A DNA stretch of 58,608 nt, counting the filler, from Sphacelaria rigidula (lineage: Eukaryota), in the NCBI GenBank assembly GCA_964200075.2. It is 10 parts of 10 records of this genome, joined end to end, with 100 filler letters (N's around TTAATTAATTAA, not from the genome) between each part and the next. Parts side by side here need not be neighbours in the genome. Positions count along the whole stretch, not along the records: positions 35,227 to 40,997 come from CAXNAA020024594.1; 9 more parts are not named here. One strand, given 5' to 3'. The translations under genes were made by a program, and so were the position numbers. This document shows positions 1-58,608 of the stretch, one piece after another. The number at the start of each line of letters is the position of its first letter. The stretch's first letter is position 1. The notes under the pieces were generated by a model that was not told the DNA's origin, ran no database searches, and was given only the letters and a program-made list of their open reading frames with translations.

Positions 1-111
1 TAACCCTTGGACCGCGGTGCCCGTAGTCCATCTGGACCACGCGTGTACTTTTTCCAAGTGAATATCGATGCCGATTCAGCAGGTGACCTACTCTCGCGGT
101 CTGACGGTCAA
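1..111. mobile_element. piggyBac-like MITE unit (same family as the 34.4-35.1 kb chain)
   Basis: Starts (T)TAA-CCCTTGGACCGCG and ends CGCGGTCTGACGG-TCAA; internal GTAGTCCATCTGGA...GATTCAGCAGGTGACC is shared with 34511-34591 and 34843-34921. Confidence 0.6.
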
Positions 112-1436
112 GTCCTCCTGCGGAGTTTGGGGGGGGAAGATACTTTCGCTCTGTGTTACTCTTTCGAATCTTCTCTGCAGTACAAAAATGCGACTTCAGC
201 CCCATTTTAGTTTTGAACCCCAAAATTTAAAATCGGCTGTTATCTCGTGATTCGCTTGTCTTCGCCGGCAAATTGAAGGGCAGGGTGATACTGCCTGCCC
301 GTGTAGGACGTTCACAGCTACCGTAAACATCGTTCTCACAACCTCTCCGTGAAACGGGGGGCAGTAGGAAACGCGACGGCGTGATCGACCGGCCCTCCCG
401 GAATACAGGAGTAGCACACACGAATTAAAATACCGACTGGCTGTAGATTGCTCCGCGCTAAGATTGCAACATGCTTGCTCTCTGTTAGGTGCATGTGCAG
501 ATTCACCCACTCCAGCACCAGCTATAGACTTTACAGACGGTGCGGTAGCGTACATTCGTAGCAGCACAGCAGGCAAGTAGGCAGCTATTAAATTGTTTCT
601 GCTCTCCACTCGAAAGTACGCATGTCTGCAATCGACCTCCACCGTGCTTGATCCCAACAGCTCCACCACCGCTGCCGACGCACACACCGTCCAAGAAGAT
701 GGGCACCGCCAACCCACGGTGCTTTTTACTCCATGACATGGCCCAGAGTGCCACCAACAAGGTTCCTTATGACTCTCACGTGCTTACGAGCGCCACGGCG
801 TGCTCACAGGGCAGCGCTGCGAAGTGTTCCGCTGCAGTCCGAAGTGTTTAAACTTCCCCTGATGTCAAGCTTCGGAGCAAAAAATCGACCCGGTTCATTA
901 TCGGAGAACGCTGAACGCTGGGTCTGAAAACGCCTAAATTTTCCAGGGATGTGCACGGAGGACAATCCGCTCCGCGGTGGGGATTTGTTTTTTCCGAAAC
1001 CTCACGGAGCGGAGCGGATATCCGACTGTGTGAAAAATCACGGATTATGTCGGAGCAGATATCCGCCGATGAAAATGTCGCGGATTACTGCAGAGGGGAT
1101 ATTCGCCAACGAAAATGTCACGGTGCGTAGCAGATTTTAGCCCGCTACGAAAGCACGGTCCGTGGCACACTCTCCGCATTTTTTTCACATCACCGACTGT
1201 GCCATCATGTGTTGCCGCACGGCATATTATGTACTGTAATGATGGAGTGTCCTGCCCTATTTTATGGTAGAGCTCCACGGTACGACACGTTACTCGAAGG
1301 ATTGTGCACCGCCTGTCTAATGTTCGCCGCGTTACCACACTCATGTCGAACATGACTGTTTGTGCACACGACTGTTCACACGTCGGACGAGTCATTAGTC
1401 GTCGAAACGAGTGCACTCGTGAATTTGTTTTGAGAA

Positions 1437-1900
1437 CACAACGAGCAGTGACTCGTGCGCTCGAGCCATTACTTTTGTTTACAAGCAGCAATAACTCGAG
1501 TGCTCGCGCTCGTATTTTTTTCCACAACCAGCAGTGACTCGGGTGCTCGCGCTCTTTTTTTTTTTCCACAACCAGCAACGACTCAAGTGCTCGCGCTATT
1601 ATTTTTTTCCACAACCAGCAATTACTCAAGTGCTCGCGCTATTGTTTTTTCCACAACCAGCAACGACTCAAGTGCTCGTGCTAGTATTTGTTTCCACCAC
1701 CAGCAATTACTCGGTTGCTCGCGCTATTGTTTTTTTCCACAACCAGCGATGACTCGAGTGCTCGCGCTAGTATTTTTTCCCACTAGCGATGACTCGAGTG
1801 CTCGCGCTATCATTTTTTTCCACAACCAGCAATGACTCGAGTGCTGGCGCTATTATTGTTTTCCATCACCAGCAACGACTCGAGGGCTCGCTCTATCTTT
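1437..1900 (+). repeat. Minisatellite, ~11 units of ~42-43 bp
   Basis: Consensus CCACAACCAGCAATGACTCGAGTGCTCGCGCTATT-T(n); units start near 1522, 1566, 1609, 1651, 1694, 1737, 1780, 1819, 1863. Confidence 0.95.
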
Positions 1901-2406
1901 GGTCCCCCCGATTTCGATTTCGAACTAATCGGGGCCTGAAAACAATCAAGATCCGTCGCCATAATATATGGTCTCATATCGCTGGTGGTTTCACGTACAT
2001 ACTACAAAACGTATTTGGAAACGCAACCAGCAATGATTCTTTCTGTGATGTTTTTCCAGACTGGCGGAAGCGGCCGCAGTTGTGCTATTTATCTGTCTGT
2101 CTCGCTGAATGTCTGAGTCGTGCCATACAAATCGACGGCGCTAGTTTTAACTGTCTGAGTTGCGATGTGTGTAAGTCAGCGCCGGCGGCATCGTCACCCA
2201 AGGTGAGTCGCAAGGTTCACCTGCGCGGTGCCATTTGTCACAGCCGGAGCTTTACCGACAGACCACTGATTGCCCGATATGTGAGATCGCTACCCATTTG
2301 TCCGATGTCTGCACCGTAAAATCCGAGAAAATGGATCGAATAAAATGGATCTTCTACATCTGCCACATCTGCTCTTGTTTTGTCTCTCGTCTGTCGTTTG
2401 ATCTAG

Positions 2407-2848
2407 TGGCGGACCCTTCAAGAACCCTCAAAATACCCGAGGGACGAGGACAACCTTATGTTCTCGAAGAGACTACGTAGAAAGCGTGCGGAAGGATGTG
2501 GAGTGCTTCTTCGGCATTCTCAAAGCTCGCTTCAGGATCCTGAAGCTCGCTATGGCCTACCAGAAGCAGGAGCGCATCGACAACGTCTTCTTCACGTGCT
2601 GCATTCTGCACAACAAGCTCCATACCTCCGACGGCATGGACGGCCTGGTGGAAAACGTCAAGTGGGTCGGAAGTGCTGAACTCCGGTCTACGTGGGAGTA
2701 CAATCTGAACTCCAGCTCTGTCGGGACAAAAGACATCAACGAGAAGCCCCAAATCGAGGCGGGGCACTTTGAGCTGAAGAAGCAACTGATCACCAGCTTC
2801 ATGTACCGCAAGAGACACAAGAAGGACATTGTGTGGATTTCACGGTAG
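2407..2848 (+). pseudogene. PIF/Harbinger-superfamily DDE transposase, last exon, frameshifted
   Basis: Pyrimidine tract plus CTAG acceptor at 2403-2406. Reads WRTLQEPSKYPRDEDNLMFSKRL, then a 4-bp insertion near 2477, then ESVRKDVECFFGILKARFRIL...CCILHN; R..VE..FG.LK.RF and C.LHN are Harbinger/DDE_Tnp_4 C-terminal motifs. Upstream catalytic exons not found. Confidence 0.85.
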
Positions 2849-3301
2849 AGGGGTTCAGTCGGCGGATTGTTATCACTTGGGAGTGACTAGCGTGACGTGG
2901 TCAGGTCACTCCCAGCTAGAAGAATGTTCCGCGTGGTTCTGGCCCCCACGCGCCCTTCATCAGCGCCCGCCGCCACTCTTGCCTTTGGGCGGATACGGGT
3001 GTTCTAGTCGGTAGATCTGAGGATTTGTACTTTAACAATGGTTGGTACTCGATTTTACTTGATGTCAGACTCAACAAAGTCCTGAGAAAATTCATGGTCT
3101 GGGGCAGGTGAGCAGTGGTCAGCAGTAGACCCAGCGCGTCCACAACGTGTTTTCGTCCAACATCGGCTCAAAGGCGTCGATTTAAGCTCTGGCAACGCAC
3201 ACTTTGCGCACACTCTGCACCCCCTTGCCCGAGGGTTCTCGGTATGCCTTGGTCGGGGTTAGGGTTAGGGTTGGCGGCATCTCCACTCAGTTTTTTTCAC
3301 A

Positions 3302-3640
3302 AGGGACAATGACTCGCGTGCCCGAATCATTACATTAACGAGCAGAGTCTCGCGTGCTGCCCCGATTATGTTTTTCCACAACGAGCGAAGACTCGTGCGC
3401 TGACCCGATTGATTCTTTTTCCACGACGAGCGAAGCCTCGTGTGCTGACCCGATTACCTTTTCTCCAGAACGAGTGAAGACCCGTGAGCTAACCTGATTA
3501 TTTTTTTTCCACAACGAGCCAAGACTCGTGTGCTGACCCGATTACCTTTTCTCCACGACGAGCGAAGACTCGTGTGCAGCCCTGATTATTTTTTTCCCAC
3601 GACGAGCAAAGACTCGTGTGCCCACCCGATTGATATTTTG
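3302..3640 (+). repeat. Minisatellite, ~8 units of ~44 bp, related to the 1437-1900 array
   Basis: Consensus CCACRACGAGCGAAGACTCGTGTGCTGACCCGATTA-T(n); units at 3376, 3421, 3465, 3509, 3553, 3597. Confidence 0.92.
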
Positions 3641-4505
3641 CAAACGTTCCCGTGAGATCCAGAGCAGAGCGCTAATTGAGAGTGGCTATGATCGTTCGCT
3701 TTGACATAGCCGAAAGAGATCCCTCTCTCATTTTTTGCCTCCATCACTGCCGTGCACACAGCTACACGCCGATGTCCTACTCAGGGATATCGACGGCCTC
3801 AGTGGCACGCTACTGCAGAAAGCATAGTGGGCTTCGTGGAGGGAGAGTTCGGAACTGAGATCTTTCATTCCCTAACTGGCCGTTTTTTTCTCTCGATCGT
3901 ATCTTCTGTTCTCAATCTCGCGAAAACATCGTGTTGGTAGCAGCAGCAGCAGCAGTGCGAAGTGGTAGTGATTGATAGCGGCGGTATAGGAATCGACAGT
4001 GCGGGTACTGCGGCAGAGACGGAACAGGTCGGGATGGCTGGGGTGCGGAATCCGAAACCTCTGCCGCGCGAGGTGTAAAAAACGCAGGAACAAGATGAAA
4101 TAAAAACTAGAAAATAAATTCACCCGTTTTTGATCATCAACAGATATTTAAAACTTCGAGGATCCATTTTTTTTGTCCTCAAGCTACGAGGTGCAACTCG
4201 CGAGGAGAAATCATCATAATCCCAAAACGAAGATACAAAAAATCAACAAAATGCGCATACGGGACTAAAGTCGATCCGTAGACAAGCAATGCACCATGAA
4301 ATAAAGAAAAGAAAAAAACACACACACACGCACACACAAATAAAAGGAACACGATCCAACCCCAACACTCAGGGTTTGGGTGTGACGGATGAACCAACGT
4401 GCCGCATAGCACTAAGCGTAACTGGCGGCGCATTCCAGGCTACTGTAGCTACTACTGTAGTGCTCATTAGTCAACCTGAAGCATGATACTACACGCCGTC
4501 GTCGC

Positions 4506-5675
4506 TCAAATATCACATGCCCCGGTACTATGAGTCGCGCTGAGAGAAGAAAAACCTGGCAGGGCAACATAAGCAAGGGTAGTGTCGGCAGAAGATGGCG
4601 CAGCCGTAGCCGAGAGGGAAGCTGACGCAGCTGCGGGAGCTGGTGTTGTCGCAGCCAGAGCGATGCCGGCGTCCACAAAGTGCGAAAGGGGTCGTCTGTA
4701 CGTTTCACGGATCCTGGTGCGCATCGCAGAGCTCTCCGCGGTATCCTCGGGAATGAACTCCAGCTCTCCCCGCAGTTCGGCTATCACAGAGTTCTTTCGG
4801 GCCTGGGCGGCGGCCGCTGTGTCCTGCCGCTCCCTGAGTGCGTCTCGGCGCTCGTTGTCTGCGTCTCGGCGCTCCTTGGCGGCGACAGACGCCGCCAGAG
4901 ATTTCACGGCAGTCACCAGTTCTGCAACTTGACTATTTCGTGTTTCCTGATTTTTCTGTCCCGCGGCATGTTTGCATGCACCGCTGCAATTCCGCGTTTC
5001 ACCTTGGCTCGGCTTTGGACTTCGCCGGCACCGACAAACGCTCTAATGGTCGCTGAGTCAAGGTTACCGCCTGACCCAGCCTCGATAGAGCCGAGCTCGT
5101 TCTCGAAATCGTCGTCGTGGCCGTTGGTGACGCCCGGTTCCGTGTTAGCCTTCCGCTTCCCCGGTCGCTTTGGAGGGCCGCTCGTGCGCCTCGCGGTTTT
5201 CAGGTCGGCGTCCTCGCTAGGGCTGGGCCTCCCGATGAAGCAGTACGTGAGTAGGTACTGGTGCGTCCACTTCGCGGGCCGTGCCGGATACTGTTCGGAC
5301 ACTCCATCGAGATCGGCGGCACAACCGTCGCTGTCCTCGGTCCCGGCACCGTCTGCCGGCTTATTCTTGATGCCGTCGCACCCCTCGTCGATCCCGTCTG
5401 CAGCATGTTGCCTCTTTTCGGCTGCCCCGCTGTTGTACTCCTCCCAACGTTCCGTATCATCGTTCTGCTTGTCAGTCGGTGCCCCGACCCCGCGCGCCTC
5501 ATCCCCCGTTTTTTCACCGCCGCGAGGACACGCACCCTCCACAAGTTCATCTTCCCCCACCGGCCTTTCCGCGGAACCGGCTGTTCTTGCATAAAGCCCG
5601 TCTAGTAGGTATTCGATGGCATCGTGTCCGGTCTGCCCCGAGGGCAGATTGCCACCAGGTTGGCCCCTCACATAC
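4506..5675 (-). pseudogene. Frameshifted acidic/coiled-coil ORF, possibly the Harbinger accessory (ORF2) protein
   Basis: Acceptor CATAG|G, exon starting 5675. ORFs 4913-5671 and 4506-4916 fuse if one base is restored (...EIVKLQ/ELVTAVKSLAASVAAKE...). Convergent with the transposase; ORF2 identity is positional inference only. Confidence 0.5.
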
Positions 5676-5771
5676 CTATGCGAGACGGAGGAGAGGGAGG
5701 ATGGAGGGGGGGGGGGGGGGGGGGGTGCCGGCGGCTCCTCTCGACGCGCGCCCTATGCCGAACCCCACCCA

Positions 5772-5871
5772 NNNNNNNNNNNNNNNNNNNNNNNNNNNNN
5801 NNNNNNNNNNNNNNNTTAATTAATTAANNNNNNNNNNNNNNNNNNNNNNNNNNNNNNNNNNNNNNNNNNNN
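5772..5871. other. Artificial contig linker
   Basis: N44-TTAATTAATTAA-N44 (stops in all six frames). Confidence 0.99.
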
Positions 5872-6271
5872 TCACCTCGCACAAGGGTGACAAAAACACC
5901 CCCCGATACCGCGGTTCTTTCCACGCACTAAGAGAAATATCGTAGCGACAACGACGTGATGGAAGACAACACGATCAAGACTGCACCCATTAGAACCCCA
6001 ACATACAGCATAGTGTACGAAAGCAGAACGCGAAAAAAAAAAAACGCGAGAGTGTTCACCAGACGCTCCCATCACGCGCAAGGATACCATACAGGCACAT
6101 TCCTACATTTCTGCGTCCCACCATCCTGTACCCCGCCGACGGCGGGGCGTACTCCTTCAGCCGTCGGTTCCGCGCGCCCCAGCACCGAATCCCCTCCCCC
6201 CATCTCCTTTCTCTCCCGCCGACTGTCCCGTATAGGCCCTGGCAGTAAGGGATGCTTCATCCATCAGTGGT

Positions 6272-7538
6272 TCACGAACAGAGATCGCCACGACCTCCAA
6301 TCGTCCCCACCACCTCCATCGGTGTCTCAGGCACACTTTCCTCTTCTGTAGAGAGATCTTGCTCCCCTGCCGCGGCTTGCGTATCCTCTTCCAAGTCTGC
6401 TCCAGCGGCTTGTGTATCCTTTTCCGAGTCTGAGATTTGGCGAGTACTCATTCGCGCTGATCCATCACTAGCGCGGTCACCAGCAACCGCAGCCACTGCG
6501 GCACCGAATCTCGGGGACTTTTCGTTGTCAGACATCGGTTGAGCACCGGCGCTGGCTCGGGCTGCCGCGGCCGTCGCCCCAAACGTCGGCGGACCCCCTG
6601 TTCCATCTCTTTCCTCAGCATAACCGCCGCCGCGGGTGGCTGCCTCGCCTGCCCCACCATCGACCGACGGGCCCTCGCTCCGGTGCGCGGCTTGTGCGCC
6701 GCCGCCGCCACCTACCCCTGCCGCGCCTACCGCAGATAAGGTGGGGGAAACCACCCTCCGATGTCCGGACACGACGCCGCTGGCGCTACGAGGGGCTGCC
6801 GCTGCTGTCACACCCAACGTGGGTGAGATCCATTTCCGAGGCGTGGACTCAACAGCAACATCACCGCCACCAGAGGCTGGCGTACATGCCGCAGCAACGA
6901 TCGATGCGTCACTGTCCCGGGGCGCCGCTTCAACATCATCATCGGGCGTCGCCATACCTTTCCCCTCCTCCGGTCGCATTGGCTCATGAGCATGGTCTTC
7001 ACTCGCTTCTAACCCCAATCCTGCCCGTGGTCGTGGCCCTCCACTGTGGTCACGACAGACAGCGGGGAATGGCGTTTGCACCTCCCGAGGCCGCTTCTCC
7101 CTCCCTGCTGGCACAATTGTATCGGCCGCTGCCGGTCGTAGTATCGCCGGGGAATCAGCTGAGAGGTCGGGGTGTGACCCTTGTTGGCAGTCAACAGCAA
7201 GGTTGACCAGGTTTCTACCGACAAACGTTGAAAATGCCTCCGCTCGATGTGGCGGCATCTCTTCCACGATGATGCGCTTCAGAAGCATAGCGAAATTGTT
7301 GACAACATCGAAGAGGAGCATGTTCGTGGCGTTGGTGTCGCTGGTGATCCCTTCGTCGGAGGAGAAGTACTCGTGTTGAAAAAAGCACAGACGATCCTCG
7401 TGCTTCCCGAGCAGCAATTTCGCACACACGCCGTGCAACAACAGCAGGGCGGACTCCGGCATACTTGGGAGAGCAAATTGCCCCGGAAGCTTCGTCTCAC
7501 GACAAAGAATGTGCCGCGGGTGCACGGTGTCGACTAAC
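6272..7538 (-). CDS. Large exon of an unknown protein (globular N-terminal part, Ala/Gly/acidic low-complexity tail), possibly decayed
   Basis: Long open frame; acceptor TTTTTTTCGCTGTAG|G with AG at 7540-7539; internal DTQAAG/DTQAAAG repeat. No domain recognised. Confidence 0.5.
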
Positions 7539-8054
7539 CTACAGCGAAAAAAAGAGAATGGAGTTGAAAGAGTTTCGGTTGAACGTAGGGGGCTATGCGG
7601 ACCGACGGTCATGAAATTGCGCTTCATGGCATGCTGTGGGAATGTGACGTGCGTGTTTTCTTTGCTTTGGGGTCGACATATCGGAGCCTGTTGGATGGAT
7701 AGCAGCGGGAGGCAGGGTCGGTTTCGTGATCACCGCCAAGCTGAAATGAAGTTGTGTGTGCCCGATACCGGGCAGTACTGTCGTACTGTGCTGTGTTTGT
7801 TCTACTGTACAGTACCGTACCGCGCAGGGGGGGGGGGGGGGGGGGGGCAACATGGGCACTCTAGCCCCAAGTTTCTGCCGCAGATCCCTGTATTTCGGCG
7901 CCCTCTTGCGGGGAGAGCCTCATGGCGCAAGGGGTAAACGGCGGGTGCAGTGAATAGAGTGATGGCGGCGCGCGAAAGCCCGCGTGCGGCCCATGGAAAT
8001 GGGCAGCGAGGGGGTGGTAAACGGCGTGATACATGAGGGGGTAACCCGCGTGCA

Positions 8055-9818
8055 TTATGCTGAGTTCGTGCGACGCCACAGGCATGTACAGTCGAATATG
8101 TCCCACGCGATGCTGCGTGAGGGCTGTCGGCGCGATACTCGCGTGTGATTACAGCGGCATGGAGGAGTAAATGGTGTTGGTGACGGCACGACAGTTGTGC
8201 GGGCAACGAGGTGCATATCGGAAAGAGGTGGGCATGATTGCCACTGTGGTTTCGACCACGACAAGAGCAATGCTACGGTAGGGGTACACGTTTTACGCGA
8301 AATGTTGTCTAGTTCAAGGGCTCCTAACAATTCTAGATGCACAAGAATATGGATCAGGGTATCCCCGTTTGCAAATTCATTCGGGATATGCCCAGCGCAT
8401 TGGAGTAGTAATCCTGGCGTACTTTTACATATTTTCATAAGTTGTGTTTTGCATGAGATCAAGGGCTCCTAACAATTATAATCTCAGAAAATGTTTGTGC
8501 ACCCCTACCGTAGCATCACTCCCAAGGCACTGCCGTTTGCATAGGGGTTGGCCGTGAAAGTTCAAGCATTTGTAAGGTAACCGCGCACCGTGAGGGCACA
8601 AGCTTCTGGCTTATGGCGCTTCCAGACGGGTGCAATTTGGTGTCGTTTTATCAGGGGGTGGTTTATACCGTGACAGCGTTGAAGTGTGGAGTGACCCCCT
8701 CACACACAGGCGGGTAGCGGTGCGCACGAGTGGGAGAAAGCAAGAGGAGTGGAGCGGAGGCGAGCGTGACAGTACTGCATTACACCCTCGCGCTGTTATT
8801 GGGGTAAGCGTATGCTGTTTTCAATAGTTTTGTGCGCGACTGTGAACATCGCTGCGTGCTTGGCCTCACCTGCTCTTCGCTGCGAAGGTGTGCCTAAGGT
8901 GCGGTGTTGTACAGGCAGTGCAAGCAGTCCCCTCCGCCTTGTGCTGGGCTTTCCTGCACGTGGGGAGAGCACATGATACCAAACAGTCTAGGTTGGTGTT
9001 GATTGTAGTGGTTGGATAGCGATCTGTGCGTACGTTCTTTGCCTGTGCAGCCTGTACTGCTTCATCTGTTTTTAGAGCCAGTGTGAGCACCCTTCCAGCA
9101 TTTCAGCCACTCTGCCCAGCTCGAGAGTCATCGCGAGCGACCGGTTTTCAGCGGTCAAAGGCACTTCTTCGCCCGTGCCAACGGGTGTTTTCGTTTCCCT
9201 ATGATATGAGGTCGTCGCCTTTGCGCTGTTTTGGGTTGGGGGGGGTTGCGTGATTGAGTTGTACACGCAGATGCGCACGCTCTACAGACCGTGCGATGCA
9301 TGAGCCTCACCTTGTAGGGGCTCAGCCTCGAGTAGGTCTTCTGCAGACCTTGTTGTCAACGTCCCCAACCTCCACGGAAGCAGTCGTAACACCAATCACG
9401 CCATTCTTTTTAGCAAATTCGGTCCACCTACTGTGGTGAACGTTCCACTGCCGGTGAAAGCAGCCGTCAAGACGCTGTGGTGGACCCAGGACGGCCTGTG
9501 AAAGACGTGGGTGTCCGCATTCACCCGCGTTGAATATGCAGGACCCGAAGAGGACGGCCCGTAACGGCCTCAAAACCGCCGTGCAGCGGTGATGCTTACC
9601 TCCGTCGTTTGGCGCCGATAGGGCTCTGTTTCCAAAACTGTTTTTTTTACAGCCTTTGTGTGCTCCCTGTGCGAGTGTTATTTTCTACTGTTGTCGCCGT
9701 TACATGCAACGCCTTCGATGTGTTTTCTGACAACCGTCATGTTCAAGTCCGGAGCGTACCACCTGATTTGTGGGGGTTCTTCCCACCCACCGTGTTCACC
9801 ACACGCGGTAGTTGACCC
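8055..9818 (-). pseudogene. Decayed multi-exon coding relic with short introns
   Basis: Donors GAG|GTAAGC (~9599), AAG|GTGAGG (~9310), CAG|GTGAGG (~8869); acceptors TTTCACAG (~9496) and AAAACAG (~9226). Phase-compatible peptides (...TEPYRRQTTE|AVLGPPQRLDGCFHRQW...) are broken by stops and frameshifts. Confidence 0.4.
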
Positions 9819-10081
9819 TGTTATACGCGGATATTCGGCTTCTCCACTTGACAGCGGTTAGCACGATATCTTTCTTTACGCAGGGGGAGCACTATACGCT
9901 GAGATATCCTTGCTGGCATGCACGCGATGTTGGCTGAAACATGATGAAAAAAAGCTGCGGAATCACGCGTTCGGTCTATTTTCAGTATAAAATTCAAAAA
10001 CTACGGATCTTGGAAACATCAGACGCTAACTACTGTAGACCATCAGGATAAGCTGAATAGTCATACCCTCCTTGCGACGGG

Positions 10082-11497
10082 TCATAGTACGGTAGTTGGC
10101 TGCCGGGGTGGGCATCCCCCACGCCCCGAAGCACAGTACCTGTGATCAAATCCAAGCCCTGCGCCCCGCCCTCCACGTCTCGCTTGCTGCTGATGTTGCT
10201 GGGGTTGCTGGCGTTGTTGCTGCCGTTGTTGTTGCTGAGTGAGCTGCGGTGATTGGGTGAGAATCCTACCGCGTCCACTACCCCCACGTCCTCCAAAACT
10301 GTCTGTACTTTGGTATTGCTGCTGGCGAACACCATTCCACGCACCACGATCACCACGGCTTTCTTGTGCGTGCATGTTTCGTTGTTCGTGGCAGTCAGAG
10401 TCATCGTGATGGGTCGTATTGTGGAAATGACAAAAAACATCACCCTGCTGTCGACGTCTCTCACCGCCCTGTTGTCGTCCATTTTGCAGCACGCCCCCAC
10501 CTCTGCCACCCCCAGCGGCAGCGACGAGCGCGTGGCCTTGTACCCCATCCTGATTCCTTCCTGCCCTACTCCTGGCCAGTTCCATCTCACCATGCGCCGT
10601 CTCCACCTTGCGCCCCAGGGTATCTGTTGTTACTTCATCGAAAGCAAGCAGTACACCACGAACGATGTCGAAGTCACTTGAAAGGCGGCGTATGTAGTGC
10701 CGATTCGCATCTGCATCTGATATCACGACTCCAAGCCTAGTATGTTTGTACCGTATCAATTTCGCTCCATCTAGAAACACACGGGGGTCCTCTCCCAAGT
10801 TCGTATCGAGTGCCTGCCATGCATGGTCCAACTGTGCCTTTTCGGTGGTTGGAGAAAAGGTGTAGTAGTCGACGACGTACTTCCATCCCTCGCTGGGGTT
10901 TCCCAGTCTCACTAGTTGTTGTACAACAAGCGGATTGAAAGTAATTTTTTCGACTAATATGCTCCATGCTCTGCTGGCCTTCCCCACCAACTCGGTCCCG
11001 TACCTCTCGATCAAATCCCGCTCATTATCAAAATGTACCCTTATCGGAAAATATGTGTAAAGAGCCTCTTCGCAAGACTCTTGCTTAAAGTACCCTGTCA
11101 TATGTAGCTTGAAACCCATGAACTTCTCTCTTACTTCCTCACCACCACTCTTTGCCGTGCCATCCCACGCTGCAATACTGTTATGCGAACGTACCCTCAA
11201 AATGCCAGACTGTACCATCTGGGCTTGACCCTGTGAATGCAGGGGTGCGTCTCGAACGTCTTGAAACGCTGCTGTAGTAGTCGTAGGTTGGAATCGTTGC
11301 TGGGGGGGTGTAGCTCTTGTTGCTGACGCGCGCGCTGCCAGTCTTGGATCCTCTTCGTGTGCTTGACTTTGTTGTCGCAGTTCTTGTATCTGTTTCTCTT
11401 GCTCCTGGATGTATCCTGATAGTATCTCTCTCACCGCGTCTGGGTCGACGTCTTGTATCTTGGTCATAATGTTGTCTACTTGATTTTTGGAGTCCAT
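10082..11497 (-). mobile_element. gag: Ty1/Copia-type retrotransposon Gag ORF (471 aa, open), no pol downstream
   Basis: Intronless ATG ORF with WDG...F..F start, AWSIL...P.EGW...Y, GEDP.VF, RRLSSDFD, HALVA and Gly/Arg/Gln-rich tail, plus a knuckle CHFHNTTHHDDSDC; layout parallels the gag at 54160. Confidence 0.75.
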
Positions 11498-11607
11498 CTT
11501 TTTTGTCTGAATAAACCCTGAAGTTGCCTGTGCGGAGCGTAGCCTAATCGCAAGCGTAAGGGCTGAATCTCCTACTCAGCGCTGGGGTCTATGTGTAAGA
11601 AAAGGTC

Positions 11608-11642
11608 GTGGGACCTCTGTTGTTGTTGAATTGATTCCCTTG
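11608..11642 (-). promoter_or_regulatory. Putative LTR 3' end (...CAACA) and primer-binding site
   Basis: Minus strand reads CAACA-GAGGTCCCAC about 110 bp upstream of the gag ATG; complementary to the typical eukaryotic tRNA-Gln 3' end (GTGGGACCTCCA) but lacking the TG that pairs with the terminal CA. Confidence 0.45.
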
Positions 11643-11742
11643 NNNNNNNNNNNNNNNNNNNNNNNNNNNNNNNNNNNNNNNNNNNNTTAATTAATTAANN
11701 NNNNNNNNNNNNNNNNNNNNNNNNNNNNNNNNNNNNNNNNNN
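11643..11742. other. Artificial contig linker
   Basis: N44-TTAATTAATTAA-N44. Confidence 0.99.
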
Positions 11743-13064
11743 GGGGGGTACACTAGCCAGTCTACGTCCAATCAACGTCGAATCTGTTCGACGCAGACCC
11801 AACTCAGTACCAAAATCCGGCGTACCCGTAGACTGTAGGTATCTCTCAGCATACGGGCGCACTAGTTACCTGGGAACACATGCTCCGACGAAAACGCACC
11901 ACATAGGCCAGGGAAAACCACTCCCTCAAAGATCACAACAACCAGAGTATGCCAAAAATGATCGGGCGTACGATGTGAATGACAGCCAACTGGTTGGCTG
12001 TGTAGTATACCCCACAGTTGAACTCACGCGTCGCTGGCTGTGTAGGCAATCCGCTTACTACTCACTCACCCTGTATGGACACAGGGCGCACCCGAAACAA
12101 GCGAAATGCTGAAAATCGCACCCCTCTACTCCAAGCTGCTGTTCAAAGGACAAAAAAAAAGCAGCTCGATGCCTGGTGTCCTCATCTACCGTAGTGCTGG
12201 ATGGAGCACCCGCACCAGTGCGTCTACATGCATGATACATGCTGCTTGTTTGCAGCACACACAATATACATCTCCTTCCCTCCGCCCTGGCGATCGCAAT
12301 CCCTCACATGTTCACAAAAACATTCCTTCGTCCAGGCAACATGAATCCAAAACAGCACACGCACAACAGCTATTCCCCGGTTATCGGCCAACAAACTCAT
12401 CTACTTCCGACGAGAACACGAACATTGATAGCACTAAGGACCTCCGGCACAAGCGTTGTCGTCAACGAATTGCCAAACACACACACGTATCTCGGGCCAT
12501 CAACGGTTACTACACCGCACCCTTGAAAATTAGAATAATCCTGAGTGCTTCGGCGATGCCATCCAGACGAACACCTCAGCCGTGAATCACACCTTTATAT
12601 ACAGTTCCCCCTCTTTTCCTCGCAAGCTGGGGCTCTGGGAATGTTACCGGATGTGCACACAACGTTGAATATGATGCCCTCAGCTGTCAATATGCCAGCG
12701 CGCACGCCATCGTTCCTACTACATCAGTTGTGCAGAAGCTTCCGCTACTGTTGAAAACGCACAACGTGGTGTACTTTCGAGTTACCCGAAACACTCTGCT
12801 ACCACTCACTCTCGACTCGAGCAAAAAGAGATACGAAGAATTAGCATCAAGTTAGCGTACCGTGCATGCCAGTCATCATCCAAGTGTATCTACGGCATTG
12901 TAACATACTCCAGGAATGTATATACCCCCAAGTGTGCATGGGTTGAGTGTGTATCGATATGCTACGATATATACATTGTCCTCATACAGTAACATCATAT
13001 CCACAGCACCCAGACCAAACAAGGCCAAACGAAAAAGCAGATGACAATTTGCACTCGTATCGTC

Positions 13065-14437
13065 TCACGTGTCGACGTGGCCTGAAGCAATCACTCTGTG
13101 GTAGTACCAATGCTTCACGCCGCGTTTGACGTCACAGTAGGTGTGGCCTAGCCGACAAACTCTCGAACCCTTCGGCAACATCGCCCCCGAAAGATCAAAC
13201 GCCCGACTGACCGTCAAAAGCCTGAACGAAGCCGGCCACGCCACGTTCGCCAGCGGCTGTCGGGAAAACACACCGAGCTCCAAAGCCTGGAGATTTGTCG
13301 GAAGCTTGAAGCACTCGGGTGGCTGTTTGAATCGATACCCCAGCGTCAACCTCTTGAGCCCCATCGGCCAGGCCACACGGAGTAACGAGTGATTGAAAGA
13401 CCAGCCGAACACGAGCTCCTCCAAGGATTCAGGTAATGCCACAGACTCCAAGGGCTGATTGAAATGCCCTCCCAGAGTGAGTGTCTTGAGACACGTCGGA
13501 AGCGCCACATCGACCAAAGGGTGGTCGAACACACCCACCAGTGCAAGATGGTCCAGGCTCGTGGGAAATTCCACGCCTTGCAGAGGATGATCAAACAGCC
13601 ATCCAAACGTGATCTCTCGCATCCTACTTGGCCACGAAATACCGCGGACGTCCTGGTTGAACTCCCGGCCGAATGCCAGTTTTTCCAAATTCGGTGGCCA
13701 GACTACCGAGTTCAACGGTTGGTTGAACCCGTCACCGAACGTCAGCTCGACGACTCCCGACGGCCAGCGATCGTCTGCCATCGTGATAGCTTGGTCGAAC
13801 GACTGCCCGAACTTTATGCGTGTCAGCGCACGCGGCCACGCAACCCGATCGATCGCCTGATCGAACGACTTCCCGAAGGAGATCTCTTTTACGGTATCGG
13901 GAAACGAGGCCTCGTCGATCGACTGGTTGAACGCCGCTCCGAATCTCAACGTCTCGAGTTCCTTCGGCCACGCAAAGTCATCCACGGGTACATTGTAACG
14001 GCTGCCGAAAACCAAAGTTTTGACTCCCAAAGGCAGTGTGGTGGGCACAGCAGAGGACTCTCGATCTCCTGGACCTGTCCGCTCCCAGGTGAGTCTGGTC
14101 ACCTTCACGGCGGGCACTTGCGATGTACCACCCTTTTGTGTGTGGCGGGAGAGAGAACCCCTTGAGGGTGTGGCTGTCGAAGAGGGAGACGTCCGGTCTC
14201 CGTTTGCGAGCACAGACCACAGGATCTTGGGTGTATCGTTTGTCACCAGTACGTGGAACTTTGAAACGGCTCGGCACTCTATGCAGAGTTGTAGACACAC
14301 CAGGCTCAGGGTCTTGGTGGATTCGAGCCATGGAGAGGATGGATAGTGCGGGTCGTGTTCGTCTTGGAGTAGAACACGGCAGGCCGCCAGAAACAAGGGT
14401 TCGTCTGTTGACGGGGAGGATGGCTCGGCGCAGGCAC
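13065..14437 (-). CDS. FNIP-repeat (LRR-like) protein, large terminal exon
   Basis: About 12 tandem ~22-aa repeats (e.g. WPKELETLRFGAAFNQSIDEAS, WPPNLEKLAFGREFNQDVRGIS, LPTCLKTLTLGGHFNQPLESVA). The listed start at 14534 is TTG; a pyrimidine tract plus CCTAG|G acceptor (AG at 14439-14438) suggests a spliced 5' end. Confidence 0.88.
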
Positions 14438-14573
14438 CTAGGATCGAAACAACGGGCGAAAGAATGGGGGTAATGATGATGCATAGCAGATGAAGGGCTA
14501 GATCAGCGTCATTACTGGGATGTGGGTGATGCAATGCTGCGCTTCGTCAATTGCGGATTCAAATCTAGGGGGG

Positions 14574-15097
14574 AATGGGGGGGGGGGGAGGAGGGTGCTC
14601 ATGATCTTGCATGCTATAGTCAAATGACCATTGGCCTCGCATTCCTACAAAGCCGGGACGGAACAGGCCGGGTTTTCGCCGGACCAGGCTCGCAATCAAC
14701 CACCAAGTGCGAAGCGCCGTGGTGTGCTCGACGAGTCGCATGAAGGGTGAGCTGCATCCTGCTAAGATTATTCCGCCTGAAGCGTACTGATTATCTTGCA
14801 TTTGAATTCAAGCTTTCAATGAGTCCCTTTATTTTGTGGTATTGCCACTTCCAGACAGAGCCACGGCTTTTACACTGCCTCACGAGTGTCTCATCATTTA
14901 AACACTACGTAGTACTATCATCTTCTTTGCGCGGAGTTGAGGTTCTTCCACCCAGCACAATATGATGTAGCTTTACCACTATCATCGTTACCACAAAAAA
15001 AAACGCAAGCGTGCGAAAAAAAAATCGGCAATCCGGTTGCCTAGCTTACGCAGTGAATCGCGTGTTTTACAGCGTCATCGCCAACCGACGCCAACCC
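14574..15097 (-). mobile_element. Poly(C)-tailed repeat family A, full-length copy
   Basis: Homologous along its length to 36310-36803; TAGGGGGG occurs on both sides (14566-14573, 15100-15107); a partial duplicate lies at 15113-15158. Confidence 0.85.
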
Positions 15098-16374
15098 CAT
15101 AGGGGGGTCCGACCCTACAAAGCCGGGACAGACCAAGCCGGGTTTTCGCCGGACTAGGCACCAAGCTGGGGGAGGGTTGAATAGGGCGTGGAAGGTAAAA
15201 TGGAAATGCGTCAAGCGGGCCTGTGCTGTGTACATCCAAGAACGTCTCTGAACAGGAGAAGGACTTACATTGAGCGTGCGGTTCCCGATCAACAGTGCTT
15301 CATCGTTTATTTGCAAGGGTGACACACACTGCGTTCCGTTTCTGGCGTCGTGTGCTGTCTCCGGCACAAAGAGAAACATGAGTGTCGTCTCATGAGGGGG
15401 GTGATGACGCTTGGTATTCCCAGGATGTGGGGTTCGATCGCAGCAAGAGGCGCGATGGCCTTGAGTCAGACAAAAAGTATCATTGCGCACTACTCATCGA
15501 CTGTCGCGCTGTACGCAGATGATCATCGATACGAAACAGTTTGGAAAAACCAAATTAATTTGAAAACATATTTTTTGGACGGAGGAGACGACAATCGATG
15601 TTTCTTGGGCTACTTGATGATAATTACTGTAGGGGATATGAGAGTTTGGTGTATGTTTTTTTCTTGTTTTGATTTTCTCTCAACAACGGAGAAGACGACA
15701 CAATATAGAGAGTTTCAGAGTGCAAATACCTCCGGGTCAGAGTGCAGAATAGAAAGAAAAAAACACTTCCTCGAAACAAAATTGTGATGATACCACATTT
15801 GACGGGGGGGGGGAGTCATTTCTGGTACACTCTGATCCTGAGATATTTTCACTCTAAAATGACAATAAAAAGCGTTTTCCGAAACTCTCTAAACTACTCT
15901 GTAAAAAAAATCGTCGGATGCGGGTGCCAGGAGGAACTGCTCACCAGCTCCGGATTCAGGCTCGCCCGTGACGACAGCAAACTTTTTTGCTACCCTTCCA
16001 CTGCTGACGGAATCATGTCCTGAACATGGTTCGCTACATCTCGACGCTCGGGGCGGGAGCAGCACATCCAGTCTGGTAGTGGTCGTGGGCTCGTCACACG
16101 TTGTTTCTGCGCAGGAACATGAAAATGATACACAGGGGGGTGTTCGTCAGGAATAGGGCGGGTGGGTTCGTATCGCAAGGCCTTGCTCGACAACTCGTGG
16201 CAATTTTGTCGACATACACACCTCTTCATTTCCCCTCTACTTTTCCCGCAGTGCCGGCGTTGTGCTATAGGGTATATAATTTGACGTTACTATCGGAATA
16301 ACGGTCGGGATTCGCAGACTGGGATCGCGGATATTCCCGGAACTACCACCAACCCGCCGCCTCCTGGGGTAGGA

Positions 16375-16572
16375 TCTTGTCTTTCCCTTATCCAAAAAAT
16401 AAAATCCAACCAATCATCCCCAAACAATCCAAACAATAATTAATTAATTACTTGAATACAATTTTTATTGTCTTTTCCTTATCCAAAAAATAAAATCCAA
16501 TCAGCCACCCAACCATCTATCAACCATCTATGAACCATCCCCAAACAAACCAAACAATAATTAATAAATTAA
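16375..16572 (+). repeat. AT-rich tandem duplication (2 units, ~90-105 bp)
   Basis: TTGTCTTTYCCTTATCCAAAAAATAAAATCCAA...CATCCCCAAACAA.CCAAACAATAATTAAT occurs twice. Confidence 0.85.
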
Positions 16573-16702
16573 TTATAATTGTTTATTTATCATCAACCTT
16601 TGGGTACCACTTTTATAATTTCAAAACATTCACACCCTAAAATCAAGAATCATCATTGTTGATTCCACACCACAATGAGCATTGAATCCAAGGGCAGCGA
16701 CA

Positions 16703-17141
16703 AACAACCGATCATCGAAATTGAGGATGGAGCTTTTCATTGAGGATGAGAACCCGGAGGATTAAAATCTTCGTAGCCACCCCGAATCTTCGAAATATGG
16801 TTCCATTCCTTTACCTACTGGTGGCTATTGACAAGTACTACATGTCATACAAGTTGTGATTTCGATAACCGAAATGTTGGGGTCCTACGTGAAAAAATAA
16901 TTCCGGGGAATTCCGGCGATCCGATCGGATCATCATCTGAATTCCCCTCAATTGTTTCTTTACCCAGGACCCCAGCATCTCGGTGATCGAAATCAATTTT
17001 TTTAGGATGTGTCATAGCTACCAGTAGGTGAAGGAATGGAATCATATTTCGAAGATTTGGTGTGAAATACGAAGCTTTCAATTCTCCGGGTTCTCAATCC
17101 TCAATGGAAAGCTCCATCCTCAATTTCGATTATCGGCTGTT
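16703..17141. repeat. ~440-bp imperfect palindrome (fold-back)
   Basis: 16703-16833 pairs with 17010-17141; inner arms pair too; centre GATCCGATCGGATC at 16918-16931. Confidence 0.9.
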
Positions 17142-17513
17142 AACAGATGCGCGATCACCTTACTCACATCACTGAACCGAGCGGGCGATAGCCCTTTATT
17201 GACTACGGAATGAAGTTCGAGAGCTCGGCCAGGGACGGTGTAAAACTAAACGTTACGTGCCTTCCCCCACCCGACTCCAACAACTAGTGCGACGAACTCA
17301 CAAAGGGCGGGTACAGACGAAACAACCAGGAGGCAATCGGTTGAGTTGTGCGCTCTCTATGTGCATTTACTGCGCATGTTCCTGTCTGATCGAGCGCAAA
17401 AAACAACAACAACAAAAATCACGTTTTCGTGTGCGCATCATGTCTACGAGCTGGGTCAGCCTAGAGGCTGCATGAACGTTTGCAGGCGGATGCGCCGGCC
17501 AATATTTGGAGTT

Positions 17514-17613
17514 NNNNNNNNNNNNNNNNNNNNNNNNNNNNNNNNNNNNNNNNNNNNTTAATTAATTAANNNNNNNNNNNNNNNNNNNNNNNNNNNNNNN
17601 NNNNNNNNNNNNN
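17514..17613. other. Artificial contig linker
   Basis: N44-TTAATTAATTAA-N44. Confidence 0.99.
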
Positions 17614-19022
17614 GCAGGAGTCATACCCTTCGTCTACTCCCCCCAACCCCCTACGCTCTCTTTCTCTCTCCCCCCCCCCCCCCCCCCCCCCCCCAGGGCC
17701 CGCCCGAGCTCTCCCTCCTCCCATCCAGACACGTTTTTTGAGCTATGCGAAAACATCCATTCCCTCATTATCGCCACCCCCCCCGTTCCCACTCCCACCC
17801 TGCGTCTCTGCCTATGCGTACACCCCCCCCCTTTGCCTTGCCTGGTATCTTCCATGTTCATGGCAAAAGAAAAAGACAAGACCTGGCTATCTTCTGGCAC
17901 TGACCACCTCTTTTTAACAAGGTAAGTCGACTGCATATTCCTTCGTACCCTGTTCGCCAACCCCGCTCATATGTAAAATTTCATCCATATGTGAAGTTTC
18001 ATATATTGGATGAGTTGATAAAAAAAGAACTCCTCACCCGGTGTAACCATCAGCCGAGTGGGCCTCACAGCATTCCTTCACTCGTCCCCCCCCACCTCCT
18101 CCCCTCGTACTCATTGATTACGCGGCTGTCTTTGCGGTTTTTGATGAGATCATCATCCTTGTGTTGTCTTTTCGAGCGCTTACACGAAAAATTGCACACA
18201 CACACACACACACACACTCATGTATGTATGTGTGTATACTGTATATGCATATGAATGGCACTAGCAAAAATGACGAGAAAAAAAAAAAACATACACACGA
18301 AACAGAAATAAACGCGCAATCCATACCTTTGTCGGGGGGTTTTCTACAGCGACAATAGCGCAGCACTCCCTCCTCACTTTGCTTCGGCTAGGAGGACGAA
18401 ATGAACGAATAAAGGATAACATATTATTGAGAGATTGCCACTCGAAGAAGTGCCCATCACGTGCTATTTTTTTCATACTCCGGTATGTAAGTGTACGCTA
18501 TTTTTCCACCCAGCCTACTCGGGACTGTCGCCGTGCGCATGTGCCACGTATATTTCCACGAGTAATGTTAATAGGCGCCCTCTAAAGCAACGCCAAGGCT
18601 GAAAGATGGCGTGCGTTATATCTCTGCGGCCTCCAACCCCGCAACATGAATATCAACTTCAACGAATGTCTCAACATCTACCTACCTACCCTAACTACTG
18701 TGGGGAGAGGGAAGCGGGCTTACGCTCTGAGGTTTGGAGCGCACACCACCCTCTTTCGCTCATCCCTAAAACATTTATTTCTACTACCCGCCGACACTTG
18801 AGAGCAAACAGACAGGACAGGCCGGTCGTACTTTTTCGACGAGCGTAAAACTTCAGCTGCAGTAGTATGGCGAAAATTTAAACAAAATCAAAACTTTAGT
18901 TTAATCAAATGCGATTCTTGGCAGGAGAGAACGCAAGCTTAAAAACCTCATTTCTCGCTCATGAGCAAGAGACGAAACTCCGGGAAAAAAACGCCTCCCC
19001 CCCCCCCCTCCGCCCGCCCGTC

Positions 19023-19081
19023 TCGAAAGGGATGTGTGGTCAATGGTCAAACGACTAAGGCAAGCAACAAATGAGTACGCC
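19023..19081 (+). mobile_element. Poly(C)-tailed repeat, subfamily B, 5'-truncated
   Basis: GGGATGTGTGGTCAATGGTCAAACGACTAAGGCAAGCAACAAATGAGTACGC; flanked by CCCGCCCGTC (19013-19022, 19082-19091). Other copies: 41663-41686 (+), 44234-44275 (-), 46990-47057 (-). Confidence 0.8.
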
Positions 19082-20480
19082 CCCGCCCGTCCACCCTTGT
19101 GCACCGGTCCCCATCTCCCGTAGCATGAGCAGTAAAACGCTATTATGTAGCAGATTTTTTCCATTATTACTGATACTGGGTGAGAGAGAGAGACCGCGCG
19201 CACCAAAGACATGAATCAAGTGTCACGAGCATACGCAGGTAACTCGGCACATACAGCGTTCTGGTCCCTGGATAACAACAAAAAACCTGTCTCAACACAC
19301 TACAAAAAAAGCTCTCATGGCATTTATATACTATATATATATTGATGTGCCGCATCTACACCAAAATACATGATAGTGCTGCACACGTCGCCCTCCGTGG
19401 CCGGGACAAAAACAGCCCTCGTCCACCCATGGCGAGAGCATGCTCTACTTATTTTCACCATAACAGCTCCAAGAAGAAAAATAGAAAGGAAAAAAAACCC
19501 TCGAAGGAAAAATGCTGCGCCCGACAAGTTCTTCGCAAGGCGAAAGAACAAGACTCGTTTCTCCTCTCATGCTTGCTGGTACCATATATAATACGTGTTG
19601 CTCCCTGGAGAAAAACACGGGTTCTTTGGGGGGGGGGGGGGGAAGCCCACTGACACACACGCACGCACGCACAGGGTTTCGATCTTCCATGACGAACGAT
19701 TTGCTCGATTTTCATCACAATAACAAGAAACTGATTTTCACACGGGGAAAAATGGTTGACTATTGCAATTTCAATGCGGCATGGTCTGTTAATGGAGAGT
19801 ACGGTTTCTCTTGCAAAACTCGAGACGCAAAAGATACACCGCTAGCAATCAACACCCCTAACTAGTGGACAGCACAACCAGTACCAAACACGACAGTACA
19901 CCCTTTGTCAACACGTCTCCCCCCGCCACCCCCGTTCCCCCCTTTGTCGCCACACTTGACTTTTCACATCTACTATAACTTTTTAGGCCATGGACATGGA
20001 CGCAACTGTCGTGTTGTTTCCTAGATTTTTGCATGTTTGTATACCGCATTCTATCGCACGTTATAGCCACTGGATATACACGACAGCCATCTCTCCTATC
20101 TTGAATTATCCGCCAGTAATGGAGACATTTTGAACGGACCAACAGACGTATAAAAAATATTCATCTCCTGCCAAAAAATATACCCCTCTTCAGTTCAACA
20201 CACAGATTTCCAACACGGTCGATCGCACGCAGTTCATTTTTCTTGATTTTTTTTTTTCATACATCAATATCCCTTCGAATGGACTTTGTACCTCAAAAAA
20301 CCACGTCATCTTTTTACACAAAATCCTCCCATCGGAGTGCGCGAACAACATCGAGGAGCACGGCACTAAAGATGGAAAAGAAACCAAGGAATACAATCCC
20401 TATGTACATGCAGGAGACCGAACACAACCACATTTTCCACATATTTCACCTTCTCCCCCCCCCCCCCCTCCCCCCCTCCC

Positions 20481-20530
20481 AGTGGTCTTATGACTATGGC
20501 ATGCATGATCACGAGTACACCCCCCCCCTC
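20481..20530 (+). mobile_element. Family A 3'-end fragment between C-runs
   Basis: TGGTCTTATGACTATGGCATGCATGATCACGAGTACAC followed by poly(C). Confidence 0.75.
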
Positions 20531-21162
20531 CCCGTGTCAACACCTCCAGATCATACATGAAGACCAAAGGGTACGCTGGTCGAACGCTGGGCGCTCTAGT
20601 TTCTTTCATCTCCTGAGCTGTTCCTGCACTCAATGCAAAGGCTCGAGCATAACAACACACACGACCTCAGCTTCGTTTCACCACGAGCACAGGAGCAGGG
20701 AGGCAAGCAAGCACTACAAGGCACAATCCTTCGTTTGCACACTGCTATCAACAACAAACCTACCCATCGTTAACACTCCTCGACAGAGAGAACGTGCACA
20801 AGGCGGCAGGCAACCCGCCTCCCCTCGCGTTTTTTCTCCACTTTACAGGATGAGGAAACGCGGATGAAGCAAAATATCCGAATCGCCATCCGTCCCATCT
20901 CGACCCCCGACCCCACGCCCTGCCCCCAGCGTCACTCCATCCACAACGTGAAGGCACAGACGTATCCAATATCGCGTCAAGGGATTGTCTTCAGTGATTC
21001 GTGCTTGGGGTGGGGGGTGGTGGGGAGTCCTGTCATCCGCTGAGGTGAAAAGATCCGCCTATCTATGATATCTGGGTTTCAGGGAGATTCCAAAATCTGG
21101 GAGCAAAAAAAAGTCGTGTCACAGATTCGCAGATGCACGGACAAACAGCAGACAAGACACCA

Positions 21163-21211
<49 letters not shown>
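21163..21211. repeat. (CT)n microsatellite
   Basis: Direct observation. Confidence 0.95.
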
Positions 21212-22460
21212 TCCGATAGGGGGTGGGGGGAAGTCATCACACGTTTTGGAGTCCACCGCTGTACCCTACTTCGCGTGCAATACCCGCTGTCTCTGTCTCG
21301 TGCCTGCAGACTTCCTCCGCTACGCATGTGCAGGTGATGCGACAGCATTATACGTCGTAATTTACATCCCGGTTACGCGTAGCACATAGAGAAGCATACA
21401 CACAAGAACAGACATGAAACAGCGTAAAAAATGCGTCACGGGTCAATAAAGTTTCCCTCACGAAAAAAACAGTCAGTCTCCAACCAGCCACACCACAAAA
21501 CAAGGAACAAGAAACGAGAACAGATATTCGATTGAAAAGAATCAAAGGCATCAATCGCCCGACGCGATTCAACAAACAGCATGCTGTCATTGTTGTCAAC
21601 CCCTCCCCCCCCCGCCCTCCCAAAACAAAATACCAGGGAGGTTACCTTCTTCTTTTGACACCAATCACCATCATCCATCAACGATCAAGCCCATCAATCA
21701 ACTAGAGCTCACTTGCCCGTATTATAACTCGATACTACACACCAAAAATATCACGAAGCTTTTCCTACCACGACCTACCCAAAAAAATCCAAACTCCCTC
21801 AAATGCCTTTAACCATCCAACGCCTCAAAGTCATCCTTGCTTTCGATGCATCGAAGACGCGCGTGTCCTGAACCTCGCACAAGCGCCTGAGGAAAAACAA
21901 TTACACATGGCACTCACCTATGAACACCCAAAATCCACAAACCTCCAACCAAGGTCTAGCTGCTACTGACGCGCAATGATTTGATACGCGACTTGGAGGC
22001 TGCAACATCAGAAGAGATCACCCGAATCGGTCGTGCACACCGCCCCGCTGGAGACCTACCTACCCCCCTCCCTTCCCTCCAGAACAGAAAGAAAAAAAAA
22101 CGTCGTCGTCGTGAAATGTTAGGAAGAACCCGAGTTACACGCGAGGTACCACGAATAAATCGTTTCGCCGCGCTCATAAAGGAAGACCCTGACGCGATTT
22201 ATACCTCCCTCTGCCCACTCATCACACTGTTGCTTTCATGCGTGCGTGACAAACCCACCACACGACGCCGACGCCGCCAAGAAATGAAAATGCCTCCCAA
22301 TTCAATACAACACCGCAGGTGAGAACTTCATCACCCCCTACCCTCTCCCCCACAGGGTATCTTGGTCGTCAACGAAGCAACTCTGCAACGGAACGCTCCA
22401 AAACACCCCGCGCTGATGTGATAGACTCGTCGTTGTATCTTGAATGTTCCGAGATTATGA

Positions 22461-22734
22461 TCAATATGCGATACTATGACGGCGCACCCGCTTAGGCGGT
22501 TCCTGGGGACTCTCTTCCGACCCCTGCCCCTGCGCCTGTTCCTCCTGCTCCCCCTTTTCATCGTCATCATCTTCGTCATCGTCCAGCTCCTCGTCTTCTT
22601 CCTCCTCCTGGTCATCATCCACCTCGTGCTCCATATCATCCACGTCTTCGAAGCCTTCTTCGCCGGTAACACCAGAACCCGAGCCTGCCGAGCTGCTCAT
22701 TTCGACCCCGGCGCATGACAGATCCATCTCGTCA
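22461..22734 (-). CDS. Probable terminal exon encoding a very acidic C-terminus ending in a basic NLS-like motif
   Basis: CTGAC branch-like motif and TTGTTTGTCTAG acceptor (AG at 22736-22735); DEMDLSC...DDDQEEEEDEELDDDEDDDD...PPKRVRRHSIAY*. Confidence 0.6.
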
Positions 22735-22974
22735 CTAGACAAACAACGCATGGCGTGTCATGGCATGGTCAGGGAAGGGAATGGGTCAAGGTCGGGTTCT
22801 CCCATGAGACAGTTGAGGGCGAGGGAAAACAAGGGGGGTTTTCGAGTAAGAAACAATGGACCATTGCTTCCACGAAACTCAACCTCAAATGATCATTGAA
22901 AGCAGCAACTTTTGTTAAAACGTGCTCGTTACCAACACACCTTCGAGCCCTCGTTTTCTCAACTCCCCTCCCCG

Positions 22975-23283
22975 ATGGTGAGGCACCCATGAGGCAATGT
23001 GTAAGCCGTGGCTGTCTCAGGAAATGGCGTACCCAGAAAACGGGGCAACCCATCGTAGGTTGTCATCCAAATGCAAGATGGTCAGTACACTCCAGGCCGA
23101 ACAATCTCAGCAGAGGATGCAGCTCACGCTTCATGCGACTCGCAGGACACATGACGGTGCTTCGCGCTTGGTGATTGATCGCGAGTTTGGTTCGGCAAAA
23201 ATAAAAACAGCGTGCTCCGTCCCGGCTTTGGGGGGATGCGAGGTCACTGGCCATACGACTGCGGCATGCCACATCATGAGTAC

Positions 23284-23323
<40 letters not shown>
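22975..23323 (+). mobile_element. Family A, 5'-truncated copy with long poly(C) tail
   Basis: GGTGAGGCACCCATGAGGC...CATCATGAGTACA followed by ~40 C; preceded by CCCCTCCCC. Confidence 0.85.
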
Positions 23324-23384
23324 ACCCCACCACCTCCCAACCCAGCCAAAACAACAACAAAAACAACGCCACACCCACACACAC

Positions 23385-23484
23385 NNNNNNNNNNNNNNNN
23401 NNNNNNNNNNNNNNNNNNNNNNNNNNNNTTAATTAATTAANNNNNNNNNNNNNNNNNNNNNNNNNNNNNNNNNNNNNNNNNNNN
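23385..23484. other. Artificial contig linker
   Basis: N44-TTAATTAATTAA-N44. Confidence 0.99.
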
Positions 23485-24019
23485 TTGGGTGGGGGGTTGT
23501 GGTTTGGAGGGGGGTGAGTTTTGGGAGGTGGGGTGTGGAAAATGGCGTTTTCAGGGGTTCTATACAGGGTGTTCCTTACTATAAACCAAAATGATGAATG
23601 ATTGCACGAAAAATTGAAGGGTTTTTCTACACATAAAATCAAGTGATTCTTTACCTGGGAAGGATCCAGGTCGTCCAAACGCTATACCTGTGTCTCTGTT
23701 TTGTCCCTTTCTGTAGAATGACTTGATTGTAGTATAGGTCATGTTCTTCCCTCGGCACACTTTTCCTGCATGAACGGAAAACAAATTGCCCTTTTCTGGT
23801 CACGGGCAGCTTTATCGCTCCACTCGCTGCTGATATTATTGGTTTAACACCACCGGAAAATTAAAAAACAGGATGTCGGCACCGCTTCTTTTCCTTCTTT
23901 TTTTTTTCGGTGGGCCAGTTCTTTCTGTGCTTTGCTTGTGTTGACTTGTTTCATTACTTTCTTTTTTGTGACGACTTAGTCTGCTATGTCGTTTTGTTCG
24001 ACTTTCCCCCCCCCCCCTT

Positions 24020-24141
24020 TTTTTTTCTTCAGCGAGTGTTCTAGTTTTGTGTTGTTTGGGTACGTCCAGACCACGGCTGGACCCCTGGGGGGTCAGTTAA
24101 AGTGCGACAATCAATCAATCAATCAATCAATCACTCAATCA
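24020..24141 (+). mobile_element. 3' end of a non-LTR retroelement or SINE with (AATC)n tail
   Basis: CAGCGAGTGTT...GGGTACGTC..GACCACGGCTGGA.CCCCTGG...CAGTTAAAGTGCGAC(AATC)n; homologues at 42555-42690 (+), 31355-31470 (-), 38355-38630 (-). Confidence 0.75.
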
Positions 24142-25079
24142 AGATGTAGTACGAACACGGTGTAAGGTCGAAAAGGGCCAATTCCCACGCCACCGAGGCA
24201 AGAAGGCGGCCGCCCAGGCCTGCGCTTGCGTGAGCTACCGCTCCGCATTCACTATACGTACCCCGACATGAACCCATGGGGTGGTTTGAATGCGATTTGT
24301 GACTGCGTCTCAAAACAATTGCATACGAGCTGGGTCAGAGACTCAAAGCGGATTTGAGCTCTGACAGCCATATCTCACCGATGGAGACGAACTAGGCCGT
24401 GATCCGCACATCTTTTCGAACGTCTAAGCATGAAGCAGACGCCCATCTGCCCTACAGCCTGGGCAAAACTATTCCCGTTGATTATACGCCAAGTCGAGTA
24501 AATCCTATGACTTACGGAGATAGGGTCCATACTGAAGTTATTACGAACCCCCGAACGATATGTACAGCGGATGATGATTTTTACTATGAGCATACCCTGA
24601 AGAACGGGGATATCATGGCTACCCTCACCCTCGCCTAATTTGCCATCCGTCTAGAGATATGGCGTACATAATATTCCATGCTGCACTCAGCATAGTACGA
24701 GCAGGGGCGCTAAATAGACTCACATGTGGCTTTTTTCGTGAGTTGGGGACGTTTTGAGGGAAACTGGATTATTTTTTTGCATTTTGCCCTGAAGGTTGCT
24801 GTATGAGGCAAAACAAAAAAATATTTCCACAAAAGTGCCTTTTAGGAGCTTCTACGTCATTTTACGCCCTAAAAGAGGGCTACTGTGGACGGATTTCAAT
24901 ACTTGGAATGTCTTGCTGTACGCGTTGAGGTGGTTCCAGCACACCTGTGCGTGTTTCCGGTGGTCGCAGCTTTCTTCTTGCCCCAACTTGTTTTTTCTTG
25001 GAGACCGCTTGTTTTGCTCAAAGAGTGCTATAGTACCGCGGTGAACAACGTTTGAGAACTTAGGCCGCTCCTGACTCCT

Positions 25080-26267
25080 GAGGGCGTGTCTTGTCACATT
25101 TTTCGATCGAAAACTTGCGGTGAAAAAGAAATTTTGGGATCTGATAGGTCCACCGCATTTTTGTTCCTTGATGGCTTCAACTGTTGTGGCGCGCGGGGAA
25201 GAAGTGAAAAAACATCAAGGGCGCGTCTTAGCTCATAAGTTTTCGATCGAAATTGTGCGGTGGAAAACAAAAATCCTCTTCTGATAGGTCGTGATTTCAA
25301 CCATCGTCGTTAATTTTGAAGATGGTTGAAATCACGACCTATCAGATCGGGGTTTTTTTGCTTTTCCACCGCACGTTTTCGATCGAAAAATGATGTGCTA
25401 AGGCCAACTCTTATCGGAGCGTTTGAAGTTTTATTTTGCAACAATTTCAGAGGAGTTTTTTTTCTTCTCTTTGTCATCATGGTGAACGGGCACAAAATAC
25501 ATGACTACGGCAAAGAAAAAAAAATCGCTTAAAAGTATTGCAAAATAAAATTCTAAACGCTCCCATAAAAGTTGGCCTATAAACACGGCGTAAGGGTGAG
25601 CTTTTCCGATCGAAAATATGTGGCCGAAAGGTGCGAGGGGGCACTTGACTTCTATCTTACAGACCACCACGCCAGATACGACCCGTCCACAGAACTATGC
25701 ACACTCCATGCAACGCATTCTCAGCTACCACCGCAACCCCGCAGCATAGAGCACGAATTGAGCGCAGGGGTAAATACACTGCAGTAGTTGGATATGCTTT
25801 GTTCATTTTTTGTTGGCGACAACTTGAGCATCTTCTTTCATAACAGGGATCAGCGAAGGAACTGCACGGCAGGGTGGGCAACCGAGTTTCGTACACGTTC
25901 GTGGACAGTGCAGACAGTACAAAGCTTCAAGTTGTCCACGTCATTTTCACGTCGCATCGTGAGCAGAGAGAACAGGTACTGTAGTCCTACGCTGTCTGCA
26001 CGGCACGTTGCCCGCTTCTCGTTCACATACCACCGTACGAAGCATACGCACAGGCACTCAAGACACGCTGCATGCAAACAGTGCAGACAGTCAGTACCAC
26101 AGACTGTCCACAGGCGACCATGTACCGTGTCACGAATTTTACTGTCATTTTTCGATCGAAAGCTCGAAAATTCGCTTCGACCCAACTCCATAAAAAGGAG
26201 CGAATATCGCTCCAATCAATTCCACCGCCCTTCTATTCGATCGACAGAAAAATGTAGACACGCCCTG
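25080..26267. mobile_element. Non-autonomous hAT-like element with TIR (C)AGGGCGTGTCT
   Basis: AGGGCGTGTCT at 25081 is inverted as AGACACGCCCTG at 26256-26267; repeated subterminal TTTTCGATCGAAAA palindromes; internal hairpin 25228-25401. Target duplication is weak (TGACtcct/TGACcatc). Confidence 0.55.
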
Positions 26268-27756
26268 TGACCATCTTTTATGGCAACAAATTTCGTTTCT
26301 ACTAGACCGGGACTCAAATTCGCGAACTCAAAATCGGGGGGACCGTTTCATGGTATCACAGATTTGTGAAACAGTTGTGTAGTCATTTTTTGGATTAGTG
26401 TGGTTTGGCATACTCGTGTATGAAGCCGAAGAGCAGTCAGGCGGTGAATAATCCTTCCAGTTCAGTGTCGTACCGTGGTACCCTAGGGTGATTACAGTAC
26501 AGGACACTCGATCATTACAGTACATGATAATGCCGTGTGGTAATATATGATGGCACAGTCGGTTTTGCGAGAACAGTGAACAGTGTGCGAGAAGAGTTCA
26601 GTAGTGTAGTGCCATACATCACCCTGCCAGTACAGCGACAGCAGACTAGGATAGTACAGTACCGTTCGTTACAGTGACACATATGGCAGCGTAGTGCAGT
26701 ATAAAATATTACCATCGCCACAGGGTACGGCGTCAACACTTATTATCCGCTTGTCACACCCCGTGCGGAGCTGCTTCAGCAGCTAGTGCGGGCAGGCACG
26801 CCCTGCGCTGTCACGAGACGGTCTTCTGCTGCGGTTACAAAAATATCAAACGCTTCGCACCCTACCATTGCACGTCAATGCACGTACGTCAACTCCTCAA
26901 AATCGGGGGGACCCCAGCTTTCCCCCGATTTTTCGCAAAAAATCGGGGAAAACCGTTCTAAAATCGTGACACCCCAATTTTTTCTACCCCGATTCCGCCC
27001 AGATCGGGGTCCATAAATGCGTTCCCTCATTTTTTCCCCTCGATCTGCAAAAATATCGAGATTGGTGACTGCCATAAACGATAGTCTGATGGCAAACAAA
27101 ACAAATCCGGTAAAAGTGTTTTCTAGGTCCTTCGTCCTTTTACGCCCTGAAAGAGAGGAAGGCGGAGTTTGACACCTTGAAATGACTTCTCTACTCGTTG
27201 AGACGGTTCTAGGACATACTCGCGTTTTTCGATAGCCGCAGTTTTGTTCTTCGCCAAACAAGTATTTTCGTCCAGAGACGGTCAAGTCCAGAGAAAAATC
27301 ACTGTTTTTTCTACCTTTGACCGTTCTTGACCGTTCTTGGACAAAAATGCAAGCTTAGGCAACAAAAAAAATGCGGCCAACGGAAAACGCGAAGATGTGC
27401 TGGAACCGAGTAGAACAAGTCGTTTAGGGTACTCGGTACAATATAACGATCTACGGGTATTGTATGGAATATGACTAAAGGAACGGGCAGCACACTCAGT
27501 GCTTGTGCCTGTCCTTTTCACTCTTGAGCGATCCTCTCTGGGGCTCTCCTCAAATATTAATACAAGGAATTGAGTCAACCTTATGTATATATATATGTAT
27601 ATATGTATATACATATATATATCGGCGCACCAGTGCTGTCTGGCGTGTTAACGTAGTGCACGCACCTGGTTTGACAAACGCAATAAATTAATTGTCGATA
27701 AGCTCTGCAGAACTCCAGGAGACGAGCGAATATGGCAGTCGGGGCCAACACGAAGC

Positions 27757-28283
27757 TGAAGAAATGCAGATGAAGATGACGGTATTGGCATTGAGAGCGA
27801 AACAAGCAGAGGATAAGAAGAAGAGAGCAGAAGAAGAGATAGAGGGGTATAAAAAAGAGCGAGAATATGTGGGGATGAACACGGTTTGCTTTGAGACCAG
27901 CGGGAGGAGAGGTATTGGGAGCGGATGCTGGAGGATCAGCGGGTGGAGTTGGAGGCTCTGCAATGCATATGAATCCGGCGGAAGGTCGGGAAGGTATAAA
28001 TCGAGATTTCCACCATATATGTTTTATGGTGGAAATCTCGATTTATACCTTCCCGACCTTCCGCCGGGTTCATATGCATTGCAGAGCCTCCCACTCCACC
28101 CGCTGGTCCTCCACCATCCGGTTCCATCACCGCTCCTGCCGCTGGTCCTCCAGCACCCGTTCTCATCCCCACATACTCTCGCTCTTTCTTATACCCCTCT
28201 ATCTCTTCTTCTGCTCTCTCCTTCTCCTCCTCTACTTCTTCCGCTCTCAGTGTCAATACCGCAATCTTCTTCTGCGTGTCTTT
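27757..28283. repeat. ~530-bp inverted duplication of a coiled-coil coding fragment
   Basis: Arms ~260 bp, 7-nt loop at 28018-28024; both arms translate to AEEEIEGYKKERE...EDQRVE.EALQCI*. Confidence 0.92.
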
Positions 28284-28481
28284 AACCGTCTTAATGGTAA
28301 TGACCCTATTCCATTGTGTCAAATTCCACCTTGCTCTCTTTCATAGCGTAAAATGACGAAATAGGACCCAAAAGGCACTTGTTTCACACGATTTTTCTGT
28401 TTACCGTCAGGAGCGGTCGAAGGTCTCAAACGTCGTTTTCCGCGGTACTTTACCGGTTACAGAACACCACATATCATACAG

Positions 28482-28823
28482 ATTAGCTCCCTGTAGCTCG
28501 AGCTGGCTCCTTTTTAGCGTAGCTCCCGAGTGAGCTATGAGAGCTACATGAGCTACGCATGTTTTCCCTGGATGAGCTGCGAGAGCTGAATGAGCTACAC
28601 ATGGTTGCCACACGTCAGCTACCAACCAGTAGCTCATCAGCTCAGATTCGCCCCGGGTGAGCTATGAGAGCTGCATGAGCTACGCATGTTTGTCGTGGGT
28701 GAGCTACCAACTCGTAGCTCATCAGATCATATTCGTCCTGGGTGGGCTATCGGACATAGCTCACATGTACATGTTTGACCACAAGTAAGCTACGGCCCGC
28801 AGATGAGCTAGCTCATGAGCTGT
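28482..28823. repeat. AGCT/GAGCT-dense repeat
   Basis: About 23 AGCT tetramers in ~340 bp (hand count), with a ~127-bp tandem sub-duplication (TGAGCTATGAGAGCT.CATGAGCTACGCATGTTT). Confidence 0.85.
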
Positions 28824-29106
28824 CCGACGTGTGCAAAATTCCGCCGCATGTTCGCGAGAATCGTCCGGCGAACATTTACGCTGTTTGGTATCAGACACCC
28901 AGTGTCAAGTATCTCGCACGCATTTGTTTTGGAAAATTAATCATTTTTTATTTTTATTTTCCCCTTTCGCCCGGGCCTATCCACACGGCATCCTGCACAA
29001 CAGTACTCGCTGGGCCAGCTGACAGTGATTTTGTAATGTTTCCGGGTCCGGCTGTGCGTATTTCGACAAGTTGGGCGCTGAAATTTTGCCACGAAATTTT
29101 TATAAT

Positions 29107-29255
29107 CAGGGCGTGTCCTAGCACTTTTTTTTTTTGATCGAAAAAGTGCGATCGAATATTTTTTCCCGATCTGATAGGTCCACCGCATTTGTGTTCCTCG
29201 AAGGCTTCAACTCAAAATTATAATTAGCGGCGCGCGGAGAAGAATGCAACGAGTG
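29107..29255 (+). mobile_element. Left end of a second hAT-like copy
   Basis: CAGGGCGTGTC...GATCTGATAGGTCCACCGCATTT...GGCTTCAACT...GGCGCGCGG matches 25080-25205. Confidence 0.7.
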
Positions 29256-29355
29256 NNNNNNNNNNNNNNNNNNNNNNNNNNNNNNNNNNNNNNNNNNNNT
29301 TAATTAATTAANNNNNNNNNNNNNNNNNNNNNNNNNNNNNNNNNNNNNNNNNNNN
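29256..29355. other. Artificial contig linker
   Basis: N44-TTAATTAATTAA-N44. Confidence 0.99.
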
Positions 29356-31121
29356 CCCGGTCATGTTTTTCTGCATTTTTGTCTCCCAAAAAAACAAATA
29401 TCTGGGGGAGCGCCCCGGCGGGCCCCCCCCCCCCCCCCCCCCCTCTTTTATATAGGGGTGGCGTCTTTGATCAAAAGTAGTATTCAGAACCCCCCAAAAC
29501 AGCAAGGCCAACAGAAGGCCACCTGAACGACTGGGCGCTATAATGATAGTCTGAGAACTGTTCCCTGCCATACGCGCGGGTCAAAAACCTCATTATCTAC
29601 GGATTCATAAAAAAACAAAGCGCTGGAACAATAGGTGGAGCACACAAATGATGGTTGCTGCTGACGACAGAAATGCGGAGGCAAAAATTGCTTGGCAGGC
29701 AGTCCGTCGATCTCGTTGTCCGAAGTCCCGCTACTATTATGGTATAGATACAAAAAAAATTTACGGGCTTCACTATTCCTCTTTGATTGTACTGCGTCGT
29801 ATCTCTTTATACCCAAGAGCAGTACGCAGTAGATGTTACCGTGTCGTGGAGTGAATCATCACAATATCGCGTGAAAAATGTGCTCACTTCTGTGCAGGAT
29901 GCATCCCAGCAACGACTCCCCAAAACCCCATTTGCCGAAATACCAACGTGCTACGTAATTTGCTGCGCACCCTCCAGTTTCTAGTCACGCATCAATGGCT
30001 CGCGAGAAGGTATCTTATGCTCTCAGCCCACGCGCGTTGTCAGGAGTGGAACTAATTCCGGTCAGCACACGATGAGAAACTTGCGTGGATCCCCCTCCCC
30101 CCCCGAATCGCATGAACCTGATGCTGCCTGCGCCTTGTGCGTTTGGTTGCATATCTACCCCCGCTTGTTAAAAGCTCATCTCGGCTTAGCGGCTGGTAAA
30201 TCAGGTGCATCCCAAACGCACGCGGATAATGGCTCGGTGGTGTATTGATGGTGCATCGTGAATGAAGGATAGGAGAGTTGCCCATGGCACGAGGGATGAT
30301 GTTGATAAGAGTTTAGGGGGGAAAATCAAAAGGAAGCAGCACATACACGTTTACCATCACGTCCTTTTTTTATTATTTTCCAGCCCAGCACACAGCTGCT
30401 GCTACATTGCTATATACTCCGAGTAGCTCACTACGAGGCGCGAAGCACCATCACTGTTACAGCACGGCGCCACTTCAAGGCTTCTGTCTATTGATCCTCT
30501 TGGTGGGTGTACGCTGCGAAGGGCGGCACTGACTAGGGCTGTACCACTTTTTTTGTACTTATCTGTACTATCCTACCGATGTGCATATGCGAATAACACG
30601 GGAAATGATCCAACCTTGAGTGGCGTTCTCAGCTTTTCCGCTTGGCGCGCCGGGCCGAGATTCCTGCATTTTGGCGAACGCGATGAGAACATTGAAAATG
30701 ATGTTGGCCATGACCATATCCAAAGTCAGCATTTTTTATATCGTCGGCGTAATGATGTTGTCTTCATTTCGACAAGTTTCTTCAACATGAACGTTGGAGA
30801 ATACTATTGCGCTACAAATCAGCGCTGTGCGGTGCAGTCGATGGCAAGTTCGCGTCTTGAGCGCATGATATTTCTCGGGGGTCATTTTCAAAAAATATGT
30901 TGGAAATTATTCATGGATTACCCGTGTTCGCCGTTTCCCCGTATTTTTTGGCTCGTTGTGCGCAGTAGAGTTCGTTGTTCGTGGTGCTTTTTACTTGGAC
31001 ATGACTGGTTCACCTTCCCCCCCATATTTGCCCCTGCTCTTTTCCCCCACCCCCCAACGACTGGTTCTTGCCTTTCCCCATAATCCCCCCCCCCCCCTAC
31101 ATTGAAACTGAACACAAACAG

Positions 31122-32569
31122 CAAGCAGCACCAGCGGAGGGTGCCCACGGGATGAGATCGCGCTTCCTGCCCGTCCTGCAGATGGATGATCAGGATTTTG
31201 CGCCTCGAATGGTGCAGGTGGCGGGTTCGCTGCGCGAAATCGGCGTGCAGGATATCATGGCTGTAGGCACGAGCCCGCCGGCCGAGTTGGGCATGTGGCA
31301 GTACGACTTCTCCGACCCAAATGGTCCTCAGGTGGGTGTGACAAGCGGTTGACTCATTGATTGGTTGTCTGGTTGATTCGATTGATTGTCGCACTTCAAC
31401 TGACCCTCCAGGGATCGAGTCGTGTGATGAATGATGAATGTATCCAACACAAGAACAAAACTGAAATTCATAGAGAGGAACACTTGATGTCTGAGCCAGT
31501 CTGTGGTTTCTGCGGGATTTTTTTCGGATTTTTTTCTTACAACCATACAGCTACAGCTACAGCCACAGGGAAAAGAAACAATCCCATCAACAGTCAGTCG
31601 AACAAAGGTCGTTTGTTTCTGGGTAGTAGTGGCCCGCTCCTGAGAAACTGAGAATTGGGCTCAGGCTGAGCTTATTTTTCTGACGCCAAGGTCCACATGT
31701 CGGACAGATCATGATCTGTGTGTAAATTGCTTCCTCTCAGTATAGTGATCCGGATCATTTGGGCCCCCGTTCCCGCGATTACTCCCGACGGCGCCGGATG
31801 CCGAGTAGCGTGAACTTTGCGCTTTGGCCTTTCCGACTCCGCGGTCGCATACTTTGCATTCTTGGGCCAACGGATATGAGAGTCTTCTTTTGATGGGCTG
31901 TTTCTGATGGATCATGATCTGTCCGACGTGCGAAAAAAGGTGGATCATGGCCTACTATGTTGGATTCAGAGTGCAGCAGTCGTCGCTGAGGCTTCACACT
32001 TTCTAGTTTATATTTTTTGGAAATCCCAGTCTGAATTTTTTACACCCTTGTTGATGCCGATTGTGCAGACAGATAGAACACACCTAGACGGTCAAGAGGT
32101 TGAAAAAATGTTATCATTTATACCTCGAAAAACAGAAGAAAGAGATGGCTCTTTCCTGTGTGTGTGTGTGTGTGTGTGTGTGTGGTCGATATGTTTTTTT
32201 GTTCAAATGATCAATCATAGATGGGATACGCTCGCGCTAGCGTGCCCGGTGTTGGTGTGGGTGTCGTAATATCGTCAGCCCCTCGTGTGGGTATGTGTGT
32301 CTGTCTTTGTCCGTCTCCGTCTGTCTGTCTGTCTGTCTCTGTGCTTTGACACTCCCATGACAGCATAATGCCAGGTAGGGGGGTAGAGAGTAGTCAAGTG
32401 ATCCAGGGTAGGGTCCGAACTATCGTACCGTTTTGCTGCTCCCGCGCTTGTACTCGAGCAGATGGGCACGGTTGCTGTGCCCGGCAGCGAGGTGTCCCAC
32501 AACATGGTAGAGCCGGTGGCGATAGTTACGCTCAACGAAGACCTCAACGTGAGCCTTCCGGAGGATGAG
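31122..32569 (+). CDS. Two internal exons (31122-31331, 32462-32569) of an unknown protein
   Basis: Canonical phase-0 splice sites; the spliced peptide ...GMWQYDFSDPNGPQ|MGTVAVPGSEVSHNMVEPVAIV... reads as continuous globular protein. Confidence 0.78.
31694..31932. mobile_element. Intronic MITE with 23-bp TIRs
   Basis: CACATGTCGGACAGATCATGATC versus GATCATGATCTGTCCGACGTGCG (21/23 inverted match); no target duplication seen. Confidence 0.6.
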
Positions 32570-33802
32570 GTGAGTCCCTCTTATGCGTCTCGTTCCCACG
32601 GCATGCTCGTCAGTGGTTGTGACAGTCAGAGATATCCTTCTCCGCTTCCATATTTTGCTCGTTTTTGTTTGTTTTTCAGCTCTACCTTGATCATTTCATT
32701 CTCATCATACCCTTGTGAACAAACAGTTCCCGTCAATCAATCTTTCGTGTTTCGAGTGTGCTCACGTGTGTAAATGGGGAAGCGATACCGTAGACTGTTG
32801 GTTCGTCTTTCCGTTATCACTGGTCGCAGACCCCATCTTTGTGGTCGCAAAATACTTGAAAAAGATGGCTGACACCTCTCTGTAGTCTTATTCGTACAAC
32901 AGTAGTAGTCGGAAGGTGCTCTCTTTCACGACGATTGCCATCTACACAGTTTTTGTGGGTGTATGCATATCGCGGTTCGGAAGTGTTGGTCCAATGCGCG
33001 GTACCAAAGTGTAAGGCGTGCACCGGGGGAGAGATGGGCTGATACCCTGAGACCACGTACTCGACTCGTCCAGAGAAAGGCGATGTTCGGTACTATCACT
33101 ATCTGACGCAAACAGATAGCTAGTGGAACGGCCTCTCTAAGACGATATATCCTTGGTGTACCGCAAGAGTGTGTGACAGTCGGTTTCCCTATATCAATCT
33201 CCTATTAATTTTACGTTCTAGCCCTCTTGGTCTACAGCTGTAGTCTGAATACTACTGCTGGGCACTCGGGATGAGCCTCTTTCTATTTGGGGAGGGGGTA
33301 CTACTAGGTGGGAAGGTGGGATTCGCGGCCTTGCGCCAACACCGTATCCATCAAACTCTTTTCTGCAATATTCTCTCTGAACCTTTTCTCTGAACCTTCT
33401 CCCTGAACCCAAACTACATAGCCATCTGGCTCGACTGAATCACAACGGCTACAGTACTGGTTCCCAAACCGTTCCTGTTGGTACTTCGTAGTTGACCGTA
33501 ATGGCTTCGGTTCCTGGACCATTCTTGCCGATGCCTCGTTCTGAATCGTACTGGCTCCTAATGTACCGTGTAGAGCATACCACTCAGACACCTATCTGTA
33601 CCGTAGTCCTATTTGGACAGAAGCAGCCGAAAAGATGCTGTCTACTGACGAGTGCCATCTTTCTCTCTCTCTCTCTCTTTATATATATATATACATATAT
33701 AAACAAGAGTTTCTGCGGCTTCGCCGCTACGATCAGTGGATCGACAGCCAAGGTACATGAGCACCGGTGATAGCTGTGTGCGTTGCGTAATGGTTCGGTA
33801 AT

Positions 33803-34180
33803 CGCACATACGCCCTGTACATCGTGTCAAAATTTCATCGAAAACGGCTTGAAATTGAACAGCACAAAGGCGTTTGAATTATTCGTAACTAGTCCACCTC
33901 CATATACGATAGTAACCGGTTGTCAACGGAATGACGCATATTTTTCGCTCTATTTTGGATCGTTTTCGATGAAATTGCGAGACGATGTACAGGACGTATG
34001 TGCGAACACAAAACCTTCTCCCCACTTTTTTTTTCTTTCCTCCGTGAGTTATTGGCGACGGCAGTTTTTCCGGAACAAAATTGTCAATAACTCACGAAGA
34101 AGAATAACAAAATCGGGGATGGAAGGTTTTGTCTGCGCACATACGTCCTGTACATCGTGTCGAAATTTCATCGAAAACTA
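33803..34180. repeat. Three alternating (+,-,+) copies of a ~45-60 bp motif, MITE-like
   Basis: CGCACATACGYCCTGTACATCGTGTCRAAATTTCATCGAAAAC at 33803 (+), ~33961-34004 (-), 34136 (+). Confidence 0.75.
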
Positions 34181-34394
34181 TCCAAATTTGAGCGAAGGAT
34201 ATGCGTTTCAACATTCCTAGTGGCTTCTTGGGCGGTCCAGCTCGTAGAGTTTGCACCTCAGGGGCCTTTCTGTGAATCGGCATCATTTTCACTCGTTTTC
34301 AAGCAAAAATTATTATTTATTATTATTTTTTAATGATGCTGATTCCCAAAAAGGCCGCTGCGTGCGAACCGCATGATTCTTCTGACAATCCGGT

Positions 34395-35075
34395 CCTCAA
34401 AGGGTTAATGATGGGAAATAATCTAACCCTGCGACCGCCACCATATATATTGCAGCATTTATTGAATCGTCAATGGTCCAGATGGCCTACCCTGGCGGTC
34501 GAAGGGTTAACCCTCAGACCGCGATGCGGGTAGTCCATCTGGATCACGCATACTTTCCCCAGTGAAATTGATTGTGATTCAGCAGGTGACCGGGTCGGTT
34601 ATCGGAATCAAGCATGCTTTTTCAGGTGAAATTGATCTCAAGTCAACAGAGGACCTACTCCCGCCGTCAGAGGATTAACCGCGTGACCGCGGCGGTTGTT
34701 CATCATGGGTCATATATACAGTCATACAAAGCGGTTCAGCAAGTAAGTGACTGAAATGGTGTGCAGAAGAAGTTATCGTCAACATGCGTGGCGTCGCGCA
34801 CCACCGCCGACCACGGTTATCTGACTACGGTCAAAGGGTTAACCCTCAGATCGCGATGCGGGTAGTCCATCTGGAATACACATACTTTCCCCAGTGAAAT
34901 TGATGCCAATTCAGCAGGTGATCAACCCTTGCGGTCAAGGGGTCAACCGTTTGACTGCAAGGATCGGTCATCGCAATCAATAATACATTTTCAGGTGAAG
35001 TTGATGCCAATTCAACGGATGACTAAATATCGCCGTGAAAGGGTTTAGCTGTTCAACCCTTAGACCGCGAGGTTA
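34395..35075. mobile_element. Head-to-tail chain of piggyBac-like mini-MITEs sharing TTAA sites
   Basis: AGGG-TTAA-CCCT junctions at 34507-34510 and 34839-34842; further TTAA-type ends near 34405 and 34675; TIR CCCT.NGACCGC / GCGGTCN.AGGG. Confidence 0.7.
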
Positions 35076-35126
35076 GTCTTCTGTTGAATCGGCATCAATT
35101 TCGAGTGAAAAAAAGTATGCATGATC

Positions 35127-35226
35127 NNNNNNNNNNNNNNNNNNNNNNNNNNNNNNNNNNNNNNNNNNNNTTAATTAATTAANNNNNNNNNNNNNNNNNN
35201 NNNNNNNNNNNNNNNNNNNNNNNNNN
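35127..35226. other. Artificial contig linker
   Basis: N44-TTAATTAATTAA-N44. Confidence 0.99.
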
Positions 35227-36309
35227 AACTTATTGTACTAAAACCAAGTAATTTCCTGACGAATCATTATTTGTCCTAACCGTGTAAGATTCCCGTCAGA
35301 TCACCGGCTTTCAGGGCTGTGACGGCCGCTTCGGACGATTCGACCGTCTTGGATGTAAACCGCGAAAACAAAACTCCTGTTCCGAAAAAAATATATATAT
35401 GATCCTACTCTCATGAACATATTGGTGGTGTCCGTGTGTCGCCGCGTGTTTGAATATTCGCCTCATATGTTGTCCCAACATTAACACATTTGCACGATGA
35501 TTTTCATTGAGCCGCTCACTCTCTGCGTATGGGCATACATCGTGTGTTTACCTTGATGTTTTTTCACACCATCGGCGGGTATTTCAGGCCCGTGCGTGCC
35601 TATGCGTCGCACTTCTTTAGTGCATGCGCCATTCTCCAGTGGCAGGAGTGATGTGCTTGTGTCTGTGTATCTGTGTGTACTTGGGTTTGCGCTGTCTGAG
35701 TTCATGAAGCCTGGGTTGTCCTTTCGAGCCCTCCTACGATAGAGTTTGGGGGGTGTTTTTGGAGGCTAGTTAACCGACGTTGGGCTAAAACTGTTCATGG
35801 TTAACATATGTTGGAAGTATCATCACCTCTAAAACCCTAACCCCAACCCAACGCATACCGAGAACCCTCGGGCAAGGGCGGTACATAGCATTCATTCCCT
35901 GGGCAAAAGTGCGGCCTTGGTAGACCCCAAATCGGCGCCTGTGGCGCCGATATCAACGAAAATGTGCTCTGCGCACGCGAGGAGTACACGGCACTGTCAG
36001 TCCTACGAATGGTCCGATTCCCGTTGTACACACTCAAATCAAGTAAGGTGTGAACCATCGACATTTGTAGCCCAACGACGGTTAACTCTACTGTATTTTT
36101 GAGTCATTTTTCCCCACGAAAATATCACTTCAACGTCGATGAAAGCAGCAACTTTTGTTCGAACACGCTTCGTACCAATAAAGTGCACTCCTTTATACAG
36201 CTTGACACGGGTTTCACCCACATACAAGCGCACCGCGGTTGCGTTAGGCCGTCTGACACACTGAAGAACCCCTATTTTTCGTGGAATCAAAACACCCTCC
36301 CCCTGTCGT

Positions 36310-36803
36310 GGGTTGGCAACCAAGCTGGAAAACACGCTACTCACTACGTAAGCAAGGCAACCAGGTTACTTGCTTGTTTTGAGTCGCTTGCGTTTTTTTT
36401 TTTGCGGTAACCATGATAGTGGTTGAGTTAGATCCTATCGTGTGGTGTGGAGAACTTCAACTCCGCGCAAAAAGGATGATCGTGCTACGTAGTGTTGGAA
36501 TGGTGGGACGCCCATGAGGCAGCGGGTCACCGGTGGCTGTCTCTGGGAGTGGCGATACCAGAGCACGAAGCGACTCATTGTAGGCTGTGATCCAAATGCA
36601 AGATAATCAGTAGGCTTCGGGCCGAACAATCTTAGCAGGATGCAGCTCACCCCTCATCCGACTCGCCGAACACACCACGGCGCTTCACGCTTGGTGATTG
36701 ACTGCGAGCCTGGTCCGGCGAACACTCGGCGCGCTCCGTCGCACCTTTGCAAGGATGCGTGGTCAATGGTCACATGACTATGGCATCCAAAATCATGAGT
36801 ACA
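36310..36803 (+). mobile_element. Poly(C)-tailed repeat family A, full-length 494-bp reference copy
   Basis: Runs GGGTTGGC...CATGAGTACA; flanked by a perfect 10-bp direct repeat CCCCTGTCGT (36300-36309, 36804-36813). Confidence 0.9.
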
Positions 36804-37244
36804 CCCCTGTCGTAAGATCACTCTTTCCGTGCCCCATTTCCCCCGTGCCTCGCTTCCCACACACACAACAGGGCCGATGCTGTAGCTCTCGTTGATTGCT
36901 GTCATGTGCGTGTTCAAGCTGACTTTTGTTTTTTACATTTTCTTTCATACGCAGAGAACTGATGAGTGGAATTTTGGGCTGAACTTGAGTCGGAGCGTTT
37001 TTTATCCGCACTGTCCGAAACGTTGGCGTGGCGATCGTAATATGTTGCGTGGTGGTAGTAGTGCGGAAATAAGCCGCCCCTATTGTTTGCAAGAACATCC
37101 CCTCACTTTAGGAATTCTGCCGCTACCCATGCCGCTTCGCCGTGCCACCCATATGTGGGGAACCGGATGTCGCACGCAGCACCCACCTTGCGCCTGTTTT
37201 TTTATTTTCGTCTGACTTTTACCCCTCGCGTGTCATACTCCCAG

Positions 37245-37339
37245 GCAGGAATCAAGGGCCCCGCGAACGTCGTGGGAGAGAGCTTCGGTGGCATGGTCGC
37301 ACAACGGTTTACTCTTGATTTCCCGGAGAAGGTTAATCG
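37245..37339 (+). CDS. Internal exon of an alpha/beta-hydrolase (nucleophile elbow)
   Basis: CTGAC branch motif, CCCAG| acceptor, |GTGAGT donor; AGIKGPANVVGESFGGMVAQRFTLDFPEKVN contains G-x-S-x-G followed by the typical A..F....PE.V helix. Confidence 0.85.
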
Positions 37340-37516
37340 GTGAGTCTCATCCGACTGCCTGGTTGCTCCCTGGCGAGTCACTCGGCGGATTCATGGGGTG
37401 AACTTATCGACGGATGGATTACAGGCATTCATGAGATGAGCTCCTGATACAGTTTGAACAGGCAAAACGATTCGCTTTGAATTTTCCAGAAAAGTTCGAG
37501 CAGCGGTTTACATAGC

Positions 37517-38715
37517 GAGCTGTTGGTGGATGCGCCGAACCAACATAGCAATCCCCGACGCACAAGGAGCCCTTTATTGTAGAGAGGCCTCAATTCGAAC
37601 TACCAACCCGGGGCTGGCTTTTCCCGACTGTGGCAACTTCCGGTCCCTGACCACAAGCCAACAAGCCCGAATGGCCGACATGTTCAACTATTGCATTAGA
37701 CGATTGCTGAACGTCATTGACAACACCAGGTATATCGAAAAAACCCTCACTTCATATTGGCGACACGATGAGGTAACTCTGTACGGTTCATGAGCAGAAA
37801 GTCCCGGGTTCGAATCCGGATTCTTATCTGGGAGTTTCTGCTCATGAAGCGTACAGAGTTAGTTGCCTCATCGTGCCGTCAATGTGAAGAGGGGAGTTCT
37901 CGATCCACCTGGTGCTTTTGCGAACCGGTTAACGTAGACCAGCTGTCGCGTGTCGTAGTTGAATGTGTCGGATCATTCCGGCTTGTTGATTCGCGGTTAG
38001 GAGGCGGAGGTTGCCTTGGTGGGAGAAGCCACAACCCCGGGATGATAGTTCGAATGTAGGCATCTCTAAAAGGGCTCCTTGTGCGTTCGGGAACGCTGTG
38101 TTGGTTTGGTGCAGCCGATAGCTATTAAACCCTCTGATAGCTCTCGGCTGCGCCGAACTAACATATTAGTCCCCGAGGCCCTTTAGAGAGGCCTCGATCC
38201 GAAGTACCGACACGGGTTTGATATCACCGATCGTGGCAACCGCCGGTCCCTAGTCGAAATCCAACAAGCCGGAATGACCGACACGTTCAACTACGGCACT
38301 GGGCAGGTGCTCTACGTCACCAACAACGCCAGGTGATTCGAGGAAATCCCCACTGATTGGCTGGTTGATTGATTGATTGATCATCTCACATTAGCTGATT
38401 GCAACAATCCAGCCCGTGGTCAGGAGCAGCAAAACAACAACATAATAAAAAAACAAAAAAAAGAAGGAAAGGAACAGAAAAAAAGACAGAAGCAACGGCC
38501 TCAGACAGAAAGGGAAGAAGAAAGGGAGCAGCGATAACAACGGAAACAACACCATCACAAACGGCAACAGCAAGAACAAACAACAACAGCAATAACAACA
38601 ACAATAACAACAAAAATAACGACAAACAAACCACTCCACATTCGCGACACGATGAGGTAACTCTGTACGGTTCTTGACCAGAAAGTCCAGGGTTCGAATC
38701 TCGGCTCCCACGAAC
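37517..38715. repeat. Three alternating (+,-,+) ~300-bp units each ending in a tRNA-like segment
   Basis: 37517-37817 (+), 37818-38123 (-), 38138-38354 plus 38636-38715 (+); B-box GGGTTCGAATC in the + copies. Confidence 0.8.
38355..38630 (-). mobile_element. (AATC)n-tailed retroelement nested in the third tRNA-like unit
   Basis: Minus strand GACCACGGGCTGGA...CAGCTAATGTGAGATGATC(AATC)n; CCACT duplicated at 38350-38354 and 38631-38635; host unit resumes afterwards. Confidence 0.7.
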
Positions 38716-40523
38716 CTGACGAAAGAATGAATATCCCATGTAGAGGGGCAACATCAAGTCGTAATAGTGATCGGGTGCCAGACAACGGATGGGTGCGTAG
38801 CAGGCAGAGCTCACAACCTCACGGGAGTAGCTTTTACGGAGATCCTCTGGCTTGGCAACTCAACACACGTAGAGAGTATGAAGGAGAAGGGTTCACAAAT
38901 ACCCTCGCCGCTAGCTGGTGAATAAAAGGTCACCTTCACAAACCTCTTCTCGTCGAAGAACGCACGGAGAGGCTCATGAAGGGCGGGGGGAGGGGGGGTG
39001 ATGAAGTGGATACCACTGCATACAAGAGGAAAAATAGCGTTGAGTGTCCACCGGGGATATCACCTTTTCATACACAGATTCGAAGTGTTGCATACCCTGG
39101 ATAATGACAAGACGTTACATTGTCAAGAAGTGTGCTGCGTACAGTATCGACTATTGCATCTATCGCAATAAACAGTAGATACCATACTGGACGCATTTAT
39201 ATTTCTTTACAACGGAATCTATTGTCACCATCCAGGTGTGAAATAACTCATGCACAACTAAAGCAGGGCGATAAAAAAAGGGCTTCAATGCAAGCAAATA
39301 CCAGCTGGATACAGCAATGGATCGATGTAGTGCACGCCCCTATGCCAATTCAGCGGCGGTGCCGGGTGCAGCCGTGCGATCAGCGCACTATTATTCTGTA
39401 CCGCACTGTGCTTGCCTTTCAAGTCAACCAAGGCGTGCAGAAGCGGTGAACCCTTTTGGAGAGTGTACTCGCCCATCGATGCCCACGCAGGCCATCTACA
39501 GTGGCAAGCGCATGTCAGTGCAATAACGATAGGCAACGCGGTCACGAACAAGGTAATTCCAGTGAGTCAAGAATTCCCCATAGACGTCTCCACTGCACTC
39601 GCATCACGCCGGGCGCATCCCGGTACTGTGATGAGCGTGGTTTGCCGTGAGAGGTTGCTGTGGTGCACGGTGACTGCACTGGATTGTATCATACCATACA
39701 AAAATGTTCGGGACATGGATCTTTTGTCGGGAATGTAGTCCTGACCGAAATTGCACGGCTCTTCATGTATGTACTGTTTCACTCCATAATTTGTTGTAGA
39801 CCTGCACATACATTCCGTATGTGCATGTGTACATCCTGAGTGTCACGCCAACCATGAGTAACGTTGGCTATGTCTGCTAGCGACCACCCCCGAACAGATC
39901 GTTTTGGTCGTCAGTTGGCCAGGATTGCTGAACGGTTAAACGATACGTGCAAACAATCGATTCGTTATTGTCGGTCGCCCAGAAACCGGAGATTATCCGG
40001 CGCCTTAGTATGCCGTAACTGATACGTGAAATATGTTCTAATTGTTGTGCGCGAACTAATCGTATCTAAATCATGGTATGTGCCTTTCCGGGCGTGTCAA
40101 AGGTGTACTTACTTTTTTTATGTTTCTCGGTCGTGGGAATCCGCCGTGCAATGCTACACTAGCAAGTGCAGCCACACACACCCGGCCCGGTCGAAATCTC
40201 TCGAAAAACGGTTTCAAAGTAACAGCCAATATTGCGTGGGGATTCACCGCTCTTGTGGGGGGTACCATGGGAGGTGAGAGAGACAGGAACCGCTAGGTGT
40301 GTGGCATTATCGTGGATTGGGACGCTTGAAATCGCGTTATCGCTAAGCTCCTTAGGCGGGTTGCAGAAACGCCACAGAAATCTGATAACAGTGGATGATA
40401 AAAACCATCTCGGGCAAGAAATATTTTTCGGCCAATAAGAGGAACCGACGAACAGGAATGTCCACCACCCCGCATACTGGGTATCACTTATTTGAATGAT
40501 TCGGCTAATGAACTTATGGGGAA

Positions 40524-40555
<32 letters not shown>

Positions 40556-40771
40556 AGGGGGAGAAACCCCGCCAGCAGGAACACAAAGAACGCACACACT
40601 CGCGGCGGGCGGCACAAGAAAAAAAAAAANNNNNNNNNNAAAATTTTTCGGCCAAAAAAAAGAACCGACAAAAAAGAAATCCCACCCCCCCCCCTACCGG
40701 GTATACCTAATTGTAAAGATTCGGCTAATGAACTTATGGGGAATCCCCCCCCCCCCCCCCGTCTCCTCCCA

Positions 40772-40997
40772 AAAATGGTGAGACACCCATGAGGCAGAGA
40801 ATAAGCCATGGCTATCTCTGGAAGTAGCAACACCAGAAAATGAAGTAACTCATTTTGGGCCGTCATCCAAGTGCAAGATAATCAGTACACTTTGGGCCTA
40901 ACAATGGCAGCAGGATGCAGGTCACCGCGACTCGCCGAACATACCACGGCGCTTCACGCTTCGTGATTGATTGCGAGCCTGGTCCGGCGAAAACCCA
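40772..40997 (+). mobile_element. Family A, 5'-truncated copy cut by contig end
   Basis: ATGGTGAGACACCCATGAGGC...GGTCCGGCGAAAACCC; preceded by a C-run. Confidence 0.85.
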
Positions 40998-41097
40998 NNN
41001 NNNNNNNNNNNNNNNNNNNNNNNNNNNNNNNNNNNNNNNNNTTAATTAATTAANNNNNNNNNNNNNNNNNNNNNNNNNNNNNNNNNNNNNNNNNNNN
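40998..41097. other. Artificial contig linker
   Basis: N44-TTAATTAATTAA-N44. Confidence 0.99.
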
Positions 41098-41160
41098 GGG
41101 ATGCGAGGTCAATGGTCTGATGACTATGGCAAGCATGATCATGAGTACACCCCCCCCCTC
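41098..41160 (+). mobile_element. Family A 3' end at contig start
   Basis: GGGATGCGAGGTCAATGGTC...ATCATGAGTACA followed by poly(C). Confidence 0.85.
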
Positions 41161-41182
41161 CCTTGTTGCTGAACAACGACAG

Positions 41183-45408
<4,226 letters not shown>

Positions 45409-46868
45409 GTGAGAAATAGAGCGGTGGTGGTTTGATTATGCCACTGAGTATGCCGGACAACACTTTACGCGTATCTTGCTGGTTGAAGTACGTGTGAGGT
45501 ACACCGTCCGCGGGGCGTCCGTCGAAGACTAAGCACTCGCTTCATGCGGGAGCGAGCAGTATCGTTCGCTCGGAAGTGCTTCAAGAGCCGGCCGCTTCGA
45601 AGTCGACTACTTACGGTAGGATTGTCGTGGAGTTCAACACAACAGTTCGTTTTTGCAGACGCGATCTTCACGTTCGGGCGCTGAAAAATAAAACCTGTCC
45701 TTTCGTTTTGCTCCTGCTATACGTTTTTCTCCGGAGGAACGCGTACGCGCGTCCTGCTGCGCTACGTATTGAACAGTAGAAAATTGCAATAATGGTTAGA
45801 CGAGAAAGCTTACATCTGAACTGCAAGCGCCGGGTTGCAATTAGCACGGAGGAGCACACCTCTTGTTTTCAAGATGTTAACGTTTGCGGTCACTGGATTT
45901 CTGTAAATACACACAAACTTTGCGGCATTTCAGTCGTTGCGAGAGGCCCGCCATTGGATATCGCAAGTAGCCTACGGAATGTGAGTTGACGTGAGGGCGG
46001 AAACGTAGGCTCTCTGACGGCCTGCGGCTTTCCCGTAGCCGAATGTATACAGTAGCGCGGTTGAGGCCAATGAATCGAAACAGGTATCTTTTTCACAGTT
46101 GGAAACTTGTTTAGGATAGCCGCTTTCTATCTCGTCGTAAGAAGTAGCTACAATATGAAAAAGAAGTACAGTGGTTTTTCTACTGTCGAATTTCGAAAGT
46201 CCTTCGCCGTCTTCTAGATAGCCGATCCTCAATGATGCTGGATGAGACGGGAACCGGTCTGCTGCAGCGGCAACGTAAGGTGTCCCATGGTTGCACACAA
46301 ATTGCGACAAACTGTTCTCTTTGAAGCGTGGGTTTTGAGACGTGACACTCGGACCATGCGGTGCAAATGCGCCATTTGTCTACTGAAAAATCATTTAAGC
46401 TGAAAGCGTACTATCGGTTCCCGGCATGGTGAATGACAAACTCTGGGCAGACTGCTTCGAAACCCTTTGAAACCTGCTACAACAGACGCACAGGTGGAAA
46501 AAGGCGAAGAAATGGACAGAAGTCTGCCGCACACAACGGACATGACTCTTGACTTTTGTCGAACCACTGCTGATCGCGTGGACTTGCGCTCACATCATGT
46601 GGTATTTTGGTCAAAGTATTTCTTGAGTGGATAGCTAGTTATCGCCTGCTGTTTCCCCGCAACCCTGCTGTTCGTTTCCTCCACGCATTCATTCAGTCAC
46701 TGCCGGGTCAATTTCTAGTATTATTATTGATACTTCGATTCGTTCTGCAGTCAAAACGCCGTTTCTTTCGGACGACGAATTGAAATATCGATAACTGCGC
46801 CCCACCGCCATTTGGTTAGACACCCATGAGGCAGTGCAAAAGCTGTGGCTGTCTCTGGAAGTGGCGAT

Positions 46869-46968
46869 NNNNNNNNNNNNNNNNNNNNNNNNNNNNNNNN
46901 NNNNNNNNNNNNTTAATTAATTAANNNNNNNNNNNNNNNNNNNNNNNNNNNNNNNNNNNNNNNNNNNN
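46869..46968. other. Artificial contig linker
   Basis: N44-TTAATTAATTAA-N44. Confidence 0.99.
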
Positions 46969-47079
46969 GTGGGGGGGGGGGGGGGGGGGGGGGCCGTACT
47001 CATTTGTTGCTTGGCTTAGTCGTTTGACCATTGACCACGCCTCCCTTTCGAGACGGAGCACAATTCCTTCTCCTAATAG

Positions 47080-50000
47080 AGACACCTCCTACACCACGAC
47101 TGTGGGGGGGGGCTCTTCCACAGGTGGACAGCTTTCGTTGATTCGGTGAAAAAAGCTAGGTATAGTGCGGCTGAAAAACAAAATGCGTTGGCGAGAGAGG
47201 TTGAGGCGAAGGCAAGGGCCGATAAACTTCGCAGAGAGGCCTGGGCCAGGAAAGTCATCGGCCGGCAGGCAAGTGCAACAACCCGAACAAACGATGACGA
47301 CGAGACACACGCGGTACCCCGGTCATGATCGAGTGTCGCGTCGTGAGTGCATGAACCATCAATTTGACGTTGGTCATTCTCGAGCACCGATTAAAAGGGT
47401 CAAGACAATAATCCACTTTTTATTCGGCGTTTCACGACTGGTGAAATCGGACATGTATCACAACCACAGCCAAAATCCAGCGAATTGATCAGCTTCCGAC
47501 AGCACCACGCGAGGAGCGGTGCAGTATTTGCCTGTGGTGCTACCATACAGCAGCAATAAGCGTGACCTCACACACGTTTCATTATTGTCTGCACACGTGT
47601 GACAAAGCTGTTTCACGCATTATTGCATTTACTCTAACCGACCAACTAAGGGAACGCTACTACCCTGGTCGCAGCAGCGACACTCTTTTTTCCTGGGCAA
47701 TGAACACCGCTCTGTCCCTGACATTCATGGCGAGGATCATTTTGTTTCCACCTGTTGATAGCGGCAGACCTTTTCGACGGGAGTTGCACCAGCAATTACC
47801 ATGCCTAGAAGAACCGTTAAAAGAACAACTTGACTTCGAGTAAATTTCTGACTTCGGTTCTCGACTTATCGATGCGAACAAAGCGCTCGAACCCTCCGTT
47901 ATGTTCGGAGTTTCCCAGATTGAGGTGCACGTTGCGCTGTGGCGTTTCAGCAAAATTCGACGGCGCATGGTGGTTGCCACGGCTAGGGCTGAAGCGTTTC
48001 GGGGAGCTAAACAAATGGCACTGATTCAGGCGGTGACGACAGCTTGGAAAAAGACCGCCGCTGAGCGCGGGGTGTTGAGGAAAAATATCTTGGAGATGAG
48101 GCTGCGACATCTGACCAGGGTGAGTCTGAGAAAGCGTGTCGGAGCAGAGTTCACACTCTAAGGTGTACAGTTGTTTTTTTGCGAAAACCCGAGCAAGCGG
48201 AACTGGCAACGCAAGAGTATTGATTGGGCAGCGACACATTCCGACCGCAACTGCGTGGTAGCAGCATAGCATGCTGTGTGTCATCATCTAGTAACTATAG
48301 TTGCCGTGTGGCATCACGAAGTGAGTTCAAGCTGAGCATGTGGAAGCATCTGTGGAAAGCCGATAACATTTTGACATGCACATGCGCAGTGACATGTTCG
48401 TTGCGCGTAAAGATTGCATCAAGGCATGACAAATGCACACAGTATTTTATGTGTGTGAGTACGTGAAAAGGTGAATACTTGACAGAAGTTTGTGGGAATT
48501 TGTCTCTTCTATGTGGTGGTTCCCACATCACCTCCCCCTTTCACGAACCGCTTCGAGGTTTTGTAGGGTTGTCCTTTCACGCCGGCGAGTGGTTTGAAAC
48601 AGGCTTTTTAAGTCACATATAATTGTCACTTCTATGCAGTCCCCACCTCAACCCCCCCTTTCACGAACCTCTTCGAGGTTTTGTATAATTTACCTTTCAC
48701 GCCGGCGAGCGGTTTGAAACAGGCTTTCTAAGTCACGTATTTTCTACGTGTGTTGGGTCACCTATACAACAATCACCGCAGGGGGCTTTCCGTGCGTTTT
48801 CGCACTTTGCTTCAGAGGATATCCACCATTTGTTTTGGCTCCCACCGTTTTGGTGGAGTCCGGGATTTGAACCCGGTACCTTCTGTTCGTGAAGCCAATG
48901 AGCTATCTCATGGTGTCGCCAATGCGAAAAGGTGGTTCCTTGACAGATACTTGTGCGAATTCGTGTCTTCTATGTGGTGGTTCCCACAAGTACATGTATA
49001 TGTACATGGGACTGCATTGCACTTGGGAGCGTCTGAAAAACGGCTTGCGGGAAATTGTCCTTGTTGCGGGGGAAAAACCCGAGACGGTTCCGGGTATCAT
49101 GTACATTACTTAGCCGCAGGTGTCAGTTGACGAAGCCGTTGACCAGTGGCATTGCGCAACCGTACTGTGTGGCAAACAGATGAAGGGTCAGTTACAGATG
49201 CGAGTCGAAACCTAAAAAAACACATATCTACCTTAGGCAGCGAAGTTCAGAATGCGTTTGCTGTTGGCTTGCCGAGCTTGTTCGCACCACGCATGTCTTC
49301 TGCGATGGGGCATATCGTGCCTCTGGGCAACCGATTCCATGAAACAGCCTGCCGTAGAACACTCGTAGAGTGTCTAAAATGTCCTAGACAGGAGGTTTCA
49401 CGGCTATGTACTCAATGCTCATGACCTCAACATGGATGTGCTCCGAAATGGTTGAGGAGCTCCGAAATAGTTGAGGAGCGCATGTACACCAACTCTTGAT
49501 CACTTGCGTGACCGTTCTATTTATGGATTTCTCGTTTTGTACAACGGCACAGATGCGGCAACGGCTTCTCTCAGCATGGGCAAAGCATGCTGCGACAACC
49601 GCAAGGGAACGGCGGGAGAAGGACATCGCTGAAAAAGATGTCGCCACACGTCAAATAGCAGTAGCCATAAGGGTCCAGGCCTTGGTGCGGGCTCATCGCG
49701 GAAAGGAGGTACAACAATACCACAGCACGACATTTTTCATATTGGAGAAGGGACGGCTCCGTCGTGTCGAAGCATAAAACGAACATTTGTATTCATGGTT
49801 TCGTTTCGTCGTGCTTATGTACTCGAAGGCCACGGAACATGCTACGCGTTTTTCCATACCTACCATCTCCCCATCGTTCACGACGGCCTCAAAGGTCTAC
49901 CGTTTTCCAATATTTTCATGTTTCCTTAGCTCTTCTTTTTTCCCCTCACTTTCCCGTTTATTTCGGTACGTCGCCCACCCGTGGTGGCCAACGAGCGCAC

Positions 50001-50863
50001 GACAGTTGGAGAAATGGCAAGATTTCACAGCAGAGTGTCATTTCTCGCAGCGGTCCTTCATCATGTCACCGTTACACCGTAGAGAGTCAACGGTGACACT
50101 ATGCTCTGACTCTTAGGCCACCGGGTGTCCAGGCTCCTCCCCGTGTTGTCATGTAGAATGCTCGCCATCGACTGTAAAAATTCCCATTAACTATCCTGTC
50201 TCATTTCAGTTGCTACAGGGAGGGTGAAAATACATGGCCGGTTGCCGGGTGCGATGTACTCAGAAGACAGCATGTCACGCCAGTGAATGTAACACCTAAA
50301 CCATAATGTGCCCGTTTACCTCAAAAGTAGCTTTTGATTATATCAACATCGGTTCATACGAGAGTGCCAAAACAGGTGGTGTGAAAACACCGTCTCTCAC
50401 CGTCACTGATTTCAGGTTTTGACGGTGATACATTTCGTTTCATTTGGAGTCCAATCCCGCAGGGGCTCGAAATTGAAGCTATGCAGCGGGTCTGAGAAAT
50501 GGCACTGATGTCAGGATCATACAATACAACGATGGTAAAGTACTAACCGTAGAATACGATCCAAGGGAGCCCGGGAAAGAAGAACGACCCGAGTACATAT
50601 GTATAGTTGCATAGGTCGAAACAAGAGCAAAATTGTAACATGCGCTTGACGTCTGCAACACGGTTCATGACGCAGCAAACGCTGCGCGTACAAGCTTGCG
50701 CCTGAAATTATCGCCGAAACCGAACTCATCAGTCGGCGTGCCGGGCTCGATACAGGGATTCTCCGATCGCTTGCGACTCCGGAGATCGGTGGTGAAGATC
50801 CAGAAGCGCTGGAGGGGGTACAAAGTCAGAAGTACGACACGGACCATGGTGAGACTTGAATAG
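47080..50863 (+). CDS. IQ-motif helical protein, partial; exons 47080-47268, 47919-48119, 49553-49708 and ~50676-50863
   Basis: First three exons are phase-0 compatible. IQ motifs AIRVQALVRAHRGK and VVKIQKRWRGYKVR; spaced Trp motifs (FHRW, TTAWK, LSAWAK) resemble Sfi1-type repeats. The junction into the last exon is unresolved. Confidence 0.72.
48534..48741 (+). repeat. Tandem duplication, period ~120 bp
   Basis: CCCCCTTTCACGAACC.CTTCGAGGTTTTGTA...GGTTTGAAACAGGCTTT.TAAGTCAC occurs twice. Confidence 0.9.
48851..48932 (-). mobile_element. tRNA-derived SINE-like segment
   Basis: Perfect T-arm CCGGG-TTCAAAT-CCCGG, AGGT variable loop, ends ACCA; anticodon and acceptor stems do not pair; homologous to 37745-37817. 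Confidence 0.65.
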
Positions 50864-52738
50864 ACGACGACAGCTCGCCCCTCGATATTCGACGATGTGG
50901 GAGTGCCGTGAACCCTCGGGTGAATTGCGTCCATTGATGTCGTAACGGTGGTCGCATCACTGATAGCCGTACTGCTGGGGAGATCTGGTCGAGATGTGTC
51001 GATAGAGCTACTCTTTTGACAGAGCAGTCTCGTGCTTCTGGGAAAGATTGTATCTTCAACAAGTAGTCACAGGGCGCGACAACCGCTTGCAGAGCGGTTG
51101 CTAGCAGTATAGAGGAAGACTATTAGATACGGCTCTGAAACAGCACCGATCGTTCGCTTGAGATGACTTCTGACAAGTATCAAAATCGTTCATACATGAC
51201 TCATCTATTGGGGATATGAGAAATAGACTCCAGCGACGACGAAGCTGTAGGCAGTGTCCCGGCATTGTCCGAATTGTTTTTTCTCTTTGTAGGATCGGTC
51301 ACGGTTATGTCTTGTGCTATCAAGGGTAATTGTGTCCGCGACCACGGGATCACAACTAGTTGATGAATGCTGAGATAATCCCCCCACAAAAAGTGCACCG
51401 GAGACCGTCCGAAAAACCGGCTGTGATCCCACTATTCCGCTCGCGTGCAGCAATTTCGCCCACACGAGAGGCGTGTAGCAGTCCGAAATCAGCTTAAACG
51501 CCCAGATGAGTCGCGTCGTGCAGCACGAATCCAGCTCTAGCGGCCTTTATTATCATCGCCTCCGTGCACTTTTCTGACCGGTTCAGGGGGGGGCTATCTC
51601 GGAAGCAGTCAGTTGCGCCTTCTTTTCGGATAATGACGTGAAACTCTGAACAGCACCGTAGAAAAGAGCGACTCTCGTGTCACTGAGATGCTGTATTGGT
51701 CTGCTGTTGAAGGCACAATTTGTCGCGAAAGTCCAAGGCATATACCATCCAAACATTGCATTTTCGAGCTTTCAAGTACCAGGCCGTCTATATCCAAATT
51801 GGATCCATGTCTGTTACGAACTTTTTCACGTAATGTTGTCATGCCTTCAAGTCCTGCACTTCCAAATTAAGAAATGGTAGTGTCATACTATGCCATACTC
51901 ACAAGGCGTCGATACTTGAAACATCAGCCACGGAGTTGGTTCTTTTCGCAGCCAACTCATCTGACGTCGTTGCAGCATCTTCCTACACTTTTCCCTGTTC
52001 ACCGATACTAGATTTTATCTTTCTGTTTTTTCTCGATTTCATACTCTCACTTTTTCTTTCCCGTATTTTTTGTTCAAGCCGTTCCGTACTGATCCGAAAA
52101 TTAAGTATTTATGGGCGAATCCCTCTTGACTAGCCGCGACTTTTGCCCCTCGAAGAAAGGGCTAGGCCGATGCTGCCTCCTCGGGATGGTTTGACCTTCT
52201 ATCCGAGAGGAATCGGACACATCTTCGCAGCCTTCGTGTGCACGCAGTTTGACTTTCAACCGAATCGGGGGTTTGTCACGGTAGTCACCAGGAAGCACCA
52301 AATGCACGGGCAAGAGCGAGCGAATCGAAGATTTTTGAGTTCTAAGCGTTTGTCCAAGAAGATTCGATTCTATAACAGCTAAACCTTGTATTGCTGACGC
52401 CGGAGAACGCAAGGCTGCCGACGCACCGGCATATCAAGTATAGCAACGTTTCCCGAGGTGTCAGCATGCATCAAGCCCTTCTCCTGGGCGTAAAACGACG
52501 CAGAAGGGTCGAAACGTTCATATTTCGAGACACATGTCTTCAGGTCATCATGAAAAAAACAGCATCACTTTTTTTCTTTTCTTTTTCCCTCACACTTTGA
52601 ACCCCTCCCCTTCCTCGAGATGAGTCCATAGTCTCAAGGGATTAACCCATCTCTCCCCCGGTACGTGCCCTCACCTCTAGACTCTTGGGTTGGCGTCGAG
52701 TGGCAACGGCGCTGTAAAAACAAGCCACCAAAACCTAG

Positions 52739-52838
52739 NNNNNNNNNNNNNNNNNNNNNNNNNNNNNNNNNNNNNNNNNNNNTTAATTAATTAANNNNNN
52801 NNNNNNNNNNNNNNNNNNNNNNNNNNNNNNNNNNNNNN
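52739..52838. other. Artificial contig linker
   Basis: N44-TTAATTAATTAA-N44. Confidence 0.99.
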
Positions 52839-52840
52839 AG

Positions 52841-53359
52841 TGTGGAGAAAGTACTGTTTTGGGCTCGAACCTCATTTCATTGATGAACCTCATTTTATAG
52901 AATCCTCTGTTATAGACTATCCAGGCAATGCTTGGTAACACAGCGCAGTAGCATGTTTCGATTGGTGCTTATGCGGACCAATCGCTGTCGGTTGAAACAT
53001 CGGATGTAGGCATTTTCTAGAGTACATCTAGAACAAGTCCACTGTAGATCGATCTGAGTGACGATCTGGTACGATAGAGAATCTTTGATAGGATCAAGAT
53101 ACGAACTCTTGAAAAGAGGAGCACAAGAGAACTCACGAACACATCGCGAGCCCTACTCTTTCACTCTTCACTTCTCCAACTTCTCAACTGGACTTCGACA
53201 GTCCGTCGAACTTTACAAGCCTGTGCTGGCCATAAGCGTCCATTCAACATCGAATCTTTCTCCTTGCACAGTTGAGCCACAGCTCGCTCGGCAGCTTAAC
53301 ACCTGCCAGGGTCAGCCTACTGCAGTCACTTGTGGGTGTACAGCAATGCATCCATAACA
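52841..53359 (+). mobile_element. Putative 5' LTR of a Copia element
   Basis: Runs TGT...AACA and is followed immediately by a primer-binding site; the left edge is uncertain because it is 2 bp from the contig start. Confidence 0.6.
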
Positions 53360-53370
53360 AGTTATGAGCC
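53360..53370 (+). promoter_or_regulatory. Primer-binding site complementary to the tRNA-iMet anticodon arm (half-tRNA priming)
   Basis: AGTTATGAGCC; GTTATGAGCC is the reverse complement of GGCTCATAAC in initiator tRNA-Met. Confidence 0.75.
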
Positions 53371-54159
53371 TCGTTTCAGCGCGGCGCTAGTGCGGGGTAT
53401 ATCGGGGAGCGACGTCTTCGAGCATCCAGCGCAAGCGAGCTTCGAAGATCTGTGTCGAGAATTCTACAGGCTGTGAGATATTTTGAGGCAACCCGGCTGC
53501 GACTGGATACTGGTCTGATCAGCTGGGATCCACGATACTGCACAACAAGTGGTACGAACAAAGTGGTTGGTGCATCTTATTCGGGGGCATTTCATCCAGG
53601 CCTTGATCATTTGTCGAGGAATAGAGTTTTGCACCTGCATTTTCGGCGCGGCGAACATTACAACCGTCGGGACATTGGAATTTGTAGCACACAGTCGGAT
53701 ATTGCCCATTTTAGCCTGCATGCATGGACATACAGCAACGAGATCTGGACAGCACCTTTAATTGTGCCTAAGATCTAGATGGTTCAGCAGAGTTTGCTTC
53801 TGGCAGGGAGACGACTGCAGTGTAGCTAGCTGCAGCCGTGTACGCCTACATGCACGACATGTAGCAACAAAATCTGGACAGAATCACATTCGCGCGTCGA
53901 GCATCTTCACAATTTCGGGGCGTTGGAATCGTGCTAGGGATTTGGTCTCTAGCAACGTCTGCTTAGACATAAACACGACTGCACCAGTTAGAGTAGCTGC
54001 GCTACAGCCGTTTGAAGCCTTCACGCACGACGTGTAGCAACGAGATCCGGACAGCATCATATTTGCGCGTCGAGTACTTACGGTTTCGGGGCGTTGGAAT
54101 CGCGCCTAGGGTCTGGCCTGATACTTCGAGAGTTCTACAGTTGAAGCAGCTGCGACGTT

Positions 54160-57100
54160 ATGGACCAAGCACTCAACGTACAAACAACTCTGCAGTCAAT
54201 CCCCAAGTTCGACGGAACGAGAACAATGTTCCGCGAATGGCAGTCAAAGGTTCGGGTAGTAATCAAATGTCCAAACAAGTTCCTCTTCAATATTTTGAAG
54301 GGGAAAGAATGTCCGGAGCCAGCAGAAGGGCAGCTGCTGGACGATACTGCAGGAGCGCCTCTACCGATCGCGCAAGCCATTGAAAAATGGCAGCGCGGTA
54401 ATCAAGACCTCTCTTCCATTTTGTACCTCGCTACCACCTGATCAGCAAACATCCTCGTGTGACAGTACGAGGGCCGGGGGCAGGGGGAGGGACTCGGTGA
54501 TGGGATAGCTGCCTGGAAAGCCCTTGCGGGCAAATGTGACAACTACACGTTAGAGACGCGACGAGCATGCTACGGCGAGCTGTGCAATACAAAGATGCAG
54601 CCTGGACAGGATCCGGAGGACTCTTTTACAAAATGGACGACCTTCGGGCTCGACTGCATGACATGGGAGAAGTGGTCTCAAACGAGCGTTACGAGGACAT
54701 CATTCTGCACTCCATCACGAACGACTACGACTTTGTACGACAGACCAGCTTCCACGACCCCAACTTCGGGTCGGAGGAGATCGAGTCCACCGTGCGTAAC
54801 ATGTTCATCCACAACCTTCCTCGCGTATCCACAAAACCTGTTGTGGGCCGCGGCGTGGCCATGCAGGTGGCGCACGGCGACTTCAGCAGCATTCAGTTCT
54901 TTAAGTGCGACAAATATGGGCACCGTCGCAACACATCCCCTGAGCCTCTGCGAAGAAGATCATAAGAGCGCCAACAACAGCAGACGCAAAATAATCACTG
55001 GGATAAGGAAGAGACGGGAATTCCAAGTGGTGTGCTTTACACAAGACAAAAAGTCACAGCGACGAGCAGTGCTTCAAGCAGAGGACTACAAAGAAGGAAC
55101 AAGCTAGCAGTATCAACTTCGCCAGCATCGGCAGCGCGTGGATTGCCCAGACAGTAGAATCCGAACAGCCAACGTTTGGGTTTTCCTTCACATCTGTCGG
55201 GACTACGCTCGCGAACGTGGCGGAGGAGTCCAAGAAGCTGGAAGCGCACGACAAGTCAGTCTTTGTTCTTGGACCAACGCTGGAGAAAACAGTCCAACAA
55301 CGGGCTGCAGATTTTCGGGGATTACTTGGGGCGTTTGGCGAAGTTCCGGTAGGGGAGTCATACATGGCTACACCGACGGCTTTGGGTTCGGTGGGGCACA
55401 ATGACGACGGCATCAATAGCACATCCCTGATCATGCTGATGGATAGCGGTGCGTCTGCGATGGACACCACCTGGACAGCGAGCTCGCTCCCGGAATTCAA
55501 CGCCGGATGACAAACCTAGCGAAGCTGAAGTAGCCCCACACGACTGTTACCGCTGGGAAACAAATCGTGGAAGGCATCGCCACGGGCACTATGCTGGTAC
55601 TGTCACCGACCGAGACGGCGGGAAGCACCTGGTTTCACTCTCGGTCATCATCGTGTCTAGTCTGCGACGGCACCTCTTTTCAGTAGCTGCGGCATCAAAC
55701 ATAGGGGCTGTTACCATTTTCGACTCTGCTCAATCGTGCCTGGAGATGGGAAGCATCACTTCGCGGTTAAAACGGCGTGGGGACGACAAATTATTGTTCT
55801 CCTTTTCGTTGGATCTGAGGGGTGGAACGACGAGAATGGCCAAGCGAGCAGAGTCGGCGGACCTTTGGCACCGGCGTTCGGTAGACGTCAACCGCAGGAG
55901 TCTGGACGTCTTGAAGAAGGTGGGCGGCAACGGCGTCAACTACGACGGGAAGGTGTCAGCTTGCGATGTCTGTGCCGTCGGGAAAAGCACACAACAAGCT
56001 CACCCCAAGAAAGCTAGCTACAACGTAACCCGCCCCTTTCAACTAGTCTACACCGACCTTATGGGGCCCATCACTCCTCCAGCGTTGGTTGGCTACAACT
56101 ACATCAGCGAGTTTACCGACCGTGTGACCAAGTGGAAGGAGATATTCCTCATCAAGGACAAGAGCGACTTCATCGACTCTCTCAAAATGTTCGTGCAAGC
56201 ACTCGCAGTTTCAAGTGAGTTGAACGGATAGAGGAGGAGAGAACACCGGTGGTACGTTCAAGGACTACTGTCTTCAGAATGGCATTCGACAAGAGTTTGC
56301 CTCAGCAAACGTGCCGCAGCAGAATTGGCGCCTGCGAGCGTGACGGGAGGACTCTCGCCGGGATGGTGCGCTGCCCTCTCACCGACTCCGGCCTGCCGGA
56401 TTTTCTGTGGGGAGGACTCATGCAAACCGCGGTATACCTAGCGAACCGGGTGCCGCATGCAGCACTGGGAAATGTCACGCCGTACAGAGGCTTTTACGGC
56501 AAAAAGGCAAACCTTGGGCATCTTTGGGTCATGGGGACCAGAGCGTTCGTTTGCAATTAAACGCACACCAAGAAGCTCGATCCCCAGGCTTGGGAAGGAC
56601 CGCTCTGTGGGTAAAGCATAGACAGCAAGTCGTTTCGGATCTGCAATCCAGCCAAGAAGAACGTGAGGGAGAGCAGGAACGTCATTTTTATTGAGACGCC
56701 GTCTACCCTGCGGGCTCGGGAATAGACGGGCGATTTCAACGACACTGATTTCACGTACCAGGACCATGACCAACTTGTGAGAGACGTGAGGAACTACACT
56801 TCACGCCTTGACCTCAATTCGCCGCTCAACCACATCGCGGGGATCGATCTATCGGGATCGGATACCAACGAACTTCGGGACACGAAGAAAATCCGCGAAA
56901 CTACCGCTCGTGATCTGCGCTTACGCGCCGGGTCAGGGCCTGCATCGCCAGGGAAGAGTTCGCCGGCGGAAGCTATGCCAGGTGGAGAATCAAGAGGAGC
57001 ATCTTCAAAGGCCTCAGAAGAGGCACCTTCGTCTACTGCGGCAGGTGTCTCCCGTTCCAAGACGCGGAGCACCCCTTCCGCCAGAATACCGGATGCGCCG

Positions 57101-57300
57101 GGATGCCCAGCGACACGACCTAGCGGCCAACCTCTCGCTAATCCCAACACGCTCGACGACGGAGTTAGCGCGCCAACTTTTCGCGAACTCAATTCGCCTG
57201 CATACTACACCAAGGAAGTGGTGGCGGACATTGCCCACCACGAGGATGCGCTAAATTTTGTAGAGTACGCCCTCGCCGCCACCGATACCCAACTACAACG
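54160..57300 (+). pseudogene. gag-pol: Decayed Ty1/Copia gag-pol (Gag, protease, integrase), truncated before RT
   Basis: IPKFDGT..FREW; LMDSGAS (protease); LWHRR..CDVCAVGK; LVYTDLMGP; TDRGGE; ERDGRTL; LWG.LMQTAVYLANR; KKLDPQAWEG; SRNVIFIE. Protease-integrase order with no RT between; many stops and frameshifts. Confidence 0.95.
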
Positions 57301-57781
57301 TCGTTCGGAGCATTGCAGGTCATTGGGGTATTCGTCGGGTCTTGTTCTTGTCGTGGAAGTGCGATGTACAATGTAGTGCCGAAACTCATGAATATAACTC
57401 GGCCTTAGCTCCGGAGGTATGCGATTAATGAAATAATCATCACTAGAATTGTTCATTCTTTATATACTTTTTACTTTTTTACTTTTTACTTTTTTACTTT
57501 TTACTTATTTATTTTTTATTTATTTTTTATTTATTTTTTAAATATGGGATTTAGTAACCCCCCCCCCCCCATCCCCCCCGCCCCCGAAAACACCCAGGAT
57601 TAAAAAAATCGGCATAGGGCCTCGCATTTGTTTTTGGGCACTCCTATTCGTACTAGAAAATATATGGGCGTGCAATGATGACGGATATCCCAGCGAGTGT
57701 ACTATCCATGTATATGCGTCATAACTCTTGACTCGCACCCCTACCTGATGCGCACCGTCTCTTTCCTCCCTCTGTCGCTGG

Positions 57782-58400
57782 CACCTTTTCCACAAACCAG
57801 ACAGATCTCCTCGACGGAGACACGATCGAGCTCGACAAGGCCTTAGAGGATGTCGTGTCTAATGTCGCCGGAGTCGAGAGTGTCCAGCTGCTCGGCGTGA
57901 CGAGTCCAAGTCTCTTCGATCGTGCGTACCCGCCTAGTGTTGAATGTGTCGGTATCGTCCTCGCGTGGTGCCAAGTAAATGGATACGTTTGGAAGCATCA
58001 TCCCCACACAGGACAGAAGGACGTCGTGTTTGCGCCAGTTTCCAAGTTGAAGTTATTGAAATTTGCCCAGCTGTACTGAAGCGCCCGATTTATCGACTGT
58101 AACCTGCCCCATTAACTCTTGCGACCACCCGTACCCTTCGCCGCTGCCCCCGATCAATCGTTTCCGCAGGGTCATGCAGAAGACGTGCAAGACGCATCTC
58201 TTTCAAGTGTCGACGCTCGGCGTGACATCAAATTGCGCAGAGTAAGCGATTTGTGTAGGCCACGTACTGTCCCGCCAGGAGGGGAGCACGGCTGGGGTAG
58301 AGGTGGAGCAGGAGCGGTGGTCTTGGAGTCTACCGAGACCCAGCGTCCGGTGTTCGTTGTACCGTTGATTGCTGTTCAGCACAGCATGATGTTTTTTTTG
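57782..58400 (-). pseudogene. Single reading frame with three in-frame stops, unknown product
   Basis: ...SVDT*KRCVLHVFCMTL...GKFQ*LQLGNWRKHDVLLSCVGMM...HDIL*GLVELDRVSVEEICLVCGKG reads on as protein-like sequence past each stop. Confidence 0.35.
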
Positions 58401-58608
58401 GTTAGCCAGTTCCAAGTGCTCCCGGTGTTTTGCAGCTAATTTGCTGATGCGGTAGTATTTGTTTTCCCGTGTTGATGGGTCATGAGCTATTCTTGATGGG
58501 TCCGTCGGCACATGTTTCGAGTGCATTTTCGGAAATCCGATGCGGTTGGCGAGAGTCCCTGGCAAAATCGATTTGCTGCAGCTCATAGACGGGAGGCGCT
58601 CCATTGGC

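What the first reader, a model, noticed from the sequence alone, without database searches (positions are those of the whole stretch)
36300..36813. Candidate poly(C)-tailed retroposon that targets C-runs (mirror image of L1/Alu poly(A) insertion)
Seen: at least 13 copies or fragments across seven contigs. Every copy not cut by a contig end keeps the 3' terminus ATGAGTAC(A/G)C (minor variants) followed by poly(C), while 5' ends vary from the full ~500 bp down to 22 bp. There are no TIRs beyond GGGT/ACCC and no ORF. Four copies have 8-10 bp flanking direct repeats that start with a C-run merging into the tail: CCCCTGTCGT (36300/36804), CCCGCCCGTC (19013/19082), CCCCTCAT (44831/44861) and CCCCCCTA (minus strand, 15107/14573). 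Established: a fixed 3' end, 5' truncation and variable target duplications that begin with the tail base are hallmarks of target-primed reverse transcription. Inference: an endonuclease nicks the G-strand and the GGGG-3'OH primes on a C-rich RNA tail. I know of no well-characterised poly(C)-tailed SINE/LINE pair; Penelope-like elements that target simple repeats are the main alternative.
Basis: partly seen in the sequence, partly recalled or inferred. Interest (0 to 1): 0.75.

Follow-up and report, generated by a model that had tools for sequence, protein, structure and literature searches.

The report
Poly(C)-tailed LINE-dependent retroposon in an alga
The repeat is a real, very abundant non-coding "hitch-hiker" retroposon that ends in a run of C and lands at C-runs, copied by a reverse-transcriptase element with the same tail, but the same kind of pair has already been catalogued in the brown alga Ectocarpus.

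Summary
The window is 10 pieces of about 5.77 kb joined by N spacers. It carries about 15 copies or fragments, in 5 pieces and not seven. They end in ATGAG(T/C)AC(A/G) followed by a C-run of 4 to about 40 C.

A C-run of 4 or more lies within 30 nt upstream of 12 of 13 5' junctions, against 8.7% at random positions. Two target duplications are unambiguous: CCCCTGTCGT and CCCCTCAT.

I found the missing autonomous partner in public contigs. It is a LINE of at least 5.1 kb with one 1382-aa ORF holding an APE endonuclease, a reverse transcriptase and a CCHC knuckle. Its stop codon lies inside the conserved ATGAGTAC terminus, and a C6-C13 tail follows. The 494-bp element shares only its last 55-70 nt with this LINE. 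Four of the window "copies" are 5'-truncated LINE ends.

So this is target-primed retroposition by an APE LINE, not a Penelope-like element. It is not new in kind. The curated Ectocarpus transposon library (PMC12477816, supplement 3) lists RTE-X LINEs with "(C)n 3'" and "C-rich" TSDs, plus non-autonomous RTEX-N1 and RTEX-N2 that share about 60 bp of 3' end. The best named relatives of the LINE protein are Ectocarpus proteins.

Verdict: a new member of a known kind. The priming mechanism itself is untested.

The parts
36310..36803 (+). Reference copy of the non-coding element ('family A', long form). It is near full length and lacks about 10 nt of the GGGTTGGCGTCGGTTGGC head seen in other copies.
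36300..36309 (+). 5' copy of the target-site duplication CCCCTGTCGT. The 3' copy lies at 36804-36813.
   Evidence: A paralogous repeat reads through the equivalent site, which is suggestive only.
14594..15097 (-). Full-length family A copy, 79.6% identical to the reference. Its tail CCTCCT-C12-ATT runs to 14574. CCCCCCTA lies at 15107-15100 and at 14573-14566.
15113..15160 (-). Fragment of element positions ~375-448 just upstream of the full-length copy. It lacks the 3' terminus and is the one exception to the fixed 3' end.
22975..23284 (+). Short form of family A, starting at element position ~191. It is followed by C39 and more C-rich sequence (23285-23340).
40771..40997 (+). Short form of family A, starting at position ~190 and cut by the end of the piece. 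Its 5' flank is C16 followed by 13 nt.
46811..46868 (+). Short form of family A, starting at position ~192 and cut by the end of the piece.
41098..41149 (+). 3' end of a family A copy, cut by the start of the piece. It is followed by C9TCCC.
44577..44817 (+). Family A copy with a full-length head and an internal deletion joining position ~210 to the terminus at a shared CATGAG. Its tail is CCT-C14.
44839..44860 (+). A 22-nt 3' fragment inserted into the C-tail of the previous copy. Its TSD is CCCCTCAT (44831-44838 and 44861-44868).
20480..20519 (+). A 40-nt 3' fragment. The flanks are C7TCCC on the 5' side and C9TCCCC on the 3' side.
52688..52738 (+). 5' head of a family A copy (GGGTTGGCGTCG...), cut by the end of the piece.
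19018..19079 (+). 5'-truncated 3' end of the autonomous LINE (95.8% to L005 5091-5161). CC(C)GCCCGTC is repeated at 19013 and 19082, and it overlaps the element's first bases (microhomology).
46995..47096 (-). 5'-truncated 3' end of the LINE (92.9% to L005 5053-5165). It encodes the last 30 residues of the ORF. The tail is at least C23 (46971-46993) and is cut by the start of the piece.
44239..44273 (-). A 35-nt LINE 3' fragment inserted in the C-rich end of an unrelated repeat.
41666..41679 (+). Possible 13-14-nt LINE terminus (ACAAATGAGTACG) lying between C9TTAAAC and C6TAAC. The evidence is weak.

Best explanation
The 494-bp repeat is a non-autonomous retroposon with no protein and no recognisable small-RNA head. 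It is copied in trans by an APE-endonuclease LINE of the RTE-X type and carries that LINE's last 55-70 nt.

Shown here:
- A LINE with a single endonuclease-RT ORF ends in the same ...GGTCAATGGTC...ATGAGTAC(G/A) block followed by a C-run.
- The ORF's stop codon lies inside that block, so the shared block is the end of the coding region.
- Both the LINE and the short element occur as 5'-truncated copies with a fixed 3' end.
- Insertions sit just downstream of C-runs. Where the duplication can be read, it starts with the C-run.
- New copies land in the C-tails of older ones.

Inferred, not shown:
- The endonuclease nicks the G-rich bottom strand.
- The freed G-run 3'-OH pairs with terminal C residues of the RNA, which could be read-through of the genomic tail or made by slippage.
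- It then primes reverse transcription at the conserved 3' block, which the reverse transcriptase recognises (a 'stringent' LINE/partner relation).
- Second-strand cleavage about 7-25 bp downstream gives the variable duplication.

Each insertion leaves a new C-run, so the family creates its own landing sites.
For: Terminus and tail:
- The terminus plus C-run is found in 11 of 12 window copies.
- ATGAGYACNCCC occurs 7 times against 0.04 expected.
- In the four runs laid, contigs that reach 36807 run on as loose ends. Their consensus is C18-C23 for 275 contigs in X1 and 269 in X4. The LINE-type terminus plus C12 is seen in 41 contigs of X5.

The partner:
- L002, L003 and L004 (metagenome contigs) and L005 (a contig of a genome bin) carry an element of at least 2 kb; L005 holds at least 5.1 kb of it.
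- L002 and L003 are 80.7% identical over 2050 nt.
- The element ends in AAATGAGTACGCC plus C6-C13.
- ORF L005:999-5147 has Exo_endo_phos (8e-11), Exo_endo_phos_2 and RVT_1 (6.7e-32).
- The C-terminal motif G(C/R)VVNG, encoded by the shared block, is kept in relatives down to 41% identity.

Shared part only:
- Window 36753-36807 matches L005 5103-5156 at 85.5%.
- There is no other similarity between family A and the LINE.

Target:
- A C-run of 4 or more lies within 30 nt upstream of 12 of 13 5' junctions, against 8.7% of 20,000 random sites. The binomial P is 2e-12.
- Exact duplications with informative non-C parts are CCCC-TGTCGT and CCCC-TCAT.

Tail targeting:
- The 22-nt copy at 44839 lies in the tail of the copy at 44577.
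- A family A head follows the LINE's C13 tail in L005.
- A contig joins 36806 to 36329 head-to-tail (table 5c).

The family is very abundant. Of 7,725,350 contigs in X1, 52,204 were laid on the 1.4-kb stretch. The figures for the other runs are 32,790 (X3), 40,220 (X4) and 13,081 (X5).

The same architecture is curated in Ectocarpus.
Against: - The full LINE was found in public metagenome or bin contigs, not in the window's own genome, which is not held. The window has only LINE ends of 102 nt or less. L005 is 93-96% identical to those ends, but it may come from a related species.
- No RNA evidence exists for a C-tailed transcript.
- In the reference copy and in the 22-nt copy, every C after the terminus can be assigned to the duplication. 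A tail on the RNA is not required by those two copies.
- Outside its non-C part, the TSD signal is barely above the mismatched-flank control (8.7 against 6.9).
- Fragment 15113-15160 lacks the terminus.
- Three 5' ends coincide at position ~190. That is not what random truncation gives.
- The small hairpin predicted in the shared block has no covarying pair: 0 of 11 pairs.
- No empty allele was seen.
Confidence: 0.85

Rival explanations
1. This is site-specific insertion into pre-existing (C)n microsatellites with no C tail on the RNA. The element RNA ends at ...ATGAGTAC(A/G), and every C beside a copy comes from the target. Long 3' C-runs arise later by replication slippage.
For: - C-runs flank both sides of most copies.
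- In the reference copy and in the 22-nt copy, the C's after the terminus equal those of the duplication.
- The window has C- or G-runs of 12 or more that are not next to a recognisable copy, for example 17670, 29423, 7847 and 5725.
Against: - The 3' runs are often much longer than the run in the matching 5' flank. The copy at 22975 has C39 against CTCCCCTCCCC, the copy at 47096 has at least C23 against C9, and 20480 has two extra C.
- The loose-end consensus after the terminus is C18-C23 across hundreds of contigs.
- The Ectocarpus curators record '(C)n 3'' as part of the consensus.
- This rival differs from the best explanation only in where the C's come from. The two may both be partly true.
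Confidence: 0.2
2. This is a Penelope-like element or its non-autonomous derivative, integrating at simple repeats by a GIY-YIG endonuclease or by annealing to G-rich ends.
For: - PLEs show 5' truncation, partial tandems and a bias for microsatellites (PMC8557442, passages seen).
- A partial fragment sits directly upstream of the full-length copy at 15097.
Against: - The element that carries the identical terminus encodes an APE (Exo_endo_phos) endonuclease N-terminal to RVT_1, and no GIY-YIG domain.
- The upstream fragment lacks the element's 3' end. A pseudo-LTR would keep it.
- Rfam finds no hammerhead or other family in the window.
Confidence: 0.02
3. This is a DNA transposon, MITE or Helitron-like element that happens to prefer C-rich sites.
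For: It is a short non-coding repeat with flanking direct repeats. A Harbinger-type DDE fragment is present elsewhere in the window (2402-2845).
Against: - There are no terminal inverted repeats.
- The duplications vary in length, from 7 to about 23 bp.
- Copies are nested sets that share the 3' end and differ at the 5' end.
- The terminus is shared with an RT-encoding element.
Confidence: 0.02
4. This is an assembly or sequencing artefact of homopolymer C/G tracts at contig ends.
For: Several copies abut piece ends, and one piece has an N10 gap beside C-runs.
Against: - Both junctions of the reference copy are covered without any difference by contigs of X1 and X3. In X4 each junction contig has 8 differences (table 8).
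- The same terminus plus C-run is present in four independent public contigs.
Confidence: 0.02

Closest known systems
RTEX-1_Ec32 and RTEX-2_Ec32 (autonomous RTE-X LINEs) with RTEX-N1_Ec32 and RTEX-N2_Ec32 (non-autonomous) of Ectocarpus. Source: PMC12477816. I saw main-text passages and supplementary file 1, part 1.
   Same: - Single EN-RT ORF.
- '(C)n 3'' tail.
- 'C-rich' TSD.
- A non-autonomous element of a few hundred bp with '5' head unknown', sharing only about 60 bp of 3' end (83%) with the LINE.
- 'Can be present in tandem'.
- The most abundant family of its genome.
- A second, shorter non-autonomous family with the same tail.
- The best named relatives of the LINE protein found here are Ectocarpus proteins, at 58-73% identity.
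   Different: - The host is different. Identity to the best long Ectocarpus protein is only 58%.
- The sizes are 494-505 bp and about 305 bp here, against 607 and 188 bp there.
- Apparent abundance is far higher here.
- Direct alignment to the Ectocarpus consensus sequences was not possible, because the FASTA supplements cannot be read here.
- I did not see in that paper the stop codon inside the terminus or the conserved C-terminal peptide. I read passages and one supplement part only.
'Stringent' LINE/SINE pairs that share a 3' block and end in a short simple repeat, such as eel UnaL2/UnaSINE1 (recalled, from no call), or the RTE elements with (CAA)n and CRE with (CA)n listed for Ectocarpus.
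   Same: The partner carries the LINE's own 3' block. The tail is a simple repeat and not poly(A). Copies are 5'-truncated and have TSDs.
   Different: The repeat unit here is a single C. The duplication starts with that base, so tail and target merge. The recognised block is coding sequence, not a 3' UTR.
Human L1 with Alu (recalled general knowledge). The L1 ORF2p structures are the best PDB sequence match, at 2e-21 and over the RT only.
   Same: An APE endonuclease and target-primed reverse transcription. The TSD begins with the tail base. The partner is non-autonomous.
   Different: The tail is C, not A. The partner shares LINE sequence, whereas Alu shares only the poly(A). There is one ORF. 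No small-RNA-derived head was detected.
Microsatellite-targeting LINEs of the Tx1 and R1 groups (Kibi, Koshi, Waldo, Mino; recalled, from no call).
   Same: Insertion at a simple repeat that then flanks the element.
   Different: Those target di- to tetranucleotide repeats. As far as I recall they are not the most abundant family of their genomes. No test was made here.

Membership tests
RTE-X LINE with RTEX-N type non-autonomous partner (as curated for Ectocarpus, PMC12477816) | The autonomous element has a single ORF with an N-terminal APE endonuclease and an RT. | tested here: met
   L005:999-5147 is 1382 aa. Exo_endo_phos spans residues 193-415 and RVT_1 spans 763-1012.
RTE-X LINE with RTEX-N type non-autonomous partner (as curated for Ectocarpus, PMC12477816) | (C)n 3' tail. 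| tested here: met
   C6-C13 follows the terminus in L002-L005. Window copies have C4 to C39. The loose-end consensus is C18-C23.
RTE-X LINE with RTEX-N type non-autonomous partner (as curated for Ectocarpus, PMC12477816) | C-rich target-site duplication. | tested here: met
   12 of 13 5' junctions have a C-run of 4 or more within 30 nt upstream, against 8.7% background. The TSDs are CCCCTGTCGT and CCCCTCAT.
RTE-X LINE with RTEX-N type non-autonomous partner (as curated for Ectocarpus, PMC12477816) | The non-autonomous element shares only about 60 bp of 3' end with the LINE, and its 5' head is of unknown origin. | tested here: met
   55 nt match at 85.5%. There is no other similarity. Rfam and ARAGORN find nothing in the head.
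RTE-X LINE with RTEX-N type non-autonomous partner (as curated for Ectocarpus, PMC12477816) | RT phylogeny places the element in the RTE-X clade, alongside the Repbase RTEX references. | not testable with these tools
   No Repbase references are held. Indirect evidence only: the best named hits are Ectocarpus proteins, and in that genome the only curated LINEs with (C)n tails are RTE-X.
RTE-X LINE with RTEX-N type non-autonomous partner (as curated for Ectocarpus, PMC12477816) | Nucleotide homology of the 494-bp element to the RTEX-N1 or RTEX-N2 consensus. | not testable with these tools
   The consensus FASTA supplements are listed as unreadable.
Canonical SINE | A 5' head derived from tRNA, 5S, 7SL or snRNA with an internal pol III promoter. 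| tested here: not met
   Rfam at gathering threshold gave 0 matches in the window. At E<=5 on 36280-36830 it gave only one chance-level bacterial sRNA hit. ARAGORN found 0 tRNAs.
Canonical SINE | A 3' part derived from the partner LINE. | tested here: met
Penelope-like elements | A PLE-type RT with a GIY-YIG endonuclease (or none), and pseudo-LTRs that often carry hammerhead ribozymes. | tested here: not met
   The partner encodes an APE endonuclease. Rfam gives no hammerhead match. The upstream fragment at 15113-15160 lacks the 3' end that a pseudo-LTR would keep.
L1/Alu-type poly(A) retroposons | A poly(A) tail and A-initiated TSDs. | tested here: not met
   No copy ends in A. All tails and TSD starts are C.
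MITE / cut-and-paste DNA transposon | Terminal inverted repeats and a TSD of fixed length. | tested here: not met
   No terminal inverted pair among the 11 inverted pairs found. TSD lengths range from 7 to about 23 bp.

The most novel reading that the evidence does not exclude
RTE-X elements of brown-alga-type genomes may run a self-seeding cycle. The endonuclease and RT would use a G-run 3'-OH paired to a C tail, so that every insertion plants a new (C)n landing pad. In this alga the cycle would have driven a roughly 300-500-bp partner to a very high copy number and made C/G homopolymers the dominant long homopolymers of the genome. In the window there are 16 C/G runs of 12 or more, against 2 A/T runs. 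The recognition signal would lie inside the ORF's last codons, which would constrain a conserved C-terminal peptide (GxVVNG) at the RNA level and not at the protein level.
Probability: 0.4. Interest if true: 0.45.

Novelty: new member of a known kind. Interest (0 to 1): 0.3.

Why it matters
Retroposons with a homopolymer C tail are rare compared with poly(A) or microsatellite tails. It offers a natural test of how far base-pairing between a nicked target and the template tail decides where a LINE integrates.

In this alga the family is extremely abundant. It is probably a main source of long C/G tracts, which matter for assembly quality, replication and G-quadruplex or i-motif formation.

The kind of element has already been curated in Ectocarpus. 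The value here is therefore a second host, an explicit partner with its domain map, and junction-level evidence. It is not a new class.

Tried and rejected
- Whole-genome search: no genome is held for this window.
- Earlier notes of this scan: nothing for this genome or these sequences. A word search gave only unrelated poly(A) or other retroposon notes.
- Pfam on 193 window ORFs of 90 aa or more: no RT or endonuclease in the window itself.
- Rfam and ARAGORN: no small-RNA head.
- Viral-contig scan with the RT protein: no match.
- L001 from the metagenome scan is a chance pattern match with no other similarity.
- Sequencing runs: no RNA holder listed, so nothing can be said on expression or on RNA 3' ends.
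- Empty site: none of the 15 joints shown skips 36310-36813, and 272 joints were not shown. X1, X3 and X4 carry the filled site, and X5 contigs do not reach the junctions. This gives no evidence either way on mobility.
- Depth profile: it steps up about 20-45-fold near element position ~200 and peaks at 36605-36698. The tool warns that contig depth cannot rank parts of a stretch. Many alignments also break where the reference copy departs from the family consensus (loose ends at 36568 and 36740). I therefore do not use the profile as evidence for truncation or for the short form.
- Consensus fold of the shared 3' block: one 11-pair hairpin with no compensatory change, so a structure is neither supported nor excluded.
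- Family A body against the LINE 5' region and body: only chance-level matches.
- Paralogous 'empty site': the repeat at 36097-36303 has a paralogue at 44478-44275 that reads ...CCCTATCGT AGCATGACTC across the equivalent point. Similarity beyond the site is only 15 of 20 nt, and blastn finds nothing further. This is suggestive only.
- Literature: 'poly c tail' with retrotransposon gave 0 papers. Non-LTR with poly-C gave 13 papers, none listed about C-tailed elements; the one I checked concerns internal tracts of L1 3' UTRs. The search tool cannot match 'poly(C)' written with brackets, so these blanks are weak.
Full report
WHAT THE WINDOW IS

The 58,608 bases are ten pieces of 5,770-5,771 bp joined by N44-TTAATTAATTAA-N44 spacers. 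No whole genome is held for it. Its content is eukaryotic:
- an FNIP-repeat ORF at 13068-14546 on the minus strand;
- a Harbinger-type DDE fragment at 2402-2845;
- a Copia gag-pre-integrase fragment at 55440-56228.

No reverse transcriptase is encoded in the window. This rests on 193 ORFs of 90 aa or more scanned against Pfam. The runs that hold the DNA are labelled with a coded organism, and one is labelled 'algae metagenome'.

THE OBSERVATION

The reference copy is exactly as described. It is 494 bp (36310-36803) between two copies of CCCCTGTCGT. Copies were sought with blastn, a self-comparison of the window and an nhmmer profile. The profile gave 14 rows. Twelve have E<0.01, and eight of those were its own training copies. 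Two tiny LINE-type fragments come on top. Together that is about 15 copies or fragments, in pieces 3, 4, 7, 8 and 9. This is five of ten pieces, not seven contigs.

Of the 12 copies whose 3' end lies inside a piece, 11 end in ATGAG(T/C)AC (one has ACGAGTAC) followed by C-rich sequence. That sequence ranges from 4 C to C39. The motif ATGAGYACNCCC occurs 7 times against 0.04 expected. The exception is a fragment at 15113-15160 on the minus strand. It covers element positions ~375-448 and lacks the terminus.

No terminal inverted repeats were found. Rfam and ARAGORN recognise nothing in the element.

5' ENDS

The 5' ends are not a smooth series of truncations.
- Four copies carry the full head GGG(C)TTGGCGTCG...: those at 15097, 44577 and 52688, and the reference, which lacks about 10 nt.
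- Three begin within about 4 nt of position 190: 22975, 40771 and 46811.
- Two are very short: 40 nt at 20480 and 22 nt at 44839.

The cluster at 190 suggests a distinct form of about 305 bp. This parallels the two non-autonomous families of different length described in Ectocarpus (see below).

TARGET DUPLICATIONS

I paired each 5' flank with the 3' flanks of other copies as a control. C-rich flanks match each other almost as well as true pairs do: the mean longest match was 8.7 for 9 true pairs and 6.9 for 72 false pairs. The weight therefore lies on the non-C parts:
- TGTCGT in the reference copy, at offset 0 on both sides;
- TCAT in the 22-nt copy, also at offset 0;
- TA in the copy at 15097;
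- GCCCGTC in the copy at 19018, where the last bases overlap the element's own first bases. That is a microhomology junction.

A separate test is stronger. A run of 4 or more C lies within 30 nt upstream, on the element's sense strand, of 12 of 13 5' junctions. The rate at 20,000 random positions is 8.7%, and the binomial P is 2e-12. In the thirteenth copy the run lies slightly further upstream. The layout is [C-run][0-20 unique nt][element]...[terminus][C-run][same unique nt]. This is what target-primed reverse transcription gives when the first nick falls in the G-run of the opposite strand.

THE PARTNER

A scan of public metagenome contigs used a pattern built from two conserved blocks of the 3' end. 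It returned three real relatives (L002-L004) and one chance hit (L001). On their minus strands, L002 and L003 are 80.7% identical over the whole 2,050 nt upstream of the terminus. They encode an open frame of 678 aa with RVT_1 at 2.8e-33.

A scan of genome contigs with that protein gave L005, a 5,259-nt contig filed under a bacterial bin. It carries one ORF of 1,382 aa (999-5147) with:
- Exo_endo_phos at residues 193-415 (8e-11);
- Exo_endo_phos_2;
- RVT_1 at residues 763-1012 (6.7e-32);
- a CxC...H...C knuckle near the C-terminus.

The ORF stops at the TGA inside ...AAATGAGTACG. Thirteen C follow. There is therefore essentially no 3' UTR, and the block that the short element shares with the LINE is the end of the coding sequence.

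That block encodes ...G-C-V-V-N-G.... The motif G(C/R)VVNG is kept in relatives down to 41% identity, including Ectocarpus proteins.

The window fragments at 19018-19079, 47096-46995 and 44273-44239 are 5'-truncated ends of this LINE. They are 96%, 93% and 87.5% identical to L005 respectively. The 494-bp element matches the LINE only over its last 55 nt at 85.5% and nowhere else. The best PDB sequence matches are human L1 ORF2p (2e-21) and an R2 protein (8e-21), over the RT only.

TAIL TARGETING AND ABUNDANCE

The 22-nt copy at 44839 sits in the C14 tail of the copy at 44577. In L005 the head of a family A element follows directly on the LINE's C13 tail. The copy at 40771 lies 13 nt after the C16 end of another repeat.

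I laid the contigs of four runs on 35900-37300 at 80% likeness or more. The numbers of contigs laid were 52,204 (X1), 32,790 (X3), 40,220 (X4) and 13,081 (X5). Almost all fell on the element, while the 3' flank is covered once. Contigs that reach 36807 continue as loose ends with a consensus of C18-C23 (275 in X1, 269 in X4). In X5, 41 contigs show the LINE-type terminus followed by C12. One X1 contig joins 36806 to 36329 through the head of a next copy, which is a head-to-tail pair. The reference insertion itself is present in X1 and X3 with no differences, and in X4 with 8 differences in each junction contig.

In the window, C/G homopolymers of 12 or more number 16, against 2 for A/T.

MECHANISM

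Shown:
- an APE-type LINE and a non-coding element share a 3' block and a C-run;
- both give 5'-truncated copies;
- insertions lie just downstream of C-runs, with duplications that start with the run;
- tails serve as targets.

Inferred:
- the endonuclease nicks within the G-run of the bottom strand;
- the G-run 3'-OH anneals to terminal C residues of the RNA and primes cDNA synthesis at the block that the RT recognises;
- the second nick falls 7-25 bp downstream.

The source of the C's is open. They may be read-through of the genomic tail, slippage, or purely the target. Two copies need no RNA tail at all, while several have 3' runs far longer than the run in their 5' flank.

COMPARISON WITH WHAT IS KNOWN

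A full-text search led to the curated transposon library of Ectocarpus (PMC12477816). I saw passages of the main text and part 1 of supplementary file 1.

The main text states that:
- it has more than 6,000 copies;
[quoted passage not shown] The supplement lists:
- RTEX-1a_Ec32: 'single EN-RT ORF; (C)n 3'', TSD 'C-rich';
- RTEX-2_Ec32: '(C)n termini/TSD';
- RTEX-N1a_Ec32: 607 bp, '5' head unknown ... can be present in tandem', '60 bp 3' end 83% RTEX-1_Ec32/RTEX-2_Ec32';
- RTEX-N2_Ec32: 188 bp, 'similar 3' tail'.

Every one of these features was met here. The best named relatives of the LINE protein are unnamed products of Ectocarpus sp., at 58% over 99% of the query and up to 73% over parts of it.

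Two things I could not test. One is RT-tree placement against the Repbase RTEX references. The other is direct alignment to the Ectocarpus consensus sequences, whose FASTA supplements cannot be read here.

Penelope-like elements fail on the endonuclease type. A canonical SINE fails on the head. L1/Alu fails on the tail base. A MITE fails on inverted repeats and on TSD length.

VERDICT

The requested RT partner exists, and it is an APE LINE. It is a new member of a kind that has been catalogued, though not mechanistically studied, in Ectocarpus. Interest is modest at 0.3. The open question is how the C tail is made and used.

Noticed in passing
window 40420-40555 and 40640-40760: Another repeat ends ...GATTCGGCTAATGAACTTATGGGGAAT followed by C31 and C16. 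The two copies are 83% alike and lie 220 bp apart, with an N10 gap between them. It has no similarity to the LINE terminus. It may be a further C-tailed family or a local duplication.
   Followed up: partly
L005 445-530 (minus strand): About 470-550 nt upstream of the LINE ORF lies an inverted sequence that resembles the LINE's own 3' block (GGTGCTCCGTCTC...GGTCAATGG...CATGAGTTCA) without an adjacent C-run. It could be an old antisense insertion or a feature of the 5' region.
   Followed up: no
L005 (whole contig): The contig is filed in a bacterial genome bin, yet it consists of a eukaryotic APE-RT LINE plus the head of the non-coding element. The binning is evidently wrong.
   Followed up: partly
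window 36097-36303 and 44478-44275 (minus strand): An unrelated repeat of about 200 bp (68% identity) ends in a C-rich stretch. In both copies it has received an independent insertion there: the reference element in one, and a 35-nt LINE end in the other.
   Followed up: partly
window 17670, 29423, 7827-7847 (minus), 5706-5725 (minus), 24006, 31085, 57558: Long C-runs (C12-C25) have no recognisable element terminus upstream. Their origin is unknown. They could be decayed tails, other families, or independent microsatellites.
   Followed up: no
window 27759-28282, 16703-17141, 37528-38116, 33934-34206, 25227-25578: Several long self-complementary (foldback) segments of 73-86% identity. They may be hairpin-type transposon remnants.
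   Followed up: no
window 1437-1896 and 3337-3631: Two related tandem arrays with 43-44-bp units, flanking the Harbinger-type DDE fragment at 2402-2845.
   Followed up: no
window 10085-11575 (minus) and 55440-56228: A 497-aa open frame with a gag-like look but no Pfam hit, and a Copia gag-pre-integrase fragment. Both are probably LTR-retrotransposon remains.
   Followed up: no
window 44577-44817: This copy joins element position ~210 directly to the last 9 nt at a shared CATGAG. It could be an internal deletion or a template jump at microhomology.
   Followed up: partly
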